Notes under the pieces: model-generated
Seen by the model: only the letters and a program-made list of their open reading frames with translations
Told to the model about the DNA's origin: nothing
The model's database searches: none
Assembly: GCA_038826015.1 (NCBI GenBank)
Contig: JAWBOR010000001.1
Span: 1 to 46,039, forward strand
Reading direction: 5' to 3'
Source: Candidatus Bathyarchaeia archaeon
Lineage (GTDB): Archaea; Thermoproteota; Bathyarchaeia; Bathyarchaeales; DTEX01
Length of the DNA stretch: 46,039 nucleotides
Part shown: one piece after another, positions 1 through 46,039 of the stretch
How the letters are laid out: each line of letters begins with the position of its first letter
How positions within the stretch are numbered: the first letter of the stretch is position 1
Translations under genes and position numbers: made by a program

Positions 1-400
1 AGATGTGTATGAAGCTATGGTTAACTCCGTTCCCGATATCAAGTTTGGACTCGCTTTTTGTGAAAGCAGTGGTGAATGCTTAATCCGTGTTGACGGCACA
101 GATGAAGAACTCAAAAAAGCTGCGGCGGAAAACATGTTTAAACTCGGCTGTGGGCATTCTTTTCTTGTGTTTTTACGTGGTGCTTATCCGATTAATGTTC
201 TTAACGCTTTGAGGAGAGTTCCTGAAGTTTGTACAGTTTATGCTGCAACAGCGAATCCTCTCGAAGTAGTTGTCGCTGAAACTGAGCAGGGAAGAGGAAT
301 CTTAGGCGTGATTGATGGTTTAAAACCTAAGGGAATTGAAGATGAAAAAGGGGTAGAATGGCGCAAGAATCTACTGAGAAAAATTGGATACAAAAAATAG
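1..400 (+). CDS. Adenosine-specific kinase family protein (PF04008-like), 5' truncated by the window edge
   Basis: The reading frame runs to the left edge with no credible start. The translation ([23 protein letters not shown] ... [20 protein letters not shown] ... [25 protein letters not shown] ... LLRKIGYK) matches the conserved blocks I remember for this family. About 30 N-terminal residues are missing. Confidence 0.8.
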
Positions 401-415
401 GAGAAAACTACTGAG

Positions 416-1210
416 ATGTCGCTCGTGGAATTAGTTGACGTTTGGAAATCATACAACGGCTTTAAAGCACTTCAAGGATTGAACCTTGAGGTTACTCAAG
501 GAGAAATTTTTGGACTAATAGGACCGAACGGTGCTGGAAAGACGACGACATTAAAGATTATAGTTGGACTTTTAAAGATGGACAAGGGCTTTGTGAGAGT
601 TAATGGTTTTGACATCACAGAGAAACCCTATGAGTACAAGAAAACCATCGGATATGTGCCAGAGTCGGTTTCATTGCCAGATTATCTGACGGTTGAAGAA
701 TTCTTAATTTACTCTGGGAAAATCAGAGGTGTATCAAACGAACAGATCAGAGAGAGAACAGATTTCTATATTCGAACCTTTGACCTTGAGGATAAACGAA
801 GAAATCTTTTACTTACTTTATCGCGAGGTATGAAACAGAAAACCGCTATTGCGGCGGCGTTAATTCACGATCCTAAGATTCTCATTCTTGACGAACCCTT
901 CATTGGATTGGATCCTGCTGCCCAACGTAGTATGAAGGAGATATTTAACGAGAAGATAAAAGATGGAAAATCAGTTTTTGTATCAACTCACATGCTTGAC
1001 ACGGCTGAAAGAATGTGTGATCGGGTTGCTGTGATCCATCAAGGTCGAAACATTGCGTCTGGCAATCTGAAAAGTCTCCAGAGTCTTTCAAAGACAGGAG
1101 ACCACGCAACTTTGGAGGAGGTATTCCTGAAACTTACAAAAGAAGCTGAAGAGCCTTATCTTGAGAAACCTCTTGAAAGAAAAAGACGTGGATTCTTCAG
1201 TTTTTTTTAG
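416..1210 (+). CDS. ABC transporter ATP-binding protein
   Basis: Walker [13 protein letters not shown] signature LSRGMKQK, Walker B ILILDEP, H-loop STHM. Length of 264 aa is typical. Confidence 0.9.
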
Positions 1211-1223
1211 GAGAACTGATTGA

Positions 1224-2762
1224 TTGGGTTTACTATTTGATCTCTATAAGCTCAAGGTCAAGGTTTACTTTGGAGCTTTCAGAGCTTCTAAAAGTAGTTT
1301 AATTCTACTTGCTGTCTACGCATTAAGTTTCTTTCCCAGCACTATAGGGATGACATTGACTGTTGTGAATTCTATTAAAAGCGGAATTGATTTAACAGGC
1401 TACATTGACATGTTGTCTGCTGGGCTAAGTGGATTTCTAGGCTTAATATTGCTTTCTACCTTTAAAGGTTTCACTGCTTTTGAATACGAGCAGAATTTTA
1501 TCTTTACTTCAACTTTGACTCCAAGACGATTTCTAATCGCAAGTTTATTGGCCGATGTCACCGTTTTTTCTTTCTTCTTTTATTCAATCTTCTTATTTTT
1601 TGCTCTATCTGCGGTTTTTTTGAATTTATCGATGATATCAATTCTCTCAACGATTGCCATAATGCTTCTCTTCATTTCCTTCGTCATTTTTTTAAAAAGC
1701 GCATTTTCAATATTGGAATCAATCTACCATAGTTCGTTATTCAAAATCATTACTGCTTTTTTAATTGTTTTTTTGCTTCTACCAGCAGTAGGCCTTTTTT
1801 CTTATTTCCCTATAAAATATAGTGGGCTTCCATATCCATCGACGTTTCTAGCACAATGCATATTAGATGTCTTACATAATAAAGTGCCTTCAGCTCCCGC
1901 GTTTCTAGGCTTAGCAACCTACTTTCTGGCATCTTTGGCGCTTTTTCTCTTTTCTTCTGAAAAAAACTTTTTCCAAGTTGCAAGTTACATTCCATTCGTC
2001 TCTCCTTTCGATACGTCGATGAGGACACAAACCATAAAAATGGGCAAAAACATCAAGTTCTTTTCAAAGGCTGGAACAAGAATAACTCTAGACCTAGGCT
2101 CAAAGTCGCTCCTTAGATTCCTCATGAAAAAGGAATTTATCCGAATGACAAGGGATGGAAGCCTCTTTACGGTTTTACTTTTTTACGTCATAGTTTCTGT
2201 TATGTCAGTTGCAGGAAGTTTTCGGGAAACATTTCCGATGTGGATATTTATGTTGACGATGTATTCCTTCATCGTCCCCTCAATGCTAATAGGCAACTGG
2301 CGTGTAACCGAACTGGATAATCTCTGGATACCCTTAACTTCTGGAATGGAAGTAAGCTACATCATTAAATCTCTTCTTTATGATATGGTGTTGATTGCTT
2401 TTACGGTTCCAATGGCTGTAGTCCTCATCCTAAATTTAATCAGTCAAATCAATCCATTGATACCATTGGTTTTATTGATATCCGTATCGATGATAGGTTG
2501 CTCCACCAACCTCTATGTGATAATGCGATTTCTCGGAAGGAAACAGAAAGGAGTCCCTTCGCTGATGATAACTTGGACATCGGTGATTCTTTCAGCCGTA
2601 CTCTTGGTGCCAACCTACCTTTACGTCGTGCTTAGCTTCTTACTGGGTTTCAGCAATGAAATCACTGCTCTCCTATCGATTCTTATTATAATATATTCAA
2701 TTTTAATCTTGATATTTTTCTCTAAAAAGATGGAGAAAAACGCCATGCAACTTGAGATATAA
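1224..2762 (+). CDS. Polytopic membrane protein, probable permease partner of the adjacent ABC ATPase
   Basis: The 512 aa product is hydrophobic throughout, with many predicted TM helices. It begins 14 nt after the ATPase stop and is preceded by GGAGA. No family-specific motif was recognised. Confidence 0.6.
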   Translation: MGLLFDLYKLKVKVYFGAFRASKSSLILLAVYALSFFPSTIGMTLTVVNSIKSGIDLTGYIDMLSAGLSGFLGLILLSTFKGFTAFEYEQNFIFTSTLTPRRFLIASLLADVTVFSFFFYSIFLFFALSAVFLNLSMISILSTIAIMLLFISFVIFLKSAFSILESIYHSSLFKIITAFLIVFLLLPAVGLFSYFPIKYSGLPYPSTFLAQCILDVLHNKVPSAPAFLGLATYFLASLALFLFSSEKNFFQVASYIPFVSPFDTSMRTQTIKMGKNIKFFSKAGTRITLDLGSKSLLRFLMKKEFIRMTRDGSLFTVLLFYVIVSVMSVAGSFRETFPMWIFMLTMYSFIVPSMLIGNWRVTELDNLWIPLTSGMEVSYIIKSLLYDMVLIAFTVPMAVVLILNLISQINPLIPLVLLISVSMIGCSTNLYVIMRFLGRKQKGVPSLMITWTSVILSAVLLVPTYLYVVLSFLLGFSNEITALLSILIIIYSILILIFFSKKMEKNAMQLEI

Positions 2763-2791
2763 GATTTTTGCGTCTAAAGTTCGAGCTCACA

Positions 2792-3463
2792 TTAGCTAAT
2801 ATCTAATATTTTCCTTGAATTTGCCATAAGTTCCGTGAGTAAAGCAAAGGCTCTTGCAGCGTCTTCCATTCGCAGTATTATTATGGTTTCTGTGAAGCAG
2901 CTGACCGTTTCTTCTATGTTAATCCTTCTTCTAGATATAGGATTGTAGAAGGCTACGATGCAGCCTGGGGTATCAACAATTCCCCTTGGACTCTGCACAA
3001 TGATTGCTGCAAGATTCTGTTTCTCGTCCAGTATCTCTTCTTCCTTAAAGACTGAACGAACGCTGTTGAAAATGTTTTGTTCAGTTATCAAAGTTAGAGT
3101 AGTCACGCCTTCCAAGACTTGAAAGAAGGCTTCTGGAAAATCAGCTGAAACAAGTCTTGCCTTTTCAAGGTTTCTTCTAGTCTTCTCGATAGATAGTTTT
3201 GCCACATCAGTTCTGAGATTTATAATGCTTCCAGCTACGACTTTGAGATATTCTGTTGTAGGCTTATACATTGCCTTAGCGCGTTTAACAGAGGTTATCA
3301 TGCCCTCAAAAGTTACCTTTCTCCCTAGGAATTCTTCAACCTTAGGTTTAAGCAAACGAGCCACAGCACTAAAATTTGCGTAGCCTCTTTCAAGCGCATC
3401 CTGAAGTGAGAGGTCATTCTCTATTAAAAATTGAACAGTTTTTGCTAGCGACATCTCGACCAA
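2792..3463 (-). CDS. Putative ACT-domain regulator of amino-acid metabolism (COG2150-like), with an N-terminal HTH-like segment
   Basis: The C-terminal part (LAAIIVQSPRGIVDTPGCIVAFYNPISRRRINIEETVSCFTETIIILRMEDAARAFALLTEL) has an ACT-like beta-alpha-beta-beta-alpha-beta pattern. The gene is divergent from argG. The assignment is from memory of the family only. Confidence 0.45.
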   Translation of the reverse strand: MVEMSLAKTVQFLIENDLSLQDALERGYANFSAVARLLKPKVEEFLGRKVTFEGMITSVKRAKAMYKPTTEYLKVVAGSIINLRTDVAKLSIEKTRRNLEKARLVSADFPEAFFQVLEGVTTLTLITEQNIFNSVRSVFKEEEILDEKQNLAAIIVQSPRGIVDTPGCIVAFYNPISRRRINIEETVSCFTETIIILRMEDAARAFALLTELMANSRKILDIS

Positions 3464-3507
3464 TTTCGGTCACACTGCTTTATTTTTACTTATACATTGG
3501 CCAAAAA

Positions 3508-3519
3508 GATTATATTTTG
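3508..3519 (+). promoter_or_regulatory. Candidate archaeal TATA box for the argG-argH-carAB block
   Basis: AGATTATATTTT lies about 40 nt upstream of the proposed TTG start at 3560. A GGAGAG Shine-Dalgarno-like element at 3545-3550 lies between them. Other A/T-rich TATA-like stretches at 3479-3496 are alternatives. Confidence 0.3.
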
Positions 3520-3559
3520 TTTTCCTTTCTTCACGGTAGAAATTGGAGAGAAAATAGAT

Positions 3560-4765
3560 TTGAAGAACAAGATAGTTCTAGCCTATTCGGGCGGTTTAGA
3601 CACATCGGTTCTTATAAAATGGCTTCAACAGAAATATGAGGCTGAAGTGATAACGGTTACGCTTGATGTAGGACAGAAAGAGGACCTTAAAGCCATTGAG
3701 GATAAGGCGAAGAAATTAGGTGTTCTAAAGCATTATTCAATAGACGCTAAAGAAGAATTCGTCAAGGACTACGTATTTCCAGCCGTAAAAGCAAACGCCC
3801 TTTATGAAGGAAAATATCCACTCAGCACAGCTCTTTCCCGTCCGCTTATAGCTTCTAAACTCGTTGAAACCGCAGAGAAAGAAGACGCCAACGCAATCGC
3901 ACATGGATGCACAGGAAAAGGCAATGACCAAGTACGCATAGAAGTCTCAGTGAAATCTTTAGCACCAAACATCAAAGTAATAGCGCCCGTTAGAGAATGG
4001 AACATGACACGGGACGCTGAAATAGAATTCGCCAAGGAACATGGCATCCCGGTTCCTGTAGACAAAAAGAAACCATACAGCATAGACCAAAACCTATGGG
4101 GACGTTCTGTTGAATGCGGGATCCTAGAGTATCCAGATAAAGAGCCTCCTGAAGACGCATATGAATGGACCGTTTCACCAGAGAAGACGCCGAACAAACC
4201 TGAATATTTATCCGTCAAATTTGAGGGAGGCGTGCCTAAGACAGTAAACGAAGAAGAGATGAATCCTATAGATTTGATTGAAACTCTTAATGAAATTGCT
4301 GGAAAACATGGTGTTGGACGCATTGATCATATTGAAGACCGTTTAGTTGGGATAAAGTCCCGAGAAGTCTATGAATGCCCAGCAGCTACAGTCATAGTAG
4401 AAGCACATAAAGATTTGGAGAAACTTGTCTTGACAAGGCATGAACTTCTCTTTAAACAACAGGTTGAATCACAGTGGGCTTATCTCGTCTACACAGGTCT
4501 CTGGATGGATCCGCTTAAAGAGGATCTTGACGCCTTCATAAATAAGACGCAGGAAAGGGTCTCAGGCGAAGTTAGGGTCAAGTTGTATAAGGGTAATATG
4601 CAGATCGTTGGTCGTTCTTCGCCGTATTCGCTTTATGACATGGACTTGGCGACATACAACATTGAAACAACATTCAATCAGTCTTCTTCAGCCGGCTTCA
4701 TAGAACTCTGGGGTTTGCCTACACAAGTCGCGAATGCTCTCAAGAAGAGGGATAAGGCGAAGTAA
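3560..4765 (+). CDS. argG: Argininosuccinate synthase
   Basis: Contains the N-terminal ATP pyrophosphatase motif VLAYSGGLDTS, then HGCTGKGNDQVR and DQNLWGRS blocks. The ORF opens at 3497, but its first 21 codons are hydrophobic and unlike ArgG. The TTG at 3560 (MKNKIVLAYSGGLDTS) follows GGAGAG, so the start is uncertain within 3497-3560. Confidence 0.93.
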   Translation: MKNKIVLAYSGGLDTSVLIKWLQQKYEAEVITVTLDVGQKEDLKAIEDKAKKLGVLKHYSIDAKEEFVKDYVFPAVKANALYEGKYPLSTALSRPLIASKLVETAEKEDANAIAHGCTGKGNDQVRIEVSVKSLAPNIKVIAPVREWNMTRDAEIEFAKEHGIPVPVDKKKPYSIDQNLWGRSVECGILEYPDKEPPEDAYEWTVSPEKTPNKPEYLSVKFEGGVPKTVNEEEMNPIDLIETLNEIAGKHGVGRIDHIEDRLVGIKSREVYECPAATVIVEAHKDLEKLVLTRHELLFKQQVESQWAYLVYTGLWMDPLKEDLDAFINKTQERVSGEVRVKLYKGNMQIVGRSSPYSLYDMDLATYNIETTFNQSSSAGFIELWGLPTQVANALKKRDKAK

Positions 4766-6263
4766 ATTGTCGGAACTCCTGAGGAAAGGAAGACTTTCTT
4801 CTGTAAGAAAAGATGTTGTGGAGTTTACATCTTCTATCAAAAATGATAAAAAACTTCTAAAACACGTAATTAACATCAATAAAGCTCATGTCCTTATGCT
4901 GATGGAAACCGGGATAATTCATAAGGTCGATGGCGCCAAAATTTTAAACGCCTTGGAAAAGTTGGATAAGGACATAAAAATTAAAGGAACTGTTGAAGAT
5001 GTACATATGGTTCTTGAAGAAGAAGTCATCAACATTGTTGGAGCCGATGTTGGCGGAAACCTTAACTTAGCCAAAAGCCGAAATGACCAAGTTGCTACGG
5101 CTATCAGAATGAAGTTGCGAGAAGAAATTCTTAACTTATCCGAGCTAGTAATCGCTTTTCAAGAAGCTCTAGTTCAAGTATCTGAGAAAAACTTAGAAAC
5201 ACTCATACCAGGGTACACACATCTTCAACCAGCTCAGCCAACAACATTCGCTCATTATCTCGTTGCACAGTTTGATGCCTTAGAAAGAAACATGAAAAGA
5301 ATTGAGGAAGCTTTTGCTCGTGTTGACCTTTGTCCAATGGGAGCTGGAGCCTTAGCTACAACGAGCTTCTCAATAAGCCGAGAGAGGGTTGCCACTCTGC
5401 TTGGCTTCAGCGGAATCGTTGAAAACTCTTTAGATGCAGTGAGCACCAGAGATTTTCTCCTTGAGGTTTTAGCTATTCTTTCAATCATGGCTGTTGATGT
5501 AAGCCGTTTTGTTGAAGACCTCATAATATGGAGCTCAATGGAATTCGGATTAATTGACTTCCCAGATCAATTTTCTTCAACAAGCAGCATAATGCCGCAA
5601 AAGAAGAACCCAGAAGTTTTAGAAGTCACTCGTGCCAGAATGAGCCATATCCTCGGCAACTTCATAGCAGCTACGGTGACTCTGAAGAACCTGCCCTCTG
5701 CCTACAACTTGGATCTGCAAGAAATAACGCCTAAACTATGGGACTCCATTGAAACTATAAACAAATGCTTAAAGATGTTCTTGGAATTGCTTATTAATCT
5801 AAAAGTGAATGAGAATCTATTAAATAAGGGTGCTTTAAGCTTTTTAACCGCCACTGAATTAGCAAATGTTCTTGTCAGAAATCACAATGTCCCTTTCAGA
5901 ACTTCTCATAAGATCGTGGGTGCACTTGTTAGGACTTTGATTGAAAACGGAAAATCATTGAGAGATACGACGCCTGAGCTTTTAGTAGAGATATCTAAAA
6001 AGTTTCTGAAGTCTCCTTTGTCAGTAAGCGTGGAAGAGATCCATGATGCTATTGACCCCTCAAGCTTTGTTGAATCCCACAAAGTCAGAGGTGGACCATC
6101 AAAGATGGAAGTTAACAAAATGTTAAGCGCCAGAAAAGAGATTTTAGACCATTCAAAAAAATGGGTCTCTGAAAAAAGGCTCAAATTAACGGAAGCCGAG
6201 GCAAACTTGAATTCTTTGATGAAATCATCCATAACATCCAATTTATCAAACCGTAAAGTTTAA
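4734..6263 (+). CDS. argH: Argininosuccinate lyase
   Basis: Fumarate-lyase superfamily blocks are present: GYTHLQPAQPTTFAHYL and the signature SSIMPQKKNPEVLE. The ATG at 4734 overlaps the argG end by 32 nt. An alternative TTG at 4767 lies directly after the argG stop. Confidence 0.92.
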   Translation: MLSRRGIRRSKLSELLRKGRLSSVRKDVVEFTSSIKNDKKLLKHVININKAHVLMLMETGIIHKVDGAKILNALEKLDKDIKIKGTVEDVHMVLEEEVINIVGADVGGNLNLAKSRNDQVATAIRMKLREEILNLSELVIAFQEALVQVSEKNLETLIPGYTHLQPAQPTTFAHYLVAQFDALERNMKRIEEAFARVDLCPMGAGALATTSFSISRERVATLLGFSGIVENSLDAVSTRDFLLEVLAILSIMAVDVSRFVEDLIIWSSMEFGLIDFPDQFSSTSSIMPQKKNPEVLEVTRARMSHILGNFIAATVTLKNLPSAYNLDLQEITPKLWDSIETINKCLKMFLELLINLKVNENLLNKGALSFLTATELANVLVRNHNVPFRTSHKIVGALVRTLIENGKSLRDTTPELLVEISKKFLKSPLSVSVEEIHDAIDPSSFVESHKVRGGPSKMEVNKMLSARKEILDHSKKWVSEKRLKLTEAEANLNSLMKSSITSNLSNRKV

Positions 6264-6279
6264 ATTTGCGGGTAACTCT

Positions 6280-7437
6280 ATGAGGAAAGGCCTATTGAAA
6301 GCCAAAACTAGTCCTCAGAAAGCCGGGAAGGCAGCTCTTGTTTTGGAGGACGGTTCATTCTTTGTTGGAATTGGTTTTGGCGCTGTCTGCAAGGTTTCTG
6401 GGGAAGTTGTCTTCTCAACATCTATGGTTGGTTATCCGGAATCGTTAACAGACCCTTCCTACCACGGTCAAATACTGACATTGACGTATCCATTAATCGG
6501 CAATTACGGAGTCCCGCCCTATGACCGTGACATGTTTGGGATTCCAATAAATTTTGAATCTATAGGAATAAAAGTCACGGGTCTCGTCATACAGGAACTC
6601 TGCCTCAACCCTTATCACTGGGCGTCTCAGAGAACCTTGGATGAATGGCTTCGAAGCGAGGGGATTCCAGGTATCCACGGCATCGACACAAGAAGGCTTA
6701 CGAAGAAACTTAGAGAGAAAGGTGTCATGCTTGGCATATTAGACGTGTGCCAAGAAGGAGAAGAACCTGATCTTGATAAGTTGCTTAAAGAAGTAAAAAA
6801 TGTTCATGATCCAAATCTGCGGAATCTTGTTGGTGAAGTGTCCGTTAAGAAGCCAATGGTTTATGAGATAGGGGGAAACCGAAGAGTTGTCCTTATAGAT
6901 TGTGGTGTAAAAGCCGGTATAATTAGGAATCTCTTCCGACGTAATGTTGACGTTGTTCGTGTTCCCTACGATTTTTCCACAGAAGATGTTTTAGAATACA
7001 AACCTGACGGCGTATTAGTAAGTAATGGTCCAGGCGACCCGAAGAGATGCAAGAAAACAATTGAGACAGTCAAAGGTCTAGTTGAAGAGAAGGTTCCAAT
7101 GATGGGCATATGCCTTGGAAACCAGATATTAGCTTTGGCTCTGGGCGGTGACACATATAAGCTAAAGTACGGGCATAGGTCTCAGAATCAGCCGGCTTAC
7201 GATCTTGAAACGGGGCGATGTTACATAACAACGCAGAATCATGGATATAGCGTCAACATAGAATCTTTGGAAGGCACGGGTTTAAAAAGTTGGTTTATAA
7301 ACGCCAACGACAAAACGAATGAGGGAATCCGTTACAAAGACAGGATTACATTTGCCGTACAATGGCATCCAGAAGCATCTCCAGGCCCATATGACACGGA
7401 GTTTCTCTTCGATGAGTTCTTGAAACATTTAGGGTGA
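6280..7437 (+). CDS. carA: Carbamoyl-phosphate synthase small (glutaminase) subunit
   Basis: The class I amidotransferase nucleophile elbow GICLGNQ is present, with the HGYS/WHPE histidine region and the N-terminal LVLEDGSFFVGIGFGA typical of CarA. Confidence 0.93.
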   Translation: MRKGLLKAKTSPQKAGKAALVLEDGSFFVGIGFGAVCKVSGEVVFSTSMVGYPESLTDPSYHGQILTLTYPLIGNYGVPPYDRDMFGIPINFESIGIKVTGLVIQELCLNPYHWASQRTLDEWLRSEGIPGIHGIDTRRLTKKLREKGVMLGILDVCQEGEEPDLDKLLKEVKNVHDPNLRNLVGEVSVKKPMVYEIGGNRRVVLIDCGVKAGIIRNLFRRNVDVVRVPYDFSTEDVLEYKPDGVLVSNGPGDPKRCKKTIETVKGLVEEKVPMMGICLGNQILALALGGDTYKLKYGHRSQNQPAYDLETGRCYITTQNHGYSVNIESLEGTGLKSWFINANDKTNEGIRYKDRITFAVQWHPEASPGPYDTEFLFDEFLKHLG

Positions 7438-7441
7438 AAAC

Positions 7442-10400
7442 ATGCCGAGGTTTCAGTGGTTACACAAAGTTCTGGTTCTGGGGAGCGGCCCAATAAAGAT
7501 AGGTGAAGCCGCCGAATTCGACTATTCCGGGAGCCAATGCCTTAAGGTTCTGAGAGAAGAAGGCATAGAAACCGTTCTTGTTAACCCTAATATAGCTACT
7601 ATCCAAACCGATCCGCGTCTTGCAGGCAAAGTTTACCTTTTACCCGTTACGGTTGAATACGTTGAAAAAGTAATTGAAAGGGAAAGACCTGATGGGATTC
7701 TTCTCGGCTTCGGCGGTCAAACAGCTCTAAACTGCGGGGTTCAACTTGCAAAGGAAGGGGTCCTTGAAAAATACAATGTTAGGGTTTTGGGTACTCCCAT
7801 CAAAACGATTGAAGACACTGAAGACAGGGAATTGTTTAGGCAGGCGATGATAAGGGCTAATATTCCAATACCGCAGAGTAAGTCGGCAACATCGGTTGAA
7901 GAAGCCCTCAAGATAGCAAGCGAATTAGGATATCCCGTTATCATACGCGTTGCCTACACTCTCGGAGGCAAAGGCTCAGGTGTGGCCTACAATAAAACCG
8001 AACTGAAAGAGATTGTTAACAGGGCTCTCGCTCAAAGTATGATAACTCAGGTTTTGGTTGAGGAGTATATTGGACACTGGAAGGAAATTGAGTATGAAGT
8101 GATGAGAGACTACGAAAACAATTGCCTTACAGTTTGTAACATGGAGAACTTTGACCCCATGGGGGTTCACACAGGCGACTCAATAGTTGTAGCTCCTTCT
8201 CAAACGTTGACGAACCGTGAGTATCACATACTTCGTTCGGCTTCAATAAAAACCATTCAAAGCTTAGGTATAGTCGGCGAATGCAATATCCAGTGGGCGT
8301 TACATCCGAGATCAGAAGAAATTCGAGCCATCGAAGTCAACGCAAGAATGTCAAGAAGCTCCGCTCTTGCAAGCAAAGCTACAGGCTATCCTCTTGCTTA
8401 CATTGCTGCGAAACTAGCAATTGGTTATCTTTTACCTGAATTGATAAATAAAGTTACGGGAATTACAACTGCTTGTTTTGAGCCCGCTCTTGATTATCTT
8501 GTTGTGAAGATTCCAAGGTGGGATTTAAGAAAGTTTAGAAATGTTGATCCTCATCTTGGTCCTCAAATGAAGTCTGTAGGAGAGGTTATGGCAATAGGGA
8601 GAACCTTCGAAGAAGCACTTCAGAAAGCTGTGCGAATGCTGGACATAGGAAAAATAGGTGTCACAGCTAACAACGGTGATGATGAGCCTGAGTCCTTAAA
8701 CACTATTAAAGAGATTTTGAGAAACCCCACAGATGAAAGACTTTTCAAAATTGTAAAAGCTATAAAGATGGGCATCCCAATCGGTGAGATCTACCGTCTC
8801 AGTGGAGTAGACCCATGGTTCCTTTACAAAATCAAAAACATAATAGACATGGAGAAGAAACTGAAATCAATAGATTTGGACAGTGACGAAGCTTTTCAAT
8901 TAATCAAAAGAGCCAAATGTTTAGGTTTCTCCGATAACCAAATTGCTAAATGTCTAAAAACTAATGAAGAAATCATTAGAAGTTTTAGGAAAAAACATGG
9001 AATAATCCCTGTGGTTAAGCAGATTGATACACTTGCTGCAGAGTGGCCTGCGAAAACGAATTATCTGTATTTGACATATCATGGAGACGAAGACGACATC
9101 AAGTTTGATTCCGACAAGAAGAAAGTCATAGTCCTCGGCTCAGGTGTATTCAGAATCGGTTCAAGTGTGGAGTTTGATTGGAGTGGCGTAAACACAATTT
9201 GGGCGCTTAAGAAACGCCAAATTGATGAGGCTATAATGATTAACTACAATCCTGAAACAGTTTCAACGGATTATGATATCTCTGATAAACTGTACTTTGA
9301 GGAGTTAACTCTTGAAAGGATTTTAGATATTTATGATAAAGAAAAGCCTATAGGCGTAATCGTAAGCGTCGGCGGGCAAATACCCAACAATTTAGCCTTG
9401 AAGCTCGCTAAGGCAGGCGTAAACCTGCTTGGAACATCGAGTCGAAGCATAGACTTAGCTGAAGACAGATCAAAGTTCAGTGCTCTTTTGGATCGGCTTG
9501 GTATTCTTCAACCTGAATGGAGCAAGCTAACCACCATTGAGGAAGCCGAAAACTTTGCTGACGAGATCGGTTATCCAGTTCTAATTCGCCCGAGCTATGT
9601 TTTATCCGGTTACGCGATGCGAGTTGCGAGAAGCCGAGGTGAACTTAGGGATTATCTCGAGTTAGCCGCAAGTGTGTCTCCAGAGTATCCAGTTGTGATT
9701 TCTAAGTTTGTAGAAGGCGCAAAGGAGATCGAGGTCGACGGGGTTTCAGATGGCGAAGAAACATTAATCGGCGCAGTTATTGAACACGTCGAACAAGCTG
9801 GAGTTCACAGCGGAGACGCTGTTATGAGCATTCCTCCCCAAACTTTGAGCAGCGACGTTGTGAAGGTTATTGAAGATTATTCGCAGGCGATTTCAAACGC
9901 CCTTCAGATCAAAGGACCTTTCAATATACAGTACCTTGTGAAGAATAACGTGGTCTCAGTTATTGAATGCAACCTTCGCGCTTCAAGATCGCTTCCATAT
10001 GTAAGTAAGACCAGAGGAGTCAACTTAATTGAGGTTTCAACCGCCATAATATTAGGTAGCACGCTTAAAGAGCTGGGAATCACAGATCTCCCACCAGTTT
10101 CACATGTTGGCGTTAAGGTTCCACAATTCAGCTTTATGCGTCTAAGCGGGGCAGATCCTGTTTTAGGCGTTGAAATGCTCAGCACGGGGGAAGCTGCTTG
10201 TTTAGGTGAAAACTTTGCTGATGCATTACTAAAAGCATTGCAGTCTGTTGAATTTGTGTTTCCCAAAACTGGCAGCAATGTTTTGATTACAGTCGGTGGT
10301 GAAAAGATGAAACGCAAAGTTGTTCCTTTGGCTGAAAGTCTTAGAACCCTAGGATTCGAGTTATATGCAACTGAGCATACTGCTGATGCTTTAAGAAAGG

Positions 10401-10717
10401 CAGGGCTTAAGTCTGTAACAGTTTTGTACAAAGTTAAGGAACCCAATATGAAGCCGAATATTCTTGATTATTTACTTCAACGACGAATTGACTTAGTAGT
10501 GAATATAACTGCCACCAATTCTGAAGACGAGAAGTCTGATATTCTAGAAGATGAGTATACGATTCGAAGATTGGCTGTTGAGTTCAACATACCAGTTGTA
10601 ACAACATTAGAATTGGCATCAGCTATTGTAAAAGCTTTGAAATATCGCGTAGCCAGCGAAGTTATTATCCGTTCACTCAACGAATACATAGACACTCTGC
10701 CGTTCAAATACTGGTAA
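7442..10717 (+). CDS. carB: Carbamoyl-phosphate synthase large subunit
   Basis: The 1091 aa product has two ATP-grasp halves (VLVLGSGPIKIGEAAEFDYSGSQ and VIVLGSGVFRIGSSVEFDWSG), an oligomerisation domain and a C-terminal MGS-like domain. It starts 4 nt after the carA stop. Confidence 0.97.
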   Translation: MPRFQWLHKVLVLGSGPIKIGEAAEFDYSGSQCLKVLREEGIETVLVNPNIATIQTDPRLAGKVYLLPVTVEYVEKVIERERPDGILLGFGGQTALNCGVQLAKEGVLEKYNVRVLGTPIKTIEDTEDRELFRQAMIRANIPIPQSKSATSVEEALKIASELGYPVIIRVAYTLGGKGSGVAYNKTELKEIVNRALAQSMITQVLVEEYIGHWKEIEYEVMRDYENNCLTVCNMENFDPMGVHTGDSIVVAPSQTLTNREYHILRSASIKTIQSLGIVGECNIQWALHPRSEEIRAIEVNARMSRSSALASKATGYPLAYIAAKLAIGYLLPELINKVTGITTACFEPALDYLVVKIPRWDLRKFRNVDPHLGPQMKSVGEVMAIGRTFEEALQKAVRMLDIGKIGVTANNGDDEPESLNTIKEILRNPTDERLFKIVKAIKMGIPIGEIYRLSGVDPWFLYKIKNIIDMEKKLKSIDLDSDEAFQLIKRAKCLGFSDNQIAKCLKTNEEIIRSFRKKHGIIPVVKQIDTLAAEWPAKTNYLYLTYHGDEDDIKFDSDKKKVIVLGSGVFRIGSSVEFDWSGVNTIWALKKRQIDEAIMINYNPETVSTDYDISDKLYFEELTLERILDIYDKEKPIGVIVSVGGQIPNNLALKLAKAGVNLLGTSSRSIDLAEDRSKFSALLDRLGILQPEWSKLTTIEEAENFADEIGYPVLIRPSYVLSGYAMRVARSRGELRDYLELAASVSPEYPVVISKFVEGAKEIEVDGVSDGEETLIGAVIEHVEQAGVHSGDAVMSIPPQTLSSDVVKVIEDYSQAISNALQIKGPFNIQYLVKNNVVSVIECNLRASRSLPYVSKTRGVNLIEVSTAIILGSTLKELGITDLPPVSHVGVKVPQFSFMRLSGADPVLGVEMLSTGEAACLGENFADALLKALQSVEFVFPKTGSNVLITVGGEKMKRKVVPLAESLRTLGFELYATEHTADALRKAGLKSVTVLYKVKEPNMKPNILDYLLQRRIDLVVNITATNSEDEKSDILEDEYTIRRLAVEFNIPVVTTLELASAIVKALKYRVASEVIIRSLNEYIDTLPFKYW

Positions 10718-10794
10718 AAGAAATCATACTACTTCACGCCCTAAAATAAGAGAGAAACTGAAAGCCTTAAGTCTGAGTGTGTTAGTGAAAAGGT

Positions 10795-11700
10795 TTATGC
10801 ATTCAAAGGTTTTAATTCTGCCAGCACTTCTTCTTTTTTCTTGTAATTTTTCGATGGTAGGTCTTTCAATAATTCGCTGAGTCTGATTTGTTTTCCGTCT
10901 TCTAATTCGATGAGCCTCCAACCTAGTTTCTTTATCAACATGCCTTTAGTTGACGGATACTTAGTCTTCTCAATTAAAGCTTTAACTGATTCCCAACCAG
11001 TCACTTCGGTTAATGGTGGAAAACGACCGTTTTCAAGAAAATAGAGAAAACGTTTACTATCCTCAAACATGGACAGGTTGTTAAAGAGCACAAAAACTTT
11101 CTTATTTGCCGTGTCAAAAGGCTTTATTAAATCATACAACTTAGCAAGCTCCTCATTCATATATTGATAATAATACATTTGTGCCCCAAGACCGTGTAAT
11201 CTAAAGTAGGCTAATTGATCAGTGAAAACAGGCATTGCTCTTAAAGGGTCAGTAACATGAACTACGTTTACTCTTTCTAAAACTTCTTTAAGCTTATCTC
11301 TGAATTCGTCTTCTTCCCAAAGAGGACCCCGAGTCTCCCAAACTAAAGTCAAATTGTCGCGGTCAATTTTTTCAAAAAATTTTGTAGCTTCTCCTAGGCT
11401 GTTAGGCTTGAAGGACGCAGCGGTCTGGATTAAAAGTATTTCAGCGTTAAGTGTTCGACATATCTCTTTCATCCTTTCAATTGGTTCTCTTGCCAACTCT
11501 AATTTTAACTTGTATTTGTGGCTTATGTCTTGATGTGCCTTAACCGTGAACTCAAAATCTCTTGGAGCTTTTTCTCTCCACTTCTTTACTGTTTGGAGTT
11601 TCGGATACTTATAAAAGGTGCTGTTTAATTCTACAAGCCGAAAAGCCTCCTGGTATTTTCCCACGGAAACCGGATAACCGCAACAACCAACCTTAATCAT
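10795..11700 (-). CDS. DUF72 (UPF0759/YecE-like) protein with an extra C-terminal ~70 aa DUF2795-like module
   Basis: The N-terminus (IKVGCCGYP..YQEAFRLVELNSTFYKYP....WREKAPRDFEFTVKAHQDISH) fits the DUF72 pattern. The C-terminal tail (YPSTKGMLIKKLGW...LLKDLPSKNYKKKEEVLAEL) resembles DUF2795. The start overlaps the upstream gene stop by 4 nt. Confidence 0.75.
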   Translation of the reverse strand: MIKVGCCGYPVSVGKYQEAFRLVELNSTFYKYPKLQTVKKWREKAPRDFEFTVKAHQDISHKYKLKLELAREPIERMKEICRTLNAEILLIQTAASFKPNSLGEATKFFEKIDRDNLTLVWETRGPLWEEDEFRDKLKEVLERVNVVHVTDPLRAMPVFTDQLAYFRLHGLGAQMYYYQYMNEELAKLYDLIKPFDTANKKVFVLFNNLSMFEDSKRFLYFLENGRFPPLTEVTGWESVKALIEKTKYPSTKGMLIKKLGWRLIELEDGKQIRLSELLKDLPSKNYKKKEEVLAELKPLNA

Positions 11701-12452
11701 TTTCTTATTTTTCCATTTTTTTCTTTCAACAAACTCATGCGGAGTTTTCTAAGGGCCCTTAATAGATTCTCGAAACTCTTAGCTTTAGAATGAATCAGAA
11801 TTACGCCGTCGTTCTCAGCCAATTGAATGTCCATTTTCTCAGGCTGAAAAATGTGGTAAACGATAACTGCGGGTTTTAAAAGGCTGAATCGAAGCGCAAG
11901 CATAGGGGTTCTTTCATGTTTTATATTAGTGAATATGAGGGCTCTTTGGAGTGTTTTCCCAAATATCTGTGGAAGTTTCCATCTTGGAAGTTTTGTTATA
12001 ACTGTTTCGCTGTCTATAATTGTGTATCCGCTAACATTTTTCGATTCATTATATGTTATTATTTGACCTGAAATCGCTCTGCTGAAGCGTTTTATACCAA
12101 CTGGAACCGAGAACTCTTCTATGTGCAATATTCCATCTTTCGAAAAGTCTGTTAGCCCTAAGAGTTCATGCGTTAAGTCTATTCCATCTTTTTTATTAAT
12201 CTCAAAAAGAGCAAAAACGAACCTTTTAATGAATTGGATTCCAGGATTCTTCCTCCTACCGTTTTCGTAGTCGCTTATAACTGAAGGCGAAATTTCAAGC
12301 TCCTTTGCAAGTTGAGTCAGAGAAATAGAAAATTTTTCACGCCACAGCCTCATAAGAGAGCCAGGCTCCTCTGAGAGAACTATCGCTCCAGCGATTTTCC
12401 CCATTAAAACCTTCTGTTCATCCGAAGGCGAAGCCAAGCCATTTTCCCTCAT
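11697..12452 (-). CDS. XRE-type HTH transcriptional regulator (archaeal COG1395-like)
   Basis: The HTH_3 core is SISLTQLAKELEISPSVISDYENGRRKNP, followed by a C-terminal domain of about 160 aa with unknown function. Confidence 0.65.
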   Translation of the reverse strand: MRENGLASPSDEQKVLMGKIAGAIVLSEEPGSLMRLWREKFSISLTQLAKELEISPSVISDYENGRRKNPGIQFIKRFVFALFEINKKDGIDLTHELLGLTDFSKDGILHIEEFSVPVGIKRFSRAISGQIITYNESKNVSGYTIIDSETVITKLPRWKLPQIFGKTLQRALIFTNIKHERTPMLALRFSLLKPAVIVYHIFQPEKMDIQLAENDGVILIHSKAKSFENLLRALRKLRMSLLKEKNGKIRK

Positions 12453-12496
12453 GCTTTCTAAAAATCTCTTTCAGAGTCTAACCTAATAAATTTCAT

Positions 12497-13573
12497 CTAC
12501 ACGAAACTCGTAATTTGTTTCTGTTCCTCTTGCTTTCGAACAAAGTTTGACAATTTGACGCCTACCCTTCTCACTTCAAGGTCGGTTTCGTTTAAAAGTT
12601 TTTCAAAAAGTTCCTTCACAGCTTTCTTAAAAGTTTCCAGTTCATTAATCGAGTTTTCAAAAGTTTTGGTTCGACTGTGAATACTCATATCAGCCATAAC
12701 TGCGGCTATTCCAACCGACTTGTAACTAAGATTTCGTTCCCTAAGCCTTGCGTAAACATCCTCGCATAACTGGTCGGTCTTCTCCAAGATAGTTTTCAAA
12801 TCTCGCGTATCTTCTTTTAAAGTTGTAATCCGACTTATAGATTCACTCTCACCTCTTTCTTGAACAGGCGACTCATCTATCCCATTTGAAGCATAATGAA
12901 GATAGATTCCAAACTTCCTTCCAAAAATCTCAATCAATCTCTGCACATCAATCTTTGCTAAATCGCCAATTGTCCTTATTCCTAAACTTTCCATCTTCAG
13001 TTCTGTTTTCTTACCAATACCGATGAGACGACCTATAGGCAGAGGAAACAAGAAGCTCTTAACTTGCTCGGGAGTAACTGTGGTTAATCCATCAGGCTTT
13101 TGAATGCCAGAGGCAATTTTGGCGATAAGTTTATTCGGACCCACACCGATTGAAATCGTGATTCCTTGTTTAGCTCTAACTTCTTCCTTTATTCTTTGAG
13201 CTAATTTTTCGGCAGTTACAAAGTCTCCGTTAACTTTTTGGCTTATGTCCAAATATGCTTCATCTATTCCAACCTGTTCAAAACGATCTGCATAGATTCT
13301 TAAAATATCCATTATCTTATCTGAAACCTCTCCGTAAAACTCATGGTCAACGGGAAGAAAAACAGCATCCGTGCCTTTCAATTTCTTCTTAGCCAAGGAG
13401 ATGGAGATTCCAGATTTTACGCCGTATTTTCGGGCTATATAGTTAGCTGTGCTTACAGCCCCGCTATATTCGCTTCGTCCAGAATATACGCACACTACCA
13501 CTGGTTTGCCTTTAAGAGAAGGATTTCTAAGCTCTTCACACTGGGCGAAAAAATAGTCAAAATCTACTAACAT
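12497..13573 (-). CDS. dbh: Y-family DNA polymerase IV (Dpo4/DinB type)
   Basis: Contains MLVDFDYFFAQCEELRNPSLKGKPVVV (catalytic DxD region) and SIDEAYLDI (catalytic DE), plus thumb and little-finger length. The ATG at 13573 gives the canonical N-terminus; the ORF also extends to a TTG at 13606. Confidence 0.9.
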   Translation of the reverse strand: MLVDFDYFFAQCEELRNPSLKGKPVVVCVYSGRSEYSGAVSTANYIARKYGVKSGISISLAKKKLKGTDAVFLPVDHEFYGEVSDKIMDILRIYADRFEQVGIDEAYLDISQKVNGDFVTAEKLAQRIKEEVRAKQGITISIGVGPNKLIAKIASGIQKPDGLTTVTPEQVKSFLFPLPIGRLIGIGKKTELKMESLGIRTIGDLAKIDVQRLIEIFGRKFGIYLHYASNGIDESPVQERGESESISRITTLKEDTRDLKTILEKTDQLCEDVYARLRERNLSYKSVGIAAVMADMSIHSRTKTFENSINELETFKKAVKELFEKLLNETDLEVRRVGVKLSNFVRKQEEQKQITSFV

Positions 13574-13627
13574 TATGATTCTTTCTTGCAAAGATTGCTG
13601 CCTCAAACATGGTTTTAATCTACGGGC

Positions 13628-15715
13628 TTAACGTTCAACTAACACCGTGCTTTGATTGTTCCTCTTTTCGAGGCGTATCACGCGGTCAGCTTTCTCTGCA
13701 AAAGCCTCACTGTGAGTCACAGCTATAACTTGTTCCACGGTTTTAAGACGAGATATTGATTCTGCCAATCGGTCAATTGAACCGTCTTCTCTTCCTAAGC
13801 TTTCTGTCGGTTCGTCGAGAAGAAGCATCCGCAGCCCATGTCCTGATCTCCACTGCATTATCAGCTGCCCAATACCAATACGATAAGCAAATGCAAGCAA
13901 AGTTCTTTCACCACCTGAAAGATTTAAGGCGTTTCTTTCTTGACCGCCCTCAGCTTCTATTAGCGGAGTATAATTCTCATCTATTTTTAAGTTGATTATT
14001 GAACCTTCATCTCCGGTAAGTTCATCTAAAACTTGCTGTATGACCCGTTCTAGATAAGTTACGAATTCGCTTCTTAGCTTTGGTTGAATACTCCGATAGG
14101 CTTGCCGAATCTCTTGAATGAGCCCGATGATTTTCTTGACTTTCTCTAATCGGTCAATCTTTTTCTGGGCAATGTCCAACCGTTCTTTCAAAGATTCAAG
14201 TCTTAAGAAAACCTGGTTTTTTTGAGATTCTATATTTTGCACTTTATACTTAAGGTTAGAATACTGCTCAAAAATAGCTTTGTACAGATTCTCTGCATCT
14301 TCCAACTTTGTTAAGTCAAATTCCATTATTTTCAAGCGTAATTCAGCAAGTTGACCCTTGAGCATTTCCGCCTCTTTTTGTTTTTCATTGAACTCCTCTA
14401 ATGCGTTATTAATGAGTTTATCTTCATCTTCTATTTGAATTAATATTCCATCTATTTTAGTATGAATCATTCTTAAGTCAGAAATGGCAGAACTTAATAT
14501 GCTTCTGACACTTTCAAGTTCACGAATGTTTCTTTCACGTTCGCTAAGCCGCTGTTTGGTTTCAGATAACTCCTGATAAAATTGTTTCATAATCCGATCT
14601 TTGTATTCGAATGTAAGTGATTGAAGGCATAATGGACATCGACTTTCCTTTGCAAGGTTAGATATGCGTTGTGTAATTTTTTTAATCTCGTTTTTAGCAC
14701 TCTCTTCTTCGCTTTGGGTGCTTGAAATCTGCCCTATTAAACCTTCTATGTAATCTTGAATTTGTTCAACATTTAGATCAGATGACAGCCCGATCTCTTG
14801 GATTTTGCGCCTATTGTCGTTTTCTTGAATTTTTAAAGATTCAAGGCGTTTTTCCAATTCTTCTTTTCTTTTTCTTCTGGTTTCGATTTCATTGACCAAC
14901 CTAAGAGACAAGCTTTCTATGTTTCTTATTTTAAGTTGAATTTCAGTTTCTGCGGCTTTGAACTCCTCATTTTTTCGACGTATAGCTTCCAGTTCTTCTA
15001 AATGAGATGATACTTCCTTAAGTTTCGCCTCCACCCCAGAAAGTTGTTGTTTCGCTTCTTCCAGCTCTGATTCCTTTGACGCTAAGTCTTTAACAGACTC
15101 TTCATATTTTGCTTGTAGATCCCTAATTCCAGCTATGTCCGGGTCACGTTCGAGGGAAGCGCTTTCGCTTTCATACCATCCCGATATTGGACGTAGATTT
15201 GTCCATGATATTTCATAGTCGTAAAGTCCGAATAATTGATCAAGTTTTCCCTGCCTTTCCCGTGGAGGTAGATCTAAAACATCTTTCAGATGTTCCTGCC
15301 GTACCCAGATTATTTCATGAAAAATACTTCTGTCAATGTCGGTTATGGCTTTCAACTGTTCGGCAACCGCGTCGCTCTTCAATTCGGCTATGAGCCTTTC
15401 TCCTTCGAAGAGCTTAAGTTGTCCAGTGTCTTGGCTTATACGTCCGTTTTGTCTTTTCAGTGCCCTCCAAATCGTGTATTTTTTCCCGTTTTGAACAAAA
15501 TTTAACGCTACTTTACCGACATCATCCCCTTCTCTGAGAAGATACTCGTAGCTCCTTCCCAAGGGCTCACCGAACAAGGCAAAATCGATGGCGTAAAGAA
15601 TGCTAGTTTTCCCTGTTCCTACGCCTCCAACAAGACAGTTGAAACCATCTGAGAAATTGATCAAGGTTTTCACGTGGGACCTTATGTTTTCAAGCATTAT
15701 ACTTTCAATTTTCAT
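13628..15715 (-). CDS. rad50: Rad50 ATPase (short form, 695 aa)
   Basis: Contains Walker A GGVGTGKTS, long heptad-rich arms, a central zinc-hook CPLC, signature LSGGERTLLAFAYR, Walker B LLLLDEPT and D-loop/His THS. The start overlaps the mre11 end by 11 nt. Confidence 0.9.
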   Translation of the reverse strand: MKIESIMLENIRSHVKTLINFSDGFNCLVGGVGTGKTSILYAIDFALFGEPLGRSYEYLLREGDDVGKVALNFVQNGKKYTIWRALKRQNGRISQDTGQLKLFEGERLIAELKSDAVAEQLKAITDIDRSIFHEIIWVRQEHLKDVLDLPPRERQGKLDQLFGLYDYEISWTNLRPISGWYESESASLERDPDIAGIRDLQAKYEESVKDLASKESELEEAKQQLSGVEAKLKEVSSHLEELEAIRRKNEEFKAAETEIQLKIRNIESLSLRLVNEIETRRKRKEELEKRLESLKIQENDNRRKIQEIGLSSDLNVEQIQDYIEGLIGQISSTQSEEESAKNEIKKITQRISNLAKESRCPLCLQSLTFEYKDRIMKQFYQELSETKQRLSERERNIRELESVRSILSSAISDLRMIHTKIDGILIQIEDEDKLINNALEEFNEKQKEAEMLKGQLAELRLKIMEFDLTKLEDAENLYKAIFEQYSNLKYKVQNIESQKNQVFLRLESLKERLDIAQKKIDRLEKVKKIIGLIQEIRQAYRSIQPKLRSEFVTYLERVIQQVLDELTGDEGSIINLKIDENYTPLIEAEGGQERNALNLSGGERTLLAFAYRIGIGQLIMQWRSGHGLRMLLLDEPTESLGREDGSIDRLAESISRLKTVEQVIAVTHSEAFAEKADRVIRLEKRNNQSTVLVER

Positions 15716-16961
15716 CGAAAACGCCCTCCAAAAGCTCTTTCACCTTGTCTTCATCTTCCTTTATTAGATATTGAATCAGATCCAACGCCAAATGAGCATT
15801 CTTTTTTGCTTCCTGTTCGTTGTGCCGCTGAGAAAAGAATTGAAGGAAATATTCAAAGGACTTCGTTTTCAAATCTTTCATCTCACTTTCAAAGATTGCT
15901 TGAACTGTTTCTTCAGGGAAACCTTTCTCTTTCATTAAGACTAATGGATGCACAATAAGCGCTTTTTCGGCGGCGGCCCTTATTTTAGATAAATCTAACT
16001 CTCTTCGAGTGGATTCAACTGAAAGGGTTCCTCTTAAAACCGGAATTACAACTGCGCCTGGCTCATCAGCTTCTTTGACGGCTTGCACCATCAGCTCAGT
16101 TATCTTCTGAGGGGTGAGACCTGTGAAGTCTCTGTCTAAGATTTTGAAGCGACGTGGGCTTTCCAGCTTTACGCGGTTTATATTCATGTCACCGCTTTGG
16201 CTTACTTCAACGTGATAGAACCCTTTCTCAACCTCTGCATCTTCATAGCTCACGGTTTCGGTGGAGCCGCTATAAACGAGCATTCCTCTTTTGAAGGGAA
16301 GCTGCCAAGGAACGTGAATGTGTCCCCCCGCGTAGTAATTGAACCCATCTGGGACATAATCCGGTGAAGCCTCGGCGGCTACATTTGGATATCCTTTTAC
16401 TCCATGAAGGTCAAGAATCATGTGAAAGACGAATATGTTAAAAACATCAGGGTTGGGCTCAGGTTTCTTAATCTCATAAAAGGCTGGCAGCTGCTTTTCG
16501 GTTCTTTCTCTAGTTCTAAAATTAGGAACCCCGTAGACGTAACAATATTCGGTTTTCCAACAAGCCTTCTCATGCCTAGGAAGATAATAAACAAGTCCAG
16601 CGCTATCCAAAGGGTTCAAGATTGTCCCCGTGATCACATTTGGAGCAGCATCATGACCTCCGTCAACAGCGAGGACGGATATTCCAGCTTCCTTCAGTTT
16701 TCTAAAATTTGTTATCGCCTTCTCCAAAGTTGTGTTTAATGGTCGCGCGTAATGGAATAGGTCTCCGGCTATGATCATGAAGTCAGGCTTCAACTCAATG
16801 GTTTTCTCCACAACTTCGCTGAACGATCTGTCAAAATCATCACGTCGCGTAGAAAGATTATATTGTTCATAACCCAGATGAAGATCAGCCACATGAACAA
16901 AGCTGAACGATTTCAAAGCAGCTTTACCCCTTATTGATTTATCGTGTTCCAACAATATCAT
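15705..16961 (-). CDS. mre11: Mre11 nuclease (calcineurin-like metallophosphoesterase)
   Basis: Phosphoesterase motifs are present: FVHVADLHLG, IAGDLFH, DGGHDA and GGHIHV. The ATG at 16961 is preferred; the ORF also extends to a TTG at 16979. Confidence 0.9.
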   Translation of the reverse strand: MILLEHDKSIRGKAALKSFSFVHVADLHLGYEQYNLSTRRDDFDRSFSEVVEKTIELKPDFMIIAGDLFHYARPLNTTLEKAITNFRKLKEAGISVLAVDGGHDAAPNVITGTILNPLDSAGLVYYLPRHEKACWKTEYCYVYGVPNFRTRERTEKQLPAFYEIKKPEPNPDVFNIFVFHMILDLHGVKGYPNVAAEASPDYVPDGFNYYAGGHIHVPWQLPFKRGMLVYSGSTETVSYEDAEVEKGFYHVEVSQSGDMNINRVKLESPRRFKILDRDFTGLTPQKITELMVQAVKEADEPGAVVIPVLRGTLSVESTRRELDLSKIRAAAEKALIVHPLVLMKEKGFPEETVQAIFESEMKDLKTKSFEYFLQFFSQRHNEQEAKKNAHLALDLIQYLIKEDEDKVKELLEGVFDEN

Positions 16962-17044
16962 AATTATAGCCGAAAACAAATATCTTTATTGTTTGAAATT
17001 TGGCATATTTGCGATGAATAAATCTGAACCGAGGGAGATAACTG

Positions 17045-18028
17045 TTGGGAAAATTGTTGACTTATCGCACCATTTTGGTTACTGGCGGCGCTGGTTTTAT
17101 GGGCAGTCACCTTGTTGACAAACTTATAAAGAATGAAAAGGAAGTATGCGTATTCGACAACTTAAGCAGCGGAAGCCTAGAAAATATTAAGCAATGGCTT
17201 GGTCGCCCATGTTTCAGGTTTGTTCGCGGTGACCTCTTAAATCAAGCAGATATAGTAAAAGCGGTTGAAGACTGCGATATTATATTTCATTTGGCAGCTA
17301 ACCCTGAAGTTAGGGTCGGCTCAGTTTCTCCTAGTATACACTTTGAACAAAATGTAGTTACTACACATAATTTGTTAGAGGCAATAAGAAAATCTGCAAA
17401 CATAAAAGTTCTTGTCTTCACGTCATCGTCAACGGTTTATGGTGATGCTGAAAAAATTCCTACACCTGAAGATTATGCTCCTATGAAGCCGATTTCGGTC
17501 TACGGCGCCTCTAAACTGGCTTCAGAGGCTTTGATATGCGCTTATGCTCATACATATGGTTTCCGAACGGTAATATTCCGATTAGCAAACATTGTAGGCT
17601 CCAGAAGCAAACACGGCGTCGTGTATGATTTCATAAAAAAACTCAAAGAAAACCCTCGTGAACTGGAGATTCTCGGGGACGGAACCCAAACAAAATCTTA
17701 TCTACATATAGATGACTGCATCGAAGCCATGCTTCTATGCGTAGAAAAATCAAGCACACAGTTTGAAGTATTCAACCTAGGATCAGAAGATTGGATAGAT
17801 GTTAAGGCGATAGCGAAAATTGTCATAGAAGAGATGGGTCTCCAAGATGTGACTCTTCGGCTCACGGGCGGGGTTGATGGCGGAAGAGGGTGGAAAGGAG
17901 ACGTAAAATACATGCTTCTAGACTGTGGGAAGCTGAAAGCTTTGGGCTGGGAACCCAAACTTAACAGCGCCCAAGCCGTAAAATCAACAGCTCAGAACAT
18001 TCTAAGGGAATTGGATCAAAAAACTTAG
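17045..18028 (+). CDS. NAD-dependent NDP-sugar epimerase/dehydratase (extended SDR)
   Basis: Contains the Rossmann motif VTGGAGFMGSHL, catalytic YGASK and a SSS(T) serine region. GAGGGAG lies upstream of the TTG start. Confidence 0.85.
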   Translation: MGKLLTYRTILVTGGAGFMGSHLVDKLIKNEKEVCVFDNLSSGSLENIKQWLGRPCFRFVRGDLLNQADIVKAVEDCDIIFHLAANPEVRVGSVSPSIHFEQNVVTTHNLLEAIRKSANIKVLVFTSSSTVYGDAEKIPTPEDYAPMKPISVYGASKLASEALICAYAHTYGFRTVIFRLANIVGSRSKHGVVYDFIKKLKENPRELEILGDGTQTKSYLHIDDCIEAMLLCVEKSSTQFEVFNLGSEDWIDVKAIAKIVIEEMGLQDVTLRLTGGVDGGRGWKGDVKYMLLDCGKLKALGWEPKLNSAQAVKSTAQNILRELDQKT

Positions 18029-18092
18029 GTCAGAGATGATGCTAAAAGTTTAAAAGGCAAAAGGCTTCACATCCCACAGGAAGTGAATTGTA

Positions 18093-18341
18093 ATGTCTAC
18101 AGAAAAATTTCCTGTTTCGGAGTCTTTGAAGGTGATTCAAGGAACAACTATATACAAAACTGAAAAGTGGTGGTTGGCAGTTGTTCTTTTGGATTCTTTT
18201 GGAAGAAAACAAATTGCTACATATTTGTGGAATAATAAAGGCGGCACTTGGAAAAGAAAACAGAAATTCGTCATAACAAACAGCATAATGTGGCAGCAAA
18301 TAAGCGAAGCCATAACGAAATTTTTACCGGAGCTGAAATGA
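18093..18341 (+). CDS. Small hypothetical protein (82 aa, Trp/Lys-rich)
   Basis: The ATG ORF has protein-like composition (WWLAVVLLDSFGRKQIATYLWNNKGGTWKRKQKF). The overlapping antisense ORF 18042-18299 looks like a shadow. No family was recognised. Confidence 0.4.
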   Translation: MSTEKFPVSESLKVIQGTTIYKTEKWWLAVVLLDSFGRKQIATYLWNNKGGTWKRKQKFVITNSIMWQQISEAITKFLPELK

Positions 18342-18435
18342 AAAAGACTTTGTTGAACCTAAAATGTTAGCTCCAAAAAGAAATCAGTATAGTCTTTTAA
18401 GGTAGCTATGTCAAATATACTATGGGGGTTTTCAA

Positions 18436-19077
18436 ATGAGTGATTATGAAAAGAATGACAAAGAAACAGAATTAGTAGAAAATGAAATCTGCCGAATTTT
18501 ACAGAAAACAAACGCCATTGAGTTTGGCACATTTAAACTTGTAAGTGGACGAACCACACCGTATTACGTAGACCTGAGGGTTATTCCAAGTTTCCCAGAA
18601 GCCTTTCGTAAGGCTTCAAACATTTTTGTGCGCATCTTAAAAAAAGAGTTGGGAGACGAAAATTTTGACAGAGTGGCTGGAATACCAACAGCAGGGATAC
18701 CTTTCGCCTCCTTGATCGCCTATCAACTGAATAAACCGTTTCTTTACATCCGTCAACAGCCAAGACTCAGAGGAAGAGAGAGACGAGTTGAAGGCATATT
18801 AATGCCTGGAGACCACGTTCTCTTGATAGATGATTTAGTGACAACTGGACTAAGCCTAAAAAAGACAGCTTCAGCTATCAGAGCTGAGGGAGGAGCAGTT
18901 TCTGACGCCTTTGTTCTTCTTGATAGAGAAGAGGGAGGAAAAGAAAATTTGGCTAAGGACGGTATCAACCTACATTGTGTATTGAAAATCAGCAAGGCAG
19001 CTAAAACCCTTTATGAGATGAACGCGATAGATGAAGTAGGGTTGAAGACAATTTTAAGCCAAGTCAAGAAGAGATAA
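18436..19077 (+). CDS. pyrE: Orotate phosphoribosyltransferase
   Basis: Contains FKLVSGRTTPYYVDLR and the PRPP-binding loop VLLIDDLVTTGLS. Confidence 0.9.
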   Translation: MSDYEKNDKETELVENEICRILQKTNAIEFGTFKLVSGRTTPYYVDLRVIPSFPEAFRKASNIFVRILKKELGDENFDRVAGIPTAGIPFASLIAYQLNKPFLYIRQQPRLRGRERRVEGILMPGDHVLLIDDLVTTGLSLKKTASAIRAEGGAVSDAFVLLDREEGGKENLAKDGINLHCVLKISKAAKTLYEMNAIDEVGLKTILSQVKKR

Positions 19078-19211
19078 AATCATCAATGAAATAATTAATT
19101 TTTCCATTTAATCATCTAAACAACTAATCGATTTAAGTCATCTGATTCAAAGAGCAGAAACAGAAAAGATTCATTTATGATGTTATCCAGAGAGCAAAGT
19201 GTTGATGGAGT

Positions 19212-20459
19212 TTGGAGCCAAAAGCCAAAGACAAAATAGTGGCATTTGACGTTGAAGGTGTAATCATACCTAAAATACGGTTCATCTTCTTCGAAGTTAT
19301 CGGAAGAATAGGGTTATGGCCTTTTATTAAAGCAGCATTTCTCGGCTTACTCTATGAAATCGGGTTAATATCTATAAAGAAAACATTAAAAAATCTTTAC
19401 AAACTCCTTAAAGGCTATTCTTTCGATCGATTCATAAATTTGTTCCAGAGAATCTCCTTAATGCCTGAAGTGGAAAACACTTTCGCCGAGCTTAAAAAAG
19501 CAGGTTTTAAAACCGCCCTGATAAGTTCAGGTATACCTAAAGTTGCCTTGGAAAATCTTGGTCAAAAATTGGGAGTTGACTATATTTCTGGTTTGGAGAT
19601 TGGTTTGTCTGAAGGATGTTTAACAGGAGATATCTGGGGAGATGTAATTGAATCTGAGGGAAAGGCTGTTGCATTCAAGAAAATTCTGGACAATGAGCGT
19701 TTTTCATCTCCTTATTGTATTGGGGTAGCTGACGACAGAAATAACCTGCCTATGTTTCAGATGTGCCATCTCAAGATAGGGTACAACCCAGATTTTATTT
19801 TAAGTTATAAGTCGGACTATGTCGTTAAAGGAGACCTTTCAGAAATAATTCCCATAATCGAAGGAAACTACAAAGAAAAAAGCCATCCAGTTTCTACAAA
19901 AACTATAATACGTGAAACTATACATATAAGCGGATTCTTAGTACCCTTCTTATGCCTATATTTGGTTTCCCGTTACATGATGAGTTTGATAATATTTTTG
20001 GTTGCAACATTGTATGTGATTTCAGAGACTGAAAGAATGTTTGGAATCGATGTCCCAATTATTTCAGATTTAACATTTGTGGCAGCTGGCAAATCTGAAT
20101 TCCAAGAGTTCGTGACATCACCCATATTTTTCGCTTTTGGAATGATGCTTTCGCTTTTAATATTTCCCGAGCCAATAGGCTACGTATCCATTTCAGTTTT
20201 AACTTTCGGCGACGGATTTGCTTCAATCTTCGGAAGCATGTTCGGCAAGAAGTGCATACCTTACAACAAAGGCAAGAAACTGGAAGGAACATTATTCGGT
20301 TTCCTATTTGCCTTCAGCGCTTCTCTCCTTTTTGTTAACCCCCTAAAAGCCTTCATCACGTCTGCTGTTGGCATGTTCGTTGAAACTCTACCGTTGCCAG
20401 TTAATGATAACGTGACCGTACCAGTAGCCTCGGGTTTAACGTTGATGACCCTAATATAG
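19212..20459 (+). CDS. Fusion protein: N-terminal HAD (SerB-like) phosphatase domain + C-terminal CTP-dependent polyprenol/dolichol-kinase-like membrane domain
   Basis: HAD motifs are present: motif I AFDVEGV (D-x-E rather than D-x-D), motif II ISSG, a Lys in GKAVAF and motif IV GVADDRNN. The C-terminal half has about 5 TM helices with GDGFASIFGSMFGKK....KKLEGT, typical of the dolichol kinase/CdsA (CTP_transf_1) superfamily. The start is a TTG. Confidence 0.7.
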   Translation: MEPKAKDKIVAFDVEGVIIPKIRFIFFEVIGRIGLWPFIKAAFLGLLYEIGLISIKKTLKNLYKLLKGYSFDRFINLFQRISLMPEVENTFAELKKAGFKTALISSGIPKVALENLGQKLGVDYISGLEIGLSEGCLTGDIWGDVIESEGKAVAFKKILDNERFSSPYCIGVADDRNNLPMFQMCHLKIGYNPDFILSYKSDYVVKGDLSEIIPIIEGNYKEKSHPVSTKTIIRETIHISGFLVPFLCLYLVSRYMMSLIIFLVATLYVISETERMFGIDVPIISDLTFVAAGKSEFQEFVTSPIFFAFGMMLSLLIFPEPIGYVSISVLTFGDGFASIFGSMFGKKCIPYNKGKKLEGTLFGFLFAFSASLLFVNPLKAFITSAVGMFVETLPLPVNDNVTVPVASGLTLMTLI

Positions 20460-20563
20460 CAAAAAATAACCTAAATGTTTATTATTTTGTTTATTTAATG
20501 GAGACGTGCCGAGGGACTCCTTAATAAGAGGAATATTTCACTTATGCTCTTTAAGAGGAATCC

Positions 20564-22606
20564 GTGTTAATGTTGATTCGAGAGATAATCTTAGAAAATT
20601 TCATGTCCTACGAATATTCTAGAATACCTCTTAAATCAGGAGTAAACCTCATTTGTGGCCCAAACGGAGCTGGTAAATCTTCTATTCTTTTGGGGATATC
20701 AGTTGCTTTGGGTCAGTCTTACACTGAACGTTCAAAAAAGCTCAGCGATCTAATCCGATGGGGTAAAGACATAGGTCGGGTAACACTAGTTCTAGATAAC
20801 TCCAAGAGAAAAGATAGGCGTCCAATACCTAAGATAAACAAGGACCAAATCTTTTTAACTCGAGTTCTTAGAAGAGACGGAAAGTATTGGTTTGAACTTG
20901 ACAACGCCTCTGTAGATAGAGCTGACGTTTTAAGACTCTTATCTCGCTTCCAAGTTGACCCAGACAACATGCTGATTATAATGCATCAAGACATGATTGA
21001 ACAGTTCATTGTGCTTTCGCCACAAGAAAAACTTAAACTTATTGAAGAAGCAGTCGGGCTTGAACCATACAGAAGAAACGTTTTGGAAGCCCGAAATAAG
21101 CTGAGCCGCATTCTTAGCCAAGAAGAATCTCTCGGAAAGATGCTTGAGTCAGCTGAACAAACGCTCAATTATTGGCGTGAACAATATGATAGATTTCAAC
21201 AGAAGAAACAGCTTATGTTGAAAAGACGTTTCTTAGAACGTGAACTCGCGTGGGCAGAAGTTTCCGCAAGAGAAACAGCAGTCTTAGAACTTGAAAAAGA
21301 AATCAACTATAAAAAACAAAGCCTCGAAAAGATTGAAAACACGATTAAGCTTTCTGAAGAGGAAATACGCAAGATTCAAAGCGGGACTAAAAATCTAAAA
21401 GATGAGTGGGAAAGAATCTTCGAGGAAAGGTTTCTGCTTGAAAAGGAAAAAGCGCAGCATGAAATTAATATTCTGAAAGATGAAGAGAACGCAAAAGAAC
21501 TGAGACATTGGATTGAACTTGGGCAAAACGGTGTACAGAAGATTTTAGATAACACTGTTTTTCTAGAGAATTTTGCTGGCTCAAACCCGAACGATTTGGA
21601 AAGCCGAATCAAAGAGATAAGAAGCATCTCAGAAGATTTGAACATGTGGTTCCAAAATCTCGGCAGTCGGTTAAGAGATTTAGAAGAGTCTGTTGATATT
21701 TCAAGCAAAAAAATAGCCGATCTCGATGCCAAACTTGTTGACGTTAAAAATAGGATGCAGAATATAAACCGTGAAATTGACGAGTTCTACAACCGAATTA
21801 TTGATGAAAAGGTTAATTTGGCGATACTTGAATATCAGAAAAAAGAGTTAACCAAAGAAGTAAGCGACTTAGACAGTAACCTGAAAGTTTTGCGTTCCAA
21901 CCTCGATATAGCTGTCACAAAAGCTGGAGAGATGGGTCCACGTGTTGCATCCCTAAGAAGCATGGATATGGTTCTAGACGAGATTAGAATTATAGACGGG
22001 CGCGTAGCCGCCTTAGCAGATGTTTCCGAAGACATAGAGCAGATGTATGAATCTTATTCCAAGCTCTACTTTGAACTTAAAGAGAAAGCCCGCATAGCCG
22101 CAGAAAACCGCGAGAAAGCCTTAGAAGAAATCAAGACAAGAACCGAATCTTGGAAAACCGTGATTCGCGACCTTCTAAATCACATCAGCCTTGAATACCA
22201 AAGAATTCTTTCTCAAGCAGGTGCTACAGGGACGGTCAGGTTAATCAATGAGCAAGACATCGAAGCCGCAGGAGTTGAAATACTTGTTGGATTTAAGGGT
22301 TCTCAGCCTGCTCCGTTAAGCATTTATTCTCAAAGCGGTGGCGAAAGAAGCACGGCAACAATGTCTTTTCTACTTGCCTTACAACAACGTATTAGGTCTC
22401 CTTTCCGAGCTGTAGACGAATACGATGTTCACATGGATCCGAAAAACCGCGAGGTGATTGCCAACCTTCTGATTTCAGCAGTGAGCGGAGGAGAAGCTCA
22501 ATATTTGGCAATAACTCCTAACCAGATGCTTTTCGAAGGAAAAGATGTTCACATAATTACTGTTCAGAATATCGAAGGAATCTCCCTAGTCAAGGAGGTT
22601 ACCTGA
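20564..22606 (+). CDS. Short SMC-family ATPase with Smc5/Smc6-like head motifs
   Basis: The N-head has IILENFMSY, Walker A GPNGAGKSS and FQVDPDNMLIIMHQDMIEQF...PQEKLKLIEEAVGL. About 380 aa of mostly heptad-rich sequence follows. The C-head has signature QSGGERSTATMSFLLALQ, PFRAVDEYDVHMDPKNRE (Walker B/D-loop) and AQYLAITPN. Start is GTG 20564 or ATG 20570. Confidence 0.8.
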   Translation: MLMLIREIILENFMSYEYSRIPLKSGVNLICGPNGAGKSSILLGISVALGQSYTERSKKLSDLIRWGKDIGRVTLVLDNSKRKDRRPIPKINKDQIFLTRVLRRDGKYWFELDNASVDRADVLRLLSRFQVDPDNMLIIMHQDMIEQFIVLSPQEKLKLIEEAVGLEPYRRNVLEARNKLSRILSQEESLGKMLESAEQTLNYWREQYDRFQQKKQLMLKRRFLERELAWAEVSARETAVLELEKEINYKKQSLEKIENTIKLSEEEIRKIQSGTKNLKDEWERIFEERFLLEKEKAQHEINILKDEENAKELRHWIELGQNGVQKILDNTVFLENFAGSNPNDLESRIKEIRSISEDLNMWFQNLGSRLRDLEESVDISSKKIADLDAKLVDVKNRMQNINREIDEFYNRIIDEKVNLAILEYQKKELTKEVSDLDSNLKVLRSNLDIAVTKAGEMGPRVASLRSMDMVLDEIRIIDGRVAALADVSEDIEQMYESYSKLYFELKEKARIAAENREKALEEIKTRTESWKTVIRDLLNHISLEYQRILSQAGATGTVRLINEQDIEAAGVEILVGFKGSQPAPLSIYSQSGGERSTATMSFLLALQQRIRSPFRAVDEYDVHMDPKNREVIANLLISAVSGGEAQYLAITPNQMLFEGKDVHIITVQNIEGISLVKEVT

Positions 22607-23421
22607 TGCAATCAGCACAGAAGACTAAAAGACTCGCTAAAGAAGAGCTGCAAAGAATAATTGAATTCTGCAAATCCGTTGAAAGCAAAGGCTTGAACCC
22701 TTTTCTAGTCGAAGTGAATGACCTCATAGCCGTAATCAAGGAATATTTTCCACAATGGGAAAAACCCGATGAGCTAAGCTTAGACGCGGAAGCCCTCAAC
22801 CAGATTGCCACAATTATTAAAATGCAAAGTGAGTGGATAAAGCATAGGGCAACATCGCTTTATAGGGATCCCTTCCTAATCGAAGAGAAACTTCGCAGTC
22901 TATCCATTGAAAAGATAGGAGAAATTTTCTTAGAGGCTTGGCGTCCTATAGTTGAGTTTGAACAGATATCGATCCGCGGCTTAAGCGAAGCATTGAGATA
23001 CTGGAATGAGCTGCCGCCGCTAGATGAAAGATGGCGAAAAACTGGCTTTTCACTCATCGAAACTGGAGCAACGACCCGTGAAGAGTTGATTATGCAAGGT
23101 ATACTGTTAAATGAAACCTTCTCTGCAGAATTAGAAAAATTATGGGATGAGTTGAAGAGAGTTTCCGCTGAAAGCGGGAAGGTTAGATATTGGAATTTTA
23201 TTGGAGCTGAAACTTATGGAGAAACAGTGAAACGGGCTTATCTCGTGAGTTTTCTTGTAACGTACGGCTACGCAACATTGGAAATTCGCCCACTTGAAGA
23301 AGAAATTTTTATAAAACCTTACAAGAAAACCGCATCTAAGAAAGAGACGCAGTCAATTTCTTTCCCCATATCAATTAGCTTTGAAGCGTGGAAAAGATGG
23401 AGAGAAAACCAAGAGGCTTAG
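22606..23421 (+). CDS. Kleisin-like protein (ScpA/Nse4-like)
   Basis: Its ATG overlaps the SMC stop (TGATG) and is preceded by AAGGAGGT. The C-terminal block GETVKRAYLVSFLVTYGYATLEIRPLEEEIFIKP resembles the kleisin C-terminal winged helix, as in the ScpA FLALLEL block and Nse4_C TVENLFYLSFL. The N-terminal helical region could form a neck-binding HTH. Confidence 0.6.
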   Translation: MQSAQKTKRLAKEELQRIIEFCKSVESKGLNPFLVEVNDLIAVIKEYFPQWEKPDELSLDAEALNQIATIIKMQSEWIKHRATSLYRDPFLIEEKLRSLSIEKIGEIFLEAWRPIVEFEQISIRGLSEALRYWNELPPLDERWRKTGFSLIETGATTREELIMQGILLNETFSAELEKLWDELKRVSAESGKVRYWNFIGAETYGETVKRAYLVSFLVTYGYATLEIRPLEEEIFIKPYKKTASKKETQSISFPISISFEAWKRWRENQEA

Positions 23422-23996
23422 AACGGAAATCCTACTACGCATCCCAAATGAAGAAGGCAGTTCACCTCTTATTTTATAAGAGACATGCAATGCCAGGTGT
23501 CAAAGGATGGGAATTAAGGAAAAGACTAGGCTCAGACTATCCGAAAGTTATAAACCTGCTTGACGATTTTCTAGAGAAGCTTGATCTAACTGTAAAAACG
23601 GTTTTCGAAGAGGAATCAACAGTACCTGAGAAGCCTTCACTTGAACAACTTGACAAGGCAAGATTCTATGTGACGCTGAGGGGAAGTATTACACCTAAGG
23701 AAGCGAAACTTGTGGGTTGGCGAATAGACGACTTAGCAGCTTTAGCTGTTTCACTTGGTTTTATAATATCGAAGGGTGGAAAATCTTCACGAAAAGATGT
23801 TGAAAACTTGTTGCGAAGCAAACTTCCAGGCTGGAGAGTTGATATAAACCTAAACCGGTATATAAGATATGGCTATTTAATCGAAGATGAGAATGGTCAG
23901 CTCTATCTTGGTTGGCGAACAAGAGCTGAAGTTGACCAAAAGAAACTCATTGACTTATTCTTAGAAACAGAAGTCGAGTTGTCAAGTGAAAAATAA
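23397..23996 (+). CDS. Tandem winged-helix kite-like protein (MAGE/Nse3-like, ScpB-analogous)
   Basis: Two WH-like halves are present: KKAVHLLFYKRHAMPGVKGWELRKRLG...FLEKLDLTVKTVF and LAALAVSLGFIISKGGKSSRKDVENLL...RYIRYGYLIEDENGQLYLGWRTRAEVDQKKLIDLF. The last block parallels the MAGE YLEYRQV...YEFLWGPRA..ETSK.KVL block. Start is ambiguous among GTG 23388, ATG 23397 and ATG 23448. Confidence 0.55.
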   Translation: MERKPRGLERKSYYASQMKKAVHLLFYKRHAMPGVKGWELRKRLGSDYPKVINLLDDFLEKLDLTVKTVFEEESTVPEKPSLEQLDKARFYVTLRGSITPKEAKLVGWRIDDLAALAVSLGFIISKGGKSSRKDVENLLRSKLPGWRVDINLNRYIRYGYLIEDENGQLYLGWRTRAEVDQKKLIDLFLETEVELSSEK

Positions 23997-24158
23997 CACA
24001 GCGTTTCAGAAAAATGAAAGTGATGAAAAGACTGCGTTGGTCATAAACAAATTGTAATATTCGTTATTATGTTTTTCCTTTTAGTTTCCTTGATTTTTCT
24101 TTGTAGTGAAAAGAAATAATAATCCTTTCTTGATTTAGAATAAGTAGAAGGCAAATTG

Positions 24159-25298
24159 ATGGACAAACTAGTCGTTGTTAAAGTAGGTACAAGCAGCTTA
24201 ACAAAAGACGATGGAAGCTTAGACCTAAATGAGATGGAGAATCTAGTTGAACAAATAGCTGAAGCCATAAAACGAGGCTACCAGATCATACTGGTAACGT
24301 CGGGAGCTATAGCTTCAGGAATTGCTGAGTTAGGGGTGAAACCTAATCCAAATGACATTGTTTTTAAGCAAGCTTGCGCAGCTACTGGCCAAAGCATCCT
24401 TATGGCACATTATCGAGACCTGTTTAAGCGTCACGGTTTAAAGGTGGCACAGGTTCTTTTAACCAAAGAAGATCTCTCTAACAGGAGCTCCTATATTCAT
24501 ACATGCAATGTTCTTGATAGGCTTCTCCAACTGGGGGTTGTTCCAATAATCAATGAGAACGATGTCACCTCTATCGACGAAATAATTCCTGTGATGAAAG
24601 GATACAGAGTAAACTTTAGCGACAACGATCTTCTCTCCGTGTTAATAGCCAACGCCACTCAAGCAGATATTGTAATAATTCTGTCAACTGTTGATGGGCT
24701 TTATAGTGCTAACCCAAAGAAACAAGGGGTGCAATTAATTCCAGTCGTCGAGAAGATTACGTCTGATTTAAAAAAGGCTGTTGAGGGAAAAAGCCGTTTT
24801 GGAAGAGGTGGGATGAAGACGAAGCTGGAAGCAGCCGAAATTGCGATGCAAAGCGGCATACCTTTAGTCATAGCTAATAGCCGTAGAAAGAACGTGTTGC
24901 TCGATATTTTAGATAACAAGCCTGTTGGAACTTATTTTAAGCCTGCTGAAAGGAAGATGCGGGGCATAGAGAAGTGGATAGCCTATGGAGCTGGTGCAAA
25001 AGGTCAAATTCATGTTAATGAAGGAGCAAAAAAGGCCATATTAAACGGGGCGAGTTTGCTTGCCGTAGGCATTAGTCGTGTTTCTGGTCAATTTAAGGTT
25101 GGAGATGTTGTTAGCCTTGTTGATTCCGATGAAAATGAGTTTGCAAGAGGCATAGTTAACTATTCAAGTGACGAAATCAACCTGATAAAAGGTATGAACA
25201 CATCTCAGATCAGAAAGGTTTTAGGGTATATCCGACAGAAAGAGATAGTTGTTCGGAAACTCATGCATTTAATCGAGGAGGAAAAAGCCAGTGAATAA
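24159..25298 (+). CDS. proB: Glutamate 5-kinase with C-terminal PUA domain
   Basis: Contains VVKVGTSSLT, VTSGAIASG and NENDV, with a PUA region IHVNEGAKKAILNGASLLAVGI...GDVVSL. Confidence 0.93.
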   Translation: MDKLVVVKVGTSSLTKDDGSLDLNEMENLVEQIAEAIKRGYQIILVTSGAIASGIAELGVKPNPNDIVFKQACAATGQSILMAHYRDLFKRHGLKVAQVLLTKEDLSNRSSYIHTCNVLDRLLQLGVVPIINENDVTSIDEIIPVMKGYRVNFSDNDLLSVLIANATQADIVIILSTVDGLYSANPKKQGVQLIPVVEKITSDLKKAVEGKSRFGRGGMKTKLEAAEIAMQSGIPLVIANSRRKNVLLDILDNKPVGTYFKPAERKMRGIEKWIAYGAGAKGQIHVNEGAKKAILNGASLLAVGISRVSGQFKVGDVVSLVDSDENEFARGIVNYSSDEINLIKGMNTSQIRKVLGYIRQKEIVVRKLMHLIEEEKASE

Positions 25299-26541
25299 TA
25301 TAATAATGGAAATGTGCAAGAAAGCCAAAGATGCATCTTTTAAGCTGGCAAAACTCTCGACTGAAACAAAGAATAAAGCCCTTTACGATATGGCTGACGC
25401 TTTGGAGAAGAACGCAGATGTTATTCTTGAGGCAAATCGGAAAGATGTCGAAGCTTCCAGAAAGAGGGGGGTCAAGGAATCCCTCATAGATAGGCTGGTT
25501 CTTAACAAGTCAAGAATATCCAAGATGGCTCAATGCTTGAGAGAAGTCGCTGAGCTACCTGACCCGATTGGCGAAATCATTAAAACTTGGACGCGACCGA
25601 ATGGTTTGATAATTGGTCAATTACGGGTTCCTTTAGGCGTAGTAGCCGTGATATATGAGTCTCGTCCAGATGTCACTTCTGACGCTGCTGGTATATGCCT
25701 AAAATCTGGTAATGCTGTTATCTTGCGAGGCGGGTCAGATGCGATTAACTCAAATGTTGTCATTGGCAAGATTCTGAGCGAAGCCGCTGTTGACGCGGAT
25801 GTGCCGGAAGGAGCCATACAGGTTGTGCCAATAACCGAAAGAAGTGCTGCTTTGGAACTTATGAAGATGCGGGATTATGTTGATGTTCTCATTCCAAGAG
25901 GCGGGGCTGACCTAATTAGGACGGTTGTAGACAACGCTAAGGTTCCGGTTATCGAGACTGGAACAGGCAACTGCCATGTTTATGTAGAGAATGATGCAGA
26001 CCTAAATAGAGCCATAGACATAATTATCAACGCCAAGTGTCAAAGACCTGGAACATGTAATGCTGCTGAGAAGCTCTTAGTGCATAGGGATATAGCCACT
26101 AGTTTTCTTCCAAAGGTTATCGGTGCCCTTCGAAGTCACGGTGTTGAGGTTAGAGGGTGCGAAGAAACTCGTAAAATAGTTTCAGATGTTAAGCCAGCTA
26201 CTGAAGAAGATTGGTACACGGAGTATTTAGATCTTATAATCGGTGTTAAGGTTGTTGGGAGTCTTGATGAAGCCATAGCCCACATAAATAAATATGGAAC
26301 CAAGCATTCTGATTCTATCTTAACATCGGATTTCAATAAGGCTCTTCGTTTTATTAGGGATGTGGATTCAGCGGCTGTCTACTGGAACGCTTCGACTCGT
26401 TTCACTGATGGAAACCAATATGGGTTAGGAGCTGAGATTGGCATTAGTACCCAGAAGATGCATGCCCGTGGGCCTATGAGCGTACAGCACTTGACAACAA
26501 TCAAATATTTCATCCTAGGACGTGGTCACATAAGAGAATAA
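25291..26541 (+). CDS. proA: Gamma-glutamyl phosphate reductase (glutamate-5-semialdehyde dehydrogenase)
   Basis: Contains VIYESRPDVT, the catalytic Cys region TGTGNCHVYV, QRPGTCNAAEKLLVH, and HSDSILT...WNASTRFTDG. It overlaps the proB end by 8 nt. Confidence 0.93.
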   Translation: MNNIIMEMCKKAKDASFKLAKLSTETKNKALYDMADALEKNADVILEANRKDVEASRKRGVKESLIDRLVLNKSRISKMAQCLREVAELPDPIGEIIKTWTRPNGLIIGQLRVPLGVVAVIYESRPDVTSDAAGICLKSGNAVILRGGSDAINSNVVIGKILSEAAVDADVPEGAIQVVPITERSAALELMKMRDYVDVLIPRGGADLIRTVVDNAKVPVIETGTGNCHVYVENDADLNRAIDIIINAKCQRPGTCNAAEKLLVHRDIATSFLPKVIGALRSHGVEVRGCEETRKIVSDVKPATEEDWYTEYLDLIIGVKVVGSLDEAIAHINKYGTKHSDSILTSDFNKALRFIRDVDSAAVYWNASTRFTDGNQYGLGAEIGISTQKMHARGPMSVQHLTTIKYFILGRGHIRE

Positions 26542-26553
26542 GTTAAGACGTTT

Positions 26554-26745
26554 TTAGTCCCTTTTTCTCTTTTGATTTCTTGCATGGAACAGTGCATCGT
26601 GAATGAGAAGGGTTAATCCTACAATTAGACCGATTGCCCAGATATAAAAATCGAATTTTCCAATAAGGGCAATCCCGTTGATTGTGAGGATGCACCAAAT
26701 TATCAGAATTAACCCAACATAGGCATGGTGAAAATGAAAGTTCAA
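26554..26745 (-). CDS. Small two-TM membrane protein (63 aa), hypothetical
   Basis: Two clear hydrophobic helices (YVGLILIIWCILTINGIALI and IWAIGLIVGLTLLI) are followed by a basic tail. It is preferred over the overlapping 73 aa ORF in another frame. Confidence 0.4.
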   Translation of the reverse strand: MNFHFHHAYVGLILIIWCILTINGIALIGKFDFYIWAIGLIVGLTLLIHDALFHARNQKRKRD

Positions 26746-26859
26746 TTAGTTCAGCTCCATCCAACTGGTTAAGAACTACACCAAGTCTTACTGATTGTTG
26801 TTCAAAAAGTTATTTTTTAAGCCTTTTATGAATCTTTTGTTTAATATTTTTTGGTTAAC

Positions 26860-27552
26860 ATGCATATTGAACGTGAAGTTTTAGTTTCTGTTTTGAAGAC
26901 GACTGCTACAGGTGAAGCATATATCGAGGACATCAGCAAAGAATCGCGAATCCCACATAGGCTAGTTAAAAAAATTTTAGTAGAAGATTCAAAAATTGGA
27001 ATAATCCAGATAAAAGGAAACTCAGTCGTGGTCAACGAAGAACAACGCTTGAAGACTGCACTTAAAGCCATAGAGCTAGGCGCCGATATTGAAAGGGTTT
27101 GCAGTTTCCTTAGCTGGAAAGAATTTGAAGACATATCCATTATAGCATTCGAGGCAAATGATTACGCTGTCAAGAAACATTTCCGCTTCAGCGAAAAGGG
27201 AAGAAAATGGGAAATCGATATACTCGGACTCAAAGAGCCGATTATTATTTCAACAGATTGTAAACATTGGCATCACGGTTGGAGAGAAGCCGCTGCTGTA
27301 AAAGCTGTTGAGAGCCAAGTTAAACGAACAAAAATTTTAGCAGAAGCATCCTCATCTTTGCGCGATAGGATAAACATAGCGGGATGGAGACATGGCTATT
27401 TCGTGCCGCTTGTTTTATCACTTATTCCTCCCGCGTTTAAGTTTTATGAGAGCACACCTGTTGTCCCAGTGTTACAACTCAGAAACTTCCTCCATGAATT
27501 GCCTGCCTATCTAAATGAGATTACTCATTACATAAAATCCTTCGAATTCTAA
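26860..27552 (+). CDS. wHTH + PD-(D/E)xK restriction-endonuclease-like (Mrr-cat-like) protein
   Basis: The N-terminal wHTH-like segment is EAYIEDISKESRIPHRLVKKIL. The nuclease core has SWKEFEDISIIAFEANDYAV, then WEIDILG, then IISTDCKHW (E...D...D-x-K layout). The ATG at 26860 is preferred over the TTG at 26851. Confidence 0.55.
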   Translation: MHIEREVLVSVLKTTATGEAYIEDISKESRIPHRLVKKILVEDSKIGIIQIKGNSVVVNEEQRLKTALKAIELGADIERVCSFLSWKEFEDISIIAFEANDYAVKKHFRFSEKGRKWEIDILGLKEPIIISTDCKHWHHGWREAAAVKAVESQVKRTKILAEASSSLRDRINIAGWRHGYFVPLVLSLIPPAFKFYESTPVVPVLQLRNFLHELPAYLNEITHYIKSFEF

Positions 27553-27866
27553 AGGCTTTTAAAATCAATGAAAAAAAGGACATAAATTAAGCCCATAAAT
27601 GAATTTTCTAAATCTTTGCATATTCTATTTTAATTATGGACTGTTAAGATGCCCAAAAATCTTTTTGAAATCTTCCATTGTCCGTAAACCAGGTAAAAAT
27701 TGAACTTCCACCCCGTGACTTCTCGCTTGCTCCTGCCACAAATAACCTTCTTTGCTATTGCACGCGAGTCTTTTTTAAATAGTTTAAGTGCTTAAAATGG
27801 CTACAACTTGTTTAAAAGTTTATAAATTTATGGGACATATTATTTATCCAAAAAGAGGCTTTAAAA

Positions 27867-28178
27867 ATGTCTCAGCTAAACGAAGAATTGATTAAGATAG
27901 TAAATTTGTCCATGCCTTTCCCGGCAGACGTGATATCCGCCTATTCTCGTTTAGATATGGTATTCACAAGCGGAGATTTAGCAAAAGAAGCAAGGATTCC
28001 AAGGTCTACAGCTAAATATTACATTCGAAAGATGCTTGACGCGCATATGATTTCCAAAGTGCCTTACAAAAAGAAGTATCAGAAATATGCGAATGCGCGA
28101 AACTTTTCAGAATGGCTTCTCGATCTTGTCAAACTTGCGATAAGACCCCTTGAAGAAAAAAGGAAAGGCGAAAAATAG
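27867..28178 (+). CDS. Small winged-helix DNA-binding protein
   Basis: The HTH segment is FTSGDLAKEARIPRSTAKYYIRKMLDAHMISKV. The gene ends in a TAG that is directly in frame with the following Hjc ORF. Confidence 0.55.
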   Translation: MSQLNEELIKIVNLSMPFPADVISAYSRLDMVFTSGDLAKEARIPRSTAKYYIRKMLDAHMISKVPYKKKYQKYANARNFSEWLLDLVKLAIRPLEEKRKGEK

Positions 28179-28646
28179 TTGTCCCTCAGAGAACTAGCAT
28201 TCAAAGCCAGACACAAAGATAAAATTAGCCGGGGCCATCATGGTCGAATTCTGACAGTAAAAGAAATTAAACGGATAAGGAAACGTGGGTATAGAGCGGA
28301 ACGAGAACTTGTAAATAAACTTCGCAGATTAGGCTTCAATTCTGTAAGAGTTCCAGTCTCTGCGCCTAGCTCTGAACCGTTGCCTGACGTCTTCGCAACT
28401 AAAGGTGCTTGTTTGATAGCTTTCGAAGTTAAAGCACCAAACGCGGAACGGGCATACTTTCATAGCGATCAGATCAAGAAGTTATTTGATTTTCTTAACA
28501 TGTTTGAAGCTTATAACATGAAATATGCTGTGATAGGTGCTAAGTTTCCGTATAGATGGGTCTTCAAACAGGTTGAAACAATAGAAGACTATGTCGTCCA
28601 AAAAGACGAAAAAAGCAACATCCGGTTAGACACAATTAAGAGCTAG
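28179..28646 (+). CDS. hjc: Holliday junction resolvase Hjc-family nuclease (with a basic N-terminal extension)
   Basis: RKRGYRAERELVNKLRRLGFNSVRVPVSA....PDVFATKGACLIAFEVKA reproduces the Hjc E...D...E-x-K catalytic layout. The only start candidate is the TTG immediately after the upstream TAG. Confidence 0.75.
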   Translation: MSLRELAFKARHKDKISRGHHGRILTVKEIKRIRKRGYRAERELVNKLRRLGFNSVRVPVSAPSSEPLPDVFATKGACLIAFEVKAPNAERAYFHSDQIKKLFDFLNMFEAYNMKYAVIGAKFPYRWVFKQVETIEDYVVQKDEKSNIRLDTIKS

Positions 28647-28987
28647 GGAAGACAGCATATCTCAACTGAGCTTTTGCGCCCCAAAATGAAAAAGAAAATG
28701 CAAGCTAAATCAAAGTTGCTAGTTGATAGTCATCGGTCACAGAAAACGATGGTGATTATCAACTTTCGTCGTGACTATACCCTTTTTTCCGTTCATGAAC
28801 AAGGAAGCGTAATTTTACAAAGGTTTTATGCCTCATTGAGTCCCATAAAGCATCGCTCATATTTTTATCTAACAGATTCTCTGGTGGGACAAAAACATCT
28901 TAAAGAGACGGATTTCTTGACCAAATGATGGATGATCCATATATTCATGAGGGCACCGAAAAACTTCGATTGCTTTAACGTTGAAAT

Positions 28988-29295
28988 ATGGATAAAAGGT
29001 TTTTACGTAATTGGTATTCGACTGTTGACGAAGAAAAACATTGAAAAACGTTTATCTCAGAAAGAGATGTGTCTGGTATTTCGTTAGGTCATAAAGTTAG
29101 AGATGGAAAAGCTGTCCTTTCGTCATAAAACCTGAATTTGTTGATGCTCTCGTATCCAACACTTTTTCTAGAGCAGAATTCTTGATTGGTGTGAATCTAA
29201 AGATGCCCGGCCATTTCGAAGAAAAGCATAAAAAACATATAAAAAAAGAATGGTTGTGTAAAGTGAATAAAGAAATATTTCAATCACTAACATAA
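28988..29295 (+). pseudogene. Possible decayed gene fragment (in-frame TGA plus a frameshift)
   Basis: Protein-like translation MDKRFLRNWYSTVDEEKH*KTFISERDVSGISLGHKVRDGKAVLSS* continues after a frame change as PFVIKPEFVDALVSNTFSRAEFLIGVNLKMPGHFEEKHKKHIKKEW.... No intact ORF of 60 aa or more exists on either strand between 28929 and 29503. Confidence 0.25.
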
Positions 29296-29503
29296 CCAAT
29301 TCTTACAGAAATGCTTTTTAGACTGGTAGTTTTCGCACATTTTTGCCTTGATTTATAAATAAATTAGACCAGTTAAGCCTAGCATAAAGAATAAAGAGAC
29401 GTAATTGGATACAAAAGCATCAACATTTCTCTTATATTCTGTCCATTTTTGTTAAACGCCATAGACGCCAAATCCGACTAAGATATCTGTAGGAAAAACA
29501 AAT

Positions 29504-30544
29504 CTACATCATGATCATAATTTTCATTGGGTTTCCGATCTTTTTGATTTGAGTTTCGAACCCTTCCATTATTCTGTCAAAGGGAAAACGGTGTGTGATG
29601 AAGGGCTTAACATTAACTTTTCCGGATGACACAGTCTTTATAGATGTTGGGTAAACATTCGCATATCTATGAACGCCGCGGATTTCGAGCTCGTTGCCTA
29701 TGATTTTTGCTAATGGAAACGGAACCTCAGCCGTTGGCCATCCTACTTGCACTATTCGTCCTCCACACTTAACAATATCAAGAGATTGTCTAATAGCAGA
29801 AATAGCGCCTGAGGCTTCAATGACAACATCAACCCCTTCGTTATCTGTAAGCTCCATAATTCTGTCAACAACATCTTCTTTAACAGAGTTTACGACAGCT
29901 TTTGCACCAGCCCGTTTCGCATAATCCAATCTATAATCAATGATGTCAGTTACATACGTTTCAAGTACGCCGTGCGCCTTAACTGCTTGAAGCGCCATCT
30001 GTCCGATTGGTCCAGCGCCTAAAATCGCTACAGAGTCGTGAACCGAAACTCTACCACGTTTTGCAGCCATCATCCCAACCGCTAAAGGTTCAATCATCGC
30101 GCCTTCCTCGTAAGACATATTATCTGGCATTGGATAAACATTCATCTCAGGCGCATAGGCATACTCTGCGAAAGCACCATCTACTGGCGGAGTTCCGTAA
30201 AACATAACGTTCTTACACAGATTGTATCTTCCGCTTCTGCAGTAATCGCATTTTCCACAAGTGAAACCAGGCTCTACAATTATTTTTTGTCCAACCTTGA
30301 CGCGAGTAACATTACGACCAATTTCTGCAGCTTCACCGGAGCATTCATGCCCTAAGATTAGTGGTTTCTCTACAATGAAGGAACCGATTCTACCTTCAAG
30401 ATAAAAATGGACATCTGAACCACAGATCCCGACACACTTCATTCTTATGAGAACATCGTTAGGACCAATTTGTGGAATATCAACCTCTTCAATTTGCATG
30501 TCTCCAGCTTTATGCAAAACTGCGGCTTTCATCTTTCCCCGCAT
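29504..30544 (-). CDS. Zinc-dependent alcohol/polyol dehydrogenase (MDR family; sorbitol or threonine dehydrogenase-like)
   Basis: Contains the catalytic zinc signature GHECSGEAAEIG, structural zinc cysteines CGKCDYCRSGRYNLC and the NAD motif GAGPIG. GAGGA lies 8 nt upstream of the ATG. Confidence 0.85.
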   Translation of the reverse strand: MRGKMKAAVLHKAGDMQIEEVDIPQIGPNDVLIRMKCVGICGSDVHFYLEGRIGSFIVEKPLILGHECSGEAAEIGRNVTRVKVGQKIIVEPGFTCGKCDYCRSGRYNLCKNVMFYGTPPVDGAFAEYAYAPEMNVYPMPDNMSYEEGAMIEPLAVGMMAAKRGRVSVHDSVAILGAGPIGQMALQAVKAHGVLETYVTDIIDYRLDYAKRAGAKAVVNSVKEDVVDRIMELTDNEGVDVVIEASGAISAIRQSLDIVKCGGRIVQVGWPTAEVPFPLAKIIGNELEIRGVHRYANVYPTSIKTVSSGKVNVKPFITHRFPFDRIMEGFETQIKKIGNPMKIMIMM

Positions 30545-30698
30545 ACTTATTTCCTCACACCATTTTTCTTTCAGTTACAAGATATGTTTTTGTGACAAAA
30601 CGTAAATTTATTAGATGTAAAACTAAAGCTAAGAGAAAAGCATCACATTTATATTTGCGGATGATGTTCTAAGGAATAGCTTTGCGTTGTGAAACTTA

Positions 30699-31349
30699 AT
30701 GAGACTATCTTTGTTTAGACCACGATTGCCGTTTCTTATATTCATTATAATTATTCTTGTTTCAAGCATTATCGGTTACGCAATTATCAATTCCAGCATC
30801 GCAACCCATACCAGTGTTCTGCGGGGAGACTACTTCAGATTAAAAACTGATTATTTGGAAGTAGACTTTCCTAAAAGCTGGTATTCGGGAAAAGCAGAGG
30901 ACATAAATCAAACCTTTGGGAACAGATACATCGTATATCTTGCACCTATCTATTTGCGGGCAGTTGTGTTTTTCAGAATCTACGATGAAAAGGCTACGCA
31001 AAGCTTCTCATATGAGCATAATATCACAAACATGTTTTCAATAAACTCCTTTGAAATCAACCAGCTATTCAATTCCGCTTTGGCTGAAAATATCAACGCC
31101 ACTCTCTCAATCATTGAGAATAGTACAATTACTGTTTCGACTCATGAAGCCAGCTACGTGGTCGTAGATATCAAAAATGGCCTAAAAGATAATGATGTCT
31201 ACTACAACTTGACAGGTATCTTCATCTCATTGATAAAACAAGGTAACAATGGAAAAATAATTAAACAAATCATATTTTATGGCGAAGAAAACGATTGGAA
31301 CCAAACTCGTGACACGTTCATGATTATACTAAATTCAATCAAAATATGA
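30699..31349 (+). CDS. Hypothetical N-terminally membrane-anchored (probably extracytoplasmic) protein
   Basis: A single N-terminal TM/signal anchor (LPFLIFIIIILVSSIIGYAII) is followed by an Asn-rich soluble domain with several N-x-S/T sequons. No family was recognised. Confidence 0.5.
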   Translation: MRLSLFRPRLPFLIFIIIILVSSIIGYAIINSSIATHTSVLRGDYFRLKTDYLEVDFPKSWYSGKAEDINQTFGNRYIVYLAPIYLRAVVFFRIYDEKATQSFSYEHNITNMFSINSFEINQLFNSALAENINATLSIIENSTITVSTHEASYVVVDIKNGLKDNDVYYNLTGIFISLIKQGNNGKIIKQIIFYGEENDWNQTRDTFMIILNSIKI

Positions 31350-31355
31350 GAAAAA

Positions 31356-31814
31356 ATGAAAAAAGATACATTTGATTTTTCCAAATTCGGATTCTTGCTT
31401 CACACAATAATAGGCGGTTTAGCCTGCTTACTTACTTCAACTATTCTTTATGTTGTTTTACAGGGCGGTGTGGCTTTTCTCGCTGCCCTTGACAGTTTAG
31501 GATTACTAGTTTTCGATGAATCAATATATGCATTGCAGTTACTCTTATTCGGACTCGTCTTTCTACCAAGCGGTTTCATTGGCGGCTTATATACTGGACA
31601 CAAGGTTAAAGAAAATCTTTACATAATTTTGGTATTGCCAGGGCTTATTAGCTTCATTTTGTTTATTTTTCTATTCAATGTCGATTTAATAGGCGGCATT
31701 ATGATACAGTTATCAGGGAATATACTTGGTTCTTACCTTGGCGGTTATACGATGAATTGGCCGCCGAAAAAAGATGTTGAAGAAAACAGAAAAAAATTGA
31801 TGGTTTCATCATAG
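31356..31814 (+). CDS. Hypothetical four-TM membrane protein
   Basis: The 152 aa product has four hydrophobic segments and starts 6 nt after the preceding gene. Confidence 0.5.
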   Translation: MKKDTFDFSKFGFLLHTIIGGLACLLTSTILYVVLQGGVAFLAALDSLGLLVFDESIYALQLLLFGLVFLPSGFIGGLYTGHKVKENLYIILVLPGLISFILFIFLFNVDLIGGIMIQLSGNILGSYLGGYTMNWPPKKDVEENRKKLMVSS

Positions 31815-33191
31815 CACTATGAGAATCGATAAGTCATTAACATTCGTCCCCGTCGGCCCTGTGTAAATGAGGTCGCCGATTTTTGAAAAGAAGGAGTAAG
31901 AATCATTATTTTTCAAATAATCTCTAGCATCTAATTTCATATCTTCAGAACGAAATATGCTGCCGCCATCAACGATAGCTCCTGCCGCATCCGTAGGTCC
32001 ATCAATCCCATCCGTGCTCACAGAAGCAATGACAACTTTCTCTATGCCCTTAATTTGTAGAGCCGCAGCAAGAGCAATCTCCTGGTTTCTCCCTCCTTTT
32101 CCTTTTCCTGTAACCGTCACAGTTGTTTCGCCGCCGATAACAACTCCGAGAGGTGGCGGTGAAGGATTGGAAGAAGTCACAATTTCTTTTGCAAGGGCAC
32201 TAAGAATCAACCCCACATTCTTAGCTTCTCCTTCTACGAAAGATGATAGAAACAATGCAGTTAAACCCAGTTTTTTCAGTTCGTCCATCGCCGATAAGCA
32301 AGCTAATCGATTGTTACCTATTACCATATTATGAACCTTGTCAAAAACGGGATTATCTCTTTTCGGAGTCTCCTGAATCAGCCCCTTTTCGCCGTCAGAG
32401 ATAACTTTTCGTACTGATTCTGGAATCTTGTGCCAAAGATCGTATTTTTTTAATACATATACGGCATCTCTAAATGTAGTTGAATCCGGCACTGTAGGCC
32501 CTGAAGCTATCACGTCTAAAGGATCGCCTACAACATCTGAGAGTAAGAGACTGATGATTGTGGCAGGATAGGCTTTTTCCGCGAGTTGCCCGCCTTTAAA
32601 CCCAGATATGTGCTTTCGAACAGTGTTCATTTCATTAATAGTGGCTCCAGACTTTAACAATAGCTCAGTAGTTTTTTGCTTATCAACGAGAGAAATTCCA
32701 TCTCGTGGAAGAGACATGAGACTTGAACCGCCGCCGGAGACAAGGCAGATAACCAAATCTTCTCTCTCTGCGCAACCAGCTAAACTCAATAATTTTTTGG
32801 AGCCTTCAACACTGCTCTCATCAGGGACAGGGTGACCAGCTTCGTGAAGCTTTATCCTTTTGGTCTGGTATTCACTCGCGGTTCCATGGGGAACCACTAC
32901 AAAACCAGCTTCTATTCGGTTTCCCAGAATCTTCTCCAAAGCTTCAGCCATGGAGCCGCTTGCTTTTCCACCGCCTATTACGTATATTCTCTTAAAGTTC
33001 TTTAAATCAAAGGTTTTACCGTTAATGTTAAGTATATTATTCTTCAGGTTAACCCTCGACTCAATTATCTTTTTCGGGTCAACGGCTTCTAAAGCCTTTT
33101 CAATTACTTCAAGGGCGATTTCTCTGGCTCTAAAACTCATCTGAGAGAAGGCGTGGCTTAATAGTTCTCCTTTGTTTTTGATCTTTGACAT
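31809..33191 (-). CDS. Glycerate 2-kinase / hydroxypyruvate reductase family (DUF4147 + MOFRL)
   Basis: Contains GGGKASGSMAEAL, LVSGGGSSL, GGETTVTVTGKGKGGRNQEIALAAA and STDGIDGPTDAAGA, which are characteristic MOFRL-family blocks. Confidence 0.85.
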   Translation of the reverse strand: MSKIKNKGELLSHAFSQMSFRAREIALEVIEKALEAVDPKKIIESRVNLKNNILNINGKTFDLKNFKRIYVIGGGKASGSMAEALEKILGNRIEAGFVVVPHGTASEYQTKRIKLHEAGHPVPDESSVEGSKKLLSLAGCAEREDLVICLVSGGGSSLMSLPRDGISLVDKQKTTELLLKSGATINEMNTVRKHISGFKGGQLAEKAYPATIISLLLSDVVGDPLDVIASGPTVPDSTTFRDAVYVLKKYDLWHKIPESVRKVISDGEKGLIQETPKRDNPVFDKVHNMVIGNNRLACLSAMDELKKLGLTALFLSSFVEGEAKNVGLILSALAKEIVTSSNPSPPPLGVVIGGETTVTVTGKGKGGRNQEIALAAALQIKGIEKVVIASVSTDGIDGPTDAAGAIVDGGSIFRSEDMKLDARDYLKNNDSYSFFSKIGDLIYTGPTGTNVNDLSILIVL

Positions 33192-33811
33192 ATATCAGCC
33201 TCCTTCCACTTCGTTCACATAAATAATTTGTTAATATATTTGACAGTTTATATTTTCATTCTAGAAAACACGTTAAAAAAATTTACAACAAGATTCAGTT
33301 CAGGGTCGCTTCTAAAAAAGGACATAAAAAATATCCTAAATCTTATTTTGTACTAAAGAGGGGCGAAAAATCCTTCTTTATGGTTTAAAATATTGACCAT
33401 TGAAAAGACTTCTTTTTTGAAACATCTTCTCCATGAAATAATCATTGCTAAATTAAAACGCGTCTCTAAACAAGGGGGCGGTTTGGACGGAAATTTTGGG
33501 ATTTTATTTTGCATCTGGTTTTCTTAGGACAATAAATATATCCTTTGAAAAAATAAATGGACATACATTTTATATCAATGAAATGGACCAATTTTGTGTC
33601 ATATTAGCTACGTAACTGCATAAAATTAGCGTACATGAAACATATTTCATTCATGTGTAACCGTTTTCCAGTTAAGAAAAAGGGTGAGGGCAACACGAGA
33701 AAGTTTTATATCAAATTAGTAAATCGGCGTTGAGACCACATATCCTAATTTGTTTTTCATAACCTTAGCGTAATTATTACAGTATTCATCATAAAGTTCT
33801 TATTTGAGCGT

Positions 33812-34756
33812 TTGTTTATAATTCTAAATTCCATGAAACCAATTGGTCTGGTTTTTGGAGATAGGCTGATGCTTGTCAAGACATTGAAGACGGAATCTGA
33901 AAACAAATTTGTCATTGAGAGGATTATGTATACTAGGCGTTACTCTCTAGCTCTAGATAAAGAAAAATGTGTTGGGTGTGAAATCTGTAAAATCGTTTGT
34001 CCATGGGAAGCTATCGAAATTATTAAACCAATTAAAATAGAGGGGAAGAAACTGAGCCGCCCACAGATTACGATTGATGAGAAAAAATGCGAATACTGTG
34101 GTATATGCAACGTAATGTGTCCGTTTGGTGCACTGACCCTTAAAGTTAACAACAAAGAGTATATTCCAGTCTTAAAAACAGAGAGCTTTCCTCAGATAAT
34201 TCATGAAATCACGATTGACGAAACAAAATGCCCAATTGATTGTAACATATGCGAACAATCTTGCCCATTTAATCTAATTAAAGTGAGCACAGAAAAGATA
34301 GACAATTTCTCAGCCAGGGTCAAAGTGAGTGTAGACAAAGAACACTGTCCAGGCTGTCGTTTATGTGAAGTTAAGTGTCCACACGGCGCAATTCATGTTA
34401 GGAAAACTATTCTAGGCTCAATTAAAATAAACCTGGAAAAATGTCCTGAGAACTGCCATGACTGCAAAGATGTTTGTCCAATTCCTGGTGTTTTAATTGA
34501 GCTAGCGGATTCTAAGGTTCATGCTAATGATTCATTTTGCGTTTACTGTGGCGCTTGTAAAATTGCGTGCCCTGTTGAAGGAGCTTTATTAATTGATAGA
34601 ACTTCCATACATCACACTTCAGTTCGTTCCGGTGCATGGAATAAAGCACTTGAAAAGTTGTCTTCAACAAAAGATATAGCCAAGGAGCTTCGGAGCAAAT
34701 CTGTAATGAGGACTAAAAACTCTGTTGAGAGGCTTCAAGGTTGGAGGGCGACTTAA
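33812..34756 (+). CDS. Polyferredoxin with six CxxCxxCxxxCP [4Fe-4S] motifs
   Basis: The six motifs are CVGCEICKIVCP, CEYCGICNVMCP, CPIDCNICEQSCP, CPGCRLCEVKCP, CPENCHDCKDVCP and CVYCGACKIACP. The start is uncertain among TTG 33812, ATG 33834 and a later ATG. Confidence 0.8.
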   Translation: MFIILNSMKPIGLVFGDRLMLVKTLKTESENKFVIERIMYTRRYSLALDKEKCVGCEICKIVCPWEAIEIIKPIKIEGKKLSRPQITIDEKKCEYCGICNVMCPFGALTLKVNNKEYIPVLKTESFPQIIHEITIDETKCPIDCNICEQSCPFNLIKVSTEKIDNFSARVKVSVDKEHCPGCRLCEVKCPHGAIHVRKTILGSIKINLEKCPENCHDCKDVCPIPGVLIELADSKVHANDSFCVYCGACKIACPVEGALLIDRTSIHHTSVRSGAWNKALEKLSSTKDIAKELRSKSVMRTKNSVERLQGWRAT

Positions 34757-34757
34757 A

Positions 34758-37181
34758 ATGTCAGAGGAACCTAGAATCGGAGTTTTTGTTTGTCACTGCG
34801 GACTAAACATAGCAGGCGTTATTGATGTAAAAGCGGTAACGGAATATGCACGCACTTTGCCAAATGTCGTTTTCGCTGTAGACAATCGTTACACATGTTC
34901 TGATCCTGGACAAGAAGAGATAAAAAAGGCCATAAAAAAGCACAACTTGAACCGCGTGATTGTAGCAGCTTGTTCTCCACGGATGCACGAATTCACTTTT
35001 CGTCGAACCGTAGCCGAAAGTGGTTTAAATCCATATCTCTGTGAAATGGCTAACATTCGAGAACATTGCTCATGGTGTCACCCCAGCATGCCTAAAGAGG
35101 CAACTGAGAAGGCAAAAGAAATCGTTAAGATAGCTGTTGCCAAGGCTAGGTTACTTAACCCCCTAAAGCCTTTGGAAGTACCGGTTACAAACAAGGCTCT
35201 TGTTATCGGCGGCGGAATTGCTGGAATAAACTCGGCACTAGACTTAGCCGAAATGGGTTTCAAGGTTTACTTAGTTGAGAAGAGTGAAAGTATTGGCGGG
35301 CACATGGCTCAGTTAGACAAAACTTTCCCAACATTGGATTGCTCTATCTGTATTGAAGGCCCAAAGATGGTTGATGTCGCCCGTCACCCAAATATTGAAA
35401 TTATCTCTTTTGCGGAAATTATCCGTGTAGAAGGTTACACAGGAAATTTTAGAGTTAAGGTGAGAAAAAATCCACGTTACGTGATTGAATCAAACTGCAC
35501 AGGTTGCGGAGAATGTCGAGATGTTTGCCCAATCGAATACCCAAATGAATGGGACATGAATATGGGTGTTAGAAAAGCAATCTCTGTCCCCTTCGAGCAA
35601 GCTGTTCCACTTGTTTATACGATAAACATGGATTATTGCATTGAATGTTATAAGTGCGTGGATGCTTGTGGAACCCGTCAGGCTATAGATTTTAGTCAGA
35701 AACCTGAGGATATTGAACTTGAAGTTGGTACCATCATCATTGCAACAGGCTACGATATCTATTTGCCTGAAGAAGGCAACGTTTACGGATACGGCAAATA
35801 TAGTAATGTTATAACGGGACTAGAGTACGAAAGGTTGATTTTAGCTGCAGGACCAACAGGAGGTCACATTGTTCGAGCTTCAGATGGAAAAAGACCAAAT
35901 GTCATAGCGTTTATTCAATGTGTTGGTTCTCGAGACGTAAATAAGTTTCCGTACTGCTCAGGTTTTTGTTGCATGTACACGCTTAAGCAAGCTATTCAGT
36001 TTAAGGAACATTACAAAGATTCAGATGTCTATGTTTTATACATGGATCTACGAAGCAACTTCAAGGGCTATGAAGAGTTTTATAACAGAGCCAGAGAGAT
36101 GGGGATCACCTTCATCAGAGGTAGAGTCTCAAAAATTCTAGAAGATCCTGAAACTTGCAATCTCATCATACGTTCGGAGGATACGTTGCTCGGAGAACCT
36201 ATTGAGCTTGAGGTGGAACTTGTAGTTCTAGCCACAGCTGCTGTTCCACGTAAAGACGCAGGTGATGTTGCAAGAATTATTAACATAAGCCGAGGTACAG
36301 ACGGATTCTTCATGGAAAGTCATCCTAAACTGAAGCCTTTAGATACACCAGTTGACGGCGTCTTCTTAGCGGGAGGCTGTCAAGGACCTAAAGATATTCC
36401 ATATAGTGTTTCACAAGGAAGCGGAGCCGCAGCCCGCGCTGCGACAATTCTTTCAAAGCCTTCGGTGAAGATTGAACCCATAGTATCAGTTGTTGACCCG
36501 GAAAAGTGTAGAAATGTGAATGGAAAATGCGGCATATGTGCGTCTAAGTGTCCATTTGGCTCCATAAAAATCGAGCCTCGCACTGCAGCTGAAGTTATAT
36601 CGGCTATGTGTCACGGCTGTGGAGTATGTGTAGCTGAGTGCCCAGCTGACGCCATTACACAAATGCATTTCACCGATGCACAGATCTTCGCTCAGATTGA
36701 TGCTGCTTTAGAGAATAACGCTGCTGATAAGATCCTGGGTTTCCTTTGCAACTGGTGTTCTTATGCTGGTGCTGATTTAGCTGGGACAAGCCGTTTTGAG
36801 TATCCGCCAAATCTGAGGGCGATTAGGGTAATGTGTTCTGGACGCGTCGACCGTGACTTTGTTCTTGGAGCCTTCAGAAAAGGCGCAGGCATGGTTCTCG
36901 TTGGCGCTTGTCATCTCCCTTACGACTGCCATTATATTGATGGAAATTGGAAGATGAAGGCTCGAATGGAATCTTTGGCAAAGGTCTTGGAGAAGCTTGG
37001 ATTAACCCCGGAGAGGTTCAGAATTGAGTATATATCTGCAGCTGAAGGCATCAAGTTTGCACAGGTAATCCAAGAAATGACGGAAAAAATGAAAGAGATC
37101 GGAAGAAACAAAATTATAGCCGAAAACGAAAAGTTAAAGCCCCACCTAGATCGCATGTTAAATAAGAAGAAGCAAGAATAG
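34758..37181 (+). CDS. hdrA: Heterodisulfide reductase subunit A fused to an MvhD/FlpD-like domain
   Basis: Contains the N-terminal Cys cluster GVFVCHCGLNIAG, FAD motif VIGGGIAGINSALDLA, TLDCSICIEGPKM and four ferredoxin-type motifs. The C-terminal block ILGFLCNWCSYAGADLAG...IRVMCSGRVD...GACHLPYDCHY is typical of MvhD. The ATG at 34758 follows GGAGGG and the polyferredoxin stop. Confidence 0.9.
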   Translation: MSEEPRIGVFVCHCGLNIAGVIDVKAVTEYARTLPNVVFAVDNRYTCSDPGQEEIKKAIKKHNLNRVIVAACSPRMHEFTFRRTVAESGLNPYLCEMANIREHCSWCHPSMPKEATEKAKEIVKIAVAKARLLNPLKPLEVPVTNKALVIGGGIAGINSALDLAEMGFKVYLVEKSESIGGHMAQLDKTFPTLDCSICIEGPKMVDVARHPNIEIISFAEIIRVEGYTGNFRVKVRKNPRYVIESNCTGCGECRDVCPIEYPNEWDMNMGVRKAISVPFEQAVPLVYTINMDYCIECYKCVDACGTRQAIDFSQKPEDIELEVGTIIIATGYDIYLPEEGNVYGYGKYSNVITGLEYERLILAAGPTGGHIVRASDGKRPNVIAFIQCVGSRDVNKFPYCSGFCCMYTLKQAIQFKEHYKDSDVYVLYMDLRSNFKGYEEFYNRAREMGITFIRGRVSKILEDPETCNLIIRSEDTLLGEPIELEVELVVLATAAVPRKDAGDVARIINISRGTDGFFMESHPKLKPLDTPVDGVFLAGGCQGPKDIPYSVSQGSGAAARAATILSKPSVKIEPIVSVVDPEKCRNVNGKCGICASKCPFGSIKIEPRTAAEVISAMCHGCGVCVAECPADAITQMHFTDAQIFAQIDAALENNAADKILGFLCNWCSYAGADLAGTSRFEYPPNLRAIRVMCSGRVDRDFVLGAFRKGAGMVLVGACHLPYDCHYIDGNWKMKARMESLAKVLEKLGLTPERFRIEYISAAEGIKFAQVIQEMTEKMKEIGRNKIIAENEKLKPHLDRMLNKKKQE

Positions 37182-37241
37182 TTCTAATCTGACTGATGAT
37201 CCTTTTTCTGTACCGCCAGTGAATACCAATAGAAGAATACT

Positions 37242-37550
37242 TCAATATGGAAGAGGGTGCTCTTTGATTTTTTTTCTTGTTTCGATTAATGTTATTAATG
37301 AGATAAAGACAACGAAGTTAGCTATCAAAAATATTGGGTTAAAGTATCCCGTGACTATAAGATTGAAGGGAAAAGGCGCGTTTTCTAAAACCAAATTCAT
37401 TAAGAGTCCCGGTGGTAGCCCTTCTAATCCACCAGTCCAAGAAATTATGGATAAATTGCCGAGCATTACGATAAAACCTGCTAGAACCCAGAGGAGAAGA
37501 AATCTAACCAGAATGTTTGTGACGGTCTCCATGATTCTAACACCCTGCAT
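37242..37550 (-). CDS. Small hypothetical membrane protein
   Basis: Two strong TM segments (ILVRFLLLWVLAGFIVMLG and PIFLIANFVVFISLITLI) are present. It is preferred over the overlapping plus-strand ORF 37219-37569, whose sequence is less protein-like. Confidence 0.4.
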   Translation of the reverse strand: MQGVRIMETVTNILVRFLLLWVLAGFIVMLGNLSIISWTGGLEGLPPGLLMNLVLENAPFPFNLIVTGYFNPIFLIANFVVFISLITLIETRKKIKEHPLPY

Positions 37551-37797
37551 CGAAATAGGGTATCTTTAAACGAAACGACATACCAATATTCATATCTTTT
37601 TTCATAAGTTTGGAGCCGTAATTTCATAAATGAGAAATTTAACATATTTATAATGAGTTCAACAAATGTCTAAAATCTTATGAAGATAAAAACCAAATCA
37701 ACCCTCTTTATTCATGACCTATATCAAATCCTTTTTTTAAGAATGACTCACGTGTCCTAAATTAAAAAGGGCGAATTACCTTTTTACTGAATAGGAT

Positions 37798-38118
37798 TCA
37801 TCTTTTAACTCTAACGTAGATTATGATTAGGGCTAATATAGCTAAGGCTATTAAAACCTTGGTGAGAATCCCCTTTCTTTCTAGAATTATTATGGTTGCG
37901 TTAAGCCTTTCAAAAGGGTTAGGTGAAGTGATCATCATAAAAATTTGTTTAGCTTCTTCTTCACTGAATAAGGCGCCGTCGACTAGTATGCCTTTGTTTT
38001 CTGCTTTCTCAAATTTGTGTCCTTTAAGCCGAAACGCGTCCGTAAAACCTGTTCTTAACCATAAATTGAAGTCTTCAAGAAGCATCTGTTTCTCTTCGGT
38101 TCCTATTCCGCCATGCAT
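37798..38118 (-). CDS. Small tail-anchored protein, downstream partner of the UPF0182 gene
   Basis: It starts 4 nt after the UPF0182 stop on the same strand. A soluble N-domain is followed by a C-terminal TM (VLIALAILALIIIYV). The antisense ORF 37823-38143 is judged a shadow. Confidence 0.45.
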   Translation of the reverse strand: MHGGIGTEEKQMLLEDFNLWLRTGFTDAFRLKGHKFEKAENKGILVDGALFSEEEAKQIFMMITSPNPFERLNATIIILERKGILTKVLIALAILALIIIYVRVKR

Positions 38119-38122
38119 AAAA

Positions 38123-40861
38123 TCACCTATACCGAATGCTTAAGTAATATAAGTAAACGAAATCTCCTTCTTTAATTAATATGCCCAAATTCACGGTTTC
38201 ACGGTCTGCATACCAAACTAAAATTTTCTTTTCCACGGCATACGATTCTATGAATTCGTTGATTGCTGATTCCGTCTCTACCCATTGTCTCTCTTCAACA
38301 TAGGTAAGGTTCTTCACTAGAACTTCAACATGGGGGTAGACTGCAGTGACATTTAGGAGTTCTAATCCCGCATCACGGAAAACTTTGAAAATCCTTCCTA
38401 ATCTCTTTTCAGCGGTTACCTCGCCCCCGGGTATGCCTCCTACAAGATTACGGTAAGCATCCTCAGCATTGGTTCCCGTAGCCACCATTGACCCATACGA
38501 GGCGTCTAAAATACCTATCTCAGGCATTGTAGACATAACCCCGCCTACAAGATACAATGGGATAAAATAGTAAAGTTTCCCAGCGATGGGATAAAGAAGA
38601 ATGTTGCCAAGCCTCGCAGTAGGCGGATTCTGATAATAACCATAAAGAGTAAGTTTCGATTGTACAGTCTCGTTTGCTATTAACGATGTTTCTGCAGCTG
38701 TAGGTCCTAATAACTGCATGGTTTTAGGGACCTCATAAAAAACGGTCCTCCCAAGATTTTCCCCACCAAAGGCAAGATACATACCTGCTAAATTTTTGCC
38801 TGCTGACCCCAAATATTCAACAATCTGCAAACCCACGAAATACGTTTTATTTTGGTCCGTGACTAAAACATACAGAATTTCTGTGCGAGGTGGTCTTTCG
38901 TAGAACTCGGTTCCAGACCTCCAAATGAACGGGTCTTCTACATGGAATTTAAAGTCGATATCAAGTTGACCTGCAGCGTCGCGTTTACCCAATAATTTTT
39001 CAGGATAACGCATTTGGGGTATAAGCCAATCCACGCTTGGATCATCTATTGACTTCCAAGATGGATAATAGTTTTTGTAAAAGTCAACTAGAAAACCGTC
39101 TGATTGGCCTACGACATATCCTTGCATTGCTCCATCCTCAACGTTAATTAATATCAAAGCAAAAAACCTTAGATAGTTACTTTCTGAGAAACCTGAACGT
39201 AAAGGATAATCAATGTAAACTTGCACTGCATAGTATACATTTTTTCCATCACTTACTAAATAAGCATCGGTATCGACGCTTAACCCGTAAATAAGCACAT
39301 CCTTCACTCGTTTTAACACATCACGATTATAAAGCATATTGATGCTGTCTTGAGGAGGTGAAGATGCGAACCCAAATTGCCCTTGGGAAAGAAACCATAG
39401 TGATCTCTGCCACCCTGAAAGAATGTAGTCCGGCGCGCCCGCATAGGAGACACCTTCAACCTCGTTAAATCCTTTAACATTAACGTAGACCGGGGTGTCG
39501 AAGCCTTCTCCGTAATATATGAGCGGTTCCTTAGAGATTCCAAAGGCATCTGTGACATTTACGTAATCTCCTGTGTGACTGTCAATCATAATTATTTTAG
39601 AAGTATGCGTGTAGATTAGATGTTTGCTAATCCAATCAGTGCTTGGATAAAGAAGCGTTGTCGGAGCAGCCCAATACTCGCGGCCATTAACGTATAGGAT
39701 ATCTGAGTCGGCGAGGGTCATCCAATTAGCTCCTATTCGGTTTATCATCCTCGTATACGCTGCGTTTTGGTCCCATTGGCGTATTTGGCTAAGTGTTTTG
39801 CTTAAATTGCCCATAGGTAAATCCATGATCGATTTTCGTTCTATGTTTTGGATTCCGGCCGCCCAACGCGTAACGCTGATCTGTTTCTCAGTGAGAGGTT
39901 TCCATTCATATTCGATCCAATTGTTGTTCCAATTGAGCCTAAAACCAGCGAGTATAACCGCGTTTAACACCAAAATAACAATGATTGCCAAGCCTAGACC
40001 AGTGAAGACCATTCTTTTACGTTTGGCAAAGGAAAAATTCTTTTCTAATCCGATAAATTGAAAATATATCGCAGCAGCTACAAACCCTATTAGCAATAGA
40101 AGACTTATTAGATAATCAAACGGTGTGGTTGCATCCATTGTCCAAAAAGGAGCGCCTAAAATGATTGCCGCCATAGCCAATGACAAAATCACAAAAAGGT
40201 CTCGTATCCATATATTTCTAGGCTCCTGCATGAAGTGTTTGATAATCTTTAACACCATTCTGACAGCTGCTATTGCCAGCACAGCTACGGATAAGACATA
40301 GATAAGGCTGTAGTGAGCTTCCATTGTAGGCACAAGAGAAACGAGTTCATTAGAGGATGCCGGCATGATTGCAAGAAGAAAAACACGGGGAACAAAGCTC
40401 CAGTCACCAACGTTTCTGAGAACCATATAAAAAGCAGGTGTTACCTTTCCTAGAAACGGGAGACCGTTTAATGAAATTATAACAGAGCTGGCGATGCCCC
40501 ATTTCACTAATTGCCATATGCTCCAAAAGATTTTCCGAGTTTTTAAAGAAAAAGTAGGTTGAATCTTTGTTTTGTATTCGGTTCTAGTTAACCGGCGGAT
40601 GGACTCCCAGAGTTCGTAAATATCGCTTCGACCAATTCTAGGATTCAAGACTAGCAAAGCCAAGATTGCAGCTAATATGAAGGTATAACCATAATAATAG
40701 TTTGTGTTGAACCAGTCAAGCCCGGCTTTTTGGAGATACATTGTTTCTAATATTGACCATTGAAGCCAAACATATGTGCTATAAAATACAAAGATAACAG
40801 CTATTATGAACATCGTTATTATGAACCAAAATTTTAGGAGGGAACCTCTCTTTTCATACAA
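38123..40861 (-). CDS. UPF0182 (COG1615) family large membrane protein
   Basis: The 912 aa product has about 7-8 N-terminal TM helices, then a large soluble region. Blocks such as QIRQWDQNAAY, WISKHLIYTHTS, EPLIYYGEG and VYYAVQVYIDYP parallel the UPF0182 pattern I recall from actinobacterial and archaeal members. Confidence 0.7.
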   Translation of the reverse strand: MYEKRGSLLKFWFIITMFIIAVIFVFYSTYVWLQWSILETMYLQKAGLDWFNTNYYYGYTFILAAILALLVLNPRIGRSDIYELWESIRRLTRTEYKTKIQPTFSLKTRKIFWSIWQLVKWGIASSVIISLNGLPFLGKVTPAFYMVLRNVGDWSFVPRVFLLAIMPASSNELVSLVPTMEAHYSLIYVLSVAVLAIAAVRMVLKIIKHFMQEPRNIWIRDLFVILSLAMAAIILGAPFWTMDATTPFDYLISLLLLIGFVAAAIYFQFIGLEKNFSFAKRKRMVFTGLGLAIIVILVLNAVILAGFRLNWNNNWIEYEWKPLTEKQISVTRWAAGIQNIERKSIMDLPMGNLSKTLSQIRQWDQNAAYTRMINRIGANWMTLADSDILYVNGREYWAAPTTLLYPSTDWISKHLIYTHTSKIIMIDSHTGDYVNVTDAFGISKEPLIYYGEGFDTPVYVNVKGFNEVEGVSYAGAPDYILSGWQRSLWFLSQGQFGFASSPPQDSINMLYNRDVLKRVKDVLIYGLSVDTDAYLVSDGKNVYYAVQVYIDYPLRSGFSESNYLRFFALILINVEDGAMQGYVVGQSDGFLVDFYKNYYPSWKSIDDPSVDWLIPQMRYPEKLLGKRDAAGQLDIDFKFHVEDPFIWRSGTEFYERPPRTEILYVLVTDQNKTYFVGLQIVEYLGSAGKNLAGMYLAFGGENLGRTVFYEVPKTMQLLGPTAAETSLIANETVQSKLTLYGYYQNPPTARLGNILLYPIAGKLYYFIPLYLVGGVMSTMPEIGILDASYGSMVATGTNAEDAYRNLVGGIPGGEVTAEKRLGRIFKVFRDAGLELLNVTAVYPHVEVLVKNLTYVEERQWVETESAINEFIESYAVEKKILVWYADRETVNLGILIKEGDFVYLYYLSIRYR

Positions 40862-41005
40862 CTTTTTTCAACAAGTTTCTCATTCAAAACTGGCTTATAA
40901 AGAATTACGCCTTCATCCTGACCCCTAAAATTTCTAAAATCATTTCTGCACAGAACCGAATGAGTTAATAGAGAAAAGACGTTTTAGGTTTTATGGGGCT
41001 CTTCA

Positions 41006-42718
41006 GTGATCCAGATAATGAGAGATTGCATATTAAGTAGTGAAGTAAAAAATGCAATATTGAGCGTTTGTGTAAGAGTAGCTCAACCGAATTGTGTGGT
41101 TGCTGCTGCGCTTTATGGCCCTCACATATGTGGATATGCAGATGAAAAAAGCCCTTTCAATGTTTTGTTAATAATTCATTCACCTAGGTTATCATTGAAG
41201 TTTCACCATGAACCCTTCAACGAGTCAACGATATCGTTTCTAATTATTGACAAGAAAACATTTGAAAGAGATGTTGAAGGCGAATGGTTCGGCGGGATAT
41301 TAGCCGAGAATATCCTCACTCCATACGAGCCATTAGTTAATGGAGATTATTTATGGAATCAAGAGGTGAAAGTCAAAAAAAGAACGGTCTATGAAACCCT
41401 TAGCAACATGGTTCTAGAGTTTCCCGAAATGTCCCATGATCTTCTAATTAAACCGGAACATTTCTTGTTTGAATCGATGACGCGGAAAGCTGCTCTTTTT
41501 CCACCTGTTACTTATAGGTTTTTAAATGTACTCAGAAGTAGTTTAAGCAAAAGAAATCTTGAACACATGCTAAATGGATACAAAGTGGCGGTTGAATCGG
41601 CTGTGGAAGAAGGAAACTTATTTTTCTCACATGGAGAATATGTTACAGTCACAAAGGAATACATCGATGCAGCTCAGAAAAAAAGGCTTCGCATAACAAA
41701 TTTTTTTAAAGATGTTCGAACTGGCATACTTCGCACTGTTTTGACGATTTTGCCTGAAATAATGAATTCTTTAAATGAAGATTTCAGATTATATGCCGCA
41801 CGTTTCGCTGAAAAAGAAAACCTCAGTGAAAATCCTATTTTCAAGCTTGAGGATTCTAAGAAATATGTTTTCATTCCCACTTCCTTAGGGCTCGTATCTC
41901 TCTCAGATAAAATAACTATTCAGGATTTTGTGCGAAAATATGCCCAAGAGAGCCGTGAACTCGTCGATATGAGAAAACTAGGCGGCGTTCTGAATACTGT
42001 GTACATGCTAAAATTTCGCAAAGGAGCAAATGAACAGAATATTGTAGTCAAAGTATTTAAAGACTGGTATGGTTGGAAGTGGTTTCCTTTAGCTTTGTGG
42101 TCTTTGGGTACAAGGGGTTTCGTAGTTCTGGGAAAATCGAGGTTAGAAAGAGAATATGCGATAAACAGGTTTCTGCAAAGTCAGGGCATTCACGTCCCTG
42201 AAATTATTTATGTCAGCGTTGACGAACGATTAATCTTTCAAGAATATGTTGATGGCAAAAACCTAGCCCAAATATTGAAACAGATATGCGCATCTTTGGA
42301 TAAAGGAAACGATTATGCTGAATTATTAAAAAAAATCGGTGGAGAAATCGCTAAAATACACGAATTAAACATCGCACTTGGAGATTGCAAACCTGAGAAT
42401 GTCATAATAACTTCAGATGAAAAGATTTACTTTGTGGATCTTGAGCAAGCAGAGAGAAATGGAGATCAAGCATGGGATCTTGCGGAGTTTCTGTATTATT
42501 CCGGTCATTATGCTTCATTAGCGCCAATAAATGCCGCAAAGATGATCACTAAAAACTTCGTTGATGGATACTTGGAGGCAGGTGGAGAAACTGAAAACAT
42601 AAGAAAGATAGGGTCTCCACGTTACGTTAAGGTTTTCAGTTTTTTCACTCCCCCTCATTTAATCTTAACTATCTCTGCTACCTGTAGAGAAATACTGAAA
42701 AGTAAGATTGCGAGTTAA
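41006..42718 (+). CDS. Two-domain protein: N-terminal nucleotidyltransferase-like region + C-terminal atypical (RIO/Bud32/Kdo-like) protein kinase domain
   Basis: Kinase elements are the Lys in IVVKVFKD, the hinge LIFQEYVDGKNL, the catalytic loop LGDCKPENVII and the metal-binding FVDLEQAE. The N-terminal AALYGPHICGYADEKSPFNVLLIIH resembles a degenerate minimal NTase G-S/x...D-x-D strand. Confidence 0.65.
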   Translation: MIQIMRDCILSSEVKNAILSVCVRVAQPNCVVAAALYGPHICGYADEKSPFNVLLIIHSPRLSLKFHHEPFNESTISFLIIDKKTFERDVEGEWFGGILAENILTPYEPLVNGDYLWNQEVKVKKRTVYETLSNMVLEFPEMSHDLLIKPEHFLFESMTRKAALFPPVTYRFLNVLRSSLSKRNLEHMLNGYKVAVESAVEEGNLFFSHGEYVTVTKEYIDAAQKKRLRITNFFKDVRTGILRTVLTILPEIMNSLNEDFRLYAARFAEKENLSENPIFKLEDSKKYVFIPTSLGLVSLSDKITIQDFVRKYAQESRELVDMRKLGGVLNTVYMLKFRKGANEQNIVVKVFKDWYGWKWFPLALWSLGTRGFVVLGKSRLEREYAINRFLQSQGIHVPEIIYVSVDERLIFQEYVDGKNLAQILKQICASLDKGNDYAELLKKIGGEIAKIHELNIALGDCKPENVIITSDEKIYFVDLEQAERNGDQAWDLAEFLYYSGHYASLAPINAAKMITKNFVDGYLEAGGETENIRKIGSPRYVKVFSFFTPPHLILTISATCREILKSKIAS

Positions 42719-42752
42719 TTGTTAACGGAGAATATTTTGGCGGAGACAACTA

Positions 42753-44081
42753 ATGAAGAAAACGACTGTTGCATTCTATGGTGGCGTAAACGAGGTTGGT
42801 GGAAACAAAATCCTTTTGAAAGACATCGACACACGGATTCTATTCGATTTCGGCATGTCTTTCACTTTGAGAAATCATTATTATTCTGTTCCATTTCTCT
42901 CGCCAAAAGATGAAAAAGGACTCTTAGAATTTGGAATTTTGCCAGAACTTAAAGGACTTTATAGCTTCGACTCTACAGAACCTAAGGTCGATGCGGTCTT
43001 TCTTTCTCATTCCCACATGGATCATGCTGCTTACATATCCCTTCTTAAAAGGGAGATACCCATCTATTGCGGTGAGACAACAGCAACAATTCTTGATGCC
43101 TTAAGCAGGGTACGTTTATCAGGTTTCGAGTTTAATCTAAGCGGTATCAAATTCAAAACGTTTCGCACTGGAGATAAAATCAAAATAGGTTCCTTGGAAA
43201 TTGAACCGATGCATGTTGACCATTCAGTTCCGGGATCATATGGATTTGTTATACACACATCAGCTGGCGCATTGGTTTATACTGGAGATTTCAGACGGCA
43301 TGGGTCGAAGCCGGGTTTTACAATGGAGTTTTTGGAAAAATGTACTAATGAAAAACCAAAAGTTGTGATATCTGAAAATACTAACATGACAGGTGTCGAG
43401 GTTTCTTCTGAATGGGAAGTAATCGAAAAACTGAACAGCGTAGTTGGGCATACATCTGGTTTAGTCATGGCGAATTTTGCATGTGCAGATGTTGATAGAT
43501 TAAATTCTTTTTATGATGTTGCTGTAAAAAATAATAGAAGCCTTATGGTAACATTGAAACAGGCTTATCTCTTACAAAAATTAAGCCAAGATCCGCATCT
43601 AAACATTCCGAAACTTAATGACGATAATATTCTTATTTTCCAAAAAGCTAAGAAAAAATATTATCAATGGGAACAGGAAACTATGAATCTCGGGAAAATC
43701 GTTGATTCACAAGATGTCGCGGAGAAACAGGACAAAGCGATTTTGGTCACCTCTTTCTGCGATTTAGCGGAACTTGTTGAAATTAAGCCATCTTCAGGTA
43801 GTTGTTATGTTCTTTCCTCTTCTGAACCGTTTAACGAAGAGATGGAGATCGATTACAATAGACTTACAAATTGGCTCGATCATTACGGTCTACCACAGTA
43901 TCATGTTCATGTATCCGGACACATTACGCCGCTTCATTTAAGAGAGGCATTAAAAACGATGAAGCCGCAAAAAGTCTTTCCCATACATGGCACGCATCCA
44001 AAACTGTTAGCCAGGTTCATGAGAGACACAGAAAGTAAGTTTCTGATTCCTGAAATAGGAAAAAAATACGATATTAATTAA
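42753..44081 (+). CDS. rnj: Metallo-beta-lactamase/beta-CASP ribonuclease, archaeal RNase J-like
   Basis: Contains the MBL motif LSHSHMDHAAY, downstream HVDHS, a beta-CASP-sized insert and a C-terminal HVSGH motif. The 442 aa size matches archaeal RNase J. Confidence 0.75.
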   Translation: MKKTTVAFYGGVNEVGGNKILLKDIDTRILFDFGMSFTLRNHYYSVPFLSPKDEKGLLEFGILPELKGLYSFDSTEPKVDAVFLSHSHMDHAAYISLLKREIPIYCGETTATILDALSRVRLSGFEFNLSGIKFKTFRTGDKIKIGSLEIEPMHVDHSVPGSYGFVIHTSAGALVYTGDFRRHGSKPGFTMEFLEKCTNEKPKVVISENTNMTGVEVSSEWEVIEKLNSVVGHTSGLVMANFACADVDRLNSFYDVAVKNNRSLMVTLKQAYLLQKLSQDPHLNIPKLNDDNILIFQKAKKKYYQWEQETMNLGKIVDSQDVAEKQDKAILVTSFCDLAELVEIKPSSGSCYVLSSSEPFNEEMEIDYNRLTNWLDHYGLPQYHVHVSGHITPLHLREALKTMKPQKVFPIHGTHPKLLARFMRDTESKFLIPEIGKKYDIN

Positions 44082-44098
44082 GCATAAAGGAATTTGAA

Positions 44099-44872
44099 AT
44101 GACAGAGATAATTCAAGAAGGAGATAATGTGCTTCTTTTTCTTGACAAAAAGAGAAGCTATCTTGTCAAAATAGAAAAGGAGAAGAATTTCCACACGCAT
44201 AAAGGGTTTCTCGCGTTAGACGAACTCATAGGAAAAGAATACGGTACACAGATAAAAAGTAGCTTGAATATAGAATTTTTCGCCTTTAAACCCACTATTC
44301 AAGACTACATATTCAAAGCGTCAAGGAAAACTCAGATTCTCTATCCTAAGGACATTGCGCTTATCATATTGTTCGGCAATATCCACGCAGGAAGCCGTGT
44401 CGTCGAGGCTGGAACTGGAGTAGGCGCTCTAACTATGGCTTTGGCATATTATGTTAAGCCTTTAGGTCGCGTATACAGCTATGAAGTCAGAGAAGAATTC
44501 ATCGAAATTGCAGCTAAAAACTTGGAAAAATCTGGTTTATCAGACTACGCTGAGATTAAAAACAAGGACATAACACAAGGAATCGACGAAAAAGATGTTG
44601 ACGCCGTTGTTCTGGATATGGCGACCCCATGGCTTGCCGTTCCCCATGCTTACCAAGCGTTGAAAGGAAGCGGCATCCTAATCTCTTTCAGCCCCACAAT
44701 TGACCAAGTGATCAAAACAGTTGAAAGCTTAAAAGATAATCATTTTGCCAGCGTGGAAACTATAGAATGCTTAGTTAGAAGAATGCAAACGGAAAGGGGA
44801 AAAACACGCCCTGAAACTTTGATGACGGGACACACGGGATACATAACTTTTGCCAAAAAAGCGTCATGTTGA
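44099..44872 (+). CDS. trmI: tRNA (adenine-N1)-methyltransferase TrmI (GCD14 family)
   Basis: Contains the SAM motif VVEAGTGVGALTMALA, SYEVREEF, DAVVLDMATPW, and the N-terminal beta domain HTHKGFLALDELIGK. Confidence 0.85.
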   Translation: MTEIIQEGDNVLLFLDKKRSYLVKIEKEKNFHTHKGFLALDELIGKEYGTQIKSSLNIEFFAFKPTIQDYIFKASRKTQILYPKDIALIILFGNIHAGSRVVEAGTGVGALTMALAYYVKPLGRVYSYEVREEFIEIAAKNLEKSGLSDYAEIKNKDITQGIDEKDVDAVVLDMATPWLAVPHAYQALKGSGILISFSPTIDQVIKTVESLKDNHFASVETIECLVRRMQTERGKTRPETLMTGHTGYITFAKKASC

Positions 44873-44968
44873 AAAATAAACTTTCTAGGTTTAAAAGGCG
44901 CTCTAGTTTCTAAATGATTTATAAGTCTGCTCTATATCTCTCTAAAACAATATAGGGAGTCTACTTGG

Positions 44969-45616
44969 ATGACAAAAAATGTATCTGAAAATAGCAAAGT
45001 AATCCGAAAACTAAAGAAACTTTGGAAAAATGGAGTATTCAGATCACTGTGTTTTATAGTGTTAGTTATACTTGGAGTTTTAGCATTTAGAGAAGTTCTA
45101 GTACTTGTTTTGAGAACAGAGTATCCTTTACAGACACCAATATCTCCCAGTATGAGGCCGACATTAAATGAAGGAGATCTACTTATAGTTCAAGGTGGAT
45201 TTAGCGGCAATGATATTTATGCACATTTAGGCGACGGTGACATAATTGTCTTTCGAGACCCTGGGAACTCTGGTAATTTTATTGTGCATAGAGCCGTAGA
45301 CAAGTTCCAAATAGATGGCGTTTGGTATATTGTGACCAAGGGAGACAATAATGGAATGACCATAAACGATGTGAACGGTATAGATTATTGGCCGGGATTT
45401 CCCAGAGGTGGAATTTATCAAAAGACTGGGATTCCTGAGAGCTATTTAATTGGCAAAGTAATCTGGCATATTCCCTTTTTGGGATATGTTAAAATATATT
45501 TAGGAACGCCGACCATGATGCTGATTACACTGATTTTAATAGTGGCATTTTTACTCCTAGAAAATCTTGCTTCATCCTCGAAAGCTAAAAACATTGAAGA
45601 CACGAAGAAAAACTAA
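44969..45616 (+). CDS. Signal peptidase I, archaeal/eukaryal (Sec11/S26B) type
   Basis: Contains an N-terminal TM, the catalytic Ser box SPSMRPTLNEGDLLIV, the His box IVHRAV, the TKGDNN box and a C-terminal TM. Confidence 0.85.
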   Translation: MTKNVSENSKVIRKLKKLWKNGVFRSLCFIVLVILGVLAFREVLVLVLRTEYPLQTPISPSMRPTLNEGDLLIVQGGFSGNDIYAHLGDGDIIVFRDPGNSGNFIVHRAVDKFQIDGVWYIVTKGDNNGMTINDVNGIDYWPGFPRGGIYQKTGIPESYLIGKVIWHIPFLGYVKIYLGTPTMMLITLILIVAFLLLENLASSSKAKNIEDTKKN

Positions 45617-45642
45617 AACATAAAAATAATGAAAAATTAGGT

Positions 45643-45654
45643 CCTTTATAAAGG
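45643..45654 (+). promoter_or_regulatory. Candidate TATA box of the tbp gene (perfect palindrome CCTTTATAAAGG)
   Basis: The TTTATAAA core lies about 37-45 nt upstream of the two candidate tbp ATGs (45690 and 45699). Further TATA-like runs occur at 45657-45666 and 45674-45685. Confidence 0.4.
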
Positions 45655-45689
45655 TATATTTATATTTGACGGTTTTTATAAAAAGAACG

Positions 45690-46039
45690 ATGATTCAGAT
45701 GTCTAAGGCTCAAGCAAAAGTGAAAATTGAAAATGTGGTTGCATCCGCAACGCTGAATCAAAAAATTGACTTGAACGCTGTGGTTAAGGGTTATCCAGGC
45801 GTAGAATATCGACCAGAGCAATTTCCAGGACTGGTTTTTAGGCTGAAACGGCCGAAAACAGCTACTTTAATCTTCAATTCAGGTAAGATGGTTTGCACAG
45901 GTGCCAAATCTGAAAGAGAAGCTCGAGGAGCTGTCATGAAAGTCATTAAAGAACTTAAAAAAAGCGGAATAGTGATCATCAGCAAACCCGAGCTAAAGAT
46001 ACAGAACATTGTGGCCTCAGCAAATCTGAGCGGAATGGT
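45690..46039 (+). CDS. tbp: TATA-box binding protein, 3' truncated by the window edge
   Basis: This ORF is not in the supplied track because it runs off the window. My own translation is MIQMSKAQAKVKIENVVASATLNQKIDLNAVVKGYPGVEYRPEQFPGLVFRLKRPKTATLIFNSGKMVCTGAKSEREA...LKIQNIVASANLSG, which gives the first TBP repeat and the start of the second. Confidence 0.9.
   Translation, partial: MIQMSKAQAKVKIENVVASATLNQKIDLNAVVKGYPGVEYRPEQFPGLVFRLKRPKTATLIFNSGKMVCTGAKSEREARGAVMKVIKELKKSGIVIISKPELKIQNIVASANLSGM

Follow-up and report, generated by a model that had tools for sequence, protein, structure and literature searches.

A probable SMC5/6-related operon in a Bathyarchaeia archaeon encodes a half-length SMC predicted to lack a hinge

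Three genes in a 46,039-nucleotide stretch of DNA from a Candidatus Bathyarchaeia archaeon (the window) very probably form an operon for an archaeal SMC5/6-related complex composed of an SMC ATPase, an Nse4-related kleisin, and an Nse1/3 (MAGE)-like kite. "SMC5/6-related" archaeal SMCs, those of Bathyarchaeota among them, were defined by Yoshinaga & Inagaki 2021 (PMC8665677). An operon of SMC, Nse4-related kleisin, and Nse1/3-related kite was described in TACK and Asgard archaea by van Hooff, Raas, Tromer & Eme (bioRxiv 10.1101/2024.01.07.573240), whose Table S3 has Bathyarchaeia rows and a gene-cluster example from Bathyarchaeota E29_bin60. The window operon is another orthologue of those they catalogued and differs in nothing essential. 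The novelty implied by the original prediction, which was made from the sequence alone, is therefore lost, as the family had already been described phylogenomically with Bathyarchaeota included. Its other testable elements were upheld. That prediction also took the complex to lack biochemical characterisation in archaea, which agrees with the literature searched, where no biochemical study was found. The under-reported point, beyond what we found in the texts of the published operon descriptions, is the half-length and seemingly hinge-less SMC.

The three genes overlap on the + strand (20570-22606, 22606-23421, and 23397-23996). The SMC open reading frame spans 20564-22606 and gives 680 aa counted from its GTG; the start is probably the ATG at 20570, giving 678 aa, because homologues open with MLI. 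The kite reading frame spans 23388-23996 (202 aa from its GTG), homologues align from the ATG at 23397, and the database copy has 199 aa. At the first junction a Shine-Dalgarno-like AAGGAGGT (22592-22599, +; 6 nt 5' of the kleisin ATG) is followed by TACC and TGATG (22604-22608), in which the SMC stop TGA (22604-22606) has one base in common with the kleisin ATG at 22606. At the second, the kite starts within the end of the kleisin gene (stop TAG, 23419-23421), with an overlap of 25 nt from the ATG at 23397 or 34 nt if it begins at the GTG at 23388. The genes are translationally coupled, and these coordinates and overlaps agree with the three coupled genes and TGATG junction first proposed; the peptide strings then cited (FQVDPDNMLIIMHQDMIEQF, QSGGERSTATMSFLLALQ, PFRAVDEYDVHMDPKNRE, and AQYLAITPN) were all found. 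Each protein had thousands of matches at the search thresholds applied, the best 120 per protein showing 56-81% identity and agreeing lengths, so these are real genes and not chance reading frames. An AT-rich intergenic region upstream (20460-20569, +) may hold an archaeal promoter and short leader. Its candidate promoter elements are the TATA-like TTTATTTAA (20490-20498, +) and CTTAATAA (20520-20527, +), and a GAGG (20556-20559, +) lies 5' of the SMC gene. A scan of this region with a sigma-70 model, which is not relevant to archaea, gave background level. The operon probably ends ahead of proB in the intergenic region after the kite (23997-24155, +), which has T-rich tracts at about 24073-24105.

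The first gene (20570-22606, +; alternative GTG 20564) encodes the SMC5/6-related SMC ATPase. The protein matches Pfam SMC_N (1.7e-32), and its best PDB sequence match is Smc5 (6e-33). With the coiled coil taken out and each head half ranked separately against the PDB, the C-head scored 62.7 bits with yeast Smc5, 58.1 with human SMC5, 45.8 with human SMC6, and 44.8 with Pyrococcus Smc; the N-head scored 66.5 with Smc6, 59.2 with Smc5, and 53.6 with Pyrococcus Smc. Both halves thus score Smc5/Smc6 above Pyrococcus Smc, bearing out the Smc5/6-like heads of the original prediction. Canonical archaeal Smc is outscored by a modest margin (62.7 versus 44.8 bits and 66.5 versus 53.6 bits). Foldseek gave Smc6, Smc5, and Pyrococcus Smc as top matches for the AlphaFold model, in which the N-head comprises residues 1-165 and the C-head runs to residue 680 (numbered from the GTG at 20564), both modelled at low confidence (pLDDT about 42-55 in parts).

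The motif scan located Walker A as GPNGAGKS (residues 32-39; 20657-20680, +); across 33 homologues G32, P33, N34, G35, G37, K38, and S39 are invariant and position 36 is A or S. The ABC signature SGGER (residues 591-595; 22334-22348, +) aligns with Smc5 QSGGERAVST and has the yeast Smc5 form, not SGGEK. S591, G592, E594, and R595 are invariant and G593 almost so in the same homologues, and distant homologues retain SGGER too. Walker B, FRAVDE (residues 614-619; 22403-22420, +), precedes the D-loop YDVHMD, and DE[YF]DVH[ML]D is kept throughout the family. With Walker A, Q-loop, signature, and Walker B residues nearly all invariant in the 33 homologues, the ATPase motifs are, as read from the sequence, intact.

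Profile searches placed the protein far below the NCBIfam cut-offs for canonical SMC, Rad50, and ASRP. Its length of about 680 aa is near that of the ASRP model (593) and of the Rad50 encoded in the window (695 aa), and NCBIfam gives it weak matches, of 90.5 bits to Rad50 and 75.8 bits to ASRP. That it is an SMC-related protein of the Rad50 or ASRP/ClsN type, with two unrelated genes after it, is nonetheless extremely improbable, as these scores lie far under the cut-offs of 700 and 300, a separate Mre11-Rad50 pair is encoded at 13628-16979, and the downstream genes are strictly syntenic and kleisin and kite in character. Such an identity is contradicted on all of these points.

AlphaFold models the SMC monomer as a plain helical hairpin (arm pLDDT 81-91) with an N-helix at residues 167-335, a predicted 7-residue apex loop at the usual hinge place (residues 336-342; 21569-21589, +), and a C-helix at 343-551 broken at 458-466 and 484-489, the helices on either side of the apex being 167-335 and 343-457. 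The apex is the least conserved part of the SMC (0.34 for residues 321-340), and length variation among distant homologues all maps to the central region. Neither the window SMC nor four distant homologues matched Pfam SMC_hinge, and the motif scan found no CxxC of a zinc hook in the protein, which has a single Cys. The SMC is 582-692 aa long in 79 genomes and 558-630 aa in four metagenomic trios. The SMC is short family-wide (558-692 aa), and the prediction for it is a simple hairpin of coiled coil measuring about 25 nm, with neither hinge domain nor zinc hook. The hinge seems to be absent in a monomer prediction, and a small dimer interface may exist at the apex. The SMC had been called short, which its half length upholds, with nothing said of the apparent hinge absence. 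The wider description of a minimal counterpart of the Smc5/6 core suits the three subunit families and is only partly apt, since the SMC seems to have no hinge. In the portions of the Yoshinaga & Inagaki and van Hooff texts and the van Hooff supplements available to us, we found no mention of an SMC of about 560-690 aa or of hinge absence.

The second gene (22606-23421, +) encodes the Nse4-related kleisin of 271 aa. Pfam Nse4_C matches residues 199-267 (E 1.3e-4, 22.6 bits, under the gathering score of 26) and is matched in 18 of 31 kleisin homologues, so that the winged helix foreseen at the end of this protein lies at about 23200-23406 (+). The four best PDB matches of the family profile are all Nse4 or EID3, yeast Nse4 at E 2.2e-3, the profile-to-PDB E-values being only about 2e-3. 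No ScpA or Scc1 chain is among the matches listed, where Nse4 and EID3 are the only kleisins.

The third gene (23397-23996, +; alternative GTG 23388) encodes the Nse1/Nse3 (MAGE)-like kite of 199 aa, modelled by AlphaFold with a long helix at the N-terminus and then two winged-helix domains (pLDDT 76.6). Foldseek matched Nse3 (6.6e-4), MAGE-A4 (8.8e-4), MAGE-G1 (1.2e-3), and JetB (1.6e-3), with ScpB and MukE ranking lower; the low TM-scores (0.30-0.39) result from a different orientation of the two domains in the model. The family profile found Nse3/MAGE (1.3e-4), MAGE-G1 (6.1e-4), and NSE1 (6.4e-4) in the PDB. The window kite itself has no Pfam match, and 8 of 34 diverse family members match SMC_Nse1. 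Model, Foldseek, and profile agree with the two winged-helix halves and MAGE/Nse3 likeness first noted.

These assignments make it very improbable that the operon is a shortened form of the organism's canonical Smc-ScpA-ScpB condensin. The SMC-kleisin-kite order is that of many archaeal smc-scpA-scpB clusters, and TIGR02169 (canonical SMC) is the top NCBIfam match by raw score. That score, however, is 199.8 against a cut-off of 729.4, SMC_hinge is not matched, the kleisin profile leads to Nse4/EID3, and the kite matches Nse3 and Nse1 before ScpB. Published tables (van Hooff et al., 10.1101/2024.01.07.573240) moreover record canonical-type subunits alongside the trio in Bathyarchaeia, with a separate ScpB-like kite in most sampled genomes and one full second cluster. 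The family tests contradict a canonical identity.

The proposed placement of the SMC with Smc5/6 rests on published trees, where support for the key node is mixed (59%/70%/0.97, the first being ML bootstrap) and a monophyletic grouping of all eukaryotic SMCs was not rejected (p-AU 0.317). Together with the modest score margins, this would suit a divergent archaeal SMC paralogue whose likeness to Smc5/6-Nse4-Nse1/3 reflects shared ancestral or fast-evolving characters (long-branch effects) and not specific sisterhood. The apparent hinge absence points the same way, since it sets these SMCs apart from simple "ancestral-like" Smc5/6. Under this reading the complex would function as described below and yet be no Smc5/6 relative. 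We consider this unlikely. Evidence from each of the three subunits independently agrees, with both head halves matching Smc5/6, the kleisin Nse4, and the kite Nse3/Nse1, and the published kleisin tree strongly supports Nse4 with the archaeal clade, monophyly of Nse4 with condensin/cohesin kleisins being rejected (p-AU 0.002).

Synteny of the trio, which the original prediction expected relatives to share, is conserved in 74 of 80 Bathyarchaeia genomes and at 66 of 79 loci of a broader archaeal set that also takes in Nitrososphaeria, a Korarchaeales-family MAG, Culexmicrobium, and Thermoplasmata. One locus is on contig set QMVU01; a Korarchaeales family-level lineage of this name is listed by van Hooff et al. 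(bioRxiv 10.1101/2024.01.07.573240) as having neighbours related to Nse4 and Nse1/3. The operon is flanked by carB, proB, and proA, GC content is even, and 3.6 kb upstream there is an Mre11-Rad50-PolIV cluster, whose Rad50 is a short one. The context is housekeeping and core chromosomal.

This setting bears on whether the operon serves mainly in anti-plasmid or antiviral immunity, like Wadjet (JetABCD) or the restriction of extrachromosomal DNA by Smc5/6. Wadjet likewise combines SMC, kleisin, and kite, JetB is among the kite matches, the SMC has a weak PADLOC JetC match (52 bits across a coiled-coil stretch), and eukaryotic Smc5/6 restricts viral DNA (PMC9458440). We judge this role quite improbable, as no JetD/Toprim nuclease or other effector lies within or beside the operon, PADLOC matches neither kleisin nor kite, and the neighbours are housekeeping genes. 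At least 583 GTDB species genomes carry relatives, and order and length are conserved, the pattern of a core gene and not of a patchy defence island; no full-length relatives were found on viral contigs.

An SMC5/6-related complex of this kind would presumably contain an SMC homodimer, as the authors of the published operon work propose because the operon has a single SMC gene, and a kite dimer. By analogy with Smc-ScpAB, MukBEF, and Smc5/6, one SMC would be bound at its neck by the kleisin N-terminus and the other at its head cap by the kleisin C-terminal winged helix, and the kite dimer would occupy the central part of the kleisin. Driven by ATP, the heads would engage and clamp DNA on top of them, within the kleisin compartment. 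As the arms seem to lack a joining hinge, dimerisation would depend on heads, kleisin, and kites, perhaps with arm-to-arm packing as well, and in its action the complex may therefore resemble an ATP-gated DNA clamp or tether more than a large hinge-closed ring. Its cellular role may lie in genome maintenance or repair apart from canonical Smc-ScpAB, an assignment of moderate to low certainty.

In Rad50, ASRP/ClsN, RecN, and "hinge-less" actinobacterial SMC variants (PMC12153180), too, the coiled coil turns back on itself with no canonical hinge. The CxxC zinc hook used by Rad50 and ASRP is missing from the archaeal SMC. None of these proteins, the actinobacterial variants included, is to our knowledge paired with a kleisin and kite. 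Wadjet, MksBEF, and MukBEF do share the SMC-like ATPase, kleisin, and kite, and JetB and MukE are among the structural matches of the kite. Their JetC/MukB-type ATPases contain a hinge and greatly exceed the archaeal SMC in length (1068-1473 positions in the PADLOC JetC models), and unlike Wadjet the archaeal operon has no JetD nuclease. Smc-ScpAB shares the architecture, operon order, and presumably the homodimeric SMC and dimeric kite. The archaeal SMC, however, falls below the SMC equivalog cut-off, and its partners belong to the archetypes of Nse4 and Nse1/3 and not to those of ScpA and ScpB. By sequence and by structure, all three proteins best match the eukaryotic Smc5/6-Nse4-Nse1/Nse3 core. 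The SMC aligns with yeast Smc5 at SGGER, PFR-VDE, and QY--ITP, the C-terminal winged helix of the kleisin is of the Nse4 type, and the tandem winged helices of the kite are of the MAGE type. Unlike that core, the archaeal operon has one SMC gene in place of the Smc5/Smc6 pair, one kite in place of Nse1 and Nse3 (its Pfam matches include no RING-type family), no Nse2, Nse5, or Nse6, and an SMC with arms of about half the length and no predicted hinge domain. The archaeal SMC5/6-related complex (PMC8665677; 10.1101/2024.01.07.573240) matches the window operon in its three subunits, in their order, and in lineage.

The three open reading frames of the original prediction are present where it placed them on the forward strand, at 20564-22606 (680 aa), 22606-23421 (271 aa) and 23388-23996 (202 aa). 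Homologue alignments indicate that the SMC most likely starts at the ATG at 20570 (MLIREI...; 678 aa) and the kite at the ATG at 23397 (199 aa). SMC residues are numbered here from the GTG start (680 aa). At the SMC-kleisin junction the order is AAGGAGGT (22592-22599), TACC and TGATG, one base being common to the stop of the SMC and the start ATG of the kleisin. The kite gene starts inside the 3' end of the kleisin gene, with an overlap of 25 nt from the ATG at 23397 or 34 nt from the GTG at 23388. Scans for sigma-70 promoters and intrinsic terminators stayed at background level with bacterial-type models that are not meaningful for an archaeon, and no tRNA is encoded in the 46-kb window. Each of the three proteins has thousands of matches at the search thresholds applied. 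The best 120 per protein are 56-81% identical and match in length; nearly all the named ones among them are from Bathyarchaeia, with no annotation beyond 'AAA family ATPase', 'chromosome segregation ATPase' or 'hypothetical protein'. The window comes from a member of the Bathyarchaeia (Thermoproteota, TACK).

The SMC matches Pfam SMC_N (1.7e-32). It carries a Walker A motif (GPNGAGKS, residues 32-39), a Q-loop (IIMHQ, 138-142), a signature motif (SGGER, 591-595) and a Walker B motif (FRAVDE, 614-619). The residues of these motifs are almost all invariant in 33 homologues, suggesting the protein should be an active ATPase. It fell widely below the NCBIfam equivalog cut-offs for canonical SMC (TIGR02169, 199.8 vs 729.4 bits), Rad50 (best model, 90.5 vs 700) and ASRP (NF045487, 75.8 vs 300). 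Against all PDB sequences, the full-length SMC matched yeast Smc5 best (6e-33), then Pyrococcus Smc (5e-29) and Smc6 (4.5e-26). We also searched the two head halves separately against the PDB, avoiding coiled-coil bias. The C-terminal half (residues 540-680) scored highest with yeast Smc5 (62.7 bits) and human SMC5 (58.1), followed by human SMC6 (45.8), Pyrococcus Smc (44.8) and Smc3 (about 30), and aligned to Smc5 across QSGGER, PFR-VDE---MD and QY--ITP. For the N-terminal half (residues 3-172) the order was Smc6 (66.5 bits), Smc5 (59.2), Pyrococcus Smc (53.6) and Smc2 (52). Smc6, Smc5 and the Pyrococcus Smc head also ranked highest when the AlphaFold model of the SMC was compared using Foldseek. 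In score ranking the heads appear to favour Smc5/6, by modest margins. In the published phylogenies (Yoshinaga & Inagaki 2021, PMC8665677), Bathyarchaeota sequences of this SMC type group with Smc5 and Smc6.

The kleisin matches Pfam Nse4_C over residues 199-267 (E 1.3e-4) at 22.6 bits, slightly below the gathering score of 26, and has no Pfam match to ScpA. Nse4_C is also matched by 18 of 31 close kleisin homologues and three of five distant ones. Searching the PDB with the single sequence gave nothing useful, and a narrow profile returned a single weak match, human EID3, an Nse4 paralogue (E 0.21). With the profile widened by five distant members, the top four PDB matches were all Nse4 proteins (yeast Nse4 2.2e-3, EID3 0.019) and no ScpA, Scc1 or Rad21 chain was in the match list. 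A predicted C-terminal winged helix of the Nse4 type is supported by these comparisons.

The kite belongs to a narrow family, with just 135 representatives at E up to 0.001 in an exhaustive profile search. Neither its single sequence nor a narrow profile was informative against the PDB and Pfam, and the kite of the window has itself no meaningful Pfam match. In its AlphaFold model (pLDDT 76.6), two winged-helix domains follow a long N-terminal helix. Nse3 (7dg2_C, 6.6e-4), MAGE-A4, MAGE-G1/NSE3, JetB and MAGE-A11 head the Foldseek list against the PDB, with ScpB, Nse1/3/4 entries and MukE lower. The low TM-scores (0.3-0.4) stem from a different angle between the domains, and it is the ranking rather than superposition that counts as evidence. 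A profile built from 34 diverse members matched Nse3/MAGE (1.3e-4), MAGE-G1 (6.1e-4) and NSE1 (6.4e-4) in the PDB. A designed helical repeat protein ranked first with this profile and was discounted, as no stretch of it passed alone. Pfam SMC_Nse1 is matched by eight of the 34 members, MAGE by two and SMC_ScpB by one (E 0.072). For kleisin and kite alike, Nse4, Nse3 and Nse1 were reached only using profiles broadened by distant family members. The proposal that the third protein is of the MAGE/Nse3 type is borne out by the Foldseek order, the PDB matches of the 34-member profile, and the SMC_Nse1 and MAGE matches among relatives.

Relatives of the SMC are encoded in at least 583 stretches of GTDB species genomes. 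The best 80 of these loci include 74 in which the order SMC, kleisin, kite is kept and the junctions are short or overlap. Apart from truncated contigs, the exceptions are loci at which the operon is broken up, which is occasional: SMC alone in the related loci L020, L021 and L050, a missing kite in L038, and an insertion in L054. In L054 the insertion (2185-3807) is a 540-aa ORF that separates the SMC gene from the kleisin gene. Scanning again with an alignment of the whole family added 79 loci, the trio being complete in 66. They include Thermoplasmata, Nitrososphaeria/Thaumarchaeota, Conexivisphaerales, Culexmicrobium and the contig QMVU01000006.1, whose contig-set name (QMVU01) is that of a Korarchaeales family-level lineage in a table of van Hooff et al. 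(bioRxiv 10.1101/2024.01.07.573240). Several distant kite representatives are on short contigs that do not reach the adjacent genes. Like the published archaeal SMC5/6-related pattern, the kleisin gene in the window adjoins the kite gene with both downstream of the SMC. The trio combines three subunits that are cognate with ATPase motifs that are intact, genes that are translationally coupled and the distribution of a core gene set.

Two related loci come from genomes with bacterial MAG names, Krumholzibacteriaceae and Acidoferrum. One encodes the whole trio (L058, DATKLC010000037.1), and the other (L112, DASQZS010000013.1) has the SMC but runs out partway into the kleisin. Both carry archaeal genes at the usual identity, and the labels most likely reflect binning contamination rather than transfer. 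Separately, in a distant metagenomic trio, a few kb separate the SMC from upstream genes for a Csa3/MarR-like regulator and a PD-(D/E)XK nuclease (L082, 1654-2289).

The genes flanking the operon are housekeeping genes. Upstream are carB, an epimerase, a phosphoribosyltransferase and a HAD hydrolase; downstream are proB and proA, with HAD and proB directly bordering the trio. GC is even around the operon, with no island-like shift in composition. A repair cluster lies 3.6 kb upstream, with Mre11 (15705-16979), a short Rad50 of 695 aa (13628-15715; CPLC zinc hook at residue 360) and PolIV/Dpo4 (12497-13606; NCBIfam 340.7 bits, cut-off 339) all on the reverse strand, and an HTH regulator (11697-12452) next after PolIV/Dpo4. 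Divergent Mre11-Rad50 genes at most 6 kb from the trio are found at 10 of the 80 Bathyarchaeia loci, all closer relatives. This proximity weakly supports a link of the trio to repair, and shared ancestry could explain it. Directly downstream of proA, a 233-aa ORF (26851-27552, forward strand) has no Pfam or NCBIfam match at E 1e-5 and no homologue in the sequence flanking the 80 related loci. Further along on the same strand, the 818-aa product of 34725-37181 has a C-terminal MvhD/FlpD domain in addition to an FAD/NAD-binding domain and several 4Fe-4S domains. It is an HdrA-MvhD-like fusion, typical of anaerobic electron-bifurcating metabolism.

The AlphaFold monomer of the SMC has a helix at 167-335, a 7-residue loop at 336-342 and a return helix at 343-551 with two breaks near the heads, forming a long antiparallel intramolecular coiled coil. 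The arm has a pLDDT of 81-91 over most of its length, and parts of the head are poorly modelled. Judged by the N-terminal helix of about 169 residues, the arm would measure roughly 25 nm. That of canonical Smc is about twice as long, at 49 nm (PMC5526789). Pfam SMC_hinge has no match in the SMC at E<=1, nor in four distant homologues at E<=0.1. A CxxC zinc hook is also absent, the lone Cys sitting in the head. Conservation per column ranges from 0.7 to 0.95 in the heads and the coil next to them and is lowest, at 0.34, at the apex (residues 321-340), which is the opposite of the expectation for a dimerisation domain. In distant family members (33-41% identical) the differences in length are almost all central deletions. 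The SMC spans 582-692 aa with a median of 647 in 79 diverse genomes, and 558-630 aa in four metagenomic trios. Taken from monomer prediction and comparative evidence, the SMC of this family appears uniformly half-length and the hinge is apparently missing; the apex may still hold a small interface.

Within the otherwise variable distal arm, SMC residues 281-300 (21404-21463) form an island of conservation (0.72) with the consensus LFEERLxLEREKAxHE. The predicted antiparallel partner stretch is unconserved and the island is missing in distant family members. It may be a docking or arm-contact site specific to Bathyarchaeia.

We tentatively suggest, while holding it slightly doubtful, that the SMC5/6-related complex of archaea is an SMC-kleisin-kite machine that naturally lacks a hinge. 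Its SMC would be a short hairpin, about 25 nm long, whose apex loop varies and which has neither hinge nor zinc hook. This would apply to the SMCs of 558-692 aa from Bathyarchaeia, Nitrososphaeria, Korarchaeales-family, Culexmicrobium and Thermoplasmata genomes. A hinge-less SMC is not mentioned in the available portions of Yoshinaga & Inagaki 2021, van Hooff et al. with supplements, or the ASRP paper. Reports of 'hinge-less' SMC variants are confined to marine Actinobacteria, where they were treated as a curiosity (PMC12153180).

By analogy with the architecture of Smc-ScpAB, MukBEF and Smc5/6, we infer that the SMC would homodimerize and be bridged asymmetrically by one kleisin, whose N-terminus would contact one neck and whose C-terminal winged helix would contact the other cap. 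A kite dimer would be seated on the kleisin, and ATP-dependent engagement of the heads would clamp DNA. Hinge-less arms would leave the compartment open unless arm tips or shafts associate, with ring closure and dimerisation resting on heads, kleisin and kites only. Lacking a hinge, the complex would be better called an ATP-gated clamp or tether than a large ring.

The most economical guess for its role is genome maintenance or repair apart from canonical Smc-ScpAB. In the tables of van Hooff et al., the trio co-exists in Bathyarchaeia with a ScpB-like kite and, for some, with a complete second cluster. Restriction of foreign DNA finds little support. PADLOC gave only generic ATPase matches on the SMC, a search of viral contigs gave only remote, partial P-loop matches, and no JetD or other nuclease gene accompanies the trio. 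We rejected defence as the primary role on the PADLOC results, the viral-contig search and the genomic context.

The locus is genuine and was read correctly, and comparative genomics has described it before. As an interpretation the Smc5/6-like operon holds subunit by subunit; as a novelty it is preceded by published comparative genomics. Yoshinaga & Inagaki 2021 report 80 'SMC5/6-related' archaeal SMCs, 66 of them from TACK including Bathyarchaeota. Canonical SMC co-occurs with 44 of the 80, and separate homodimeric complexes were proposed. Van Hooff et al. (bioRxiv 2024, v2 2025) add Nse4-related kleisins and Nse1/3-like kites, their genes being neighbours in 31 of 31. They describe complete SMC5/6-related operons in TACK and Asgard, the kleisin-kite pair usually lying downstream of the SMC5/6-related SMC. 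Most Bathyarchaeia orders are listed there, with Bathyarchaeota E29_bin60 (SOJC01000029.1_1-3) as a worked example and P. syntrophicum (NZ_CP042905.1_495-497) as an Asgard orthologue. Our literature searches turned up neither biochemical nor structural work on the archaeal complex.

An archaeal Smc5/6-like complex bears on how eukaryotes acquired a third SMC complex, a significance already recognised in print. The window adds one orthologue and an independent, subunit-level confirmation of the published assignment. With three small proteins, probably homodimeric, the trio is an attractive minimal system for the biochemistry and structure of Smc5/6-type DNA clamping. Only the half-length, apparently hinge-less SMC may go beyond what is published, and evolutionary and mechanistic models should account for it. 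If the missing hinge is both true and unreported, the family would be a derived side branch, not a stand-in for a hinge-bearing Smc5/6 ancestor, and a minimal system for asking what SMC complexes do without one.

Among known systems, canonical Smc-ScpAB was rejected on the TIGR02169 score, the kleisin without a ScpA match, and the single kite matching SMC_ScpB against the eight matching SMC_Nse1. ASRP/ClsN (coalescin) was rejected on the NF045487 score and the absence of CxxC. Rad50-Mre11 does not fit a protein with no zinc hook and a low Rad50 score, and a bona fide Mre11-Rad50 pair is encoded elsewhere in the window. For Wadjet (JetABCD), PADLOC gave a partial JetC match (51.7 bits), the kleisin and kite were unmatched, and there is no fourth gene. 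Compared with eukaryotic Smc5/6, which has Nse1 (RING) and Nse3 as kites along with Nse2 and Nse5/6, the archaeal operon encodes one kite of 199 aa. No RING-type family is among the kite Pfam matches, and the trio operon holds no further genes. Eukaryotic Smc5/6 is a heterodimer of Smc5 and Smc6, whereas the operon here encodes a single SMC, the other SMC_N protein of the window being Rad50.
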